NCBI GenBank assembly: GCA_048772705.1 | Contig: JBLWGC010000033.1 | Coordinates: 124,001 to 188,000, forward strand | Origin: Leidyana gryllorum EB-2025a | Lineage: Eukaryota > Protista > Apicomplexa | Direction of reading: 5' to 3' | DNA length: 64,000 bases | Part shown: one piece after another, positions 1-64,000 of the stretch | Layout: every line of letters starts with the position of its first letter | How positions within the stretch are numbered: position 1 is the first letter of the stretch | The notes under the pieces: model-generated | Database searches by the model: none | Seen by the model: only the letters and a program-made list of their open reading frames with translations | What the model was told of the DNA's origin: nothing | Made by a program: the position numbers and the translations under genes

Positions 1-479
1 AGAAGGAGGAAATCGTTGTCCAAATACAGACTTTTCCTCCGGAGTGATAACTTCCGACAGTTCGTCAGCCGCCCCAACGCTCAGTGAAGCGGTCACACAC
101 AGACACAAGTGATCTCGGGCAGACGACTGTCGGTAGGCTGTCACCTGTGGAACTTTCATTTTCACACTTTGCGGTGACGGAAAATTTCTCGTAACACACT
201 GGCAACCCACAAATTAAGTTGTTTCTTTGTTACACTACACCGCTTTCGCCAGTGAACGCAGCATCGCACTCACACAGGCCTATGGAATTTACTATCGCCC
301 TCTGGTTGGGTGTGTGGGTGCTGCTACGTGTCTCTTGTCTCTTGTCGATTATCGGTTGTCAATCAAACAGACTGAACTCCGATCATTGTTGCGGTATCTG
401 CTCGCACTGAATTACTAATTTCATCTTCGTTTGACGATAAATAGGTCGGCTGGTACTGATCGTCGGCTCCCTAATAGCC

Positions 480-2078
480 TCACTTTCGCCTGTCGTCACA
501 ATCTGCTTGTTTTGTTATAGCGAGATATGGAAGTTTTGAGCGACGCCTCGTCCTCCTTTTCCGTCTTCCCCTCGCAAGTGCGGCTCCGCGTGCAATTCCA
601 AGTCTCTGGATGAACCGTTTCAGTTGCTGGTTGAAGGGGAATAAGAAGCCTCGCTGTTCTTCCTTCTCCATCGCTGGTTCGTCGTTGTTGGTCACCACTA
701 TTTTTCGCCTCTCCAGGCACTCCATCGCCTTTTCTGACCACCGCACAGTGTATCCGAGACTTTGCAGCGCCAACAACTCGAATCGATCCGATTCCCCCAT
801 CTCGTCCCCCAGACGATCCGAGGAGAGCTCCCGCAAAGCGTCTCTGGGAGCGTCGGTCATATCCTTTTCGCACACACTAGTCAAAGGATAGATGTTCGGA
901 TACGCTCCAGACGAAGGGAACCGAACAGTGTACAACGGTCGTCCCCCTGTGTTCAGTATTACTGCGGCTAATTCCTTCTGGTCTGTTGTGTAGAATCGAA
1001 GTCGGCATTTTGTGGGAGGGAGCAGTTCCAACAGGTATTGCACCTCCCCGTCTCCAATTGTGTCCCATAAATCATCGTCGTCATCGTTCACTGTGCATTC
1101 TTGTTCCCTGTACACGCCGCAGGGGTCATTCCACGATGCTGTCAAAGTCCTGCCACTTCTCACTGACTCCTTGACCGTTTTTGAAATCTCATCTGCAGCC
1201 ACGTCTTCTTCAATCATCTTGCCAGACACCACCTCCTTAACCCTCCATTCGGGGGCAACACCGACATCGTAATGTCCCCATTCTGAGAAGGTAATCTGGG
1301 CTGACGGACAATGTCTGGCGGCTCTATAGCCGGCGGGTGTCCTCAGCCAAATTTGGTTCTCATCGAGAATGGCTGTCTCGATCGGCTGAATCCGCGCTTC
1401 TCTCGAGATTTTAGCAGCGATGACATCAGTATATCGTGACAGACAGGGGCCTGGCGGGAGAGTCGATACCGATGCAGCACGCCAAACTTCAATGATTCTG
1501 TTCTTCGAGGGCACAATGAGGCCCACTAAATGGGAGGGCGCTTCGCTCCAAGCCTTGCCCTTGGAGACGGTCAACAAAGGTATCACATCGAGTGAACTCG
1601 TTAACTGGATGATGAAATCATTGTCCCGGAGCAATTGCGGCAATCGCCTTTCCAACTGCCCACACAGGTTCCACCCATCCAGATTCGACATGTCCACTCC
1701 GATTCTGTCTCCCCCCATGTGCTTCAGAGATAAACGTTTGCCTAACTCCCGCAATCGCGTCAGCGTCTGCATCCCCTCAGTCGCGAAGCTTTCAGACCCG
1801 GACGCAACAAAGGACACTGTCTTGGCGATCTTTGGAGTGGAGACCGGCTCGACCGGTAATCCCGTATGTACCGTTTGCACTTCAACCGTTGTCAATGGGG
1901 TTTCGGACAAGTTATCGTTCGCTGATGAGTTCTCTGCCAGTACCGACCCGGCAATATAGAGCGCGCAGGGCATCCATGAGCAATCCACTACAGCCTGGCG
2001 ATTCTGGCATGGCGGTCGCATCAAAAAAAAAGCTCCCGTTACAGCCAATTCCCCGGCTCTGGCGACCTCGACACCCAA
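480..2078 (-). CDS. Hypothetical protein (~500 aa) with basic NLS-like C-terminus
   Basis: 532-codon open frame with protein-like composition; C-terminal RGRRKRRTRRRSK. The track start is non-ATG, so the real start is probably a downstream ATG. No family recognised. Confidence 0.6.
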   Translation of the reverse strand: MGVEVARAGELAVTGAFFLMRPPCQNRQAVVDCSWMPCALYIAGSVLAENSSANDNLSETPLTTVEVQTVHTGLPVEPVSTPKIAKTVSFVASGSESFATEGMQTLTRLRELGKRLSLKHMGGDRIGVDMSNLDGWNLCGQLERRLPQLLRDNDFIIQLTSSLDVIPLLTVSKGKAWSEAPSHLVGLIVPSKNRIIEVWRAASVSTLPPGPCLSRYTDVIAAKISREARIQPIETAILDENQIWLRTPAGYRAARHCPSAQITFSEWGHYDVGVAPEWRVKEVVSGKMIEEDVAADEISKTVKESVRSGRTLTASWNDPCGVYREQECTVNDDDDDLWDTIGDGEVQYLLELLPPTKCRLRFYTTDQKELAAVILNTGGRPLYTVRFPSSGAYPNIYPLTSVCEKDMTDAPRDALRELSSDRLGDEMGESDRFELLALQSLGYTVRWSEKAMECLERRKIVVTNNDEPAMEKEEQRGFLFPFNQQLKRFIQRLGIARGAALARGRRKRRTRRRSKLPYLAITKQADCDDRRK

Positions 2079-2206
2079 TAAACCGCGAGATCCTCACGTT
2101 TCTGTACACAATTACGCACAATCACACACCATCAGTTATCCCTCATCTCTTAACCACCTCTCTGCTTCACCACAGACCATCGCTCCGCCGTTTGATCAGC
2201 GGCCTC

Positions 2207-2605
2207 ATCTTTGTTAGACAAAACGCTGCCCACACTTCAATGCAAAAACACCTCAAATTTTTCAGCGACTGTGCTTCAAGGGATCTGTTCTTCAGTCCAC
2301 CGCACTGTCTCAGCAGAAATACTCTGCAACCAACTCAAACCACGAGGATGACAGCGTCTTGGCTTCCCATGCGACTTATTGGAGGAGCTTCTCGAAGTCA
2401 AGACTGCTGAGTGGTGACAGACTCGCGATGGTAAGTGACCCCCTAACTCCGGGAAGGATTGAAGGACAGCTTTCGCCCTCCCATCTGGTCAGAGAGCCCT
2501 CTCGCCCTAACCATTAATGCAAAGAGCTCCTCGTAACCCGTCTCCCCCGCTAACTATCCAGCGAGATTGAGCCGTCTCCCCCCATCTATCAATTCACAGG
2601 GCTCC
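2207..2605 (+). repeat. Left arm of ~400-bp inverted repeat
   Basis: ATCTTTGTTAGACAAAACGCTGCC...CAATTCACAGGGCTCC is the reverse complement of 6971-7368, with about 5 differences by eye. Confidence 0.95.
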
Positions 2606-4224
2606 CTCCTGTCCGGCACGAGAGCAGTCTCCTGTTGCCGATTTTAGCCTCCTCTCCTTCCTATCGGAGGAGGGAGACGTCTCCCCCCTATCTATCAATT
2701 CACAGGGCTCCGCTCCACTGGTATACCTTGCCGATGTACACTCTGTTAGCCACGACTGCTTGAGCATGAAGAGCGGTAAGAACTCCATGCACCATTGCTT
2801 CTCACCTTTGGCAGCACGTCAAGGTGGCGATTGCAGCTGATTTGAGACCAGCAGATTCCAGAGTCAATTGTTACCGTTTGAAGTAACGCGCACTTTGTCA
2901 CTAAGGCAGTCGGAATTTTGAATTCCAGTATGTTGGCGGGGTATGTATGACATGTTCTGAAGTCTTCTTTCAACTTGATGATACGGCTGATGGCCGAAGA
3001 GCGATCGAACGCATTTTTAAGCTGGGCAAGGGTACACAATCGATTGACTGTACAGATGACTACACGTGCAATCCTCTAAACTAACTCCGTCAGTCCTCAG
3101 GGCCGGCTGACGTCCAGTCTGGGAAGAGCTGTGATGAACTCGCTATCGCGGCACCGAACTCGTCGCTTCTCCAAGATACAAATAATCAGTATGTATCACC
3201 ACGCTCCAACTCTTCGTCCGCAGATGTAATCGAGTCGGATACCACTCCATGGCGCAGTGTGCACAATGCTCTGAATCCTCGCACTGGGCGTCCCCCTTTC
3301 TCATATTACTGCATGCCTTCCGTTTCTCGTCTCGTCTCCTGGCCGGGGAGGTCCGTGACCAGGTGGATTTGCCTCCATTCCTTAACACGTGCTAAGTCCT
3401 GGGTTTTCCGCCTCGTTCCCTCGCCACGGAGGTTTCTGTGCCCGTGGAGCCGCCACCACTCCGTTTCTAGCCCCGTCCGCAGTCCTCATATCACCGTTTT
3501 GCGGAAGTCCACCGCCTTCTTGCGCCAGGCCTCCAATCTCCCTCTCAAGCTCGATACATTTAGCCACGACTCCTGCGTTTACAAGCTGAAGGTTGACCAC
3601 TGTCCGGCGAAGATCTTCAACTTCAGTAAGGACATTCGCGCGTCGAGTTTGGAGCGGAATTCCATCAGCGAGAAGTCTTTCTGCATCATCCAGGCCCGGC
3701 GGATTCTCGTCTGCAGGACCGCGAGCTCCGTCTGGAAGAGCGGCCCAGCGTTGCTTCCATACATAAAGGCACCAAACCGACAAACACTTGAATCTATGAG
3801 CCTCAATCTCAACCAGACCACAATCGAACTCACAGAAAAGTCAAATGAGCAACAGTAGCATCGCGCAGCGCGCATACTATTTCTTCCAACCACAACCTCT
3901 CCCACTGTTGAGGCAAGCTGTATCAGAGGGCGAGGGAGATACCACTGATCAATACCAGGACAGTCATAGTAAGGATTGTCGTTCCCACAACGAAATGTGA
4001 ATACCAATAGGTCAGGAATCTGGTTCGCATTGCCCTCGCCACGCCCCCAGTGTGAGAAAAAAAAGACCGAAGTCTGTCCAGCATCTGTGTCAAGTTACGG
4101 GGGCAAACTGGACGTTCAAAGGATTAATTTTTTGTCTCTGTCTCCCCCGCCATATTGAATCTACTACACCCCACCAATAATACTAACACACATATGTGAT
4201 CGAAAACGTGTCATCAAAGAACGC

Positions 4225-5313
4225 TTATGTGGGCCCCAACTTCTCCTCCTCGCTTCGTGAGAATACTTCTTCGTGCAGACTCAAAGGACAGACAGCCGGT
4301 AACATCACAACAGCATTGAAATATTCCAGTTCTGCGAACCTCTGATCCAGCAACATACCGCCCAGCCACCGATCGTCTGAGGAAATGAGAGCGATCCGGC
4401 CAAATAATCCTCCCACAGACGGTTGAGCCTCGGCCAATGTCGCTTCCAACATCGCAGAGTACCATTGACCGACGAATACTTTTGGCACGTTGGGGGAATA
4501 CGTGTATTGGACGAGAGTGGACTCAGCCCGGACACTTTTTTCTCGCAGCCGTGGCCACTCCTCGCTGTCGTCATCAGATTGAGCCTCCAGATACGCATCG
4601 ATCTCATCAGCCGAGCAACCGATGTCCTTCAGCATCGCTCGGAGGGTGGCATCGGTGTAGAGTCCCGAGACGAGTTCCAATTGGACCTTAGGCCACGGGT
4701 ATTGTAGAAGCGCTGCAGCTTGAAGGCCGAAGCGAATACGAACCCCTTTCCGTCGCCAGATAGAGTGGCCAACCAAAAACCAATCAACCAACTTAATGGT
4801 TTTTGAAGGTATTCCGGTAAAACTGACGTAGTGGATGTGACATCTTTCAATTAATCGTCGAACCGCTTCCGGTGAGTCTTCCCGGTCGGTGTGAAGGCAC
4901 AGCACCCGGATACAATCGGGAAGCCAAAATTGGGAAGTCGCGTCTTCAACCAGCGCTGCGGTGAGTGCCCAACCCTGCAGAGGTAACTCGATGCGCTTCA
5001 GACTTCGGAAGGGCAAACTTCTAATTGAGTCTTCGGTCAGAGTTGGAATGGAAGCGTTATTGACATAGAGAACCCGTGTCACCTCTATCTGGACAAAGAG
5101 CCGTCTCCCTCGATGCAAGGAACTTATGACTCCGTGTATTGCGAGGGAGCCTTTTCCCTCGTGGCCGGGCCGTTCACAATGCTTCTTGCTTCCCATCGGC
5201 CCGCCCACAAGGCTTCCGTCGTCCGATGGGGCCAAGAAAGGGCCCTCTCTATGCCATGTACAGTCAACAGGATTACATCTTCTCAATGTACGAATAGATG
5301 GAACCGCAGTCAA
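4225..5313 (-). CDS. Hypothetical protein inside the TIR element
   Basis: 362-codon uninterrupted ORF (first ATG at 5196). Weak LRR-like segments (FRSLKRIELPL, CIRVLCLH); no confident family. Confidence 0.5.
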   Translation of the reverse strand: MTAVPSIRTLRRCNPVDCTWHREGPFLAPSDDGSLVGGPMGSKKHCERPGHEGKGSLAIHGVISSLHRGRRLFVQIEVTRVLYVNNASIPTLTEDSIRSLPFRSLKRIELPLQGWALTAALVEDATSQFWLPDCIRVLCLHTDREDSPEAVRRLIERCHIHYVSFTGIPSKTIKLVDWFLVGHSIWRRKGVRIRFGLQAAALLQYPWPKVQLELVSGLYTDATLRAMLKDIGCSADEIDAYLEAQSDDDSEEWPRLREKSVRAESTLVQYTYSPNVPKVFVGQWYSAMLEATLAEAQPSVGGLFGRIALISSDDRWLGGMLLDQRFAELEYFNAVVMLPAVCPLSLHEEVFSRSEEEKLGPT

Positions 5314-6970
5314 TCCTCAGCCTCAGATAAGCAATTAGAAAAGAGAAGGCGGCTCAACCAAAAGAGTGGCCGGCCACCAATTGTAGGGTGACAGTTGGCA
5401 CTTGCAGGAAGACATCGAGCTGAACGTTGATTTGGTGTTCCCAGCGCTGCTTCGGTATGTCTGACAGCGCAGTAAGTGCTGTCAGCGTTAAGTCCGTTCT
5501 AAAACCGGCCCCAAAATCGTGTAGAGCGGGTTGCTATCATTCGACTCGCTGGAGTCGTTCTGCCTTTTGAGTGACTAAAACCTCCCGCCTGCAGGTTCCC
5601 TGAGGCCCGGCCCACTGGGCGTACCGTTGCACACTACGGCTACCCTTAGCATTTTGTTAAGATTACGTTCGAAGGCCCAGCGAAAGGGCACGGGGAGTGT
5701 GAGCGAGTTTCGAGGGCGGCGTCGCAAATGGTGAGCGGTTAAGAGGAAGTTGCAAACTCCTTGGGTCACGAGGGGCGACTCTGCTTTTGAAGGGCAGTTC
5801 AAAAAGCAGAGCAGACCACAAAGGGTCGACCCAGTGTGATTACCTAAAAGACGAACTCACTTCTCGCAACCGTAGAACCACTCAGGGGGTAAAGCATAGA
5901 CGACCGGCTACGTGAATTCTGAGTTGAACACTCCCCCACCCCGTACCATTAATCCTCCCCTCATGTCGCGTCCGTAGAGATAGTTTGCATAGACCACAGA
6001 GGCATAGGTAGATACTCGGCCTGTGAAGGGGACGGAAACCCCTGAACGACACTGAAAATCTGCCCAGGAGAAACCAAACAACGGGCACATGGTCCACATT
6101 CACCATTGGTGCGCAGCACGCGTGCAGTTGTTCGTTTTCAACACGCGCCAGATGAAGTGCTCCTGCCTATTCTCACATAAAGTGTACAAAAACAAGCCTA
6201 CATCTTCTGCAAGTTTCGCTGAGTTTTTCTTCTGATGCAGAGAGACTGCTGTCTCCTGTGGAGTCACCTTTCCGATTCTCACCCCAATCTCGCTTAGTCG
6301 TGGGAGACCTGGGTTGAAACTAATCTGAGCTATGAGGAACTGAAGGCATCAAAAACGTTCCCGTGATACTCTCTCCAATCAGTCATTACTCCAACTAAAG
6401 CGGAGTCGCGGATACGTAACTTGGACGCGGGATCGTCTCCATCGGGCGACAAACGGTGTTTCTTGTCTTTGGCGTGTTGTTCACAGCTTACTAAGGGCTC
6501 TACCGTTACGATTTAATCGCTCTCCGACTGCCGAGATGCAAACTTCGCCAAACGTGTACCACTATATTTTTGAACCATCCGGTGGCATTAGGTATCCTAA
6601 TTGGGATAGGGACTGTGGTGCAACAGCTTTAGACGTTGGGAGGCGGCGCGGAACTGGGGAGCAGATTGGTTGCCGCGGCTTTACATTTCGGAGGGTATAA
6701 GAGTTGCGGACAGCTTGCGTCGATAAGTCTCCGAGGCTGCCAGCATGGCTGTGTCCCCAAAGCTGATCAGAACCGCATAATGGATTGTGACACTCATTCA
6801 GCGGGTCTCTGGGAGGCCGTCCGCGGCCGCTCCACTCTCAAAGGACCTCCGAAAAGAACTTTGTGGCCCATACCATTCAGTGCTGCTATTCAGCTAAGCG
6901 GGAGCGTACGGGGAGCGTACGGGGCGCTGAGAGGTAGCAGGAACGGCTCTTTGTCCAGATAGAGGAGAGC

Positions 6971-7368
6971 GGAGCCCTGCGAATTGATAGATGGGGGGAA
7001 CGGCTCAATCTCGCTGGATAGTTAGGGGGGGAGACGGGTTACGAGGAGCTCTTTGCATTAATGGTTAGGGCGAGAGGGCTCTCTGACCAGATGGGAGGGC
7101 GAAAGCTGTCCTTCAATCCTTACCGGAGTTAGGGGGTCACTTACCATCGCGAGTCTGTCACCACTCAGCAGTCTTGACTTCGAGAAGCTCCTCCAATAAG
7201 TCGCATGGGAAGCCAAGACGCTGTCATCCTCGTGGTTTGAGTTGGTTGCAGAGTATTTCTGCTGAGACAGTGCGGTGGACTGAAGAACAGATCCCTTGAA
7301 GCACAGTCGCTAAAAAATTTGAGGTGTTTTTGCATTGAAGTGTGGGCAGCGTTTTGTCTAACAAAGAT
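6971..7368 (-). repeat. Right arm of ~400-bp inverted repeat
   Basis: GGAGCCCTGCGAATTG...GGCAGCGTTTTGTCTAACAAAGAT; reverse complement of 2207-2605. Confidence 0.95.
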
Positions 7369-7371
7369 ATG

Positions 7372-10300
7372 TCAAATCCAACAGTCCACCAATGTGTGGT
7401 TTGAAAGAGGCGTAACTACACAGAGAGCTGGAGAGTAGACTGTTCCTTCTCTGCTTGACTTGGGATCCATGGTGGCAGGAGGATATATGGACTCCACCAC
7501 CCGCGAACTATAGGCATGAGGATGTACTGATATAACTGAGCGTGGTGCCACGTGCGGAAGGAGCCTTCTGTGGAGCTCCTGACCTCCGATAAAGTCAACT
7601 ACGCGCATCAGTCCACCATTCCCATTCTTAGCCTGATGGAGCAGTAGTCCGCAGTGTGTGCCCTCTATGTTCAGTGTGGCTGGAGTAGCATTGTAGCCAG
7701 GGGTATCAGGCAATACGACTTCCTGCAAACTTGAGCAATGTAGATCTCCGAGCACCACCTTGGCTGGGGGAGCCGCGGAGTTCAACTTGGTATAGCTCAC
7801 CGCCGACACAGCTGCCATTCGCCTGTCAAAGGTCACCACGGAGGAGGCTGAGGAATGCATTCGTCCGTTGTTCATTGCTGCCCAAGCTCGCAAACCGTCT
7901 GCAGGATATCGAGCGAGTCCCGCTAGGGTGCTCCAGAGAGATCGAGTCAATTGTTCCCCATGCCGCGGAGACAGGGGTGCAGGTGATGCGGTGTTGGTAG
8001 GCACACCTGAGCCTGCAAGTGGAGTGGGAGGCTCATACACAGCGAATTGCATCATGCCGTTCGTCATCCGCACATCCAGGGCAACGGATCCAGGCCGAAG
8101 CGTGTGCTGCCAGATGGGGACAGTCCAAGGAGGTGCCCGTGTGTCTCTTTGTCTGATGTCCCCGTCAACTGACGATGTTAGGAGAATGTTGGAGTAGGCG
8201 GAGACCGAGACGACTGGCGCGTTATGCCCTTCCCACCAGCTTACAACCGACAACGAAGTGGTGTCCCACAGCCCAACAGCTTCGTCCATAGAACCTGTGG
8301 CGATTAGATGAGGTAATTCTATGACCTCTGCCATACACAAGATCTTCCCTCGGTGGGCTGATCGGCTGTAGGATACTCTCTCTAGCTGCACGGAGGCGGT
8401 GACATCCATAGAGATGACTTTTCCACTCTTGCTCCCAGCGAAAACGTGACCTCCACACGCACTGAATGTCATTGCAGGGGTAAGTCCGGAGTAGTTGAGC
8501 ACATGGCAGCGGGTTGGATTGTCAAAGACGTCTCCGAGACGATGCACGCTGACGACACCCAACGTGCTGTTCATGCTGGCCATCCGATTGTCGTGGAACG
8601 CAAAGCAGTCATAGCAACTTGGCAGTTGACCGGAGGCATGATGAGTCAAAAGTGACGCGCTGGAGCATCCAGCCCAGGTGACAATTCTGTCAACACCATC
8701 CCTCAAACCTGGTGCCGCGCGGGTCAGTATTCTCTCCGATCCCACAGACACCGATCCAGTAGCCTCCAAGCGTTTGACGACCCCTGGAATTGGAAGAAGA
8801 CCCGGCTGGCTCTGGAAGATTGTCAGCCATGAACACGAGGAGGTCATTTGACCAGTGGTACTCTCCCGAGAACTGGTAACAAAGTCGAGGAACTGTTGTA
8901 AGACTTCGCTCAGAAGGAGCGGTGCCGCTCCAACACACGACATTAGCAGACCGGTGGGGTGGGTTCGACGGGGTGGATGTCCCTCGAAGAATAATTGTAA
9001 TGGTACTTGGCCGAACTCGTCAATCTATCTCAATCATCAATTAGAGATCGATGGTAGTGATACTCACCTGTTGGAGCAGTGCTGGGTTGGGGCTCTGTTT
9101 GCGTTGTGGAGGCGGCGGTTTGGTGGGGGTGTTTGACATTCGGGGCACAAGATCTTGTCCAGTTTCCCGGGTTAAGTAGGTGGTGGGGTGGAAAATGTTG
9201 AAAGCCTCTTCGGCAGCTTCGCCGAGCTGACGGTAGCCGAAGATCAGATCTATCCATTTATGTAAGCGAGTGCTCACAACCCCGCCTTCCAAAAGCAGCC
9301 GATGGATAAATAAGAACCACAGGGCGTCGACTTCCCGTTTGGTCAGTTCAGTCAACAGAGTTCCGGTCCAGGCGACTGTGTGAGTTGAAGAGGCTTTGAC
9401 CAAGTCTTCCGGCGAGAAAGGACTCTCACATCCCGGCGGAAGATCCACGTCCGTAACTCCGGCATCGAGTGGGAACTCTAACAGCAAGAAGGTGGGGTCG
9501 GCCCGATAAAACTCTGGCGTCAGCTCCATGAAGGATGTCTGAAGAGGGAGGAGAGATGAGTTGGGAGCGTGCAGAGTGGGTGGGTGGAGGACGCACACTC
9601 TCTGGGCGACACTTAGACACTCAGACACTTACCTGGCCTTTGAGTACAGCTGTCCAACTATCAACGATAGAATGGAAGAGACGGGTTGCATTGTCAAACT
9701 TTCCAGCATTCAAACGAAGGTGCAACTCGGGAGCGTGTCGTAGGCGCCAATGGGCCACGAACGCAGGCGTTGAATAATGTGATCCGAAAAGGTATTGGTC
9801 ACTTCTGGGCAAATGTGCCATCCTTTCCAACAGCCGTTCGAGACGCTCGTGGCTGAGGGCACCGATTGGTCGAGAGAGATCCCTATAATTGGCAGTCTGC
9901 TTGGCCGCTTCGGGTTTGGCCACTTTGGTACCGTCCTTGGCGGTCTGCGGGGGTGGTTTGGTGCCGAACATTACACTCGTATTGAAGAGAGCGGACCATC
10001 GAGCGGCAATCCAGGGGAAGACGGGATACGAAGGAAGAGACCGCTCGCTACGGCCCGCAATGCAGTTCAACGCTTGCAGATAGTGAAAGTTGGACAGCTT
10101 CCCATTTTGCCATAACGTGGTGAGTTGCTGTGTAATGAGACAAAGGGGGCTGTTTTTCGGAGACGGCTGGGCGGAAGCTCACTTTGATGAAATGGGGGTC
10201 CCGCTGGGGAGCGAACATTTTGGGATCGGCAGTTCCCAAATGTTCCACAAACGTTCGATGCTGAGCAACAGTCTCGAATACGAGGTACAGACTGATAATC

Positions 10301-11199
10301 TCGCGATCCGTGCTGGAGGCGGGGGCGCAGAAGACTTCGCACGCTTTGATCTCGCAGCTGACGACTCGTTCCATGGCAAAAGCGCATCGTCGAAGGAGGT
10401 ATGTGTCGATCTTGACGGACGGTAAATGAACAAAGAGGAAGCCAACTGGATTGATCAGAATAACACCAGCACTGGGGTGAAGGGGATCGAGGATTCGAGC
10501 GTATAAATAGTCGCTCTTATTGTGAGCGATACTCTTGGCGGGGAGTTTACGGCTTAGGGCCGCTCTGACAATTTCATCTCTATGTGCCCTGACGGCCGCA
10601 TCCACACTCTCCGGGTCATTTCGCAGATCGAACAACTGAGTAACGAGTTTCTGAGACTCTGTTTTACTCCACTGGGCAGAATCCGCAACTCGGAATAAAC
10701 AGAAACAGCGCCAATTCTCATCTGTGTTGAGCTTCTGTTCGGTCGCATCGCCATCGGCATCGACCGAGTTGTTGCTCGCAATGTCTTTGATCTCCCCGAT
10801 GAGCTTCTGATAATTCTTGGTGGCTCTGAGGTCTCGATTAGGGAGTCGATTGAGAGGAATGAGTGTTATCTCTCGAAAATACACCGCCAATCCGCCTCCG
10901 TCAGAACACGAGAGCTGCACCATTTGGCGGAAGGGTATCCGCAGAATACACGGCTCGTCATCCTGTTGATTGCTGCCGGGCCCCGTCGAATAGCGCGAGG
11001 GGCCAGCCGTGATGAAAAGCAGGCCGACGTTGCTGATGCGAAGTCGACCGCCCAATACACCCCTGTCACAGAGGGTGACCCAGTGGCGCTGACGCGCTAT
11101 GGCTCGTTTGGTGGCGCTGCCTGCTGGTACTGGCAGACTGAATGTAGCGGGGACGTCGCAGAGACAGATTTCATCATCGCCCAAAAGGGAGTCTGCCAT
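7372..11199 (-). CDS. PH/GRAM-BEACH-WD40 protein (FAN/NSMAF-like architecture), multi-exon
   Basis: After splicing 10182-10128 the frame reads LWQNGKLSNFHYLQALNCIAGRS. Further BEACH motifs YPVFPW, RDLSRPIG, GSHYS, GKFDxxxRLFHSI, ELTPEFY, WIDLIFGYRQ; WD40 repeats (IATGSMDEAVGLWD, GHNAPV) in the last exon. Confidence 0.92.
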
Positions 11200-11390
11200 T
11201 TACTACTATCAAAGGTTTGAGGTACATTCTGAGTTCGATCTATCATTTATTGGAGTAATTGGAGGGCTAAAGGGGAGTTGGAGAGCTTTCTGAGGCTCAA
11301 AACGATTTTTGGCCCAAAGTAGCATTCGCTCTGCCCACTCGATCGTCACTTGGAGTAGTAAAAAAAAACCTATTTATCTTTCATCACGAG

Positions 11391-12602
11391 ATGAGAGTTG
11401 TCAATATCACTCCCTCATCTTCGAAGAAGGGCACTCGAATCGGACTCGCACTTCCTCTAGCCAATGCACTGGTAGCACATATAGCCCCTGTCTCCACAGA
11501 TGCAGATATTGGACCCGAGCCTGAGCAGCCTGTCAAGGAATCTCCTCCCCAGGCAGCTGAGATTGACGTGTTCCGTACCCTGGCCGATGATGAGGGTTTG
11601 AACAATCTGTTGAACGGCAAGATGCCAAGTGACCCACGCAAGGCCGCCATCGTGAAGCAGCGAATGGATAGACTCGCTGAGGAGATCGCCAAATATGCCG
11701 AGGCTGTCAAGTCTGGTCAGGAGGTCAATAAATCCATGGAACAGCTGTTGGCAATGAACCACGTACCCGAAGATCTCGTCGAGTTTGTCGAGAAGAATGA
11801 TCCGACGGCTCTTGTGATCCCCGTGGCCGAAGTAGGTCGCCCGGAGACACGTCACTACGAGCGTCTCAAGCTGACCCCCCAGGACTACAATACTCTTTCT
11901 CAATTCTTCCAGGATGTCCCCATTGAGGAACGCAAGCGCGCCATGACCAACTGGCTCATTGCCATGTCTCATGAGGCCACTGGTCTGCACCAGTGGCTCC
12001 ATCAACGCATTGAGGCTTCGCATCCTCTGTGGGGTGCCGATGGCAAGTTGAATACGGATCTTCTGCCCAATTCCGAGGATTGGGGAGTCGTTCACCTGGC
12101 CGGATGCGGCGAAGTTCCGTATCCCAAGAAGTATGAGAACCTCCTGTCAGTCCTCAAGGACAACATCTTCTGGCTCAAGAAAGACCAAGCTGAGATTGAT
12201 CGTCGTGTCATCAAAAGCGAGTTTGAGCTCGAGGGACAGAGTAGATTCGGTATGCTCATGGCCCTCTTCAACAGATGGTATGAGCAGAACATTATGCTCG
12301 TCCGCCCCAGTGATAAGGACAAGGATTACGGGTTCGAGCTCGCAGCCAACAAACCATTCCTCGGCGACAATCTCGATGTTACCACCGCTCCCAACCCGGT
12401 CAATGATTCCGAGTTTTACGTCAGCACAGACTTGGCCAGAATGCTCACCAACGCTCCTTCGCCTACTGACGGTCCCAAGATGCCAATCAGCCTCAGCAAG
12501 GGAATGTATCTGGTCGCAAGGTGCAGTTACCTCCGTCCATCATGGCACCCGGACGCACGCGATGCGGTCAACAAAGCTTTGAACGCCGCAGGCAGCAAGT
12601 AG
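11391..12602 (+). CDS. Hypothetical protein, 403 aa
   Basis: Long ATG-initiated ORF with strong C/G-ending codon bias; no family recognised. Confidence 0.75.
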   Translation: MRVVNITPSSSKKGTRIGLALPLANALVAHIAPVSTDADIGPEPEQPVKESPPQAAEIDVFRTLADDEGLNNLLNGKMPSDPRKAAIVKQRMDRLAEEIAKYAEAVKSGQEVNKSMEQLLAMNHVPEDLVEFVEKNDPTALVIPVAEVGRPETRHYERLKLTPQDYNTLSQFFQDVPIEERKRAMTNWLIAMSHEATGLHQWLHQRIEASHPLWGADGKLNTDLLPNSEDWGVVHLAGCGEVPYPKKYENLLSVLKDNIFWLKKDQAEIDRRVIKSEFELEGQSRFGMLMALFNRWYEQNIMLVRPSDKDKDYGFELAANKPFLGDNLDVTTAPNPVNDSEFYVSTDLARMLTNAPSPTDGPKMPISLSKGMYLVARCSYLRPSWHPDARDAVNKALNAAGSK

Positions 12603-12857
12603 ACGTCTTGAATGATATAAACTTTGACATCATACGTTGAGATATATAACTGACCGAAACCTAAGATAAACACAATGTGATCATAAAACATTTAGCCAGC
12701 AGAGAATGCCCTCCTTACCCAAAGTGAGGCGGCCGATCCGCGCAGTAAAAGTTGAAAGCGGCAAGAGGAACCCTCTCTCTCTTCTCAGCCGACCTTTCCT
12801 TCAGTCACCACAAAAGAGAGACTGGACGACACGATAGACTCAGCCAGCCATCAGCGG

Positions 12858-13772
12858 CTATCGAGGGCAATACTCCCAAGCGTAGCACAGGTGACCAGTG
12901 ACCTTCGGGGCCCGAAAATCGTCGCTCAACGGCAGTATTTCTTGGGCCGATCGAGCTGACTTTAGCCACCTGAACTTGGACAATGCGCCAATGTAGTAAA
13001 GGCATAAGAGGTTCTCCAGACTCCATAGTCGGCCTGGCCCTTCATCGAGTAAGTCAGCGTCCGCTTGGGCGTAAAGGCAGCTTGGGGCCCAGATGACTGA
13101 CCACAGAGCTCGCCGTATTAAACTTCGGGCCACTTTGGAGGTTACTGTGAAAATCATATGGCGATAAGCCGGCCATCGACCTTCGATTAGGGCTTGACGC
13201 ACAGCAATCTCTACTTGCGATCGGACCATGCACCCTGATCGCCACACTTTCTTCTCTTTGCGGTTGCTGGGTTTGTTCACCCACACTTGTGGGGCTGCTG
13301 CTGGAGTGATGTCGGTGGTGGTGGGTACCATAAAAATTGGATCAGGGAGATAGACAGCGTCGACGGTGACCTCACAGCACCACTTCCCACTCTTGATGAC
13401 CTCCTTGACTAGGTTACGCAAATTGATATAGTAAACCCCCACTTCACACACGTTTGTCCTCCCAAGTCTACCAATATCTCCAGCTACAACAATCAATTCG
13501 TCCCGTTCTGTAACAGCTGCAGGATGCAGAAGAACAGGGGCGAGGGGCCCAAATCCTGTGCGTTTAGCGCCGTACCGTGTGCTTGCAGCGAGAATCAAGG
13601 ATTTGTTGCTCCCTTCACAGCGAATATAAAGGTTTGGGGCTTGACGGGGTTGAGTCACACGGGCTTGAACCACGAGAGACAACATTCGGTAGTGTTTTTT
13701 TGCCCATACTGTTGTAATTGGAAGTTGCACCCAGCTTCCACACACTCGGCGAGGACGACAGTTTTCCTTCAT
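12858..13772 (-). CDS. Hypothetical protein, ~300 aa
   Basis: 304-codon ATG ORF filling the gap between neighbours; start and 3' end uncertain. Confidence 0.5.
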   Translation of the reverse strand: MKENCRPRRVCGSWVQLPITTVWAKKHYRMLSLVVQARVTQPRQAPNLYIRCEGSNKSLILAASTRYGAKRTGFGPLAPVLLHPAAVTERDELIVVAGDIGRLGRTNVCEVGVYYINLRNLVKEVIKSGKWCCEVTVDAVYLPDPIFMVPTTTDITPAAAPQVWVNKPSNRKEKKVWRSGCMVRSQVEIAVRQALIEGRWPAYRHMIFTVTSKVARSLIRRALWSVIWAPSCLYAQADADLLDEGPGRLWSLENLLCLYYIGALSKFRWLKSARSAQEILPLSDDFRAPKVTGHLCYAWEYCPR

Positions 13773-13790
13773 TGATCAACGGGTGCCCCA

Positions 13791-16700
13791 ATGGTGTCCG
13801 ACGGATGGCCAGAACCAGCAGTGGTGGTCCCCGGGCGCCCGCAGTATGAGACAATTGAAACAACAGAACCTTCCATTCACGCACCCAAGAAGCTATCTTT
13901 GTGGGCTCGAATCAGTCAGGCAAAGGGCCGTTTCCTCAATGCGTATGAACGATTCTTTCTGAATCTAGGAGGCTTCATATTCGATCATCCATTATGGGTA
14001 GGTGGTGACTTAAGCAACCGTTCAGCCGACACTGTGCCATGCAGTTCATATCTATATCTCTATTTGTGGTATTCGTGTGCAGTATCTCATTCTTCTTCAT
14101 CCACTTTGAGACTCGTGCCGATCTCTTATATGCATTGCCTGCTTCGCGCGCCCGAAGCGATTTGGCTAAGCTAACAACGGGCTTCGGAGTACCTCCTCGA
14201 GTGAACATGGTCTTCGTGGTGTCCAAGAACAATGATACCATCCTCACTCCACCTGTGCTTAGAAAGATGGAAAGACTCGATCGCTACATCACCAAACAGC
14301 TCAAATCAGCACCCTACAGAAAAAGCAAGGGAGAGGACCGCGTCTGGAGCTATGAAGATGTCTGCTATCGGCAACGCTTGCCGGATGTCAACTTCACAGC
14401 TGTCGCAGATGATGACAATGCATCGCTTCGCCGGCTCGGATCCTCCAACAACGAGGATGGCTGTCAAACCATGACCCCCTTAGACCTCTATCGAGGTCCC
14501 CGCCAGTATGGAACGCCCTTAGCTACACGACAATGGCCTTATATACCCAATATCGCTTCCAATAAGATTGTAAAAGCAGATCTGGTGCTCACCGACCCCC
14601 ATATCGTCAAACTCACCAGCGGAACTACCCGTCTGCTCAACGCCACTGGCTTTCTATTCCTATACCACACAGAGTCCGCCGATCCCAAATCCCTAGTCGC
14701 CTCCTTGGCATGGGAAGAAGCTCTTATCGACTTTGTCAACAACAGGATAAAACCCTATGCAGCACCGGAAGCTAATCAGAAGAGACTCAATCGCTTGGAA
14801 GCCGAACGTAGACATTACGAGGAAACTTACTATACGGTCGAAGAACTGAGCCAGATGAGTACAGTTTCAGAGTTCCTTCCCTTCGACGATACGGATTGGT
14901 CCGATTATCATGTATTTGTGAATGCTCAACGCAGTTGGCGTAAGCTTTGTCAACCCTTTCTGTCAGCCAATGCACACCTTCTTTTGCAGAGGATGAACTC
15001 AGTCGGTCAACCTCCCTGGACGCACGTCTGATGCGCGACTATTGCTTGGCCTTCCTGATCATTGCAACTTACATGATCACCATGAACAGGACCAACAATC
15101 TCGTCAGATCCAAGTGAGTCATCTTGCCACCAGTTTGCGTGTATGTGCGCACGCGCGTTTGTGTTGGACAATGAGACGCGCTTACAACTTTTCAGATCGG
15201 TATGCGGCTTCATCGGAGCTCTGTCCGCGCTGTTCGGTTTCGTAGTTGGTGGAGGGTTCTGCTATTGGTTGGGCTTGCGGCATACGCCTACGATGCACGC
15301 TGCTCCGTTCCTGGTCTTGGCCATTGGTTTGGACAACACATTCGTGGTCTTGAACTTCTACACCTTGGCGCACGCCTATGCCAAAGATCCGCGGAGACGA
15401 TGTGCCATGTCGCTGTCGGATGCGGGCATTTCCATCACCATCACCACATCTACCTCCATCATTTCCTTCCTGGTTGGAGCGGTGGGCCCGTATCTGGCTG
15501 TTCGGAACTTCTGCTATGTTACAGCCATGGGTCTGCTGGGAGGGTACATTATGAACATTGTCCTCTTCTTTCCTTTTCTGTGTCTGGAGGCAAAGGCGGA
15601 GGCCCGTGACGATATTTTCATGGTACCTCTGCCTAATTGGGTGGTCAGACACTTCTTGCCCCGTCGGTGGGTACCAGACCGTGCTTGGGGGAAGCTCTTC
15701 CCACCTGAGGACGATGCAATCGAGAGAACCGGGGGTCATCTGGAGATGCAGAAGACAATTCACAGCGATTTGATGCCTACGACCAGTCAACCACCGAACG
15801 CTTTGGCTGCCACGATGCCCTTTGTCCCGCTGTTCGGCAATCGGTCTCAAAAGGAGTCGGCGACTCCGCCCACCTCTCCCCGAACAGTTCGGCAACAGCA
15901 GCAACAGCAGAACCAGATGCTGGCACAGGCTCACCCCAACTTCAATCAGACACAACCTCTACCCCACCTGCACCCAACGTTCCGCCACCAGCCCTATGCA
16001 GGTTTCAGGACGGGAACTAGCAGGACTGACAGCGATGTGTTTGAAGATCGTGGACAAGGGCTGTCGCTGCCGAGTGATGGGACCAGGAGTGAGGAATTGG
16101 ATCTCCCGGAGCCGTTCCTTCGTGATAAGAGTCTGACTGAAATGATGCCCGTAGAGGACCTGAAGCGATATCATTATATCTACCAAGCGTTCTTCCCTGA
16201 CAAAAGTATCTTTGAGTTGGCGAGTCTTCAGTGGCGCTTCACTAAACGGTACCGAGAGTTGAAGAAAGAGCTGAGACGGCGGAATATGGCTGTGCCTGCT
16301 AATGCCTCCGAGCTCAATTTGGCTCTTGTGCGCCAAGAGGACCTCAAGCTAGTTGATCCAATGCTGACTCCGGCTCCCCAAATACCCCACACTGTTTTGC
16401 CGGCGTTGACGCACGTTATCCGCCTTGTCAGTCGGGCAGCGGATGAGCCGAGCGGAAATGTGGGCAAGATGAGTCGCGGCGTCTTCTTGAACTTCTTAGG
16501 GCCGGTAAGTGCCTTGATTGCGATTGACTATGATATTGATGGTCGGTAGTTGATCTGTCGTCCCTGGATGCAAGTGGCCGTTCTGCTGGCGATGGCGCTT
16601 TATCTGAGCGCGAGTTTCTATGGAGCTGTAACACGCCTGTCGGCGGGTTTGGATTTGGAGAACTTGACCCCCCCTGATAGCTATTTACGAGAAGCTTTCG

Positions 16701-18355
16701 CATTGAGTCATGACAAGTTCCCGATCTTCCCATATGAGACGAGTGTACTGTTCACTGCTCCTGACTACCGCAAACTCTCGAAAGTGTCAGGAAAGGCGAC
16801 CAGTGACGGCGACGAAGGAGTGAGTTTGTTGAACGCTTTCGACTCTGATGAGTATGGGACTCGGAGGGCATCTGACCTGAAGCCGTTGCGATTGGACGAT
16901 CCAGAAGCCCATAGCGGCAGTGGTGCTGGGACAGCGGAATTGATGCAGGGTTACTGGGAGACACTGGGAGAAGTGCCTTGGTGGGAGCCGGGCACCGTAC
17001 AAGGGCTGTTCGATCTCGATCGTGCCTTGAGGGACATGCCGACTACACAAGATATTCTGAATGGAATGTTGCTGTTCTACATTGAGCACAGTCAGAAGAT
17101 ATTGGAAGGCAAGACGCATGAGGACCGTCGCGTACTATTCCACAGATCGCTGTACAAATGGCTAAAGAATGGTGTGGTTGGTCAACACGTCCGCAATCAG
17201 TTCCGGTTCGCTGATCCTCATCCTGAGGACCCTCTGGGCTTACCGAGACTGCTGGGGTTCAGACTTATGATCTTCAACTACAATTTCTTGAACAGCTACG
17301 AACAGAGTCAGTATATGATTGAGGTGAGAGAAACGCGGCAGATTCGTGGGTGATTTGGCCTTTAGATTCGAGACAAATGTGCCCGAGCATCGACTGACTG
17401 GAGAGCGCTGTATGAGGTTGGGGAAGTTCGTAGTCTGGAGAACGGAGAGGAATTGGAGAGTCAAATCAGTCATCCAATGTTTGCGTTGGAGAAGGCCTCG
17501 AAACCTGAGTATCCCAAACTGAGCGTCCCGCCGACACCCGAGAAACGACCAGCAGGTAATGGACAATTGGATTTGGATCTTCTGCCTACTCCGGAACCTC
17601 CCTCAACAGCGGCGAACGGACAATGGGGACTGGAATGGCAGCCAATATTCTCGGCCGGACCCTTCATGGAGACTTTCCTGTACTTCGAGAGTGATGTCAC
17701 CATCTTACTCGCAACTATAGTCAACATGGCGACGGCCTTCATTGCCATTGTGCTGGTGTCGTTCATGTTGATGCGTGGGTGGCTCACGAGTGTGTTGGTG
17801 ACAATGATGATCTGTTGTGTGGATCTCGGTATCTTTGGATTTATGGGATTCTGGAGTATCCATCTGAATATCTTATCAATGATTCTGCTGGTGCTGAGTA
17901 TCGGTTTCAGTGTCGATTACACCGTTCACGTGGTCCATACGTTTACCCACTGCTACGGAACCACTCGTCGTGATAAGATGGTGGAGACGCTGATTCTGAT
18001 GTGCAATCCGGTCACTCATGGGGCCGTGAGTACTTTGCTGGGCGTTCTGCCCATTGCCTTCCGCAAGGAGTTCATCATGGAAACCTTTTACAGAATGACT
18101 CTACTCGTCGTTGTGTTTGGTTTCCTGAACGGAGTGCTCTTCCTGCCAATTATTCTCGGCATTTGCGGACCGGTATTTGAAAGCAATAAACGTGGCACTC
18201 GCAAATTGGAGGCGGAAATCTCAGCCAAGATGAAACCACTATGGAGAGGTGACGAAGAAGATCTGCCCTCCCACGCCAAGACTATAACCAATGAAGAAAA
18301 GATAACCATTCGACCCCGCACTGCCGATAAGGGAAGTCGATTGGTCAGTAGTTAG
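13791..18355 (+). CDS. Niemann-Pick C1-related / Patched-family sterol-sensing RND transporter, multi-exon
   Basis: SSD motifs APFLVLAIGLDNTFV and DAGISITITTSTSIISFLVGA; second TM bundle with SIGFSVDYTVHV and GFLNGVLFLPIIL; GLDLENLTPPDSYL; short GT-AG introns join the ORFs. Confidence 0.93.
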
Positions 18356-18433
18356 AGAGATTTGAGGGCACAAGAGAGAGAGCGCGAGAAGATAGAGATT
18401 ATACACTGTGGGCGCAGAGAAGAAGCAAGCCAT

Positions 18434-18498
18434 TAGTTAGTTAGTCAGTCCGTCCGTTCGTCCGTTGTCTATCTGTCCGTCCGTCTGTCTGTCTGTCT
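18434..18498. repeat. Compound tetranucleotide microsatellite (TTAG/GTCC/GTCT)
   Basis: ttagttagttagtcagtccgtccg...gtccgtccgtctgtctgtctgtc. Confidence 0.8.
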
Positions 18499-18704
18499 CA
18501 CCATCCAAATGGGCTCTCGTCGCTCATCATCATCACCGGTGGACGATTCCCCATCGTTCGCACTTCCGAGTTGCTGGGTGCTGCTAGCCACACGCACACA
18601 TTTTATAGATTAGGGAGAAAGAGTGGAGAGATGGACGGGACGTGGAGAGAGCGCGGGATGCGAAGGAGTCTCTCTCTCAGTCGGTTATTGACTGCCTATC
18701 ATCA

Positions 18705-21700
18705 TTATGCAGTCTCCCAGAACTTGAGGGTGCGTTCTGCCAGAGATTTGTCTATCCGAGGGCACTTTGCAAGAGCGCGCGAGAAGCTGCATCCGCATAT
18801 CGTTTGTGGCTGATGGTATTCTGCTTTCTGCCCGAGAGAAGCCTCCAGGAGGCTATAGAGTTTGTTGCAAGGATTAGTTGGATCGGCTTTCAAGGCTTCG
18901 AGGAAATCTTTCGCATGGGTGACCTTCTCAAAGTCGACTCCAGAGTCTTCTAAAGCTTTCAACCATTCTTTCCAACTGTCTCCCGTGGGATTGGCCAGGT
19001 GGAATACACATTGATGGACGAAGCCTGGCGAGGGAGGGTGGAAGAGGATCTCTTTAACACACTTTGCTGCGGTATCCACAGGCACAAAGGTTCCGGTTGA
19101 GAACTCTGCTGGCACTTTCTTCAGCTTCATCGCGCCATGTACCGTCAACATGGGGATCAATTCATCCTTCCTGCATTGGGTTGACATTCAAAGAAAAAGA
19201 GACAGGCTAACGCTTACTTCCACGCTCCCTTTTTAGTATCGCCGCATAACTGATCGCATCTCACAATCCGCACATCGGTACCAAACCGTTTGTGCGCTTC
19301 CATACACAAGGCCTCGGCGACAAACTTGGAAAGTCCATAACCGGTCTTGCTGGCGAACTTCCACTGTTCGGGACCAAAGAACTTCTCCTCCAACGCTTGA
19401 AACTTGGACCCTTCGGATATGGTGGCCATGGAGCTGACGAAAACCATCCGTTTCCGTGCGGTCTGCTCCGTGCAAAGCCTCAACAGTCTGCTGGTCCCTT
19501 GAATCCAGTCTCGCTCGTAATCCTTGAGGCGGACATTAAAGTCAACCAGCCAAGCATTGTGTACAATATCCGTCACTTCGTGAATAACACGATCGAACAT
19601 TTGAGTGTCCATTCCGAGTTGTGGGTCGCCGGCGACATATGGTAAGCACTCGACCCGATTGTGATCGTCAAAGATCGTTGGGTCCATTGACCGCCTTTCA
19701 AATGCTTTCCGCATTCTATCTGCGGGGTTCGGACCTCTCAATAAACAGTAGACCTTTCGCACACTCGGATCTTCAGCCAGAACTTCAACCAGATGACATC
19801 CCAGACTGCCGCTGGTTCCCGTTACCAGCACCACTGCCGGTTCGGTGGCCGCTGGTATCAGACCAATCGTTGTTGCTGTGCTCGGAGTTGTGCCACTCAA
19901 GGAGGTACTATCTTCCAGAGATGCCAAACTCCGCTGTAGGAGGGCAGCGACCTCTTCCTCCACGGTCTGTTTGGCCGAGGCGCTCTTCTCGTCATCCTCT
20001 GCCGGTATCAACGCTGCCATAATCTCGGCTACCGTCGAGTGCTCATAGAGGAAATGCACATCCACTTGCTCTCCTGTGAAGACAGTCAACTGTTTCCGGA
20101 TAGACTCGGCTTTCAGGGATGTCATTCCCGCGTCCAAAAGGCTCTCGTCCTTTCTCAAGGTGCCCTTGGGACACTCCAGTTCGCGTTCCAACACCTCGAT
20201 GATACTCGTTTCGATAGTTTGGCGTTGTTGCTCGAACACATAGCGGCTCAGTTCGGCAGCGGTCGCGTGCTCGTACATGGTGCCGATAGTGAGCTGGATC
20301 CCCGGGAACAGTTTCAGCAAAGTTCCTCGCAGAGACGACACCACTTGTGAGGAGAGACCCAAATCGGTGAAAGATGCATTGAGATCGATCTCCTTTGTGT
20401 CGACGATTGATTGGATCTTCTCCAATATCAGAGACTGAACATCGTCTTTTTTCAAGGCTGCTGGGGCGGTGTCGGAGACACTGGTGGGGTCGTAGAGCTC
20501 GTCCAGGACGTCTCGGTACTGTTCTATGGCCTTGGATCTGGCGACATTGCCCTTCTGACTGATGGGGAGGGTTTCGTTCTTTTCCAGAACATAGATCATA
20601 TCGGCTGCGATTCGGGAGTGGGCGGGCGTAGACTGGTTGGCTTCCGCTACAGCTGCTGCCACTGGAGTCGCCATGGCCTCGGCGGACACTTTGTCATTGG
20701 GTAGGCTCTCCCAATCCAACTCGACCAGCGCCGCAGTGGTGAGACGGCCCGTGCCTGCGACAGCGACCCGTTTTATATAGTCACGTGACCCCTGGATTTT
20801 GAGTTCCAGAGTTTTGGCATCAGTCTTCTTGCCATTAACGTGGTTCAAAGTGTCCCCGGTGCGGCCATAGTGGCACCACAAACCCGCAAGGGGTCCCCGA
20901 ATAAAGAGATCTGAGGTGGCGAAGCCTTCTTCACAATTGGCGACAGCGGGGGCCAACGTGATTGAGTCATTGAGGACAATGAGCTCATAGGTCGAGTCCG
21001 AACTGCCCTCAATGCTGCGTGGAACAAATTTCCAGGAAGTGTGAGAACTGGGAGTCATAGCGAACGGTCCGTCATTTTCCAGATGGCGGGGTCGAAAGAT
21101 CATTCCACACTCGGTGGATCCGTATCCGGTGAGAAGTTTGACGCCGTTCTGTTTGTACGAGTCTGCGATCTGTGTTGGCAGATTCGCTCCTCCATAGAAG
21201 GCGTAATCCAAGTTTCTGAGGATTTGCCATCTCGGGTCTGTGGGAGACTGTAGGGCCGATGCGATAACTTGGTGCATAGCCGGGACTGTCTGTAGGACCT
21301 TTGCCTTTGACTTGACGAGACAATCGAAAATCTCGTCTACACGGGGTGGGAAGGCTCTGAAGAGAGGGAAGATGAGACATGTGGCAGCAATGAGACTGCT
21401 CAAGGCTCCGTCCACCAACATTCCCCCCAGACTCATGGGCATCAGAACAAACCTCCGGTTAACTTTGTAGAGTTTCCTCTCAGACTCAGCATAAGTGATC
21501 AAATTGTCGACGATCAGTCGTTTGTTCCTCAGCCAAATAGGTTTGGGGAGACCCGTACTGCCACTACTATGACAACATATTCGACAATCATCCAACTCTA
21601 TATTCACATCCCCTTGGCATCGCAGAGGTCTCGCCATGGGTGTTTTCTGGGCCGCCTGCTGCCATGTGAGGTCGTCAACGATCACAACGTTATCCATATC

Positions 21701-22246
21701 CGACAGCTTTTCCGCCTCGATCCCCTCGTTGGTCAAGAGCAGTTTGGCGCCGGTCTGTTTCATGAGGTTCTCCACACTCGCCCGTGTCTGTCCTGGATTG
21801 ATCATCAGAAGCTTGCGATCCGACCTGTCCGACGAAAGTCAGCCGTCACCTGTGAGCATCAAGACGCACCTCAGTATCCCCAACAAGAGGAGGAAAATCG
21901 TCATGTCATCGTCGAGCATAACACCAATGGTGTCATTTATCCCCGCGCGGTCGCCCAAGAGATCCTCGATCAATCCGCCCATGCGACAAGCCATCGTCCA
22001 CAACTCAGCCGTCTCAACGTCTACATAGTCCGACTTGTCTTCAGAAGGTATCAAGACATTCACATTGCGAGGATTTGTATCCGCATGGTGTTTCAGAATG
22101 TGCATAATTGTCGGGTACTCAAACACGTTTACCGGGAGCCTGGGCGCAATCTCCTCGAGCGTACAGTGATGCTCGAGGCTCGTAATCATCGGTCTCACTT
22201 CTTGCGTCGACATGAGAAGTATCCCACGTGCATGCTCCTCCACCAT
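18705..22246 (-). CDS. NRPS-like carboxylic-acid-reductase-type enzyme 1 (A-T-T-R), 3 exons
   Basis: Adenylation motifs HSSGSTGLPK, YGSTE, ATSDLF, GRTGDT, PISQKGN; two carrier motifs (FTDLGLSS, LLDAGMTSL); reductase motifs VTGTSGSLG, HNAWLVDFN, GYGLSKFVAE. Start could be 22246 or 22213. Confidence 0.9.
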
Positions 22247-22321
22247 GACCGGCGATACACACGTGACTACCGAAGATGTCTTGATGGCCGATAAGGGGTC
22301 CAAGTCATCCCTCTCGCGCGA

Positions 22322-22351
22322 CGACAACCCACGCGTCGACAACCCACGCGT
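22322..22351. repeat. 15-bp tandem duplication (CGACAACCCACGCGT x2) in the divergent NRPS spacer
   Basis: Directly visible; lies between the two divergent start codons. Confidence 0.8.
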
Positions 22352-22594
22352 GCCCCCGCATGATACAGAGAAGCCTTTGGTAGACACCGAGGATGCCACA
22401 CAGCGAGACTTGGATCAGATAGGTACACACGATCCACTCAATCCCGCTAAACTCCGGTGATCATCCGGGCCGAGGAGAGCTCATCTGTGTGATTACGCTT
22501 TTGCCGCCCGCCTCTGTTCATTCAACCAACACGAGAATAATGTGCGTGTGTGCAATAACTCATAGGCGTGCCGATAGGCACACACATTAATACA

Positions 22595-25500
22595 ATGAGT
22601 AAATCATTTTCGAAAGGCTCCGCACAGAATCAGAAATCAAAGGTACCCAAACGCCAGGAGAACAGTGTCACCAGCATCAAGAGCTCCAAAAGTGTCGAAA
22701 CCCCAATTCAGGCACCTTCCACCCGCATAGAGCCCACTTCGCAAAAGTCCAGTCATCTTGTAGAGCAGCCTGCAGACAAATCTGAACCTTCCCCGGGCCC
22801 AATCAAACGAGATGAGGCAACACTCAGTGCCGGCGTCCTCTCTGAATTGTTGAGAGAGTCAAATATCACAAGTGGAGAAAGCAATGTCTCTGTCGACGAC
22901 GGCGAAGATGACGACTTGCATTCGGCAGACGGCGACAAGGCTGATACCGAGGGATTCAAGAGTATACCGATTGTGGCCCATACGCCCAATACCCACCACA
23001 CTGGCTCCCCAGCTGTTCTTCCTTCAGCTATCGCGGCTGCTCCTCTGCAACCGGACCCCCCTATATCGGCACCCCAGCCGGTGGCCGAACCCGCCGATGC
23101 CCCAGTGGCCTCGAGCCCCGTTGATGAGACTCAGCGGCCTGCCCGGAGTCCAGTCGTCTCGACTCCCCCGGGCGGCGCCGTCCCTGTGACAGAGGAAAGC
23201 AAACTGACTAATGTGACTCGGAGTATCTCGAAGAAACTCAGTGAAACAGAACAGGCGCGGATGGTGAACGCTGCGGCACGCGAGATTCAGCCAGAAGTGA
23301 ATGCCGAGGCCCACAGAGAAGCGCACCCTGTGACCACTGCCGATTCTAAACGCTTAGACTCGGTGCAACCCGGATCGCATGCTCCACCTCAGCTCGTCCA
23401 CCACGCTACCCTGGAGGATCTACTCGCTGACAGCCCCTTGGACATCCGGAAGAGCCCGTCGATAATGCATATGCTTCACCACAACATGCTGACCCAAGGA
23501 GACAAGGAGATAGCCGTGTTGCCCAACAAGGACAGCTCTGACTACATAGTTCTGACAGTCCGGGACGTCTGGAATCTGTCTGGGAAGGCTTCGAGGTGGC
23601 TCAAAGAGAAAGCTTTGAATGAGACACCGGCTCCGGGGACGTGGGTGGCTGTGCTGCTGGACGACAATCCCAAAGAGTTTGTGTTGACACTCGGACTATT
23701 GAGGTGAGAGACGGCTTCGATCGAATGAGATACAATGTTTTGCAGAGCCGAGTGTAACGTATGTTACATCAGTCACAAACAGAGCTGGGCGAGTGTGAGC
23801 AATCTGCTGCACAAGACAGACTCGAAACTGCTGATCACTCAAAAGCACATCATGGAGACCACTCTGTCTCACCACCAGATGGAGGCTGGGCGAAGAGCTG
23901 TTGTTCTCGAAGACTTTACCATCGAAGATGCCCTCGAGTGGCCCGATTGCTCAGATCCCGAGACTATCCGTCCCCCGAGACCTGACGAGCTGTCCGAGCG
24001 TCGAGTGTGTCTACACAGCAGTGGGAGTACCAAGTTGCCGCATGCCATCTTTCTGCCCAACTCGAGGCTGTTGGTCGATCAAATAGCAGCGGCCAAATGG
24101 GACACTCGTGGCGAACTCGACCAGACGGCCAGACGAATGATCATTAGGTGAGACACACATTGTCAGACGCCACGATCGACTCCACACAGTCCCATGGCTC
24201 ATCTGTTGGGGTTCACAGAGTATATTTGCTCCACGCTGATCCGCAACTCGCCAGTCACCTTCCCTCTGAGTCCACGATTCCCACCTTCTGTTGCAGCGAT
24301 CCTAAAGTGAGTCCATTTGTGTGACGACAATCTGATTTTTCCGATCAAATCCGCAGTTCGATCGAGCGAGGCAATGTGAAGTATCTGGTGACGGTCCCCG
24401 CCATTCTGGACTTAATGTCCGAAGCCTACACCAACGAAGATGAGCATTGGAAGACAATGGAGAAGTTGGATGGAATCGCATACGGAGGAGCTCCACTTCC
24501 CACTCGCATAGCAGAGCGGTTCTATGCCCACGGAGTGAGTCTCAACCGCAAATCCCCTCCCCTCACACACACACTCTCTCTCTCCCAGATCAAACTGCGA
24601 ACTGCCTTTGGCACCACTGAGAGTGGAGTGGCCATGATGTCACAGCCGGCGACTGACGGGCGGTCGCAGATAATGATGCCGGTCGACAGTGCGAGTTGGA
24701 GAATGAAACCGGTGGATGGCGATGCCCAATCTGCTCGGGTCTTCGAGCTGATTATTCTCAAAGACAGTCCGGCGTGTGTGGTTACAAACTGTGATGAGGG
24801 TTTCGCCACTGAGGATCTATTTGTCCGCGGCCCTTTGCCGGGACAATGGATTCACTATGGCCGCTATGGCGACACATTGGTGCACATCAACGGAGAGAAG
24901 ACCAATGCGCGGGCGGTTGAGGAAGAGATCACACAAGCCACACCCATCATACACAAAGCTTGTGTGGTCGGAGCGGGTCGACCTTTGTGTGGTCTGTTGG
25001 TCGAGCTGACTCCCGAGGCGGCATTGGAACCTCAGAAAGATACCTTTCCGATAATCAAAGCCGCAGTGAAACGAGCCAATGACCGCTCACCCGCTCATTC
25101 GCGTATCCTGGACGACATGATCTATGTTCTGAAACCGGGAGAGAAGCTGCCGGTCAGTGACAAGGGCAATCTGAAACGATACGACGTGGATAAGGAATAT
25201 GGCAGAGTGATCGGAGAGCTTTATGGGGACTTCCGGCCCAAAGGTCGCATCGGCCTGGGAAGAAAAGAGATCCGAGAGGCCTTGAGCCAGAGCTATGAAG
25301 AGGTTACCGGACATCAGGGACAGGACATCTTGTCGCATCCCGACACTCCCTTCTTCGAGCAGGGAATGGACTCTCTCGCCGCAGCCGCAATGGCTCAGTC
25401 AATGGGGCGACTGCTCAATATGGGTGTGGGAGCTCAAGTTTTGTACGAGCACAGCACACCTGAAGATCTTATCAAGTTTCTTCAGCGGTCCAGTGTGACG

Positions 25501-27174
25501 TTCAAAGGCGGATCAGAAATTGATCGTTCCTCACTGTCGGAATCAGCGGTGGTGTCGTTGATCAGCGACATTCTCCACCAGAACGCCTCAGAGTTGCAGG
25601 CGAAGAGGGATATGGAACTCTCCGATTTGGGAATGACCAGCGTGGAGGCCTTTGAGATTCAACGCCGTCTCGAGTCTCTCCTCAATTTGTCGCTGCCTCC
25701 GAGTTTTGTGTTTGAGAACGGCTCAATCGCAAAGATAGTGGACGCGCTCGTCGGGGAGGAGGAAAATGAGAATGAGAATGGGAATGACGTTTCCGGTCGC
25801 CGACGACAATATCAGAATCATCGGGCTGAGGCATTGGCTTTGAAAGACAAGTTTGAGTTGGCCATTGATGAACTGAGTGTCATACAGCCGATGCGATCTC
25901 AAAGCGGCAGTGGCGCTGGTCTGATGGGTTGGGCAACTTCTCTCTTCAATCAGTCGGCCCCAAAGGGTCGCGTTGTTTTGGTGACCGGAGCCAATGGAGG
26001 ATTGGGGGTGCAGATAGTTCGGTCGTTGCTACAACGGTCTGAGGTCACAAAAGTGATCTGTTTCCTCAGAGGCAAAGATAGCGACGGCCAACGACGAATG
26101 ATCAGAGCTTTCAATGACAGAGATATGGACCCAAAGATCCTCAACCAAAAGGTCAGCTACTACGACTGGGTCCCGGAGGATGTCCGATTCGGATTGTCTC
26201 GAGAGGAGTATAGCCAGTTGTCAGAAGAAGTGACGGATGTCATCCACAACGCGTGGAAGGTCGATTTCAATCTCCCCGTCAAAGCGTTCGAGACACAGTG
26301 GTTGCGCAGTACCCTCAGCTTCATTCGATTCTGCACACCCAACAAACGACTGTGTCTCATCAGCAGTGTGTCGAGTGTGGCAGGTGCCAAGGAGTTCAAG
26401 GTGATACCTGAGAACTATTTCGGAGCAAAGCAGATTGATATGGCGTTGCCGATGGGCTATGGGCAGTCAAAGTTTGTGGCAGAGAGTATGCTCAGTGACG
26501 CACGCAGAAGGCTCGATCTCGACTGCAAGATCATACGATGTGGGCAGATGAGTGGAGATAGCCGCACCGGGGTGTGGAAGACCAATGAAATGATACCTCT
26601 TTTGACCGTCAAAGCAATCGTCGAGGGTGGTGTAGCTCCCGTCGATATGCAAGAAGGCAACTTTCTGCCCATTGATGTCTGCGGAGCGTCAGTGGCTGAC
26701 TTGTGCCTGCACGGACGTAAGGACGTCTTGGTCTACCATCTCGCCAACCCTCATGGAGGCACTTGGGCGGATTGGCTCCGACTGCTCAAGGAGGCCGACG
26801 TCGATTTCAAAGGTGTCGACCGTAAGGAGTTCATGAAGGTGAGACCGTCGTGTGTGTCATGTCTGAGACCGCTGATGTGTGTGTGCGCGTGTGTGTTTTC
26901 GAGGAAGAAGTTGTTTGATACGTTTGTGTTGTTGCAGTGGGTGAAGGAGCACCCTGGAAACCCTCTCAATTTGCTCTACGGCCCGTTGGACGCGATGCTG
27001 AGCAGCGCAGCAGACAACGAGACTCCTCCGCCCACCCTCAGTTTAGAGATGGCCCTCAAAGACTCCAAGTCTCTCGCAAAGTGTCCTCCAATGACTGTAG
27101 CGATGGTGCGGAAGTCGCTGGATTTCTGGACCAAAGTTGGGTTCCTTCAACAAGTCCCTCCTCGGGCGGATTAG
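22595..27174 (+). CDS. NRPS-like carboxylic-acid-reductase-type enzyme 2 (low-complexity N-terminus + A-T-T-R), multi-exon
   Basis: HSSGSTKLPH, FGTTE, ATEDLF, GRYGDT, PVSDKGN; carrier motifs FFEQGMDSL and LSDLGMTSV; reductase motifs VTGANGGLG, HNAWKVDFN, GYGQSKFVAE; introns starting near 23704, 24148, 24308, 24535, 26839. Confidence 0.9.
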
Positions 27175-27203
27175 TTATAGAGTTTGAGCTCCGTGCATTG
27201 GCG

Positions 27204-27632
27204 TCACTCTTTCCGCGGTACAAAGCATTTCAAATGCTCCCATAACTCCATTCGCTTTGGGCCTTCCAAGGCCCCTTCTAACTTGCCGCTAAACGTCTGA
27301 CGAAGAAGAGAGACCTTTGACTTTGAAATCACTCCGTCACATACCGTCCCGGTTGCCCCCATTCGCAGATATGGAACATCGCGCCCGTCTGTTTCGGGGA
27401 ATATGTGTTCATCGTAAACGTAGATGGGCGGGCCGCGTGCCATAAGATGTCTCATAGTCCGCTCACAATCCGCATTGGTCGCCGATTTGATAAAGTTAGA
27501 ATACTGAGTTTGGAGCAGAGTGTCGATGCATTCGCGACATCCCTTGGCTGCCTTCCACTCCTCATTGTTCTCCGAGAATTCTACCCTATTCGAATCCTCC
27601 AGATCCTCCCAGCACACAGCACAACTATCCAT
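27204..27632 (-). CDS. Small protein with RING-like CxxC...CxxC N-terminus
   Basis: MDSCAVCWEDL...CRECIDTLL; probable in-frame 48-nt intron (gtatgt...cttcgtcag). Confidence 0.7.
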   Translation of the reverse strand: MDSCAVCWEDLEDSNRVEFSENNEEWKAAKGCRECIDTLLQTQYSNFIKSATNADCERTMRHLMARGPPIYVYDEHIFPETDGRDVPYLRMGATGTVCDGVISKSKVSLLRQTFSGKLEGALEGPKRMELWEHLKCFVPRKE

Positions 27633-27855
27633 ATTTTTTCGCCCCCATCACGCGGCGCATCTTTGACGCCCCGTCCTCACCCCTCAACGACACATCACTG
27701 ATCCTTCGCTTACTTTCAGACCGATCTTCCACCATATATCGATAGTACCCTGCACTCAAAAATGACACCAAGAAGAAGAGACCAGTCATCCAACTGTCGG
27801 GGTTCGACCCTCTCCACAGACCGACCGACCGACCGAAGACAGCCGCCGTCCGTAT

Positions 27856-30800
27856 TCATTCAGCTCGTTTTGGGGGCTGTGGAGAGAGGAGAGGAGAGGA
27901 GAGGAGAGGAGGGTGTGACCATCTTATCTCACCGTGTGTGACGTCTGCATTGACTACATACGGTCGGTAGTCGACTCCTTCGCCTTGCAGGTAACATTCC
28001 TCCAGCCACGCGTAGGAGACAATTTCAACTCGCAACACGGATTCTCCATATTCGCGTTGGAGCGCTCGGAATGGCAACACGTCTTGGGTGATGGATCCGC
28101 GGAGACTGTCACAAGTGGACCAATCCACCAGCCCCGCCGTATTCCCTTCCTCTTCCTGGACAATTCCCCGCGGCACTACGACCAGAATCCGGACGAGACG
28201 CGGCGCCGAAGGCTCCTGCCGCCACACCGACTCCAAAAGGGGAGTCAGCACAGCCTTTCCAACGGTCCCAGTCAACAAAACGTTTCTGGTGGGAGAACGC
28301 ACAATTCTGCCCAACGCCTCTCGACTCGGGAAACTCAGACCCATATTCGACCCCAACAGTCGCGGTGCCTCTTCGATCTGCCCTTGGTGGAATCCGTCAT
28401 GGAGCGATGAAACAGTACTGCAGATTGCCAGTTGGTGACCCGGTTCAGCCATATCTGTCGGAGACGGGGCAGAGGTCGGTCGAGTCGACGAGCTCTTGTC
28501 TCCCGCAAAGAGTGCATTCACTGTCGAAATGTCGTGCACAGTGAAACACGAGGGAGCTGCTAGAATGAAAAGACCCCGTGATGGTTGAACGCTCCACGCG
28601 TCGCTCCCTTTGGGCTCATTTCCCTCTAACAGAAACGGACTGTTGAGCGGCGTCTGTAATCCGTGGCTTAGAGGCAAATCCACCAGCCAATTGAACGCCG
28701 TTCGCTTTTCGAGAATCTCTGGACAATACTTGTTGGCCCGAGCAATACTCACCAGCCAGTGAGGCGAACGACATCGCTCAGGGGGTATCACACGATACAG
28801 TCGCTGGTATAAATCCAAGGCGTTAACCACACCCTCCACATCCGATAACTGTTCCATTGGCTGAGTACCCTGCTGTCTTGACAGCGCTTTCAGGTCGCGA
28901 TACTCGTCATACAGATACGACGACACCACAAACACATCGACCACCTTCAGCAACAGATTCATCAAATGACTGGGGGCAATCGAATGGTCTTTGGGATATC
29001 GCAAAGTCATTGTCGTAGATTCCAGAAACACTGAGAATGCACAACTGGTCATCTGTAATTGGGGAAATCGACCCAAACAGAAGATCTTGTGTGAACGAAT
29101 GCTATGCAAGCCGACCAGAATTGCTTCTGGTAACACTTCCTTCAAATATTCAGTGTCTCCCAGCGACAGCCTTTGAGCCACGCGGTCCAGTCGCTTCGTC
29201 TGCCAATACGAATCAAACTCAAACCGCCCCAATGAGAGAGAGGAGCAACACGAGGCCACAACACGACAGATTCATGGACTGTTGAGCTCAGATTTTGTAC
29301 GCCAACGACACCACACCACACTATCCGTTTCATAACGAATAAGCCAATGCACAGCGCTCGAATAAGGCATCAGAGACGGCGACAATAGTACGAGAAACAG
29401 TGCGATTGACACGGGAGACGGCGAGGCCAGCACATTAGAGCGTGAGAATGTCACGAAACACACAGTGGGATTGCCACGACACACAGTCAGATTGACACGA
29501 GAGAAGGCGAGGTGAGCACGAGAGACAGTGAGATTGCCACACGGAATAGCCGATTGGGATTGGTACGATACACAGCGGGAGGTGCTCACCTCGGCAATAT
29601 TTTCCTTTTGCGCTTCGCGCTTGCTCGTTTGAGTATTGCCCTCAACGATACGACAACCTGGTCGTGACTTGCCACCGGAGCGGGCTCTTCTGCGAGCAGG
29701 CACACCCATGGAGCTGGCAGGATCTCCTTCCCTATGCGCTTCCTGTGTGAGTGCATTCGCAGCAGAACTCTGAGCCGGCAGAGCCATTGCCCCTCCAATG
29801 TCGACTTGACTCAGTCGATAGAGTTTCTCCCGTTCTTTCATCGCCCGTCGCGTGACAATGACTCCTTCGGACCCAAACAGAATTGTTTCTGACCACGCCT
29901 TGAAGTTGCGAAGGTATGAGCTGACCCCTTCATGAGTGAAATTCATTCCGGCCGGTATAGCTGTGACTGCCTGCGGCGTAGGTGGCATCTGACCGATAGC
30001 GGGGTGCTCGTGTGTACCTGTTTCATCCTATTTTGAGCCCTGACGGTGGTGTCGCTGAGTTTATAGGTGACAGTTACAGTGCTGCTGACACCGGTTGGGG
30101 TGCTGGAGATGATTCGTGCCATATGGTGGAGAGCCACGCTCAGCTTGGCGAGCTGAATGGGCAGCAAGGGAGCTTCGGGGCCGATGGCCACTATCGTCTC
30201 TGTGCCGTGCTGTGATGCAATGCAATGCAAATTCCAGATGGAGGTCGTACCTCGGCGGGGGATGACTGAATGTTGAGACGTGGGATGGTCGGGGACAGAC
30301 CAGCCAGGGGACACGAGGAGGCTACATATCTCAATGTGGTGAGGTTCAGGGCCCCTCCCGCGCGGCCAATTTCCGATTTGGGCAATTTGGCGTTCGGTCG
30401 TTGAAGCAGTGATGGGTCGATACCACTCTCAAAGATGATTAAATTCAGCAAATGGGCTAAGAATAGCCTTCTCTCAGATCGGCTCCTACACAGAATATTG
30501 ATAACACGACTCTTGCTGCTCACTTGAGGACCAAGAGACTCTCACACATGTCAAATGTCGGATTCAATACTTCGTACATGTCAACTGAGCCATCTCCCAG
30601 ATCTGTGGGTTCGCTGTCTTCAGTTAATTTTTGCCGGGCAGCGCGTTCAAAGGTGGGGTCGCAGTCAACGGCTGCCAAAAAGTCGCTGCGGGGGCGATGT
30701 GGTGAAGGTCTCAGTGGTAAAGGTCTGAATGCCGTCTCACCGGAAGGATTTGGAGAGGCGGGGGACTATGATGAGATCATCAGAGATCAGGACGGCGACA

Positions 30801-31372
30801 GTTTCGGTTTCAAACGCCATCTGATGGGCGCTGTTGCGGTTCGACGAGATGGATGCCTACTTGGGCGTCAAAGGGTAGGCCTCCTTTGCTGGCGGCGGGC
30901 GCATATAGCACCAGTTCGAACAGCGCTACGGCATGCGCGAGCGCTTTACAGGCCGCTCTGACGTCACTGGTTGATCTATTCTGTGGTAGAAAATGCACAG
31001 ACGGCGTTAATGCCGTGGCGACGAGTTTGATCGCATTGATCCATTTGTACAGAGGTTGTTGATGGAGATTGGTGGGGACAGCTTTGATAAAGAAATCTTC
31101 GGGAGGGGTGTCGAGGTCATTGGCTATGTATAGAGCAGTGGTTGGGTAAAAACAGAGGACTCACGACGGTCACAGTCGAGTGCGTGACGCAGATACGGTA
31201 TCCAAAGAGTGATATTGTCTTGTAGATACTGCCACAGTTGTGTGATGAGGAGTGTGTTCTGTTTGTCTTGGGAAACGAATGTAAGCGTCACAGAGGTGCT
31301 GAAGCACAGGGAGTGTTTGATAGTGGGATATAGACGGTTGGGGGCTTCGAGGAGATCAACAGGTTTTGTCAT
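27856..31372 (-). CDS. Large multi-exon hypothetical protein with BRCT-like C-terminus
   Basis: Chain of minus-strand ORFs (31124-31372, 30810-30998, 29272-29988, 27856-29259); C-terminal IVSYAWLEECYLQG...Y resembles the BRCT WxxxC motif. May be more than one gene. Confidence 0.45.
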
Positions 31373-31378
31373 AATCGA

Positions 31379-31846
31379 TCAAATAACCCGTTGAATCTCG
31401 GGCGAGCAACAACAACAACAACACCGCAAGCAGCAGTGAGCGCAACCCAGCACAGGAGCGGGAATGAAAAGTCTAATTAAGCTACGAGCAGCTGCGATGA
31501 TGTATGGATTGTTGCGTTGTTCTTCTCGACTCTGCGAGCCTCGTGGCCAATCGAGCCAAGACCAGCGTGTGGCCCTCTCAGGCTCTGGCGTGCCGGTTTG
31601 GTGAGCTTCGGGTCCAGCTTGAGGAGGCGATGCTGACCCACCGTTAACTTTGGTTTTCACAGTCTCCCAAGCCTTCTCAAGACTTGATCGGGCCGAGTCG
31701 AGCAAACTCTCTTTCCTCTCTGAAGGTGGCGGTGGTGGACTTGAGTGATCAACAACATTGGGCGGCGATCCGTCAAGGCGCTGATGAACGCCTTGAGGAA
31801 AGTCCTCTTGATGTCTCTCATCATCAAATCCTTCCATGGTATGCAT
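31379..31846 (-). CDS. Small protein with cysteine-rich C-terminal tail
   Basis: 155-aa ATG ORF ending CAHCCLRCCCCCCSPEIQRVI after a hydrophobic stretch. Confidence 0.65.
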   Translation of the reverse strand: MHTMEGFDDERHQEDFPQGVHQRLDGSPPNVVDHSSPPPPPSERKESLLDSARSSLEKAWETVKTKVNGGSASPPQAGPEAHQTGTPEPERATRWSWLDWPRGSQSREEQRNNPYIIAAARSLIRLFIPAPVLGCAHCCLRCCCCCCSPEIQRVI

Positions 31847-31887
31847 GTGCGGGGCGCGAGTATTCGTGTCCTACTGTTACCGCATAC

Positions 31888-33212
31888 ATGACTTCTGCAC
31901 CCCAAACGAATATGAGTGGCTCTGTACCGGCCCATCGGCCCCTACCGCGCTGGTGTCTCGGCTTCTCTGTCATTGTATCGATGGTTTCGGGCTTGGGATG
32001 CATTTTCGTCCAGAAATTGATGAACCGGACAAAGAGTTACCGATGCAGTGACACTACCAACATTGTGTGCTCGCCAGAGTACTTTAATTCTCCTCTACTC
32101 CAATTGCTGTTGGGTGCCTTTGGCGGTAAGTTGAGCGCGTCCTCTCCTTTCCTTTGATTTTTCTATCACTGTCAGCATTGGGATGCTGGGGACTATATGC
32201 CTTTGACGCTTGGAGAGCTCTCCGTCGTGGTCTCATCTATGGGAATCTCGAGCTGATCACCCGGTCAGAGTCTCTGGCCAAACCATCACCCCACCCACTG
32301 ATTTGGATCATCCCCGCAGTCTACGAATTTGGCGCAAGTTACCTTTGCAATCTGGCAATGTCGATTACCTTTGCGTCGACTGTACTCATGTTGCGTACCT
32401 TCAATACGGCGGTGGTGGCGATACTGACTACAGTCTGGCTGCGGTCGCCTTTGAGACGACATCACTGGGCAGGCGTGATCGTTATCACTATTGGAACAAT
32501 GATTGCGGCGGCCTTTTCGGCTTTGATCCAGGACCCCAATACACCATACACCAAGCAACAGAGTTATATCGGAGGCGCTGCCGCTTTGCTGAGCTGTTTC
32601 TTTACCAGTTTGAAGGTCTGCACAGAGGAGAAATGGCTAAAGGAGTATCGCATCGCACCCTTCAAAGCTGCTGGTATTCAGGGCGGATTCCATATTCTCT
32701 TTGCGTTAGGGTTTATGGCTGGGAGTGCTGGTGAACCAGACTTTAGAGCCGGATGCTATCAGTTGCTACACGACAAGCGGCTCTCCATCTTGGCTATCCT
32801 ATTTGTCTTGTGTATCTTCGCCTTCAATGCCAGTCTCATCGCTATCTCCAAACTCGCCAGCAGTTTGCTCAGAACGGTCCTCCACGCCTTCCGCACAGTC
32901 ATTGTCTATCTTCTGGAGCTCTGTATTGGCTGGACTACCTTCCACTCGCTAGACTGCGTTAGCATCATCACAAGCACTTTGGGTTTGCTCCTCTATACAA
33001 ATTTCATCCCGATCCCAGGGGGATCCAAAGTCGTCAGCGGAGATCCAATGGCAGCGCAGTCAGAGTATTCAGCGCTTCCAATAATCGAAGGCAACACGTT
33101 GTATCCCGCGGACGTTCACGCGGATGTGGTGGAGCCGTTGACTGAAGACCAGCACTTACACCAGTCTCCGACAACACCGACTATCATGGAGTTGGCAGCA
33201 TACAGTCGCTAA
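31888..33212 (+). CDS. DMT-superfamily transporter (SLC35F6 / nucleotide-sugar-transporter-like), 2 exons
   Basis: About 10 hydrophobic helices; motifs ITFASTVLMLR, EEKWLK, ASSLLRTVLHAFRTVIV; one intron near 32126-32176. Confidence 0.8.
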
Positions 33213-34504
33213 CAGAGGGGTTTGAAATTGGCTTTCCGATGCTTCGTGAGGCAACTCATTGAGCAGTATGTAAAATCGTACTTGCGAAGGGGTTCGTTGT
33301 CGTTGGTGGGAAACATGGTACCACACACATCGCATTTGAAGTGAGCGACGAAAGCTGCCTTTTTCAGCTTTGGAGCCCAGCTGAAGGTCAACCACTCGAT
33401 CAGTGCCCGCGCTTCGGCCTTGGGCGATCCGTGGTGCAAGATTTCAAGTCGACGGAGTCGTGGCCCGAATCCTTCACCACCACCAATCTCTTGGTCCACG
33501 CGACCGAACAAACCACTCGCGACGATATGAGTACAATTGCAGAGCTTTTGGCGAGTCTGCATCCACTCGGAGATTCTGATAAGAGTACTTTTGGTCGGCC
33601 ACACTCCCACGGAGTGCGGATGACTCTCTATTGTCAGTCCAACATGAGAGCGTTTCTTGTTCAACGCACACGTCAAATCCATCAGTGTGTCCTTGGCGTC
33701 GGTTTCCTCAATCTCCCAGGGAATGGGGTTGAGAAATAGCAGTTTGGGACTCAATCGTGCAGCATCATCACTTTGCACCTCGGATGAGAGATGACCGTTC
33801 ACGAGTTCGATCATCCGAGTAGCGATAGTTGCGCTCGATCGAGGCTTTCCATATACACTGTAAATGATGATCGGCATCGGCACCGGCTTGAAGAAAAGAC
33901 TGACTCTGGCGGCAACTCGCAAAGCGTTGGTGTCGAGACAATCGATCGGTCCCAGCGCCCCAACGGGGACGAAATTGTCTCCACATCGGATACCGACCTG
34001 AGTTTCGGCCAAGAGGCGTGCCGTCTCCTTGGTGGCGTCCTCATCAGTCCATGAGGCATCTCGTTTGACTTTCGGAGCCGCAGCAAAAACCAGCCGGAAG
34101 CCATTCCGTAGACATTGCGACCTCAGTCTCTCCATCACCAGCGGATCAGAAGATGGGAGGGCCGTCAAGAGTAACATTTGACGGCCAGCGCAGTACTCTG
34201 ACAAACTGTTCATCGCGGCATGTAGACACTCAGCGTCTAAATTCAGATTCTCGGCGCACGCCATTGGTGCCCGTATCACAGCCCCCCGCGTCGCCAGTGA
34301 TAGTCCTATATTTCGATTCGGCACGCCATCGCTTCCGCCAACGCTGTGCAGATCACCGGCCAGATACTCCGGCCCTATCGCCACCTCTATGTTGCTCAGT
34401 GACTCTGGGTCTTGAGCTCCATTAACTGTCACCACACACTCATGGGGCAAGTTGGCAGGTCGACCTTCAAACTCTTCCTGTGGGGGTTGCGAAATGGTAA
34501 TCAT
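33209..34504 (-). CDS. Degenerate phosphotriesterase-related protein with C-terminal zinc-finger (treble-clef-like)
   Basis: VVTVNG, ENLNLD, VPVGALGPI, LRVAARV follow the PTE/PTER motif order; C-terminal CDVCG...FTYCSMSCLTKH. Confidence 0.55.
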   Translation of the reverse strand: MITISQPPQEEFEGRPANLPHECVVTVNGAQDPESLSNIEVAIGPEYLAGDLHSVGGSDGVPNRNIGLSLATRGAVIRAPMACAENLNLDAECLHAAMNSLSEYCAGRQMLLLTALPSSDPLVMERLRSQCLRNGFRLVFAAAPKVKRDASWTDEDATKETARLLAETQVGIRCGDNFVPVGALGPIDCLDTNALRVAARVSLFFKPVPMPIIIYSVYGKPRSSATIATRMIELVNGHLSSEVQSDDAARLSPKLLFLNPIPWEIEETDAKDTLMDLTCALNKKRSHVGLTIESHPHSVGVWPTKSTLIRISEWMQTRQKLCNCTHIVASGLFGRVDQEIGGGEGFGPRLRRLEILHHGSPKAEARALIEWLTFSWAPKLKKAAFVAHFKCDVCGTMFPTNDNEPLRKYDFTYCSMSCLTKHRKANFKPLC

Positions 34505-34621
34505 TGAATGAAAAAATATACGATGGCATCGAAACAAAGGGCCTTTATGATGCTGTGACTCTCACACATCAGCGGCTCCGAGATTATTCTGAGGCCGTGG
34601 ACGCTACAAAGTGCAAAGTGT

Positions 34622-35563
34622 TCAGTCAGTAGTACATTGTGGGCTACACTGTGGTGGTCTGTCTATGGCTCCAGAAGCCTCCTCGAATGTGTCGATCCAT
34701 TTTTGAGTAACGTCGGCCAGGTATCTCTTCGCTGCGACAAAACGTTTGCTGTCCATCAGTTGCCCCATCAATATGTCGTGGAACTTGGCATCTTCCAAAT
34801 CCTCAGTTGAGTAAGTCAGTCGATCGTCCACCTTTGCATCCCAGATCGGGATGGAGCGTCGGAAAGTCGTCGACAATTCTCGAACAGATCGTGTGAGTTT
34901 CACTGTCGACTGAGTGTGAGTGACCGGGGAGCAATCTTTCTTTTCCCTCTCCCCAGCATCGTCACTCCGTGTCTCCTTTGGTACGAGTTCGAAACACCAT
35001 CGAGAGTGCCAGGGCTGGGTGTGCACCCAATCGGGTCGCATAGGATCAAATTGGACCGGCCATGACGTTGTACCCTCCAAGCACTTCACGTGTACATAAA
35101 GTTTCCCTGTCCTGCTACCGATCCCTGTCGCAATCGACGGATGCGGCTGTCGAACGTCAAACCACCGTCCAACTCTTTCCTCGATGCAGTGTTCACGGTA
35201 CTCTTGCACTACCCGATTCCCCTCAGGTCCGTCGATCGCTAACCTTCGGCAGCGGTGACGCGCTTCGAAGTCTTCGCAGTCGCAATCCACCATAATCGAT
35301 CTTCCCGGCACCCCATTCACGTCATTAACGATCTCGCGTTTCGACTCCCAATTATATTGGATCGCCTGGCCGCCAGGTGCACCCGGCTTATCCCAGGTCG
35401 CGGTCGATGGACTCGGCACGCCCAAACAGTGAACTTTGTTATACCGGACATCGATATTGTGCTGACCAAATACTATGCCCCTCAGCAGTAGGCGCGATTC
35501 CCCCTTCTCTTTCGAGTTGAGAAGTATTTTCCCACTGGAGAGAACGGCGCTGTTCACTATCAA
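34622..35563 (-). CDS. Hypothetical protein, ~310 aa
   Basis: 313-codon ORF with non-ATG track start; no family recognised. Confidence 0.55.
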   Translation of the reverse strand: MIVNSAVLSSGKILLNSKEKGESRLLLRGIVFGQHNIDVRYNKVHCLGVPSPSTATWDKPGAPGGQAIQYNWESKREIVNDVNGVPGRSIMVDCDCEDFEARHRCRRLAIDGPEGNRVVQEYREHCIEERVGRWFDVRQPHPSIATGIGSRTGKLYVHVKCLEGTTSWPVQFDPMRPDWVHTQPWHSRWCFELVPKETRSDDAGEREKKDCSPVTHTQSTVKLTRSVRELSTTFRRSIPIWDAKVDDRLTYSTEDLEDAKFHDILMGQLMDSKRFVAAKRYLADVTQKWIDTFEEASGAIDRPPQCSPQCTTD

Positions 35564-35886
35564 ATATCAAGTGCGTTACTTTGAGTTTGACCGGGAGAAC
35601 GGAGCAGCATTCGACCAGTGTGCTGATTGGAAGTGGGCAATTTGGTGGAAGAAGCGCACACTCATTCGATTCTTGCGATCTGTCTTAACACGCTTTCACG
35701 ACTGACTGCAAGTACGTCGTGTACGCGTCCAGCGGTCGTTCACTCTCCTGGACGATAGGGGCTTGAGGAGCAAGTTGGATGTCTTCTCGTGTGCACATCT
35801 CGGTCACCTTCTGATCTAGCAGCGGTACTGGGTTGGGGCTATCATTCGCACTAAGAGGTGGTCTGGTTCAACTGATCTGCGTTGAC

Positions 35887-36161
35887 TGTAGCGGTACACC
35901 GAGTCAAGTCTAGCCCTACCTTACGCGTGATCTGTTTTTAGTTGCATGAATAGTCCTAGTTTACACGTGATTCGTTTTTGGTTGCATGAACACACGGGTG
36001 TCTCCGCACGGAGACACCGAAAATACAGACACGTGAACTTACCGATCTAGAAATGAACACCAGACGCACTAGGCGATCAAGTATTCTCCCTCGAGCCATG
36101 ACCCACCGCTCCAAAACCAAGACAACAGAGAGGGTAGATGACCCAGAGATGGAAACTTACA
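35887..36161. mobile_element. Solo LTR (275 bp), TGTA...TACA, 5-bp TSD TTGAC
   Basis: TTGAC at 35882-35886 and 36162-36166; the flanks join into a sequence found uninterrupted (inverted) at ~42340-42390. Confidence 0.85.
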
Positions 36162-36736
36162 TTGACGGTTGGTTGGTGCATCGGGTTGTTGTTTAAATTC
36201 GTGGTTGCTCAGTAATTGTCAATCCAAAAACATGTGTGTGAAAACGTGTCTCGGCTTTGGCGGGCTCCGGGATCCATTATTGCGCCTTGTCGCTCTAGCG
36301 GGTGGTGGTGTCGGCTACCCGTCACATCCTTACACAACTAATCGGAAATTTTGGGGACCCCTCTGCAGCTGTGGGCTTCTCCAAGATTTTCCCCATTTAC
36401 AGCTGTATACTTTGCGGATGGGAGTGTGCGTCGACTTCCGAAGACATTTGGAGTGTAACACTGCCGCAATTCCGCAGTGTTAGAAAGCACTAATTGCTAT
36501 GGCGAGGACACGAACGCAAAATCCTATGGGAAAGATTCAGGGAAGGGCCCTGGGCTCTTCCCCAAGCGGCAGCAGCCGCACCCACCACGTCGGGTGTGGA
36601 CCGGGTGGGGTGAACACAGCTGGTCCCGGTGAGCGCGCTTTGCGATGCGGAATGCGAATGACGGTGGCATTGAGCACATAAGTTCACCGCTGATACCACT
36701 GATCGTTGCAATGGCGAATTTGAAGCTCCATTCTAA

Positions 36737-38739
36737 GACTCATATTGAGGAATAAGGTTTGCGGGTAAGTTCAAAGATTTCAAGCATTGTAAAATGGCAT
36801 AAGGTTACTCCAGCTGCTGCTCCTCCCTTGCGCTGGAAAATGTCGTTTCCGACTATTGTAGTGCTGAGGCTATAGCACGCTCCCGCATAAAAGGTGCGAA
36901 GTCTTTGCAGTGGAGGCACGTTGAGGATTGTTGTGACTCCAGTCTTCTCTGTGTCGAGGCGACGCTACAGTACATCTCAGGCCCGCATCCGTAATTGATC
37001 TCATTGAAAACTGATTTGTTCTTTGGAGTCGTAATGGGATGTTGGAGTGATGAGTTTCCGAGGCGGAGGGCCTACGACACATTCGGTCAGGCTGCCGACG
37101 CAGCGATGACGGACCCATTCATCAACAAGATGGAGGAATGAGCCCGCCTGTTGGCATTTAGGTCCCTGTGGGGGTACAGTGGCCAGCACTGGGACTCTGC
37201 GATTGGAACACAAGTCAACGGACGTGCGAGTGTTGCAAAGGGGGAGACTATTCGCTCAGGGAGACTTGAACCTCCGATGCAAAGGGATACTCTGCAGAGG
37301 TCTCCCCGGCCGGCAGCGAAGGCCGCGGACGGCTTCCGATTGCTCCCACAGCACCTTCGCTACCACGTGTGCATCCAACAAATCTGTCTGTGCTATGAAA
37401 GACAGTCGTCACCGATCCAAGAGGAAAACGGTATGACCAAAAAGCCCATAAACCCCGGTGATCTGGTCGGACCTGTAAGTGTTAACGGGAGGGTTCAGCT
37501 ACACATATCCAAACTCCTGGGAGTGCCTGATACCCACCCCACTCTTTCCTCCTCCGTCCCCTCCAGGATGAATATTGGCCCCATTGATGGATCATTGACG
37601 CTCTAAAATCACGAGAGAACGATCTAAAGCTGCCTTTGGCGAATCAAAAGAGAGGGGAATGGCGATACGGAGGATGTATTCCGATCGTTGATAGAGCTGC
37701 TGGTCCCCGGCTGGATTGCTCGACAGGTGTTTTCGGCTGCAATGGTACTCTTACCAATGTCCTCAAGGCCACCTCGCAGAGGAATTGGACGAAACTAACG
37801 CTACAGCAGCCTTTGGCCGAAGGCAAATCACTGTGGGAGAAACTGTCCAGCCCTGCTAATGTCATCGGGCAGTCTCACACAGTGAAACACCGTCGACCCC
37901 GTCCTCATGCCCGACGCGGTTGGCACAACGTGGTAGATGAGGCTCGGAACCGTTTGTCCCACACCCCATTTGCAGACTCAACAGAGTGTCTGTCTCAGGA
38001 CTGCTCTCAGAGTCGTCTGTTGCTCAACTGAACACAACACTCCACGGAGCGTTTATTGCGCAAATCACCAACGGAGAAGCTTCAGCTGCTCTCGGTGGGT
38101 GGTTTCGTATGCGCACTGTGGACACCGACATCCACCTCTGTATCTCTCGACTCGAAGAGACACAACGGCCGCGGATTGACTAAAATAAAGGCTGTCATTA
38201 CAAAAACTAAATCGGAAATTTTGGGGACCGCTCAGTGCTGCCGAGTGCCTTCCCCGAATTTCCCGCCACATCGAAGTTTCTGGATTACTCCACGTTGTGG
38301 GATGAAGAGCCGTGAGGAAGCAACCACGAAAAGAGAAGATTCTAAGTGATTGAAGTTCGCGGAAGGGAATCACGCAATGCTAAACAGCAAAAAGGAGAAT
38401 CTCTAGCTGAGATGGGCATCAGACCCATCGGGTTTTGTTGTACGCTGACGCAACCAAGCGTGCGTCAGCCGAGTGTGCCAAGAAGAACCCATCTTCTTGG
38501 GGCCATCGACCGATGATGGGTGGGGCGAGCAGGTGAAGCCCTCTCGCGTAGATGAAAGCGCCTCCCAGTGCGTTTGGGAGGGAGTCGGAGCCTCCAAACA
38601 GTGGACCCACCACCAGTTCGGAACCGGTGGTTGGTACCACAGCAGAGGCGATGTCGCTTTCTTTTTTGGTATGATCAGAACTGTTGTCATCTCGATTGGT
38701 GACAAAGAACCGACTTCAATTTCTCCTTCATATGAGGAA
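36737..38739 (+). repeat. Left arm of ~2-kb palindrome
   Basis: Near-identical reverse complement of 39153-41141; matching ORF translations on opposite strands (e.g. 37151-37606 vs 40133-40588). Confidence 0.95.
36790..38739 (+). pseudogene. Frameshifted paralogue of the FHA-like gene
   Basis: VLQRGRLFAQGDLNLRCK, GRVQLHISKLLG, GCIPIVD and KHRRPRPHARR occur in different frames and match the 42534-44213 protein in order. Confidence 0.85.
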
Positions 38740-39152
38740 AACCTCCTACGAGGAAAACATACATACACGTGGGGTGGGAAGCAAACCACCTGGTCAATTA
38801 GTGTTGACAGAGTTAACTGATGCCTTTGCACCTCATGCCCCAAAAGACTTCAGAGTAACTACTTAATGAACTGTGCACCTAAGAAGGCAGTCTTAGGTCT
38901 CATCGGGTTGTTGACTAAGGGGATTATTACAGTGATAGTGCCGGTCGTAAGCAGCGTGTAGCATTAGGATTAGCTATGTTCACCGGGTCTACTTAGCTCT
39001 AGTCTCTGACCTAAAAGGAGTTACTTCCTAACGCATGTTCCTCATATACATCTAATCTTTAACACCTTTTTATACGTTAGACTATCTCACTCAACAATAC
39101 GTTAGACTATGTCTCTCAACAACCAAATGATCTACTAAACAAGTAAACAGTG

Positions 39153-41090
39153 TTCCTCATATGAAGGAGAAATTGAAGTCGGTTCTTTGTCACCAATCGA
39201 GATGACGTACATTCGAATGCATCAAAAAAAGAAAGCGACATCGCCTCTGCTGTGGTACCAACCACCGGTTCCGAACTGATGGTGGGTCCACTGTTTGGAG
39301 GCTCCGACTCCCTCCCAACCCCACTGGGAGGCGCTTTCATCTACGCGAGAGGGCTTCACCTGCTCGCCCCACCCATCATCGGTCGATGGCCCCAAGAAGA
39401 TGGGTTCTTCTTGGCACACTCGGCTGACGCACGCTTGGTTGCGTCAGCGTACAACAAAACCCGATGGGTCTGATGCCCATCTCAGCTAGAGATTCTCCTT
39501 TTTGCTGTTTAGCATTGCGTGATTCCCTTCCGCGAACTTCAATCACTCAGAATCTTCTCTTTTCGTGGTTGCTTCCTCACGGCTCTTCATCCCACAACGT
39601 GGAGTAATCCAGAAACTTCGATGTGGTGGGAAATTCGGGGAAGGCACTCGGTAGCAGCTGAAGCTTCTCCGTTGGTGATTTGCGCAATAAACGCTCCGTG
39701 GACGTGTTGAGTTGAGTAACAGACGACTCTGAGAGCAGTCCTGAGACAGACACTCTGTTGAGTCTGCAAATGGGGTGTGGGACAAACGGTTCCGAGCCTC
39801 ATGTACCACGTTGTGCCAACCGCGTCGGGCATGAGGACGGGGTCGACGGTGTTTCACTGTGTGAGACTGCCCGATGACATTAGCAGGGCTGGACAGTTTC
39901 TCCCACAGTGATTTGCCTTCGGCCAAAGGCTGCTGTAGCGTTAGTTTCGTCCAATTCCTCTGCGAGGTGGCCTTGAGGACATTGGTAAGAGTACCATTGC
40001 AGCCGAAAACACCTGTCGAGCAATCCAGCCGGGGACCAGCAGCTCTATCAACGATCGGAATACATCCTCCGTATCGCCATTCCCCTCTCTTTTGATTCGC
40101 CAAAGGCAGCTTTAGATCGTTCTCTCGTGATTTTAGAGCGTCAATGATCCATCAATGGGGCCAATATTCATCCTGGAGGGGACGGAGGAGGAAAGAGTGG
40201 GGTGGGTATCAGGCAGCCCCAGGAGTTTGGATATGTGTAGCTGAACCCTCCCGTTAACACTTACAGGTCCGACCAGATCACCGGGGTTTATGGGCTTTTT
40301 GGTCATACCGTTTTCCTCTTGGATCGGTGACGACTGTCTTTCATAGCACAGACAGATTTGTTCGATGCACACGTGGTAGCGAAGGTGCTGTGGGAGCAAT
40401 CGGAAGCCGTCCGCGGCCTTCGCTGCCGGCCGGGGAGACCTCTGCAGAGTATCCCTTTGCATCGGAGGTTCAAGTCTCCCTGAGCGAATAGTCTCCCCCT
40501 TTGCAACACTCGCACGTCCGTTGACTTGTGTTCCAATCGCAGAGTCCCAGTGCTGGCCACTGTACCCCCACAGGGACCTAAATGCCAACAGGCGGGCTCA
40601 TTCCTCCATCTTGTTGATGAATGGGTCCGTCATCGCTGCGTCGGCAGCCTGACCGAATGTGTCGTAGGCCCTCCGACTCGGAAACTCATCACTCCAACAT
40701 CCCATTACGACTCCAAAGAACAAATCAGTTTTCAATGAGATCAATTACGGATGCGGGCCTGAGATGTACTGTAGCGTCGCCTCGACACAGAGAAGACTGG
40801 AGTCACAACAATCCTCAACGTGCCTCCACTGCAAAGACTTCGCACCTTTTATGCGGGAGCGTGCCATACCCTCAGCACCACAATAGTCGGAAACGACATT
40901 TTCCAGCGCAAGGGAGGGGCAGCAGCTGGAGTGACCTTATGCCATTTTACTATCAACCCAAGAGGAGTACGTTCGCATAGGTCGGTCAGTCACATATTAG
41001 ACGTGAAAATATTGCGGGGCACTGACGAGACCGTGAATGCGATCGAAAGAATACCGCTCTTGCCTTCGCGCCGGCACACACACACTTTCA
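39153..41090 (-). pseudogene. Second (inverted) copy of the frameshifted FHA-like paralogue
   Basis: Same fragments in ORFs 40303-40560, 40133-40588 and 39543-40103. Confidence 0.85.
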
Positions 41091-41141
41091 CAATGCTTGA
41101 AATCTTTGAACTTACCCGCAAACCTTATTCCTCAATATGAG
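39153..41141 (-). repeat. Right arm of ~2-kb palindrome
   Basis: Reverse complement of 36737-38739; 413-bp spacer at 38740-39152. Confidence 0.95.
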
Positions 41142-41386
41142 CCTCAGATTTACAATCGCAATGATCAGTGGTATCAGCAGTGGAGTTAAGTACGCAATGC
41201 CACCTGTCGTTCGCATTCCGCATCGCAAAGCGCGTTCTCCGGGACCAGCGGTCTTCACTCCACCCGGTCCACACCCGACCTGGTGGGTGTGGCTGCTGCC
41301 CTTTAGGAAAGAGCCCAAGGCCATTCCCTGGATCTTCCCGACAGGAGACCGCTCTTTGCCCAATGCGGTGAAGAGATAGGAACCCA

Positions 41387-42178
41387 TGTGTCAACTTCCA
41401 TCAAGTTGTCGTCAAGTTCGACTACCGGGCCAACCCACATAAGAGCCATTCTACAACCCAACGAGGGATTACTTTCGGAGTTAGTTACACCACAGACGTA
41501 ATGATCACGAGCGAAAAACAATTTCAATGTTTGCATCAGATCTCTTCATATTCGACTCTTTGAATGGCGATCAATTGGAGTCGCCATGGAGCGAACGCGC
41601 TTGCGCGATACTTGACGTCTTGGGGTGTTTCCGCAAACGGTTTTCCTCAACATGAGCCTCAGAATGGAGCAGAATAGAGCTTCAGATTCAAATCGCTACG
41701 ATTAGTGGTATTAACCCCCAAGTTAAATACGCAATGCCACCTGTCGTTCGCATTCCGCATCGCAAAGCGCGTTCTCCGGGACTAGCGGTCTTCACTCCAC
41801 CCGGTCCAGACCCGACCTGGTGGGTGTGGCTGCTGCCCTTTAGGGAAGAGCCCAAGGCCATTCCCTGGATCTTCCCGACAGGAGACCGCTCTTTGCCCAA
41901 TGCGGTGAAGAGATAGGAACCCTCTTGTTCCTACAAGAGGCCCATTGCCTCTTTTTCCTGCATCGCGTGGTGACCCACTTTTTGTGTTCGTGTCCTCGCC
42001 AATAACAATTAGTGATTCCTAGCACTGTGGCAATTCCACAGTGTTACACTCCAAATGTCATCGTAAGTCGACGCACACTCCCGTCCACAGAGTAAACAGC
42101 TCTGAATGGGGGGAAATCCTGGAGAAGCCCACAGCTGCACTGAGGGGCCCCAAAATTTCCGAATTAGTTTTGTAACGA
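41387..42178. repeat. ~790-bp direct repeat, copy 1
   Basis: TGTGTCAAC...TTTTGTAACGA, highly similar to 44530-45320 apart from a ~75-bp central patch. Confidence 0.92.
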
Positions 42179-42533
42179 GGTGACCAGTAGCTGACACCAC
42201 CAGAAGCCAGAGCGACAACGCAGCACAGGCGGAATAGTGCACCGCGGCGCTCAGCCAAGCCGAGGGATCGACGCTTACTGTTTTACACACACGCTTTTGG
42301 ATCGACACTTTCCGAACAACCACAAACTAAAACAACATTGCGATGCACCAACCGACCGGCAGCGCAGATCAGTTGAACCAGACCACCAGAAGCCAACCGC
42401 CGTCCTCACACATATTTGACCCAGCCAGATAGGACAATAACTTACAAATCAGTAGCAAGTGGCACTCGGGTAAGAACTGACAGTTGCCATCCAGTGTATC
42501 ACTTCGAGTTGAAAGTCTGTGGTGAGAAACGCT

Positions 42534-44213
42534 TCATTGGGAATCAGCTGCAGCCGCCAATTTCTTCCGGGTATGTGGTCGAGGGCGGCGATGTTTCGTC
42601 TGGTATTCCGATACTATATCCCACGTCATCTTGGTCTTGATATAGTGCTCTTCCTCTTTCAAAACTCGTTGTACCGCCGCCCGGTTGCTGGCAGTGTTCA
42701 AGTGGCCTTTGATTATGTCCTTGAAGGTACCGGTATACGCCATGGGCTCAATGGAATGCACAATATCAGGGGTGTGCGGGTCTATAATTGGTACGCACCC
42801 CTCACACCGTGTTGTTCTGGTGAGTGTGGTCTTGTAGAGCATCACCACCAAGACCGTCACAGTCTCTTTGTCCCGCTGTTGGGGTGCCGGAAGTCTCCAG
42901 CGGTGTCGCCAGAAAGTCTCGTAGGGGGGCGAGGCGGACGGGGTGAATGTCATCAGCCAGTTGGTGAGGCCGAGGAGCTCGGAGATGTGGAGGCGAACTC
43001 GGCCTTTGCCACTGGCCGCTCCTATGGGGAGAACGGAGAGAGGTACTCGCGTGTCCTCCCATTTCCCAATCCGCTCCGAAGTGACTTCAAGTTCGTAATC
43101 TAGTGTTCCTTGCTCCCACGGCTCCAGTCGCGCTCCAATAGTGGTGTGGCGTGAGTCCGACGCTGGACAATCACATGGGAGTTCTTCCACAACGGAGGCA
43201 GGCCGGCCGTGCACTAGAACTCGGTTGGTGACTGTTTGATTCCAACACGAGTACCCAGTAACCTCATATGGGGAACGGTCGTGCTTCAATAGAGCCTTCT
43301 GAGGTGCATGCTCGGCGTCAGGAAGACCGAGGCAGTAGAGACTCTTACAGCTAATCTCCAAATCTCCCTCCGCGAACATCACCCCCCTCTGTAGTAGTCG
43401 CAGCTCGGGGCCCCTGCCCTCTACAACCAGTTTGCCGGATGTCGCTATCATCCCCTTGATGTTCACCAGATCATTCTTCACCCGCAGTTTTATCTGCGCG
43501 TTGACCCCCACGGCGAGAATCGATGGTCGACCGGTAGTCGCATGAGTGGCACCAGATGATTTGGTCCAATAATCGACTCCGTTGACGAGGACCTGTGCAA
43601 CGATTGTCAATCGATTGCCAATCACGCTGCCATTATCTTTGTTGTTGAATCGACCGCGTACTTCAATCACCGCCGAATCCGCATACACTCTCGTGTCGTT
43701 TACAAAACTGTTCGTCACGATGCCAAGACTTCCTTGCACTTCGAGCTCCTTTGTCAGACTTAGCCGTGTTACTTCGAGTTTGAGATTGCCTTTAACGACG
43801 ACATGTGATGTAATTTCGAGAGCATCGGTTTTCAAAGTCAGATCGTTTTCGATCACAGTGTCGACGTCGAACAATACGCTCTTCACCTCAATAACAAGCG
43901 GGTACACTTTCGTGTATCCCGCCAGCTCGCTCAGTCTCACGCAAAGATGGCGGGCATCAACTTTCGCGGCTTGCAAACCGAGCAAGTCGTCGGGGTTGGT
44001 CTCAGCGGCCGAGTCCAACTCCTGTTCCCGGATCCTCATCTTCTCCGCGAGCGTCCGGTTCGCTCTTGGGGCTCGGGTGCGAGAACCCAAGAGAGGCTCC
44101 GCCACCACTGTCACATCCTTCGCAGACTGCTCGTCTCCATCCTGGAGTGCGCATTCGCTCGTTTCAAGGTCACACACAGACTCAGCTGGGCTATAAAAAA
44201 GCTCCATGGTCAT
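42534..44213 (-). CDS. Filamentous-haemagglutinin-like beta-helix repeat protein, probably truncated
   Basis: Intronless ORF (first ATG 44213) with ~19-aa periodic repeats: VIENDLTLKTDALEITSHV / VVKGNLKLEVTRLSLTKEL / EVQGSLGIVTNSFVNDTRV / YADSAVIEVRGRFNNKDNGSV / IGNRLTIVAQVLVNG, then DLVNIKGMIATSGKLVV and MFAEGDLEI. Confidence 0.65.
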   Translation of the reverse strand: MTMELFYSPAESVCDLETSECALQDGDEQSAKDVTVVAEPLLGSRTRAPRANRTLAEKMRIREQELDSAAETNPDDLLGLQAAKVDARHLCVRLSELAGYTKVYPLVIEVKSVLFDVDTVIENDLTLKTDALEITSHVVVKGNLKLEVTRLSLTKELEVQGSLGIVTNSFVNDTRVYADSAVIEVRGRFNNKDNGSVIGNRLTIVAQVLVNGVDYWTKSSGATHATTGRPSILAVGVNAQIKLRVKNDLVNIKGMIATSGKLVVEGRGPELRLLQRGVMFAEGDLEISCKSLYCLGLPDAEHAPQKALLKHDRSPYEVTGYSCWNQTVTNRVLVHGRPASVVEELPCDCPASDSRHTTIGARLEPWEQGTLDYELEVTSERIGKWEDTRVPLSVLPIGAASGKGRVRLHISELLGLTNWLMTFTPSASPPYETFWRHRWRLPAPQQRDKETVTVLVVMLYKTTLTRTTRCEGCVPIIDPHTPDIVHSIEPMAYTGTFKDIIKGHLNTASNRAAVQRVLKEEEHYIKTKMTWDIVSEYQTKHRRPRPHTRKKLAAAADSQ

Positions 44214-44433
44214 AAAACCTCCGGTTCCGCTTGTAGGCAGCGTGACTGACGATGAGTACCGCAATTCGCACAGACGTTAAAAAAGTCAGGCGCGCCTCTG
44301 ACTCTTTTGGAACCCAGCACAGCCCTTTCCAAAGTCCACCGCCCATCTGGCAGCATGACGAGCGGCCGCTAGGCTGAGTGTGTTACCCTTTTTAATATAC
44401 TCTAAAGAATAACGAACACTTGCACCCTTAGTT

Positions 44434-44518
44434 CCGGTTTCTCATAGTCCTTTCCTCTAGTAGTCCATCTAACGACCGGTTTCTCATAGTCCTTTCCTCT
44501 AGTAGTCCATCTAACGAC
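44434..44518. repeat. ~42-bp tandem duplication
   Basis: ccggtttctcatagtcctttcctctagtagtccatctaacga twice. Confidence 0.9.
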
Positions 44519-44529
44519 CAGACATCAAG

Positions 44530-45320
44530 TGTGTCAACTTTCATCAAGTTGTCGTCAATTTCGACTACCGGGCCAACCCACATAAGAGCCATTCTACAAC
44601 CCAACGAGGGATTACTTTCGGAGTTAGTTACACCACAGACGTAATGATCACGAGCGAAAAACAATCTCAATGTTTGCATCAGATCTCTTCATATTCGACT
44701 CTTTGAATGGCGATCAATTGGAGTCGCCATGGAGCGAACGCGCTTGCGCGATACTTGACGTCTTGATGTTTTCCGCAAACGGTTTTCCTCAACATGAGCC
44801 TTGAAATGGGGAGGTAATATTTGTCAAAGTTTGATTAAGTGACTGATTCCAGTGTTTATCGCTACAATCAGAATCATGCCACCTGTCATTCGCATTCCGC
44901 ATCGCAAAGCGCGTTCTCCGGGACCAGCGGTCTTCACTCCACCCGGTCCACACCCGACCTGGTGGGTGTGGCTGCTGCCCCTTAGGGAAGAGCCCAAGGC
45001 CCTTCCCTGGATCTTCCCGACAGGAGACCGCTCTTTGCCCAATGCGGTGAAGAGATAGGAACCCTCTTGTTCCTACAAGAGGCCCATTGCCTCTTATTCC
45101 TGCGAAAAGTGGTGACCCACTTTTCGTGTTCGTGTCCTCGCCAATAACAATTAGTGATTCCTAGCACTGTGGCAATTCCACAGTGTTACACTCCAAATGT
45201 CATCGTAAGTCGACGCACACTCCCATCCACAGAGTAAACAGCTGTGAATGGGGGAAAATCCTGGAGAAGCCCACAGCTGCACTGAGGGGCCCCAAAATTT
45301 CCGAATTGGTTTTGTAACGA
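44530..45320. repeat. ~790-bp direct repeat, copy 2
   Basis: Matches 41387-42178. Confidence 0.92.
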
Positions 45321-45329
45321 CGTCGCGGG

Positions 45330-45950
45330 TATATGATTTGTGAACCGTTACTGTCCTGTCTGGTTGGGTCGAGCAGAGGTGAATGCGTCGGTTGGTTTTC
45401 AGTGATCGAATCCTTTTGGTGCGGCGGAATGGTAGCTGGCATCATCTAACTGTAGTTTTTTGGTAGTCAATGTTCAATCACTCAATCAGTTAAAAACGCG
45501 TGTGTGTAAACGTGTGTCTCCCCGGACGGGTATGGCCGGGCACAAGGTGCTTTACTACGACTAAACTGCTTAATTCGGTGTCCATGAGCTATTTATTGGG
45601 TCCTTAAGACGTCGCTCCTACTGCTGGTAGTGTCAATCAGAAATAGACACAACATCATTTTTTGGATCAGTATAACCCCCGTTTGAACGAACAACGTCAC
45701 CATTTGGCCACAGTGATGGGGGGGGGGTTCAGATGTTGAGACTTTGCGCAGATTTTGTTCTGCACATAGCTGTGAACAAGAGTAGTGCCAAGCGATTATT
45801 GATTTGAGGGTCGCAGGTCGTAATCCAGACAGCCCTGTGGGTCCAGTGAGTATCTCAGGGACACGGGAGTTCACTTTGAAGCAGCTCAGCAATTCGAGTG
45901 AAACGCAACTCTCTGTATCCTGCCTGACCGGGCTGGGACAGGGCCAGCCC
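45330..45950 (+). pseudogene. Older plus-strand relics of the FHA-like gene family
   Basis: 45333-45400 resembles the reverse complement of 42385-42450; NPDSPVGPVSISGTREFTLKQL resembles NPGDLVGPVSVNGRVQLHISKL. Confidence 0.55.
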
Positions 45951-46061
45951 GACGCTGCCGACTGGTCCCCAGGCACTCGAACTCGGTTAGCGGAGGGTAT
46001 TCTCGCGCGGTTATGGGTGTTTGGAATAAGGGATTATTGGATGGCTATATTGTTTTTCGAG

Positions 46062-48422
46062 TTATGGAGTGATTTGAGCGTGTAGACTTTGGAGTGGACG
46101 GTCGGAGGCCAACGAAATGAAAAAGGTCATGTTGGTTGGATGGACGATAAGATTTAGATTATTATCCCACGAGGCTAATTCACTTATTGGATTGACAGAA
46201 AAGGTAATCCTTTGTGGTTGGTCTGATTGTAGTGTTACCCGTTTATATCCAACGAGCTGGAGGAGTGATGGTGTGATTCTGGCCGTCCGGTTGCCAACAT
46301 AGAGTTGGAGTATTTCAGTGTACTCGATGGCTCTCTCTTTTGACGGGTCGCCCCAGGCATCGTCCGTGATGACGTCAAACTCAATCCTAAAGTCTGTAGG
46401 ATGCGCAAAAGTCATGACCGTTGGTGTCACAGTCGCATTTTCCACTTTGACGGAGTGGTATCCTTCCCCACTTCCGAAGGCATACAGAGGCGTTGGAAGT
46501 CTGTCGATATAGATACTGTGAAACGCTCTGTCTCCATCCCACATTGTGGTGATCTCTTTCCCTTCCGCCGGTCTCGAAACTCCGGGATGATTGTAGTAGA
46601 GGGGTTCCTGACCGACATGACGGGGGAAGCTCATGGGTACTCTACCGCCTGGCTCCGCGTGGCCCATCAGGACGCTTGCAGCCGCCTTTGAGGCACCGTG
46701 ACCGAGAGGCAACCATTGCCAAAGGATGGCGTCCATGTGATAGTGCTCCCATTCTATCGCGAGCGGTCTCTCCCCATATGTGAACAATATCGCTGCAGGA
46801 CGCTCTCGTTGATCCTTCTTTTCAATGGCGGCTGCCACAGCCCGCAGCAGTACCCGATGGTTATGGGGCAGAGTAAGCTGAAGGTTCCGTCGTCCCTTCC
46901 GATATGTCTCACTGTCCCCGACCACAGTAAGAATCTTCGTGAAATTCCCGTGGGTGATCAATTGTGCAGCCTCGGCAGCCAGTGCCACGGTCTTGGAGCT
47001 GTCGACACTGTATCCCGCAGCATAGCTTACGTCCAAACCGGTCTGCCGCAGAGCCTCCGACAGACTGGTCAGGGATTCAGGGCTTCTGCACTGCGTAGGC
47101 GCGTTTGTCGCTACCGCTGTCAAATGGCTTTCGGCTATCTCTCCGAGCAGCAGTACTCTGTCATCTTGTGAGAAGGGCAAAGCTCTCTCGGCATTCTTCA
47201 AGAGCAACAGCGACCGAACGGCCGCTGTCTCGGCCAACTCCAAACTCTCGGGAGAACACATCGACTCCATCGAACGACTCTCGGTGTATTTGGCCCTCAG
47301 CATCTGCTCCTTCGCTATCATCACTCTCTGAGAGCTGACTGTGATGTAGTCCTCCACCGTGTGCGCGCTCTCGGGTGCCGAGTGTTTTCGAAGCGCCTGC
47401 AGCGTGCTGTCATAGATACTGTCTGCCATGTCGACCCCGGCCCGTAGGAGCGCTGCTGTGTACTTCTCAACGTCCTCAAAGTGGCCCGTGTGAATGGCGT
47501 GCGGTCTGTCCTGGTTCAATGCCATGACAATGCCCTTGTAGCCAAACAGCCCGCGCAATGTATCAGTCACATATTCTGGACTCGTCAAAAAGGGTCGACC
47601 GTTCAGTGTATTGTCCTTCGCCAAAATGCACAGAGGCCGCTCGCTTCTCAGCACTCTGGCCAGCGAAGCAAAGTACCCACCAAACAGAACACCTGTCCCA
47701 GAATCGTGTCCCTCGGTCAATGCCCCAGTTACCGAGGTACAAGTCGCCCCGAACTGGTTCAAACATAGTCCAACTCGATCATCAGCTTCCATAATAGCTT
47801 CTGCCATCGTTCCAATGAGATGCTGATCCTCTCCCCCACTCTCAGGAGCGGAAACGAGGCGAGCGTCCAGACTCAATTGCACATTCGGGAAGAAGTGGTA
47901 ATTGAACCCGGCCGCCAAGAGGTCATTGTGCTTCGCTCGGGTGATTGACTGCACTAACGGCCGATCAAACGTTGACACTAACCCTAGGGGAGGGGGGAAA
48001 TGTGTGCCTATTTGAACCTTGGGACCAGGAGCCAACATCAACTTTGGGCTATGTTGCTTCATGCGTGCTGCCATTGCTGCGTATAATGGGGCCATCAGAG
48101 TCTCATTATAGGCCAACCGTTCATCTTCTATTATTACGTTGCTGATCAGCTCCTCTCTGAGGTCCCGTTGGAACCTTTGCGACACACTTGCCCCGCTGTG
48201 TATCCGACGAGTCACGAGTTGACCTATACGTTGTTTCAAAGTCAATGATTCATACTGAGCCCGGACTGCCGTTGGGACATCGCTGCTGTCAAACGGCAGA
48301 TGGGCAACTGGATCATAAGATGGAATGAGGTCGGGAGAGCGAAGTGATTGGCCTTTGACAGTAACAGTCAGGTGCCACGCCAAGAGGGCCGTTGTGAGGC
48401 ACCGTTTGCTGAGTCTGAACAT
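46062..48422 (-). CDS. GH3 (BglX-like) glycosidase homologue, predicted secreted, catalytic motifs lost
   Basis: LTLKQRIGQL, FPPPLGLVSTFDR, ESGGED, SLLLLKN, PGGRVPMSFPRHVGQEPLYYNH, PLYAFGSGEGY and a FnIII-like end; signal-like N-terminus MFRLSKRCLTTALLAWHLTVTVKG; KH and SDW motifs absent. Confidence 0.88.
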   Translation of the reverse strand: MFRLSKRCLTTALLAWHLTVTVKGQSLRSPDLIPSYDPVAHLPFDSSDVPTAVRAQYESLTLKQRIGQLVTRRIHSGASVSQRFQRDLREELISNVIIEDERLAYNETLMAPLYAAMAARMKQHSPKLMLAPGPKVQIGTHFPPPLGLVSTFDRPLVQSITRAKHNDLLAAGFNYHFFPNVQLSLDARLVSAPESGGEDQHLIGTMAEAIMEADDRVGLCLNQFGATCTSVTGALTEGHDSGTGVLFGGYFASLARVLRSERPLCILAKDNTLNGRPFLTSPEYVTDTLRGLFGYKGIVMALNQDRPHAIHTGHFEDVEKYTAALLRAGVDMADSIYDSTLQALRKHSAPESAHTVEDYITVSSQRVMIAKEQMLRAKYTESRSMESMCSPESLELAETAAVRSLLLLKNAERALPFSQDDRVLLLGEIAESHLTAVATNAPTQCRSPESLTSLSEALRQTGLDVSYAAGYSVDSSKTVALAAEAAQLITHGNFTKILTVVGDSETYRKGRRNLQLTLPHNHRVLLRAVAAAIEKKDQRERPAAILFTYGERPLAIEWEHYHMDAILWQWLPLGHGASKAAASVLMGHAEPGGRVPMSFPRHVGQEPLYYNHPGVSRPAEGKEITTMWDGDRAFHSIYIDRLPTPLYAFGSGEGYHSVKVENATVTPTVMTFAHPTDFRIEFDVITDDAWGDPSKERAIEYTEILQLYVGNRTARITPSLLQLVGYKRVTLQSDQPQRITFSVNPISELASWDNNLNLIVHPTNMTFFISLASDRPLQSLHAQITP

Positions 48423-48488
48423 TGCCGCCCCTGTTTGCATATTTGAATCCCAGAGTTCTGGAACGTGTGCAGACACGCGCGTCAGGGA

Positions 48489-50837
48489 ATGTCGTTGATT
48501 CCCTCGTTATTCGGTTTCTCCAGTCATGTTCCCGACTTTGCTTCTTGGGCATCACTACCAATCGATCTACGGCGAACAATATCGAATTTGAATGACGACC
48601 AAATGATAGGGCAAACATCTCAACTTTCAGCCGAGATGTTTGCTTGGAGTCATTTGAATCCGCAGGAGCTTGAGTTGTTAGTGGCGAACGGAAGTATCGG
48701 CAGTATGCTTCATGTGTACAAATATGACGATGTGGATAAGTACCAGCGTATGGCTTTGAATGGGTCCAATACTATCCCGGTCTTGTTCGGATTCGACACT
48801 GTACGAGGTTACGCTACGGCGTTCCCGCAGAACATCGGTCTGGCCGCTGCGTTTGACCGGGATCTGATATACGATGTTTCGCACGCAATGGCCGAGGAGA
48901 CCCTCAAGTCGAACATTCGATGGCTATTTGCTCCGAACTCTGACATTGGTCGAGATGCCCGATGGGGTCGTATGGCTGAGACGAGTGGAGAAGATCCTTA
49001 TTTGACGTCTGAATTGGTCAAAGCGTATGTGACTGGGATTCAATCGACGGGGGCTGCGGCGTGTGTCAAACATTTGGCAGCGTATGGCGGAGCGGAAGCC
49101 GGTCGGGACTACAACCCCACCTATATGAGCGAGCAGCTGTTCTTTACCGACCACACCAAGGCATACAGAGCGGGTTTGGTGGAGGGGGGAGCCTGGACGG
49201 CTATGACGTCTTACAATGCGTTTAATGGAGTCCCGGCGACGATCAATGGTCAGATACTCAATAAACTGGTCCGAGGTGTTTGGGATTGGCACGGTATGGT
49301 GGTGAGTGATTGGGCAGCTGTACACGACTTGATTCATCACGGGGTGGCGATTGACGATGTGGATGCGGTATATCTGAGCGAGTTTGTGGGTGTGGACATG
49401 TCGATGGGCGATGCGGATTACTGGCGATGGCTGAAGGATCAATTGTATCGAACATTGCCCAACGGTGATTTAGTTCGTCAAAATGTCGAGAAATCTGTGC
49501 AACGGATAATCGATCTGAAGACCAAACTCGGTCTGTTTGAGAATCCCTTCATTGATCGACCTGACGTTGAGAAGGATTTCTGTAGCGAGCCCAAGTTAAA
49601 ATTGGCCCTGGATGCTGCCCTCAAGTCCATGGTGCTACTGCAGAATAATGGGGACAACACGCTACCGCTTAAGCGGGAGGCCAACTTGTTGATACTCGGA
49701 GCCCTGGCGGCGAACGTGGAAGACTCTATTGGATCCTGGCCCGACGCCGACGTCTGTCGTGGCAAAGTGAAGACTATCAAAGACGCTTTTGAGGACACTG
49801 ACTATTTGCCTGGCTACACTTCCCCCTGGCGTGAAGACGAACACGGAGACAGCGAGCTGCGGCAGGAAGTTGTCACTAAAATCAAAGGGGCCGAGAAACC
49901 GTATGACGCCATCGTTGTGGTTGTGGGTGAAGCGGAAGCCCAGAATGGAGAGACCACCAGTCGCACCGATCTCAACCTGAACCCACCTCAGGCCAAGTTG
50001 ATCCGAGAAGTATTTTTGGCTATCCATAGCGGAGGAGAGTCGGAGTCGGCAGCGATACCCAAAATAATACTCGTAGTCATCAGTGGCAGACCTCTAACAT
50101 TGAGTTGGGAGGCTGAGAATCTCGATGCCATATTGATGGCCTGGGCAGCTGGTCATGCGATTGGTCCGGCTGTCAAGGCCCTGTTGTTTGGAGACGTGTC
50201 TCCGAGCGGGAGAATGCCCGTGACGACTCCCCGAGACGTCTCGCAATGCCCTCTCCACTATGCCACCGCCATTGAGGATGACGGGTCAGCTCCTGCATGT
50301 TTCGATTACAACGAGGTGTACTGGGGCATCAAGATGCCAGGCGAAGAAGACTGCTATCTTGGCAAAGCGGGAGCGCCCCTGTGGCCCTTCGGACACGGCT
50401 TGAGTTATCAGGCGTTCCGTTACAGCGATCTCCAAGTGTCGCCCAGGATTGTCGATGGCGGGACTCTGTTGGACGATGAGGACAACAGTGTGGACACTGG
50501 CAAGGTGACGGTGGAGGTAACAGTCAGCCGGGGTGGGACGACCGAGGGTCCGACGTTCGACGGCCCAGTGGACCATATCGTTCAAGTGTACGCAGAGGGG
50601 CCCGTGTCCCCGGAGAGTACTTCGTATGCGAGGCGTAAACGGCTCATTGATTTCAAGAGAGTGCACTTTGACCAGGGCGAGGTGGAAAAGACAGTCTCGT
50701 TCGAAATTGACGTGTTAGAATCGTTGGGTAGTTATGACCACCGGTTAGAATGGGTGTTACTGAAGGGAAGCCATAAGATTATCATTGGAAAGGACAGCGA
50801 AGACGAATCACAAGTAGAATCAATAAAGATTCTGTAG
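48489..50837 (+). CDS. GH3 beta-glucosidase (BglX-like)
   Basis: FGFDTVRG, FPQNIGLAAAFD, RDARWGRMAETSGEDP, ACVKHLAAYG, MTSYN, GMVVSDW (nucleophile), NGETTSRTDL, PLWPFGHGLSY; intronless. Confidence 0.95.
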   Translation: MSLIPSLFGFSSHVPDFASWASLPIDLRRTISNLNDDQMIGQTSQLSAEMFAWSHLNPQELELLVANGSIGSMLHVYKYDDVDKYQRMALNGSNTIPVLFGFDTVRGYATAFPQNIGLAAAFDRDLIYDVSHAMAEETLKSNIRWLFAPNSDIGRDARWGRMAETSGEDPYLTSELVKAYVTGIQSTGAAACVKHLAAYGGAEAGRDYNPTYMSEQLFFTDHTKAYRAGLVEGGAWTAMTSYNAFNGVPATINGQILNKLVRGVWDWHGMVVSDWAAVHDLIHHGVAIDDVDAVYLSEFVGVDMSMGDADYWRWLKDQLYRTLPNGDLVRQNVEKSVQRIIDLKTKLGLFENPFIDRPDVEKDFCSEPKLKLALDAALKSMVLLQNNGDNTLPLKREANLLILGALAANVEDSIGSWPDADVCRGKVKTIKDAFEDTDYLPGYTSPWREDEHGDSELRQEVVTKIKGAEKPYDAIVVVVGEAEAQNGETTSRTDLNLNPPQAKLIREVFLAIHSGGESESAAIPKIILVVISGRPLTLSWEAENLDAILMAWAAGHAIGPAVKALLFGDVSPSGRMPVTTPRDVSQCPLHYATAIEDDGSAPACFDYNEVYWGIKMPGEEDCYLGKAGAPLWPFGHGLSYQAFRYSDLQVSPRIVDGGTLLDDEDNSVDTGKVTVEVTVSRGGTTEGPTFDGPVDHIVQVYAEGPVSPESTSYARRKRLIDFKRVHFDQGEVEKTVSFEIDVLESLGSYDHRLEWVLLKGSHKIIIGKDSEDESQVESIKIL

Positions 50838-51005
50838 AGACCCATGTTAGTTAGGTGTGTGTGTTGCGTCCATTGAGCTCACATTTTTGCTTCTGTGAGG
50901 ACAGCTCGTGAAGGTGAGCCTTAAAGACTGCGATCTAACAATCTTTGCAGTTGTTTTTCCCTCGTTTTGGGTCGGTTTGAGCGAATTGAGTGTGGCGAAA
51001 CCGTC

Positions 51006-52924
51006 ATGCTGGCTACCGAACAATTGTCTTTTGATGAATTCGAGACGTTCCTCAGAACAGGCCCCGCATGCGTAAGTACAATAAATGACTCCACACTTGA
51101 TTGAGCCGTCCAGAAGTTACAACCTTTCGACTCACTCGACGAGACTTGTCTCCTCAAGCTGGCCAAAAGTGCCAGTGCTATGGTCAAGGCAGTGGAATTG
51201 AACAAGGGTGTCAGCTTGACGGACTTGGCCAACATCTGTCGCGAGATTGAACTCGATCTAAAATGTCCCCCTCAGCGTAAGTTCTGTTCCCACTTTGGGA
51301 CATCGAGCGGGCTTTACCCACTCCGTCCGGCTCGCTAAACCTCTCTCACACGCTCCTACGCTCTGCAGCTGGCGACGACCGGAACTTTGATCATGTGCGA
51401 ATGTGGCATATCGGAAGCCCACAAGACGTAGGAATCACCTCCCTCCCTTTCATCTACACCGTAAGTATCTAAGACTGCGTGCGTGTGTGTGTTCGGGAGT
51501 GTGAGTATTGTTTTTACACTGCTCACTCTCTCTTTCTCTCTCTTTTCCGCTTTCTCTCCCTTTCCCAGTCTCACTGACTTTGTGCAGACTTTGTCTCTCT
51601 TTGTCCGCGCTGATCTGCCGGACGTTGCGGACAAAACCCTCATAGCCCAAGGGTATCCGAGAGATCTGATCGAAAGAGCCCGCCGGTATCAGTCATATGC
51701 CAAGTTTCCTGGCGGTTATACGCACCCGCAAGGGTGTTTAGGATTCCGTCAAGAAATTGCCAAATGGTTCGAAGCTCGTGATGGTTTTGAATGCGACCCC
51801 GACACCATCTTTATGACTAATGGCGCGTCAGAAGCATTCCCAACGCTCATTCAACATCTCATCCAGTCCGGAGACGACGCCATCATGCTTCCATGCCCGA
51901 CTTTTTTCCTTTGGGAGCAGGCTGTGCGAAGTTTCGGAGGACACATACAATTCTACGAACTCAGTGAACAGGGTGGCTTTGGACTGGATGTGGAACAGTT
52001 GATTAAGTCTTATGCTCAGGCCCGGTCAAAAGGTCTAACTGTGCGAGCACTGATGTTAATCAATCCCGGAAATCCAGTACCTATGCTGTTGACCCAAGAG
52101 GCAATCGCCCGCATCGTCCGTTTCTGCGAAGAAAGAGACATAGTGCTGATCGCTGATGAAGTGTACCAAATGACTGCCTACAGAACGCCATTCGTATCGT
52201 GCCGACAGGTGAGTGGGCGGGCATGAGCGTCCCTCTGGATAATGTGTTTGTGTGTGTGTTGGCAGGTGGCGCGCTCGATGGGAGCCAGAGTGGTCGTTGC
52301 CAGTTTACACTCGGCATCTAAGGGAGTGTACGGAGAGGGGGGCCATCGCGCGGGCTTACTACAGCTCGAAAAAGCAGATGAAGCAATGCTTCAGCATCTA
52401 CGTGATATTCGGAATTTGGCAATCAATCCCAACAACTGTGGCCAAGTCGTAATGACTCTCAGTCTGACTCCTCCCCAACGAGGGGACGACGCCTACGAAG
52501 AGTTCGCCAAAGTTAGGTGAGAACGGTGACGGTGGCGGACAATATGACTTGGTGCAGTGAACAGAGATTGAAAGACTTTAGACACAAAGCGCAAATGGCG
52601 TACGAATTCTTTAACAGCCTGGAAGGCGTAGAATGTCAGGAAGTGCAAGGAGGAATGTACGTGTTCCCATTGATTCGCCTTCCGGAGAGATTTATCAACG
52701 AAGCCGAACAGAGAGGACAACATGCCGATAAGGAGTATGTCGAACAATTATTGAGGAAGACGGGTATATGCGTCATTCCCGGATCCTCTCTCGGAAAGAC
52801 CGTGAACCAGCGGGATGGAACATATCACGTCCGGGTCTGTATTCTCGCGACACCGGAAAATATGACCGAAGGATTTAGACTATGGAGAGAGTGTCACCAA
52901 GATATTTATGCGAAATACAAATGA
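51006..52924 (+). CDS. Alanine aminotransferase-like class I PLP aminotransferase, multi-exon
   Basis: Spliced N-terminus ...FDHVRMWHIGSPQ; IFMTNGAS, LINPGNP, IADEVYQ, SLHSASKGVYGEGGHRAG (PLP lysine), QGGMYVFP, TGICVIPGS. Confidence 0.88.
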
Positions 52925-53114
52925 AGGCTGCCGAAACGGTCAATACGATCCTATTTTTCGTCGTCATGACTGTCATCCCCGGCATCTCCTTATTCCATTC
53001 GAAGAAAATATATTATTGCGAAGATCCATTATTGATCTCATCAGAGTCCTATTCTGCCTCAAATTGCCTCCAACATGTGTTAGTATATATTTTATGGCCC
53101 AATACAACGGAAGT

Positions 53115-53148
53115 CCAAGTTACGCTGACACCCAAGTTACGCTGACAC
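53115..53148. repeat. 17-bp tandem duplication CCAAGTTACGCTGACAC x2
   Basis: Directly visible. Confidence 0.85.
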
Positions 53149-54775
53149 CCACAAATGATAGTTGAGACACACACTCTGCAAAGCAAATGCAATGTAACGG
53201 GCTATGCCCACTAACGCCCGTCGCTCTGTCGACTCCCGCACATACTGACTGAGCGTCAACGTGTGTATACATTCATTCGCCAAGCGACCTAACAACCCAC
53301 TCTGATGATATTACCGGCTTGCGCGCCAGCCCAATCGAGTGAGTGAAAAAGCTTTGCACGCCTATTTGAAAAATCGGAATGAGAGGTCGGGTCAATATAA
53401 ACTGAGTGACCAATTTTTACTCTCAAACCCGCAACAAGGCTACAACGCCACTCGCAGGGGCACTGCAACCAGTGCGTGTGTGTGTATATGTGTATGACGT
53501 GTCAAAATTTGCACTATCAGCAAGAGAAACACAACGTTGTTGCGCGGGCGGGCTGCAGACGGACGGACAGACAGACAAACACAATCTCACTACACGACAT
53601 CCAAATTATCTTTTCGGTGACCACCCAAAACAAATCTACCTGTGTACCAATGAGTGATCTAAGTGACAGCGAGACACTCATGGTGCTTAAAGGACTGAGC
53701 GATAGTGGTCGCAACTACGATCTGAACCATCAGGAGCCATAGATCGGATAAGCTGCAAATTTCCGAGACATCACTCAGTCTGACCTGGGACATCCACAGG
53801 GCCACACATTCCGACCAGAATGGTAGATCGTCAAAAAAAAGTGCGCATGCCACCTCAGCAACCCCTAATCCTCTTGGATCTCAGAAGCCGCCAAGGAATA
53901 CAAAATGTCCTCCACAACCATTAGTCGGAGAGAGTGTTGAAGGGAATTTTTATACTACGAGATCATAGACATATGATCTCAACTGCAGCAGACCACAGAG
54001 TCTCTTAAAAGAATGGCGTTGTCAAATGTCCATAACAGGGATACCTCTGTCTCGCTCCCTCACGCACACACACGCTCCCGCCCCCAAGGTCGAACCCCAT
54101 GTAGTTTGGGCTCTTAAAGGTCGCAGCTTGGTGGTGTTGGTAGCGGGAGTGTTAGTCAAACTGTATGCCTTCTTGATTGCTAGCTAAAGGGTCAGTAATC
54201 ACCAACCAAATGACACCGAAACATCCGTCAAGACAATGTGCAACTCGGTGCGGAACACGCCATGTGTGGCGTGTAGATTGCGTGTGCGTCTAGATTGAAG
54301 ACAGAGAGGAGTCAACGACTATAATTGGATTTTCTTGTTGGTATGGAAGACTGACCAAGACCCCGCCGCCGTCACCCAAGCACCATGCTTTAGGCGAGAA
54401 ACCAATCGATCCTTGTCCTCGCGGTGGTAGCAGACTCGGTACCTCCAGTTCAAGCCATGCTGAACTTATCTGCCAAGCAAAGCACTTGTCACCAGCGGGA
54501 CGTTCATATCGGTACCATTTATGCCCACCAAAATGGACACAACATGCAAAGCGGCATAACAAACATCAGGAACCACCCAAGATAGTCGCAGACGAACCAG
54601 CACACACACAATCATAGCACGGAGACACCGGATAAACACCACAGATTCTTGAACGAATCACGCACAAAAGCCCACCCCATATCGCAAAGCGGACTTACAG
54701 GATCCATTCCAAGTTCCTATGATGACGACACTCGCAACCGAAGTGAGCCAGGTAATACGCTGTGGAGGGAACGTT

Positions 54776-55579
54776 TCAGTATGTGGGGTGAAGATGTGGT
54801 GCTTGCCATACCTCTCTGGCGCCAGGCATCGGCAGGTATCGATATTCCGACCGCGCGGCTGGTTGTTTCGTATTTGGCTCAGCGACATGAGTGGTAGCGC
54901 CGCACAGCAAAACACAAGAAGGCTTCGAGGACTGGAAGGTCAGTTCCTCGCTGACGATGTTGGCATCGACCAGCATGAGAGATAGTATGGCGGCCATGGT
55001 GCTAGCCGCTTGTCGTGCCCCAGAAGAGTAGACTATAACGACATGTTCCGGATTGATCTTTGTGAGGGTTTGTACAGCCGGTTCCAACACCAAGGGGAAA
55101 CAATGGTCTTCCAAGGAGGATAAGGTGCATCTTTCATACAGGGCCGACTCCCCGTTGAGAACGAGAGTGTGGAGGCCATCAGACTTGATGAGCGCACCGA
55201 AGAGTCCTGCAGCTGTTCGATAGATTTCTTCGACTTCGACGATTGGACTGGTTAGTACTGTGCCGTTGCCTTCCTCCCAGAGAGGTGTATACCATCTTTG
55301 ATGGACTTGGCCGGTCTGCTGGAGGCGTTGAATTGCTGTATAGGACACTGCGCGTCGTTGTTCCGACGACAGGGGTCCCTTTGATGGAACGTCCAGGGGC
55401 AATTTGAAGTCGAAGCTGTGATCGTCGCTCATGGTTTGTCCCATGAAACAGGTTTGCGCTGCTGCGGGGCAGCAGGCGGTCAGATCATAACATTCTGCAT
55501 TGGTACAGGAACAGAAGGCGTCAGAAGCACTAGCAGTGCTTGTTAGAATTAGCAGCGGAAGAGCGCGAGTAACAATCAT
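54776..55579 (-). CDS. Putative secreted protein with Cys-rich N-terminus
   Basis: MIVTRALPLLILTSTASA signal-like peptide followed by CSCTNAECYDLTACCP; 3' end may be spliced. Confidence 0.6.
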   Translation of the reverse strand: MIVTRALPLLILTSTASASDAFCSCTNAECYDLTACCPAAAQTCFMGQTMSDDHSFDFKLPLDVPSKGPLSSEQRRAVSYTAIQRLQQTGQVHQRWYTPLWEEGNGTVLTSPIVEVEEIYRTAAGLFGALIKSDGLHTLVLNGESALYERCTLSSLEDHCFPLVLEPAVQTLTKINPEHVVIVYSSGARQAASTMAAILSLMLVDANIVSEELTFQSSKPSCVLLCGATTHVAEPNTKQPAARSEYRYLPMPGAREVWQAPHLHPTY

Positions 55580-55766
55580 ATTCGTACAAAGAGAAAGTGG
55601 ACTCGCCAAGGCCTTTTTTGATCTAGACACCAGATCCAAGCTTGCGTGTATCGCTTTGTTTTATGCAACAGTACTTTTACTTTGAGGGCTTCTCACTATA
55701 CCCTCCTGTGTCGTCTGTTCTTGTCTCGCGGGGAGATGGATTCTAGTTGAACAAAAAGATCATCAA

Positions 55767-58136
55767 TCAATATACGCGTTTGAAAGGAGGAATGTGCTTC
55801 ATTTCATCATCTAGGGGTTGATCAATCACCTTGCGATAAGTCATGTGGACCTCTGCATCCTCCACTTCCGGACCACTCATCCATGACAAACTGTGACGCA
55901 TCCATTTAGCGTCATCTCTTTCCGGGAAGTCATTGCGAGCATGAGCACCCCGACTCTCATGACGAGCTTCGGCAGCACTCATAGTCTGCAGGGCCATGGT
56001 CATCAAGTTTTGCAGTTCCAAGGACTCTATCAGATCAGTGTTCCAGGTGAGTCCGTGATCGGTCAGTCCAATATCGCGCAACTCCTTGGCCACCTCACTT
56101 AGTTTCTCCACACCTGCGACGCATTGATGAGTACCAGAGAGAGGAGGGTCGTCCCAAGGCCGTGTCCCGAGCTTGGGGTTCCGCGTTTGAGGCACTTACC
56201 AGTCTGAAGTGTCTTGGCATCTCGGAAGACAGCCGCATGGCCCTGCATGACTCGCTGCATCTTGTCGCGTAAGACAGCTGTGGGGACCTTTCCTTTGGCG
56301 TGTCTCATCTTGTCCATGCGCGCAATGCTCGCTTCGCCGGCTCCTTTGGGGAGTGGTGGGTTTGACCCACCGGGTTTGTCAGTAGCTTTGATGGTTTCTG
56401 ATGCCTGGCGGCCAAACACCACAATGTCAAGGAGACTGTTGGCTCCCAAACGGTTAGCACCGTGGACTGAAGCACAAGCTGCTTCACCCGCGGCGTACAG
56501 CCCGGGGACGACTTGGTCCTGCAGTGGTGAAGGTGGCAGTGGTTATCTGGAGGACTTTGGCGATCTTACCTTGCCATTCTCCGCTTCATCGGGGCCCAAA
56601 GTCTGACCCGGCTGCAGGCCTTTGCCGTTGTAGCGGGTACGGATGACTTGAGAGCGCCAGTTTGTGGGGATTCCACCCATGTTATAATGGACAGTGGGGA
56701 GGACAGGAATGGGCTGGCGGGATGTATCGACTCCGGCAAAGATCATAGCGGTCTCCGTGATACCGGGGAGTCTCTCGTGAATTGTTTCCTTTGGCAGGTG
56801 AGTGAGGTCGAGAAGGACGTGATCCTTCTTGGGCCCGCATCCCCGACCCTCCATGATCTCGAGACTCATAGATCGCGAGACCACATCACGAGAGGCGAGA
56901 TCCTGTGAGGGATTAGTGATGTTCTCATCAATTTGCAGCGACTCACCTTAGCGTTGGGTGCGTAGCGTTCCATGAAGGGTTCACCTTGGGCGTTGCGAAG
57001 AATAGCTCCTTCGCCTCGACATCCTTCGGTGATCAGACAGCCAGCGGGATAGATACCGGTGGGATGGAACTGTACGAATTCGGGGTCCTCGTTCGGCAGG
57101 CCGGCACGAGAAGCCATGGCATTGCCGTCACCAGTACAGGTGTGAGCAGAGGTACAGGATAAAAAGCAGCGTCCGTAGCCGCCAGTCGCCAAAACAGTAT
57201 TACGAGCATTGAATCGGTGCAATGAGCCGTCCTCAATGGAGAGCGCTATGACACCGACGCAATCGCCCTCATCATTCATGATGAGATCCAGAGCAAAGTA
57301 CTCGACGAAAAACTTGCATTTGTGCTTTACCGCGGCTCCAAAGAGTGTGTGGAGCATAGCGTGACCAGTGCGGTCAGCAGCGGCAGCACATCGGTAGGCT
57401 TGGCCACCTTTCCCGTATTTGAGACTCTGACCACCAAAGGCACGCTGGTAGATCTTTCCTGCACAGAAGGTCACAAATTTGAAGGAGACAACGGTTGGGG
57501 GGCTCTCCTCACCCTCTTTGGTGCGAGAGAACGGCAGCCCGTAATGCTCCAGTTCAATTACCGCGCGCGGGGCGTCTCGACACATGAACTCGATCGCATC
57601 CTGGTCACCGAGCCAATCTGACCCTTTGACAGTGTCATATGCGTGCCAACGCCAGTCGTCTTCGGTCATGTTGCCAAGCGCGGCATTTATACCCCCCTGA
57701 CCACCAGTAGTTAGGGGGTGGGGGGGTGGGGGGGTTGGGGGTCGGGATCACCAGATGTACGGTTCCATCGAGACAGTGGGGGAGGACACTGAGGGGGGGG
57801 GGGGGGGGGGGGACAGTGAGGGGGGCTGGGAACAGACCTGTGCCGCAACTGTATGGGATCGCGTGGGAAAGAGTTTTGTAATGCAGGCGGTCTTGAAGCC
57901 GTTCTCGGAGAGGCCGACGGCAGCGCGCAAACCAGCGCCACCAGCACCAACTACGACGGCGTCGTACTCATGATCGTGGATTGTATAGCCTGGGCGAGCG
58001 AGGGAGTGAATGACTGAGTGTCGGCGTCTGTTTACGACTAACCGCCGATCTTGGAGGTCGACTGAGCTCTGCGCGCAGCGGCGGCGAGAAAAGGGGATTG
58101 CAGATTCAAACGGGGTTTGAGGACGGAGGGCAGCAT
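55767..58136 (-). CDS. SDHA: Succinate dehydrogenase flavoprotein subunit (mitochondrial), multi-exon
   Basis: [71 protein letters not shown]; presequence-like [11 protein letters not shown]. Confidence 0.97.
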
Positions 58137-58194
58137 TGTAAAGATGAAGTAAGGAGATGGGCAGTTGCACTTTTTTTTCGGTCGGGTGAGAAGA

Positions 58195-58854
58195 ATGGGA
58201 GGTGCGAGTGAGGACGAGGCGGCGATTCGTCGCGCCCGCAAGGAAGAGAAGCGGCGCAAGAAGGAGTTGCGTGCGAAATTAAAGGCAGAGAAAGAGAATG
58301 AGGCTGAAAGTCAGGCCATTGTGGATGCCATATGTGCCACTCTGCCATTACCCCGAGTCACGGCAGAAGAAGAAGATGACAGCAACCGTAACCACAATGG
58401 TGGCGACTCTGAGCAAGAAGAGGTCTCAACGCCTATGAGCAGCGCCGGGGGTAAGACTCCCGCGGGTACCGCCTCCATCAACGAAGAACCTTTGGCTATG
58501 AGTATCGAGGCCGTTCGAGATCTCATGGAGGCGCGTTATGTGTGCGTTGTGGGCCAAATCCAAGCCTTGGAGGCAGAGAAACAGCGGTTGGAGCCGTTCG
58601 TTCCTGTGTCAGTGAGGAAGGTAGCGGGCAAGCGTAAACGGACGACTACTTCGGCTGCCAGCGGAGCTGACCCCAATAAGAAACGACGCACCACGGGCTA
58701 TTTTGTCTTCTGCCAGACCGAACGCCAAAAGAAGCCGGCAGGTGTCAAGTTGACCGCCGATGTCTTGGGGGCTCGATGGGCAGGTCTGACCGCCGCTGAG
58801 AAGGAGTCATTTAATTCGCTCGCCAAGGCGCGGAACGAGGAGGCCACGGTCTAG
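58195..58854 (+). CDS. HMG-box protein
   Basis: C-terminal [16 protein letters not shown]...[20 protein letters not shown]. Confidence 0.8.
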
Positions 58855-59793
58855 CTACGTCAACATTACTTCAGCCAGCATACATCTGGCGCTGCCTCCT
58901 CCCACCCGTTCAATAGTCTCAATCTCGGGCAGTACAATCCTGTTTGCATTTTTCTGTAGACGTTGTTTCTGATCTTCGTTAAGACTCTTCCACCCTGTCG
59001 CCGACATAACCAATACCCTCTCTCCATTGCGATTCTCCACTTCCAGACAGTTAGCCGCAAATTTGTTCATCTGATCGTACGAAATCTCCACAATCGTCCG
59101 ATCCCTCTTCTTCAACAGCCCCCGATACAAACTTTCGCGCTGAGCCGTCTCCTTCACAGCCTCGCCACACACCACCGCACACGACTCCCCAATGCTCATC
59201 ATCACGTTCGTGTGATAAATCGGAACACCACCCGCATCTTCAGCGTCAAACACCACAAACTCGTCATAATGCTCAGCCATCTCACTCATGAATCTCCGCA
59301 ATACCTCCAGCGAAGTCCGTGGACTCAGCGCTGCAAACACCGTTCGAGTCCATCGGTCCAAAATAAGACTCCCTGTCCCCTCCAGGAATCTCTCTTCCGC
59401 TTCGTACCCGCTCAGATCCACACATCTCCTGATATTGTAACACGACCGCAGTCTCGGAATCACGTTTTTGCTCCGCTCCAAACGTCTGTTTGGGGTACAC
59501 ATAGGATACAAAACCAATGTGCCGTCGGCTTCGGTGGAAAGCCAATTGTTGGGAAAGACAGCATCCGGTGTCAAAGGCTCCTCGGTATCTTCAATCACCT
59601 CTGTCTCGACTCCATTGGCCTCCAAAAGTTTGACATACGTATCAAACTCGGCCTTGGCTCGAGCTGCCAACTCCTCAACGTCAAGAGGCAGACGCTCTTG
59701 AAAGGTGTTCGTCAGAGCCGTTTCATCGTTGAACCCAAAACGAGCGGGTCGCACCAACAGAATCTTACGGGCTCTACCGATATTGATGACCAT
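58855..59793 (-). CDS. Amidinotransferase/pentein-family hydrolase (CtlX / arginine-deiminase-related)
   Basis: RPARFGFNDETA, TPDAVFPNNW, FLEGTGSLILD, IYHTNVMMSIG, IERVGGGSARCMLAE (catalytic Cys); intronless. Confidence 0.9.
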   Translation of the reverse strand: MVINIGRARKILLVRPARFGFNDETALTNTFQERLPLDVEELAARAKAEFDTYVKLLEANGVETEVIEDTEEPLTPDAVFPNNWLSTEADGTLVLYPMCTPNRRLERSKNVIPRLRSCYNIRRCVDLSGYEAEERFLEGTGSLILDRWTRTVFAALSPRTSLEVLRRFMSEMAEHYDEFVVFDAEDAGGVPIYHTNVMMSIGESCAVVCGEAVKETAQRESLYRGLLKKRDRTIVEISYDQMNKFAANCLEVENRNGERVLVMSATGWKSLNEDQKQRLQKNANRIVLPEIETIERVGGGSARCMLAEVMLT

Positions 59794-59839
59794 AAATCCA
59801 GATCCAATTTTTCGCCTACATTCGCTCTCCTCAAGTCAC

Positions 59840-61405
59840 TCAAGAACTGCTGTTACAAGTGTTGTTGTTGTATACTTTCATTAACGTCGCCAATTCAGAC
59901 GCCGGCCTCAACAGCTCACGTATTGAATCACCCGATATCAACTTGGCTGTTGGATCCATCGATTTCTCACTCTCTCCCTCACTGTCATCTGTGACTTCGA
60001 CGTCTCCCCCACTGTCATCTGTGACTTTGACGCCTCCCCCACTGTCATCTGTGACTTTGACGCCTCCCCCACTGTCACCTTCTTCCTCTCCCTCTCCTTC
60101 TCCTTCTCCCTCGTCGCCCCGTCTCAGTTGAACGCCTAATGCCTCCAGTGCAGCGCGTGTGAGCGGTGGAGAGACGGGGGGACTATCTGGAGAGGAGGGT
60201 ACAGTGACGGTTTTTCCAGCGACGGTTGTGGGAGACTCGTCCAAGTCGTCGTCGACAGCTCCGTCTTCGCGCGGCACGACTGATTTGCCCAGACTCAGAT
60301 ACGAGTGGCTGTGACTACCCTCCAAGAGGCCGTCCGGTTGAGGAGCGTAGTGCTCTGGGGCGGGTTCGAGAGTCACGTGAGAGAAGTTGCCGGTGGTGGT
60401 ACCTTCTTCTCTGCGATTCAAAGTAGAGACACACACTCTCACACAAAGGCACAAAGGCCTTGTTAGCCTTTACCTGTCAGTGTAGCGACTCTGAAAGTAA
60501 CGTTGAGCTTTTCTGGGCGGGGGGGTTGCACTTCGGGGCTCTCGAAACCGGGAGGTACGGACTTGGTCGTCGCCAGACTCCAGTATGTAAGTCGCTGGGG
60601 AGGCTGGCCTCCTGGGAGTTGGGGTTGAGTCTATATCTATAACACGTCTAGAGGCACGGACTACTGGTGGCCGATGGTGGCGGCTATACTCTTCCTCTTC
60701 CTCATCATTATCGGCTTGGCGGTCAGACGAAGAGGTTTGGTCGTTTTGTTGGTAGCGCGGCTCCTCCCTTCCACGCGCCCCGAGCTTCTCTGCGCCACCA
60801 AACCCTTCAAGACGCTTCCAATGCTTGCAGTCCAAGTCGTTCAAGTCATGTGTAAACTCGTAGGAGCCACGCAGATACAGTAAGCTCTCCATGCATCTCA
60901 AGAAACGGCGGTGGGCCCGTTGCCGCTGACGGGGGTCAGACCAATTCGATAGGGAACTGTAGTTGCTAGAGACGCTGCTGCCCGATGACCATCTTTGATT
61001 TTGATGACGCCGTGGCGGGGAGCTGCCGAGCGGATGATAGAAGCTTCGGTCACTTCTGTGCCTCCGTGCCTCCCTTTCGTAAGCCTCCTGCCGATGGAGG
61101 TTGTGAGCCCTTATGTCTGCTGGGATTCGTAGAGGGGGCACGGACGACTCTTCGATAGTCCCAACCTCACGCGGACTATGTGCCCCCCCTTTAGCATAGA
61201 TTCGCTTCATACCCCCAGTGGGCTCGAAAATGGGCCAAAGAGCTTTATTTGCGTCAGGATTGATTGGCCTCATCAGCGTGGCCTGGATCTCCGCTCTCAG
61301 CTGGTACTCAATACAAACCGTAAATGTAGGTCTCATTGGAATGGCGAGTCTCGTGGCCGGACCGGCTGTACTTACGTACATCTTCATTCGTCCTCGGTCC
61401 CTCAA
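59840..61405 (-). CDS. Low-complexity hypothetical protein, at least 2 exons
   Basis: ORFs 60470-61405 and 59840-60454 join in frame via an intron gtaaag...tcgcag (YTDR-EEGTTTG). Confidence 0.6.
59980..60077. repeat. 30-bp coding tandem repeat x3 (DSGGGVKVTD)
   Basis: cactgtcatctgtgactt(c/t)gacg(t/c)ctcccc three times plus a partial copy. Confidence 0.92.
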
Positions 61406-61602
61406 ACTCTACCACATGTCCTTGGCTCTCTCTGCTATTGCCTGTGTATTCTTACTCGTCAATGTGGTGAGCTGAGACACACACACACACAAAGCACCAA
61501 CTATCCATTGACGTGCAGCTACTGTACCTCACCTCGCCCGACCCGGGACGAATCGAACACCCCATACACGGCCGGGGGCCACACCATGCATACCACTCCA
61601 AA

Positions 61603-61761
61603 ATGAAACGCCCATCCTATAATCTGCTGCCCAAAGCGACCAAGAGGGTATTGGAAGTAACTACGGCCGCCACTGCTACATTCGGACTTTTGGCCTTTGC
61701 GACTGCTTCCATTATCGTCTTCCGGAGTCATCCACCTGTCGATCAAGTTCGTCGGAGATAG
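61603..61761 (+). CDS. Possible 52-aa single-pass membrane microprotein
   Basis: AAAATG start, basic N-terminus, one hydrophobic segment (ATFGLLAFATASIIVF). Confidence 0.4.
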   Translation: MKRPSYNLLPKATKRVLEVTTAATATFGLLAFATASIIVFRSHPPVDQVRRR

Positions 61762-61907
61762 ATAGTGTACGATAGAAGCGATACAGATGTGGAGAAAAAG
61801 ATTGCGATCATTCATGCGATGAGGGAAGGAAGGAAGGATTGATTCATATTCAAACGACTGCGATCATTGTTGCGATGCTCTCGCTCGCTCTCTCTCTCTC
61901 TGTGTGT

Positions 61908-62597
61908 CTAATCGTCCCACTCTCTGTATAGGACCATCTCCTCCCGTCCCGAGGGCGTCACCCGGACATTGCCCACGTCCACCAACCCACCCGGCGTAAC
62001 CTCGTAACGGTGGACATCAGGACCGAAGGCTGGGGGAACCACTGCAACCGTTCCTGAAGGTGATTCATAGTCGTCGGGCAGTTCTGGAGCTGGCCGTGCT
62101 TCAGGCTCAGTGGCAGCAGAAGGCGCAGCTCTGTCCCGTGGCGGCTCCTGTGCCCTCTCCCGCTGCTGGTTTGATGCCTGAGAAGGGGGGGCTTCTTCCT
62201 CTTCCCCTTCCTCTTCCCCTTCCTCTTCCCCTTCCTCTGCTTCTCGCTCGAATTGCGGCCCAGGTGCGTTGCGTGGGGGTTCTATGAACTCAGAGGCTTC
62301 GGGCACTGGCCTCACCGGCTGAACCTGAGCTCCCGGTGGAGGGCCCTGATACGCCTCTGTCTCCTCTGCCGGCTCGTCCGCCGGGTAATCTTCCTCCATA
62401 GCTTGGCCTTCGTCCTCAGGCATATCCTCACGTTGGGGTTGGGTACCACGCTGCACGACCTGAAGATCGGGGATTGGCATAAACCTGGGTTCCTGCGGGG
62501 GCAGCTGTGCTGGCAAAGGTTCAAAACGTGACGACGGCCGGATAGACTGAGCATCGGCCGCAGCCAGAGCCGATACAAAGAAGAAAAGGTGACGCAT
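61908..62597 (-). CDS. Putative secreted Pro/Glu-rich protein
   Basis: Signal peptide MRHLFFFVSALAAADA; acidic EEGE repeats. Confidence 0.75.
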   Translation of the reverse strand: MRHLFFFVSALAAADAQSIRPSSRFEPLPAQLPPQEPRFMPIPDLQVVQRGTQPQREDMPEDEGQAMEEDYPADEPAEETEAYQGPPPGAQVQPVRPVPEASEFIEPPRNAPGPQFEREAEEGEEEGEEEGEEEEAPPSQASNQQRERAQEPPRDRAAPSAATEPEARPAPELPDDYESPSGTVAVVPPAFGPDVHRYEVTPGGLVDVGNVRVTPSGREEMVLYREWDD

Positions 62598-62657
62598 TTG
62601 AGGAGGAGCAAAGGTGTGTGGGTGGGAAACACGCGTGCTCCCTAACTAAAAAGTACC

Positions 62658-64000
62658 ATGTCTGAAGCCACAACCCCGTCGAAACGCCGAACAGTGCAAC
62701 AAAGCCCACGCTCACCGGGCGAGCTGCAGCAATGGAGCGCGCAAGCGATTGCGAGGGGCGGGACTATGGTGGCTGGTGGAACTACTGAAACATTGTCAGC
62801 CCCGATTGTGCTGAACTGTTATTCGGACAAGTCATTCGTAGCCGAAGCCTCCCGGGTTCTGGTCGATAAGATCCGTGAATCGGTGTGTGTGGAGTGCCCC
62901 GATGGCATCATGGGATGGAGTGGGAAATATGCCATCGTTGGTCTGTCCGGTGCGTGGACGTAGATGGCTGTGTAGATTGTAAGTGTTGATGACTGTAGGA
63001 GGTAGCACTCCTGAGCCGGTGTACCGTGCTGTATGCTCCTACATGAAAGGCGATGGCCGAAATGAGTTGGATTGGACCAAAGTAATCTTCTTCATGGTGG
63101 ACGAACGATATGTGCCGGAGGATCACAAGGACTCCAATGTGCGCATGATCAAAGAGTCTCTCTTAGCTGGTAGGAATCCCGTTGAGCCTCGACACTGTCT
63201 CACAGAAGGTGTTCCCGTCCCCGAGAAGAACTTTCTTTACCCCAACACGACATTGCCGCTGGAGACTTGTGTATCTGACTATGAGAAAAGGCTCGCTGAT
63301 CTCTTCGCCTTCTCCAGACCGACAGTCTTAGTTCTGGGAATCGGTTCAGATGGTCATTTGGCATCGTGGTTCCCCCCCATGACACCCGAAGAGAGCTTCA
63401 ATGCTTATGATCCCTTCCACTTAGTCAGCCACACTACTCAGGACCGGTAAGCGCAAAGTCCTGCTATGGACCGGCCGCAATCTATGTCGCCAGATTCGCG
63501 GTCAAGGATCGAATCACAGTCTCAATGCACCTTATTCTGTCTGCTCGAGACAAGATCTTCTTTCTCAAGGGCAAAGACAAGGGTGACGTCTATCGACGAT
63601 TGACACGTCAGCCGCCTTCTCGAGAGGCGATCCGAGCAGAACCGCTGCTGCAGGTGCTGCGCAGCAAGGCAGTCACAATCGTCACAACGCCCCCGCTCGA
63701 GAGTGACCCCATTACTGAAATGCACGCGTGTTGGAGAGACAATCAAGAGCATTTGACGGTTATCATTCTTGGCGCATCAGGCGATTTGGCGCAGAAGAAA
63801 ACATTCCCCGCGCTATTCTCGCTCTATCTCGCCCGCCATCTCCCCGACGACTTTCACATCGCCGCATTTGCCCGATCGGCTTTGACTGTGGACAGTCTGT
63901 TCGACAAGTTGCGCCCCAAACTATTGACCATCAGCCAACAATTCTCACTTCAAGATCACACTGAAGAAGAGAAACAACTGCAGGATTTCAAATCTCATAT
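62658..64000 (+). CDS. Bifunctional 6-phosphogluconolactonase / glucose-6-phosphate dehydrogenase (GluPho-type), partial
   Basis: GLSG-GSTP, VDERYVP..HKDSN, LGIGSDGHLASWFP; after an intron near 63447-63493 the frame continues into TVIILGASGDLAQKKTFPALFSLY (G6PD NADP-binding motif). Confidence 0.92.

What the first reader, a model, noticed from the sequence alone, without database searches (positions are those of the whole stretch)
35850..45950. 10-kb locus built from rearranged copies of one FHA-like gene: one long open copy among silent cassettes
Seen: the palindrome arms, the 790-bp direct repeats and the flanking relics are collinear pieces of the same gene. The order is beta-helix repeats, LQRG..FA.GDL, GRV.LHIS.LLG, KHRRPRPH, GGW, KT(N/K)SEILG, G.S...H.HQ.G.G, hydrophobic stretch, then GAGGAAAAC. 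This order holds in the left arm (36790-38739) and from 44213 down through ~41640. The 3' part recurs at about 36170-36760, 38200-38739, 39153-39650, 41110-41385, 41640-42360 and 44780-45320 at several levels of divergence. Established: bacterial CdiA/Rhs loci keep orphan 3' cassettes, and several parasites vary surface antigens by gene conversion from pseudogene donors. Inference: this may be a eukaryotic cassette-shuffling adhesin/toxin locus. The simpler alternative is a decaying amplified gene family.
Basis: partly seen in the sequence, partly recalled or inferred. Interest (0 to 1): 0.85.

Follow-up and report, generated by a model that had tools for sequence, protein, structure and literature searches.

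The report
Decaying duplicated FHA-like gene cluster
This 10-kb stretch of a small parasite genome holds one intact gene for a protein with a bacterial-adhesin-like shaft, surrounded by broken copies and repeated non-coding tail DNA, and it looks like ordinary gene duplication and decay, not a system for swapping gene cassettes.

Summary
The repeats are real. There is a 4.2-kb palindrome with arms 98.6% alike, 795-bp direct repeats (92%) on both sides of a 576-codon ORF, and older relics.

'FHA-like' holds. A profile of the family hits giant bacterial TpsA/FHA proteins, one paralogue passes Pfam Fil_haemagg, and the modelled beta-helix best matches the HMW1, EtpA, HxuA and FHA secretion domains (Z 16-20).

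The recurring '3' part' is not coding:
- It starts 147-352 bp after the stop codon.
- Every frame has 5-15 stops, and 8 of 11 indels between copies break the frame.
- 'KT(N/K)SEILG' is an invariant 15-nt DNA word, followed by different frames in different copies.
- Paralogues end where the ORF ends.
- Part of the module also lies behind an unrelated transporter gene 130 kb away.

The palindrome arms carry a frameshifted copy with no detectable beta-helix and no DNA-level likeness to the ORF body. No signal peptide, membrane segment, TPS domain or toxin domain was found.

Verdict: birth-and-death of a gene-plus-flank unit, with repeat recombination and mobile-element insertions. A cassette system is not supported. 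Expression and assembly could not be tested because no runs were listed.

First readers of this scan flagged FHA-like genes elsewhere in this genome.

The parts
34622..35563 (-). Paralogue A. A 313-codon open frame that covers only the C-terminal (LLLRG...) half of the family. It has no ATG at its 5' end and stop codons just upstream, so it is probably a 5'-truncated copy.
   Evidence: The family profile matches positions 193-435. The translation shows upstream stops and the first Met about 90 codons in. It is 24% identical to the 576-codon ORF.
35857..36794 (+). Module copy C. An inverted copy of the non-coding 3' flank of the ORF, 78% identical to 42387-41631, split by an LTR-like insertion.
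   Evidence: blastn, alignment. 8 of 11 indels against copy R are not multiples of 3, and each frame has 5-9 stops.
35885..36162 (.). A 278-bp TG...CA dispersed repeat, probably a solo LTR, with a 5-bp target duplication TTGAC. The empty site is at 42360/42361 in copy R.
   Evidence: 97% identical copies lie on contigs C200, C210 and C103.
36786..38742 (+). Left palindrome arm. It holds a degenerate paralogue in three reading frames (LQRG 37170-37337, GRVQLHIS 37454-37543, KHRRPRPH 37864-37917), then its own diverged version of the 3' flank module (38195-38742).
   Evidence: Its best relative is the ORF, at 43-47% identity in patches.
38743..39149 (.). Palindrome spacer. It contains two short dispersed repeats, 38802-38911 and 38973-39097.
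   Evidence: Copies at 82-93% identity lie on C140, C85, C202, C169, C43, C51 and C230.
39150..40953 (-). Right palindrome arm. It carries the same frameshifted copy, differs from the left arm by about 25 substitutions, and lacks 149 bp and 4 bp that the left arm has.
41086..41385 (-). Module copy D. A partial tandem repeat of the distal module with period 537 bp. It is mosaic: the 5' part is about 98% like copies R and B, and the 3' part is like copy C.
   Evidence: Informative sites are listed.
41387..42533 (-). Module copy R. The non-coding 3' flank directly downstream of the ORF's stop codon. It contains the invariant word TCGGAAATTTTGGGG at 42148-42162 and the motif CTCATGTTGAGGAAAA.
   Evidence: 12-14 stops in every frame. 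Similarity to the other copies is equal in all frames.
42534..44264 (-). The only long open copy, 576 codons, with the first ATG at 44213 (559 aa). It has N-terminal helices, an FHA/TpsA-type beta-helix at aa 120-311, and an orphan C-terminal domain from LLQRG to KHRRPRPH.
   Evidence: ORF. AlphaFold2 beta-helix pLDDT 80-93. Structural matches to TpsA proteins at Z 16-20. Profile hits to TpsA proteins. dN/dS 0.39-0.72 against dead fragments.
44381..44477 (.). A 97-bp dispersed repeat in the upstream region of the ORF.
   Evidence: 98% identical copies on C123 (two), and 80-90% copies on C173, C43 and C35.
44530..45323 (-). Module copy B. A direct repeat of 41387-42181 at 92%, lying upstream of the ORF. 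No family coding sequence is detectable upstream of it.

Best explanation
The locus is a birth-and-death cluster of a small, lineage-specific gene family in a compact eukaryotic genome. Earlier notes of this scan call the organism gregarine-like.

The family protein has a bacterial TpsA/FHA-type beta-helix followed by an orphan C-terminal domain. The unit that was copied is the gene plus about 1.1 kb of non-coding 3' flank. Tandem and inverted duplication of this unit, followed by deletion, frameshifts, mobile-element insertions and exchange between the flank repeats, produced the present layout:
- one intact, probably functional gene (42534-44264, minus strand);
- a 5'-truncated open relic (34622-35563);
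- a young palindrome of two dead copies;
- five to six copies of the non-coding flank module.

Shown: the repeats, the non-coding nature of the modules, the broken state of the arm copies, the mosaic copy D, the inserted repeats and the FHA-type fold.

Inferred: the order of events, that the open gene is expressed and functional, and that it acts inside the cell rather than on the surface.
For: - **Repeat map:**
- **Local origin:** the local copies are each other's closest relatives. The ORF matches the arm copy at 43-47% in patches and paralogue A at 24%.
- **Broken arms:** the arms match only profile positions 195-252, and their three homologous segments lie in three different frames.
- **Non-coding modules:**
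  - Similarity between copies is equal in all three frames.
  - 8 of 11 indels (R against C) and 3 of 3 (R against B) are not multiples of three, with 5-15 stops per frame.
  - The two 104-codon ORFs in copies R and C are not homologous in frame.
  - After the invariant 15-mer, the frame that gives 'SEILG' differs between copies.
- **The ORF is not cut short:** seven family members end within a few tens of residues of the ORF's end, and the ORF has the longest tail.
- **Module found without the gene:** the distal module also lies downstream of an unrelated MFS transporter at C33:29.5 kb.
- **A real coding motif for contrast:** KHRRPRPH differs between ORF and arm at six synonymous and no non-synonymous sites.
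- **Recombination between modules:** copy D is a mosaic of R/B-type and C-type sequence.
- **Inserted repeats:**
- **Selection on the ORF:** dN/dS is 0.39-0.52 in the beta-helix and 0.63-0.72 in the C-terminal part, measured against frameshifted fragments on other contigs.
- **Precedent:** family members C133a and C133b are tail-to-tail and each other's best hit at 28%. This looks like an older inverted duplication of the same geometry.
Against: - No RNA or DNA sequencing run could be listed, so neither expression of the ORF nor the assembly of the palindrome is verified.
- Paralogue A stays open for 313 codons despite old divergence. That is odd for a dead relic; it may be a real short gene or have an upstream exon I did not find.
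- The 15-nt word TCGGAAATTTTGGGG is identical in four module copies that are otherwise 78% alike or unalignable. It sits in a possible stem-loop. This hints that the flank has a function that simple decay does not explain.
- Raw codon-position counts of ORF against the C139/C26 fragments are nearly flat at 22/19/22%, so purifying selection on the C-terminal part is weak.
Confidence: 0.7

Rival explanations
1. One expressed FHA-like adhesin or toxin gene is varied by gene conversion or recombination from silent 3' cassettes kept in the locus, as in CdiA/Rhs orphan cassettes or pseudogene-driven antigenic variation.
For: - One long open copy sits among partial copies.
- Recombination between repeat copies does occur: copy D is a mosaic.
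- Fragments at 77-87% nucleotide identity exist on other contigs.
- The C-terminal part evolves fast, with dN/dS 0.63-0.72.
Against: - The repeats start 147-352 bp after the stop codon and are non-coding.
- All module copies are the same sequence family, not alternative variants.
- The arm copies have no blastn-level similarity to the ORF body, so there is no substrate for homologous exchange inside the coding region.
- The C-terminal domain is conserved across the family and matches no toxin family.
- No signal peptide or membrane segment was found, and no TPS domain.
- The family has only about 6-7 genes.
Confidence: 0.04
2. The 3' module is itself a functional or mobile non-coding element, such as an RNA gene, a 3'-end or regulatory element, or a recombination-prone repeat. 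It spreads or is kept by selection and drives the rearrangements. The gene copies are passengers.
For: - The invariant 15-mer is present only in these four copies in the 15.5-Mb genome.
- A possible stem-loop of 16 pairs has two pairs with compensatory change.
- The distal module occurs on its own behind an unrelated gene 130 kb away.
- There is a partial tandem repeat with a 537-bp period.
- The CTCAT(A/G)T(T)GAGGAA motif lies at or near several segment junctions.
Against: - No Rfam family matches.
- Only about seven copies exist, all on one contig.
- Copy boundaries differ between copies, and I did not see terminal repeats or target duplications.
- The stem-loop rests on only four sequences.
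Confidence: 0.15
3. The module is the decayed 3' coding end of a once longer gene, and the ORF's stop at 42534 is premature. This is the reading in which all pieces are collinear parts of 'the same gene'.
For: - The order gene body, KHRRPRPH, 15-mer island, distal module is the same in the arm and in the ORF locus.
- The arm's frame stays open for 45 codons past KHRRPRPH.
Against: - All other family members stop at or before the ORF's end.
- Paralogue A is followed directly by another gene, with no module.
- Conservation in the module is at nucleotide level, with frame changes between copies.
- The distal module occurs away from any family gene.
Confidence: 0.07
4. The palindrome and/or the direct repeats are assembly artefacts.
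For: Palindromes with short spacers can arise from chimeric long reads. No reads could be laid on the region.
Against: - The arms differ by about 25 scattered substitutions and two indels, which a fold-back artefact would not give.
- The spacer holds dispersed repeats that also occur elsewhere.
- The flanks continue at lower identity (84-95%) beyond the arms.
Confidence: 0.04

Closest known systems
Bacterial TpsA exoproteins of two-partner secretion (FHA/FhaB, HMW1, EtpA, HxuA, CdiA)
   Same: Both have a right-handed beta-helix built of haemagglutinin-type repeats.
- The family profile hits giant TpsA proteins of Vibrio, Marinomonas and others.
- One paralogue passes the Pfam Fil_haemagg cut-off (23.7 against 21.5 bits).
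- The top structural matches are the HMW1, EtpA, HxuA and FHA secretion domains at Z 16-20, and a Fil_haemagg cluster in the ESM Atlas.
   Different: - The genes here are eukaryotic and short (430-580 aa, against 1,000-7,000).
- No TPS domain, signal peptide or neighbouring Omp85-type partner gene was found.
- The C-terminal 280 residues match nothing known.
- A single-segment profile comparison with the best hit is weak (hhalign probability 47%), so common descent is likely but not proven.
Polymorphic toxin loci with orphan 3' cassettes (CdiA-CT/CdiI, Rhs; Zhang et al. 2012, PMC3482391)
   Same: A repeat-shaft gene is followed by repeated partial 3' pieces in the same neighbourhood.
   Different: In those loci the cassettes encode alternative toxin tips with paired immunity genes, and they recombine onto a constant 5' body (PMC3482391). 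Here the repeated pieces are one non-coding sequence family lying after the stop codon, with no conserved ORF.
Antigenic variation by segmental gene conversion from pseudogene archives (for example trypanosome VSG, Anaplasma msp2, Borrelia vlsE; from my own knowledge)
   Same: One intact copy plus broken copies, with some exchange between repeats.
   Different: - No coding-sequence homology tracts link the intact gene to the local copies.
- The archive is tiny.
- No sign of surface display was found.
- The only mosaic seen is in non-coding DNA.
Palindromic and tandem segmental duplications with birth-and-death gene family evolution (general genome biology; from my own knowledge)
   Same: All of the following fit that pattern:
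- local paralogues are closest to each other;
- intact and disabled copies are mixed;
- arm identity is much higher than flank identity;
- mobile elements have inserted;
- an older tail-to-tail pair of the same family lies elsewhere.
   Different: Nothing essential differs. The unusual point is the kind of gene involved.

Membership tests
TpsA / filamentous haemagglutinin family | Right-handed beta-helix of haemagglutinin-type repeats | tested here: met
   - AlphaFold2 beta-helix at aa 120-311, pLDDT 80-93.
- Z 16-20 to HMW1, EtpA, HxuA and FHA.
- 397 profile hits, led by TpsA proteins.
- Pfam Fil_haemagg passes its cut-off in paralogue C7.
- The window ORF itself has no Pfam hit.
TpsA / filamentous haemagglutinin family | N-terminal TPS secretion domain (PF05860) | tested here: not met
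   No PF05860 hit at E <= 10 in any of nine family sequences.
TpsA / filamentous haemagglutinin family | Signal peptide and a partner TpsB (Omp85-type) transporter gene | tested here: not met
   - A crude hydropathy scan finds no clear signal-like N-terminal stretch in the full-length members; the highest score is 1.36, in C133b.
- The neighbouring genes are GH3 hydrolases, a VATC-domain protein and a transporter-like protein.
- A missed upstream exon cannot be excluded.
CdiA/Rhs-type polymorphic toxin locus with orphan cassettes | Cassettes encode alternative C-terminal toxin domains, usually with an immunity gene | tested here: not met
   - Modules have 5-15 stops in every frame and frame-breaking indels.
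- Their two 104-codon ORFs are not homologous in frame.
- All copies are one sequence family.
CdiA/Rhs-type polymorphic toxin locus with orphan cassettes | A homology tract inside the 3' coding region of the main gene that lets cassettes replace the tip | tested here: not met
   Repeat homology begins at 42387 (copy C) or 42181 (copy B). That is 147 and 352 bp downstream of the stop codon at 42534-42536.
CdiA/Rhs-type polymorphic toxin locus with orphan cassettes | A recognisable toxin domain at the C-terminus | tested here: inconclusive
   No Pfam hit, no homologues, and an unusable model at pLDDT 40. The domain is conserved across paralogues rather than variable.
Pseudogene-archive antigenic variation | Donor copies share nucleotide-level homology with the expressed gene's coding region | tested here: not met
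   The locus holds none. Elsewhere there are only a few frameshifted fragments at 77-87% identity, lying in repeat-rich contigs.
Pseudogene-archive antigenic variation | The product is displayed on the cell surface (signal peptide, membrane or GPI anchor) | tested here: not met
   The hydropathy scan gave a maximum 19-residue Kyte-Doolittle score of 1.36 in the ORF, with no N-terminal hydrophobic stretch. This is a crude test.
Pseudogene-archive antigenic variation | Only one copy is expressed, and it changes between isolates or over time | not testable with these tools
   No sequencing run was listed for this sequence.
Birth-and-death segmental duplication cluster | Local copies are closest relatives; intact and disabled copies are mixed; neutral decay and mobile-element insertions are present | tested here: met

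The most novel reading that the evidence does not exclude
The 3' flank module is not junk. It carries a 15-nt word that is invariant in four copies and found nowhere else in the genome, inside a possible stem-loop. It could be a functional RNA or recombination element that travels with this subfamily of FHA-like genes and promotes their duplication, inversion and exchange. In the strongest form of this reading, the locus does generate variants of a gregarine FHA-like protein.
Probability: 0.08. Interest if true: 0.65.

Novelty: new variant of a known kind. Interest (0 to 1): 0.33.

Why it matters
The locus architecture is ordinary: a gene cluster that grew by tandem and inverted duplication and is now decaying.

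The gene is the part worth keeping. It belongs to a small eukaryotic family that pairs a bacterial two-partner-secretion-type beta-helix with an orphan C-terminal domain, and it shows no secretion signals. I found no paper describing such proteins in apicomplexans.

If the family came from bacteria and was put to use inside the parasite cell, it would be a clear case of a bacterial adhesin scaffold reused by a eukaryote.

The report also gives a practical caution. Peptide-like motifs read from repeated DNA can be nucleotide-level motifs in non-coding flanks.

Tried and rejected
- **Protein searches:** three word-based searches (whole ORF, family alignment, C-terminal alignment) returned nothing.
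- **Sequencing runs:** The look-up of sequencing runs listed none. Read laying was therefore not used, and expression, small RNAs and assembly were not tested.
- **RNA genes:** Rfam and the tRNA scan found nothing in the locus.
- **Foldseek:** a search of the PDB with the whole model gave nothing at E <= 0.001. The exhaustive VIA-align search did find matches.
- **C-terminal domain:** folded alone, it gave pLDDT 40, which is unusable. The Atlas feature search scored only 0.76, below the level that means anything.
- **15-mer near-matches:** one-mismatch matches on C82 and C169 proved to be unrelated local repeats, with no family gene and no module homology.
- **MFS transporter gene beside the stray module copy:** it is unrelated to the family.
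- **Bacterial promoter/terminator scan:** no more hits than in shuffled sequence, and not relevant to a eukaryote.
- **Codon-position counts:** the raw counts looked neutral. The degeneracy-corrected estimate shows dN/dS below 1, so I dropped the idea that the ORF is itself a young pseudogene.

Handling notes: I translated the frameshifted arm copies frame by frame and never joined or repaired them.

Full report
**Setting.** The window is C33:124001-188000 of a 15.5-Mb, 237-contig genome. Neighbouring ORFs carry eukaryotic domains: WD40, Patched/sterol-sensing, DDAH_eukar, the VATC treble clef, GH3 hydrolases and NRPS-like reductases. Earlier notes of this scan call the organism a gregarine-like apicomplexan. 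I did not check that independently.

**Observation.** The repeats are real and far beyond chance.
- Palindrome arms 36786-38090 / 40953-39653 are 98.6% alike, and 38232-38742 / 39661-39150 are 97% alike, around a 407-bp spacer.
- The arms differ by about 25 scattered substitutions. The left arm also has 149-bp and 4-bp stretches that the right arm lacks. This argues against a fold-back assembly artefact.
- A 795-bp direct repeat (41387-42181 and 44530-45323, 92%) lies on both sides of the only long ORF, 42534-44264 on the minus strand. That ORF has 576 codons, with the first ATG at 44213.
- Further copies of the same downstream sequence lie at 41086-41385. This is a partial tandem copy with a 537-bp period.
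- Another copy, inverted, lies at 35857-36794.
- The inverted copy is split by a 278-bp TG...CA element with a TTGAC target duplication. The empty site is visible at 42360/42361, and 97% identical copies lie on three other contigs, so it is a solo LTR.

**What the gene is.** The ORF has no Pfam hit and no word-based homologues. It belongs to a small family in this genome of about six or seven divergent genes, 18-26% identical. Members are on contigs C7, C133 (two, tail to tail), C202 and C208, plus window 34622-35563. Fragments lie on several repeat-rich contigs.

A profile of nine family sequences was searched against 1.84 billion proteins.
- It gave 397 hits at E <= 0.001. The best are giant bacterial proteins with a TPS secretion domain and haemagglutinin repeats, named as two-partner secretion or filamentous haemagglutinin proteins of Vibrio, Marinomonas and others.
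- These hits cover only profile positions of about 40-240, the beta-helix. Nothing matches the C-terminal half.
- Paralogue C7 passes Pfam's own cut-off for Fil_haemagg at 23.7 against 21.5 bits.

The AlphaFold2 model has a confident beta-helix at residues 120-311 (pLDDT 80-93) and is poor elsewhere.
- An exhaustive structural search ranks the HMW1, EtpA, HxuA and FHA secretion domains first (Z 16-20, about 190-230 residues aligned), above generic beta-helices.
- The ESM Atlas shape search also puts a Fil_haemagg cluster first.

So 'FHA-like' is supported by profile and by fold. A single-segment profile comparison with the best hit is weak (47% probability), so common descent is likely but not proven.

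The proteins fail the other defining features of TpsA proteins.
- No TPS domain was found.
- A hydropathy scan finds no clear signal-like N-terminal stretch and no membrane segment.
- No Omp85-type neighbour gene is present.

The C-terminal domain has the landmarks RLLQRG, YCLG, C.C, W.D, W..RW and F.DI..G. It is shared by all paralogues, has no relatives elsewhere, and could not be modelled (pLDDT 40).

**The '3' part' is not part of the gene.**
1. Repeat homology starts 147 bp (copy C) or 352 bp (copy B) after the ORF's stop codon.
2. The other family members stop at or before the point where the ORF stops, and the ORF has the longest tail. Paralogue A is followed directly by another gene, with no module.
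3. Module copies are equally similar in all three frames. Each frame has 5-15 stops, and indels between copies are mostly not multiples of three: 8 of 11 for R against C, 3 of 3 for R against B.
4. The two 104-codon ORFs found in copies R and C are not homologous in frame.
5. 'KT(N/K)SEILG' is the translation of an invariant DNA word, TCGGAAATTTTGGGG. It is identical in four copies that are otherwise 78% alike or unalignable, and the reading frame after it differs between copies.
6. By contrast, the true coding motif KHRRPRPH differs between ORF and arm at six synonymous and no non-synonymous sites.
7. The distal half of the module also lies, at 71-72% identity, behind an unrelated MFS transporter gene at C33:29.5 kb with no family gene nearby.

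**The other copies.**
- The palindrome arms hold a degenerate paralogue. Its three recognisable segments (LQRG, GRVQLHIS, KHRRPRPH) lie in three different frames.
- The family profile finds no beta-helix part in the arms.
- Both arms share these defects, so the copy was already broken when the arms were last made alike.
- The arms have no blastn-level similarity to the ORF body. Only a 74-bp island in the flank matches.
- Paralogue A (34622-35563) is open for 313 codons but starts inside the family's domain structure, with stops upstream and no nearby ATG.
- Fragments of the ORF at 77-87% nucleotide identity exist on contigs C139, C26, C62, C71 and C215. They are frameshifted and sit in repeat-rich DNA.
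- Against these fragments the ORF shows dN/dS of 0.39-0.52 in the beta-helix and 0.63-0.72 in the C-terminal part. Since the fragments evolve neutrally, this points to purifying selection on the ORF, stronger on the helix.

**History and mechanism.** Local copies are each other's nearest relatives, so the cluster grew in place.
- The copied unit was the gene plus its 3' flank.
- The outer palindrome flanks (copies C and D) are only about 84% alike overall. Identity rises to 95% next to the arms and to 98.6% within them.
- Copy D is a mosaic. Its 5' part is about 98% like the same-strand copies R and B, and its 3' part is like its palindrome partner C. Exchange between flank repeats has therefore happened.
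- The spacer and the ORF's upstream region contain short dispersed repeats.
- Elsewhere, the C133 pair is tail to tail and the two genes are each other's best hit at 28%. It looks like an old version of the same inverted duplication.

Together this is birth-and-death evolution by tandem and inverted duplication, repeat recombination, mobile-element insertion and decay.

**Why not a cassette system.** Polymorphic toxin loci recombine alternative coding tips, with immunity genes, onto a constant 5' body (PMC3482391). Pseudogene-archive systems need coding homology tracts and a displayed product. Here:
- the repeated pieces are one non-coding family lying after the stop codon;
- the dead copies cannot pair with the ORF body;
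- the C-terminal domain is shared across the family rather than swapped;
- nothing suggests surface display.

I put the cassette reading at about 4%.

**What remains odd.**
- The invariant 15-mer occurs only in these four copies in the whole genome. It sits in a possible 16-pair stem-loop with two compensatory pairs, on only four sequences.
- The motif CTCAT(A/G)T(T)GAGGAA lies at or near several segment junctions.
- Paralogue A stays open although it looks truncated.

A functional or recombination-prone flank element is my second choice, at about 15%.

**Limits.** No sequencing run could be listed, so expression, small RNAs and assembly correctness were not tested, and read laying was not used. 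The signal-peptide test is a simple hydropathy scan. Gene models ignore possible introns.

**Verdict.** The locus is ordinary. The gene family, a eukaryotic TpsA-type beta-helix with an orphan tail and no secretion signals, is the part worth further work. First readers of this scan flagged it at other places in this genome as well.

Noticed in passing
window 35885-36162: A 278-bp TG...CA element with a 5-bp TTGAC target duplication, inserted in module copy C. The matching empty site is at 42360/42361. Copies at 97% identity lie on C200, C210 and C103. This looks like a solo LTR.
   Followed up: yes
window 44381-44477: A 97-bp dispersed repeat (98% on C123 twice; 80-90% on C173, C43 and C35) sits about 117 bp upstream of the first ATG of the intact ORF. 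It could be a small mobile element in the promoter region.
   Followed up: partly
window 38802-38911 and 38973-39097: The palindrome spacer is made largely of two short dispersed repeats. One of them also lies just downstream of the family member on C202 (C202:287384-287502).
   Followed up: partly
window 36342-36356, 38212-38226, 42148-42162, 45290-45304: The word TCGGAAATTTTGGGG is invariant in four module copies and has no other exact copy in the genome. It forms one side of a possible 50-nt stem-loop with two compensatory pairs. The right palindrome arm has lost it in a 149-bp deletion.
   Followed up: partly
window 42564-42617 and 37864-37917: The C-terminal motif KHRRPRPH is identical in the ORF and the arm copy, with six synonymous and no non-synonymous differences. 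It is a basic motif that was under strong past constraint, possibly a targeting or cleavage signal.
   Followed up: partly
G000 C133:24909-26051 (+) and C133:28055-29299 (-): Two intact family members (433 and 490 aa) lie tail to tail and are each other's best hit at 28%. This is the same geometry as the window palindrome but much older.
   Followed up: partly
G000 C62:7785-8012, C71:16519-16704 and 23111-23340, C215:18613-18786, C139:2966-3592, C26:32464-33043: Frameshifted fragments of the ORF at 77-87% nucleotide identity are embedded in repeat-rich contigs. One lies next to a gag-like ORF with a zinc knuckle (L014:1477-2574). C139 and C26 share the same deletions, so a dead fragment was itself copied.
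   Followed up: partly
G000 C33:29399-30099 (L040:5400-6100): A stray copy of the distal 3' module (71-72% identity) lies downstream of an 857-codon MFS/sugar transporter ORF, about 130 kb from the locus on the same contig.
   Followed up: yes
window 46062-50837: Two GH3 beta-glucosidase-like genes lie head to head right next to the locus. The first has much weaker Pfam scores than the second.
   Followed up: no

Follow-up and report, generated by a model that had tools for sequence, protein, structure and literature searches.

A predicted TpsA/FHA-type beta-helix shaft in a resident protein family of an apicomplexan-type genome

A long open reading frame (ORF) on the minus strand of the 64,000-nucleotide stretch of DNA analysed here (the window) encodes a protein whose residues from about 100 to 311 are predicted to fold, in the manner of TpsA shafts, into a right-handed parallel beta-helix in which one turn takes 19 residues. 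The TpsA/FHA reading is supported by profile searches and structure models at the level of the gene family to which this ORF belongs, and not by the window protein alone. We consider it probable (about 0.7) that the family is resident, that its shaft and the TpsA/FHA repeats are homologous, and that the shaft, most simply bacterial in source, was shortened, lost its export parts and became attached to a C-terminal region specific to the lineage. Shafts of the FHA/TpsA type are seen as a hallmark of type Vb secretion in bacteria.

Results

Architecture of the open reading frame

With 576 codons at 52% GC, the frame stays open far longer than expected by chance. Its first ATG, at position 44213, is the probable start and would yield a protein of 559 aa. 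Both peptides quoted in the original prediction are present in the translation, and the span to which that prediction referred (43340-43860, ORF residues about 136-308) is enclosed by the predicted beta-helix, which also carries one looped-out insert. A hydropathy scan found no signal peptide in the N-terminal part (43968..44213). The motifs RLLQRG and C-L-G belong to the final rungs of the beta-helix, immediately before the C-terminal region. This latter region is conserved solely inside the own-genome family, where it is marked by the motifs CDC and G-x-W-x-D and ends in a helical, basic tail. Its pLDDT is mostly below 50 in two AlphaFold models and below 35 in the first of these. No match to the C-terminal region was found in Pfam, NCBIfam, PADLOC, PHROGs, PDB, the Atlas or a library of 1.84 billion representative proteins. 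One library protein (P0129) alone appeared to match beyond the rungs, and was rejected as an artefact of identical tandem repeats. The coordinates of all features are collected in Table 1.

Table 1. Features of the ORF, its surroundings in the window and its large paralogues elsewhere in the genome
Feature	Position	Strand	Remarks
Whole open frame	42534..44264	minus	576 codons (table 11) plus stop at 42534-42536
N-terminal part	43968..44213	minus	Acidic low-confidence stretch, then helices (model residues 55-79) before the beta-helix; AlphaFold models
Predicted TpsA/FHA-type right-handed beta-helix	43332..43967	minus	About 10 rungs, ORF residues about 100-311; two AlphaFold models, structural search, hhalign, 19-residue rows
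Orphan C-terminal region	42537..43331	minus	ORF residues 312-576 (265 residues); own-genome family alignments
Repeat R, upstream of ORF in the gene's direction	44530..45323		About 790 bp; 92% identical to second copy
Repeat R, second copy, downstream of ORF and upstream of right palindrome arm	41387..42181		Direct copy
Repeat R, further copy	41086-41385		Partial
Repeat R, further copy	36163-36794		Inverted
Right palindrome arm	39653..40953	minus	5'-deleted, frame-shifted C-terminal half of the family; homology to ORF from residue ~271
Left palindrome arm	36786..38090	plus	Same truncated copy; 98.6% identical to right arm
Open paralogue of the C-terminal half only	34622..35563	minus	313 aa; starts in last beta-helix rungs; 24% identical to ORF residues 269-537
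C7 paralogue	contig C7		448 aa; distant, mostly open
C133 paralogues, two, tail to tail	contig C133		433 aa and a 504-aa frame
C202 paralogue	contig C202		One TAG
C208 paralogue	contig C208		Two frames

A predicted beta-helix that most resembles TpsA structures

The original prediction described consecutive units of about 19 aa with the form xxG(N/S)LxLxxxxLxxxxx(V/L). This pattern (a small residue or G, followed by L-x-L) is indeed seen when ORF residues 139-310 are written in 19-residue rows. The sequence signal for such a period is weak on its own, since the hydrophobic autocorrelation of the ORF at lag 19 is just 0.14. A pitch of 19 residues over about 10 rungs is nevertheless evident from the strand starts in both AlphaFold models, which fall at model residues 106, 125 and 144, and then at 201, 240 and 278 (a model residue is the ORF residue minus 17).

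The first model was computed with AlphaFold2 from an alignment that included bacterial segments, and predicted nothing but beta structure over model residues about 85-295, with pLDDT values above 90. Because the bacterial rows could bias this result, a second model was computed from own-genome rows only. It has the same strand pattern, with block-mean pLDDT values of 88-96 for residues 91-210 and 76-86 for residues 231-290.

Both models were then compared, all against all, with 48,161 PDB chains by using VIA-align. The top six chains are identical for the two models and all are TpsA proteins: HxuA (two entries), HMW1, EtpA (two entries) and FHA. Specifically, these chains give Z values of 19.6-16.1 for the first model, with an rmsd of 2.3-3.3 A over 189-231 residues, and of 18.4-14.7 for the second, with rmsd values across both models of 2.3-3.8 A. 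Other beta-helices, such as those of autotransporters, tailspikes and lyases, reach at most 15.5 with the first model and 13.8 with the second, and left-handed helices superpose at an rmsd of 12-13 A. A shape search of the Atlas placed a cluster of TPS-domain FHA proteins first with a TM score of 0.44, which is suggestive. The original prediction had named AlphaFold and Foldseek as a check. The AlphaFold part came out as a confident beta-helix with TpsA proteins as its best matches in the PDB-chain search, whereas a whole-model Foldseek search against PDB gave nothing below E 0.5 and listed assorted beta-helices only.

Structural resemblance of this kind could also arise if the protein were a convergent beta-solenoid of eukaryotic or unrelated origin, with its FHA likeness imposed by the geometry of the rungs. 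The finding that TpsA structures stand above all other beta-helices in both models argues against this alternative, which is weighed further below together with the sequence evidence.

The link to bacterial proteins runs through the family

When searched by itself, the window ORF had no match even at E 10 in Pfam, NCBIfam or PDB sequences, and none in PADLOC or PHROGs. A word-index search of 5.8 billion proteins likewise returned no protein whose length is 0.55-1.75 times that of the query. When compared with the bacterial proteins recovered by the family profile described below, the ORF scores at most 13 bits, where shuffled versions score up to 8.5. Feature searches of the Atlas yielded weak leads only for the whole protein (0.79, to FHA clusters) and no usable match for its C-terminal part.

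The ORF is, however, a member of a family in its own genome that comprises about six large members and many broken pieces, as revealed by six-frame searches of the 15.5-Mb assembly. Own-genome searches link it to paralogues on contigs C202 (E 3e-13), C133 (E 4e-7) and C7 (E 4e-5). From N- to C-terminus, family members have in common a helical stretch, the rungs and a region marked by family-specific motifs. Broken pieces occur on contigs C26, C62, C71, C74, C98, C139, C211 and C215, as well as in both palindrome arms of the window. The family is lineage-specific, small and fast-rearranging. A conserved neighbor gene was not found around the paralogues; three integrin-beta-like VWA genes lie around the pair on C133.

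A family profile built from six own-genome members was searched with HMMER against the 1.84 billion representative proteins (E <= 1e-3), and yielded 130 matches, the best at 6e-49. Nearly all of the 130 proteins are 1,000-6,900 aa long and match many times on the rung positions. A TPS domain is present in 89 of them, the top ones carry both TPS and Fil_haemagg domains, and the gene for the best match adjoins a TpsB gene (POTRA/ShlB) on a bacterial contig. As a control, column-shuffled and reversed versions of the family profile recovered none of the 130. One bacterial TpsA match also cross-matched the Pfam family Hyphal_reg_CWP weakly. The same family profile found nothing among PDB sequences.

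The original prediction had proposed that the Pfam Fil_haemagg families be consulted, and the outcome is divided: the window ORF itself has no match, but the C7 paralogue passes the Fil_haemagg model (PF05594) with 26.1 bits versus a cut-off of 21.5, and no other sequence in the genome does so. With C7 left out, a profile made from just the window ORF and the C133 paralogue still matches FHA-type proteins, at a whole-library E-value of 6.5e-5. In the reverse direction, a bacteria-only FHA profile searched against the six frames of the 15.5-Mb genome finds C7, C133 and C202, and nothing else. Similarly, hhalign aligns the own-genome family with the bacterial FHA segments at a probability of 97% and an E-value of 1.3e-10 over 138 columns (model residues 150-300, identity 12%), an E-value that is somewhat flattered because the bacterial segments were picked as best matches. 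Thus, the proposal of a TpsA/FHA-type beta-helix holds through the family profile, the C7 match, the hhalign result and the structural ranking, whereas the FHA link of the window protein is transitive, via its paralogues, because the window protein alone has no significant match. The fold is a predicted beta-solenoid, and the significant relatives are bacterial proteins with TPS and Fil_haemagg domains rather than an unrelated eukaryotic or viral family.

These data also bear on the convergent beta-solenoid raised above. Convergence would be consistent with the failure of the window ORF to match any FHA protein or model significantly by itself, with the single paralogue that exceeds the Pfam cut-off by 5 bits, with the low hhalign identity, and with an N-terminus and a C-terminal half that have no bacterial counterpart. 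It retains some probability because each rung repeat is short and follows a simple pattern. However, the profile matches are limited to TpsA-type proteins and are not spread over other classes of beta-helix, the reversed profile keeps the period and composition of the original yet recovers none of the matches, and the bacteria-only profile singles out exactly this family in 15.5 Mb. We therefore regard convergence as unlikely, and prefer homology between the shaft of the family and the TpsA/FHA repeats.

Bacterial export parts

The original prediction held that a signal peptide, a TPS domain and a TpsB partner are all missing, and none of the three was found here. No Pfam match to the TPS domain (PF05860) exists in the ORF or its paralogues, and an HMM of the TPS domain built from five of the profile matches scores the family ORFs below zero. 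Searches of the whole genome gave no match for the TPS domain or for TpsB (PF03865, ShlB); given that control genomes are silent as well and that the assembly is incomplete, the absence of each is likely rather than proven. No gene for TpsB (POTRA plus ShlB/FhaC) lies near any paralogue. A hydropathy scan, which is not a trained predictor and would miss an unseen 5' exon, revealed neither a Sec signal peptide nor a membrane span in 5 members. Lacking a TPS domain, a signal peptide, a TpsB partner and the size of a TpsA, the protein is better described as a TpsA-type shaft in a new context than as a TpsA.

The gene is resident in a eukaryotic genome

The window contains two U3 snoRNA genes and genes of eukaryote type that encode WD40, Patched/SSD, Vms1-type VATC domain, GH3 and LYS2-like reductase proteins. 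The GH3 and LYS2-like reductase genes raised the possibility of a fungal host. We rejected it because fungal Zn-cluster domains are missing from the genome, whereas at least 4 AP2 domains over the Pfam cut-off and 16 matches to alveolins (IMCp) are present. On the same grounds, the host is an alveolate of apicomplexan type. Published gregarine genomes, at 9-14 Mb and about 54% GC (PMC9250747), are similar to it in size and base composition. In agreement with the original view of a resident eukaryotic gene, the ORF fits its surroundings. GC content is flat at 0.50-0.53 across the locus, and both the GC3 of the ORF (0.60) and its in-frame codon-usage correlation with neighboring genes (0.62) fall inside the range of those neighbors. 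When read out of frame or on the opposite strand, the correlation is 0.27-0.43.

The outside relatives of the family are bacterial only, as would be expected if the ORF were bacterial DNA misjoined to a eukaryotic contig through contamination or chimeric assembly. The flat GC content and the neighbor-like GC3 and codon usage make this very unlikely, to the point of being almost negligible. In addition, the gene has eukaryotic genes on either side, on a contig of 190 kb or more that bears the U3 snoRNA genes and an AP2 gene, and paralogues or fragments occur on more than 10 contigs. The ORF has no TPS domain, TpsB gene or operon context, and no bacterial protein matches it from end to end.

Constraint on the family and organization of the locus

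The ORF is situated in a nest of duplications and a palindrome. In the direction of the gene, it is followed by two palindrome arms, each preceded by a copy of repeat R, and then by the ORF at 34622-35563. We considered whether the R copies might be the LTRs of a dispersed element and rejected this, as R is found on its own contig only, apart from a 78-bp piece at 44400-44477. The three downstream copies that represent only the C-terminal half all begin to match the ORF at residue ~269-271, which corresponds to the last rungs. They are 24-45% identical to the ORF, and two of them are frame-shifted. Pieces on C62, C71 and C215 are 66-71% identical to the ORF over just ~200 bp, and these are lodged in a dispersed repeat. 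It spans at least 2.3 kb, and its copies on different contigs share 91-97% identity; a related copy of this repeat is present on C74.

Such an arrangement suggests another possibility, which is compatible with a bacterial origin: the ORF might be an unexpressed or no longer functional, decaying remnant of an old insertion that is open because it is young, and the family might be repeat-borne junk. Most family copies are broken or truncated, some of the pieces sit inside a dispersed repeat, and comparison of the ORF with the broken copies gives a dN/dS of ~1.2 at residues 350-450. Set against this, the ratio is 0.43-0.6 elsewhere, in the rung region and at the C-terminal end, despite the use of pseudogenes for the comparison. 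The 576-codon frame is open, and four paralogues at ~20-25% identity keep open frames of 433-504 aa. Long-term constraint at the protein level is required for paralogues so diverged to keep their frames. Furthermore, the codon usage resembles that of the host only when the ORF is read in frame. The number of broken members and the observed dN/dS values indicate that constraint is modest, and we judge a decaying relic to be quite improbable as an account of the ORF compared with a resident protein family.

Discussion

Relation to TpsA proteins and a possible history

The protist family resembles the TpsA proteins, among them Bordetella FHA/FhaB, Haemophilus HMW1 and HxuA, and E. coli EtpA, in its predicted right-handed beta-helix with rungs of ~19 residues and in its pattern of N-x-G and alternating hydrophobic residues. 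TpsA proteins are both its best structural matches (Z 14.7-19.6) and its only significant sequence relatives at the profile level. Unlike a TpsA, the protist gene has no TPS secretion domain, signal peptide or TpsB partner. Moreover, the protist protein has ~10 rungs in 559-576 aa, whereas TpsA proteins extend over thousands of residues. Its N-terminus is helical, its C-terminal half is an orphan, and its gene belongs to a eukaryotic nuclear genome.

Because the relatives are distributed solely among bacteria, we infer that the shaft came from a bacterial TpsA/CdiA-like gene via horizontal transfer. Under this scenario, a gene of this kind would have been taken up, trimmed to ~10 rungs, brought into line with the codon usage of the host, and amplified. 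The short, rigid beta-helix, with the N-terminal helix as a cap, may serve as a scaffold or spacer, a role that we propose because bacterial shafts work in this way. The shaft would then present the faster-changing, family-specific C-terminal region of ~265 residues, which might bear a putative binding or enzymatic activity. As the C-terminal region has no confident model, this division of labor between a scaffold and an active domain is a conjecture. A protein that carries no export signal could act inside the cell, or could exit by a route unrelated to type Vb secretion.

If our main reading is correct, then an FHA/TpsA shaft module can pass into a eukaryote, an FHA-type shaft can fold and persist without an outer-membrane partner, and such a shaft can acquire new C-terminal domains. 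The family would also offer a short, natural FHA-type helix of 10 rungs for structural work, and a marker of gene flow from bacteria to parasites in a poorly sampled lineage.

Similarity to contact-dependent inhibition loci

CdiA loci carry orphan CT modules. The arrangement in the window is reminiscent of these loci in that copies of only the C-terminal half lie downstream of a full-length gene and start in the last conserved stretch of the shaft. Like CdiA (Zhang et al., 2012; PMC3482391), the protist protein combines an FHA-type shaft with a C-terminal region that is variable. Because the truncated copies lie downstream of the full-length gene and have the junction region in common with it, one can envision the locus as a eukaryotic counterpart of the bacterial polymorphic-toxin or CDI-type cassette systems. 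In such a system, the shaft gene would be followed by C-terminal cassettes (34622-35563 and the two palindrome arms), and recombination in the last rungs would swap the effector or recognition domain, such that a conflict or variation system from bacteria would have been re-used without type V secretion. We hold this view to be speculative and doubtful. Searches of Pfam, NCBIfam and PADLOC revealed no VENN/pretoxin motif or toxin domain in the C-terminal half, and no conserved small ORF that could correspond to an immunity gene, as in CdiA, follows the protist gene. Unlike CdiA modules, the downstream copies in the protist are diverged, partly frame-shifted and found in a palindrome, and T5SS is absent.

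The survey of polymorphic toxins by Zhang et al. (2012) describes FHA repeats as occurring only in T5SS-delivered toxins, and lists toxin domains, but not FHA shafts, among transfers to eukaryotes (PMC3482391). In our full-text literature searches, no publication connected FHA repeats with gregarines or apicomplexans.

Precedents among eukaryotic multigene families

No match to the Pfam families of the BspA-like, Pmp-like or Hyr/Iff proteins exists for the window ORF or its paralogues. Those proteins nevertheless provide a precedent for bacterial-style repeats or beta-helix modules that exist as eukaryotic multigene families. Bacterial-type surface-repeat families of parasitic protists include the BspA-like proteins of Trichomonas and chlamydial Pmp-like proteins, and fungi have the Hyr/Iff beta-helix adhesins. 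These families carry signal peptides and/or membrane anchors, and they are not of the FHA type.

Gene copies and repeats around the beta-helix gene

Downstream of the TpsA/FHA-type beta-helix gene, the window contains a palindrome of ~4.2 kb whose arms are 98.6% identical to each other. The ~790-bp repeat that also flanks the gene precedes each arm, and within each arm lies one frame-shifted copy of the family's C-terminal half. An additional paralogue in the window retains an open frame that comprises only the last rungs (19-residue turns of the predicted beta-helix) and the C-terminal region, with a stop codon immediately preceding the point where homology begins.

Pieces of the gene, ~200 bp in length, also reside inside a dispersed repeat that spans 2.3 kb or more and may be a transposon or a segmental duplication; its copies on different contigs are 91-97% identical. 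Immediately 5′ of the gene lies a 78-bp stretch that, in contrast to the remainder of the flanking repeat, is matched on other contigs (91-97%; twice on C123 and once each on C173 and C43), and this stretch may be a small dispersed insert.

The paralogue on C202 has good homology on both sides of its single in-frame TAG, which could mean that this copy became a pseudogene recently, that the stop is a sequencing error, or that it is read through. On C133, three integrin-beta-like VWA-domain ORFs surround a tail-to-tail pair of family paralogues.

Other genes in the window

The two U3 snoRNA genes score identically and are inverted relative to each other, which suggests a further inverted duplication. 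One member of the head-to-head GH3 glycosidase pair matches the N-terminal catalytic domain much more weakly than the other (E 2e-12 versus 2e-51). Introns are likely in the two LYS2/carboxylate-reductase-like genes, because the ends of their ORFs cut through domains.

Coordinates of the features described (window positions unless a contig is named)
Feature	Position	Strand	Remarks
U3 snoRNA gene	2265-2415	+	
U3 snoRNA gene	7160-7310	-	
LYS2/carboxylate-reductase-like gene	19214-21805	-	AMP-binding, PP-binding, NAD_binding_4
LYS2/carboxylate-reductase-like gene	24376-27174	+	AMP-binding, PP-binding, NAD_binding_4
Family paralogue	34622-35563	-	313 aa
Palindrome arms	36786-38090 and 39653-40953		
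Palindrome inner arms	38232-38742 / 39150-39661		
78-bp stretch	44400-44477		
GH3 glycosidase gene	46062-48476	-	
GH3 glycosidase gene	48465-50837	+	
VWA-domain ORF	C133:23594-24766		
VWA-domain ORF	C133:31241-32527		
VWA-domain ORF	C133:32644-33933		
Family paralogue L010	C202:286110-287231		one in-frame TAG
Dispersed repeat with gene pieces	L004 (C62), L007 (C215), L005/L012 (C71), L039 (C74), L002/L003 (C139/C26)
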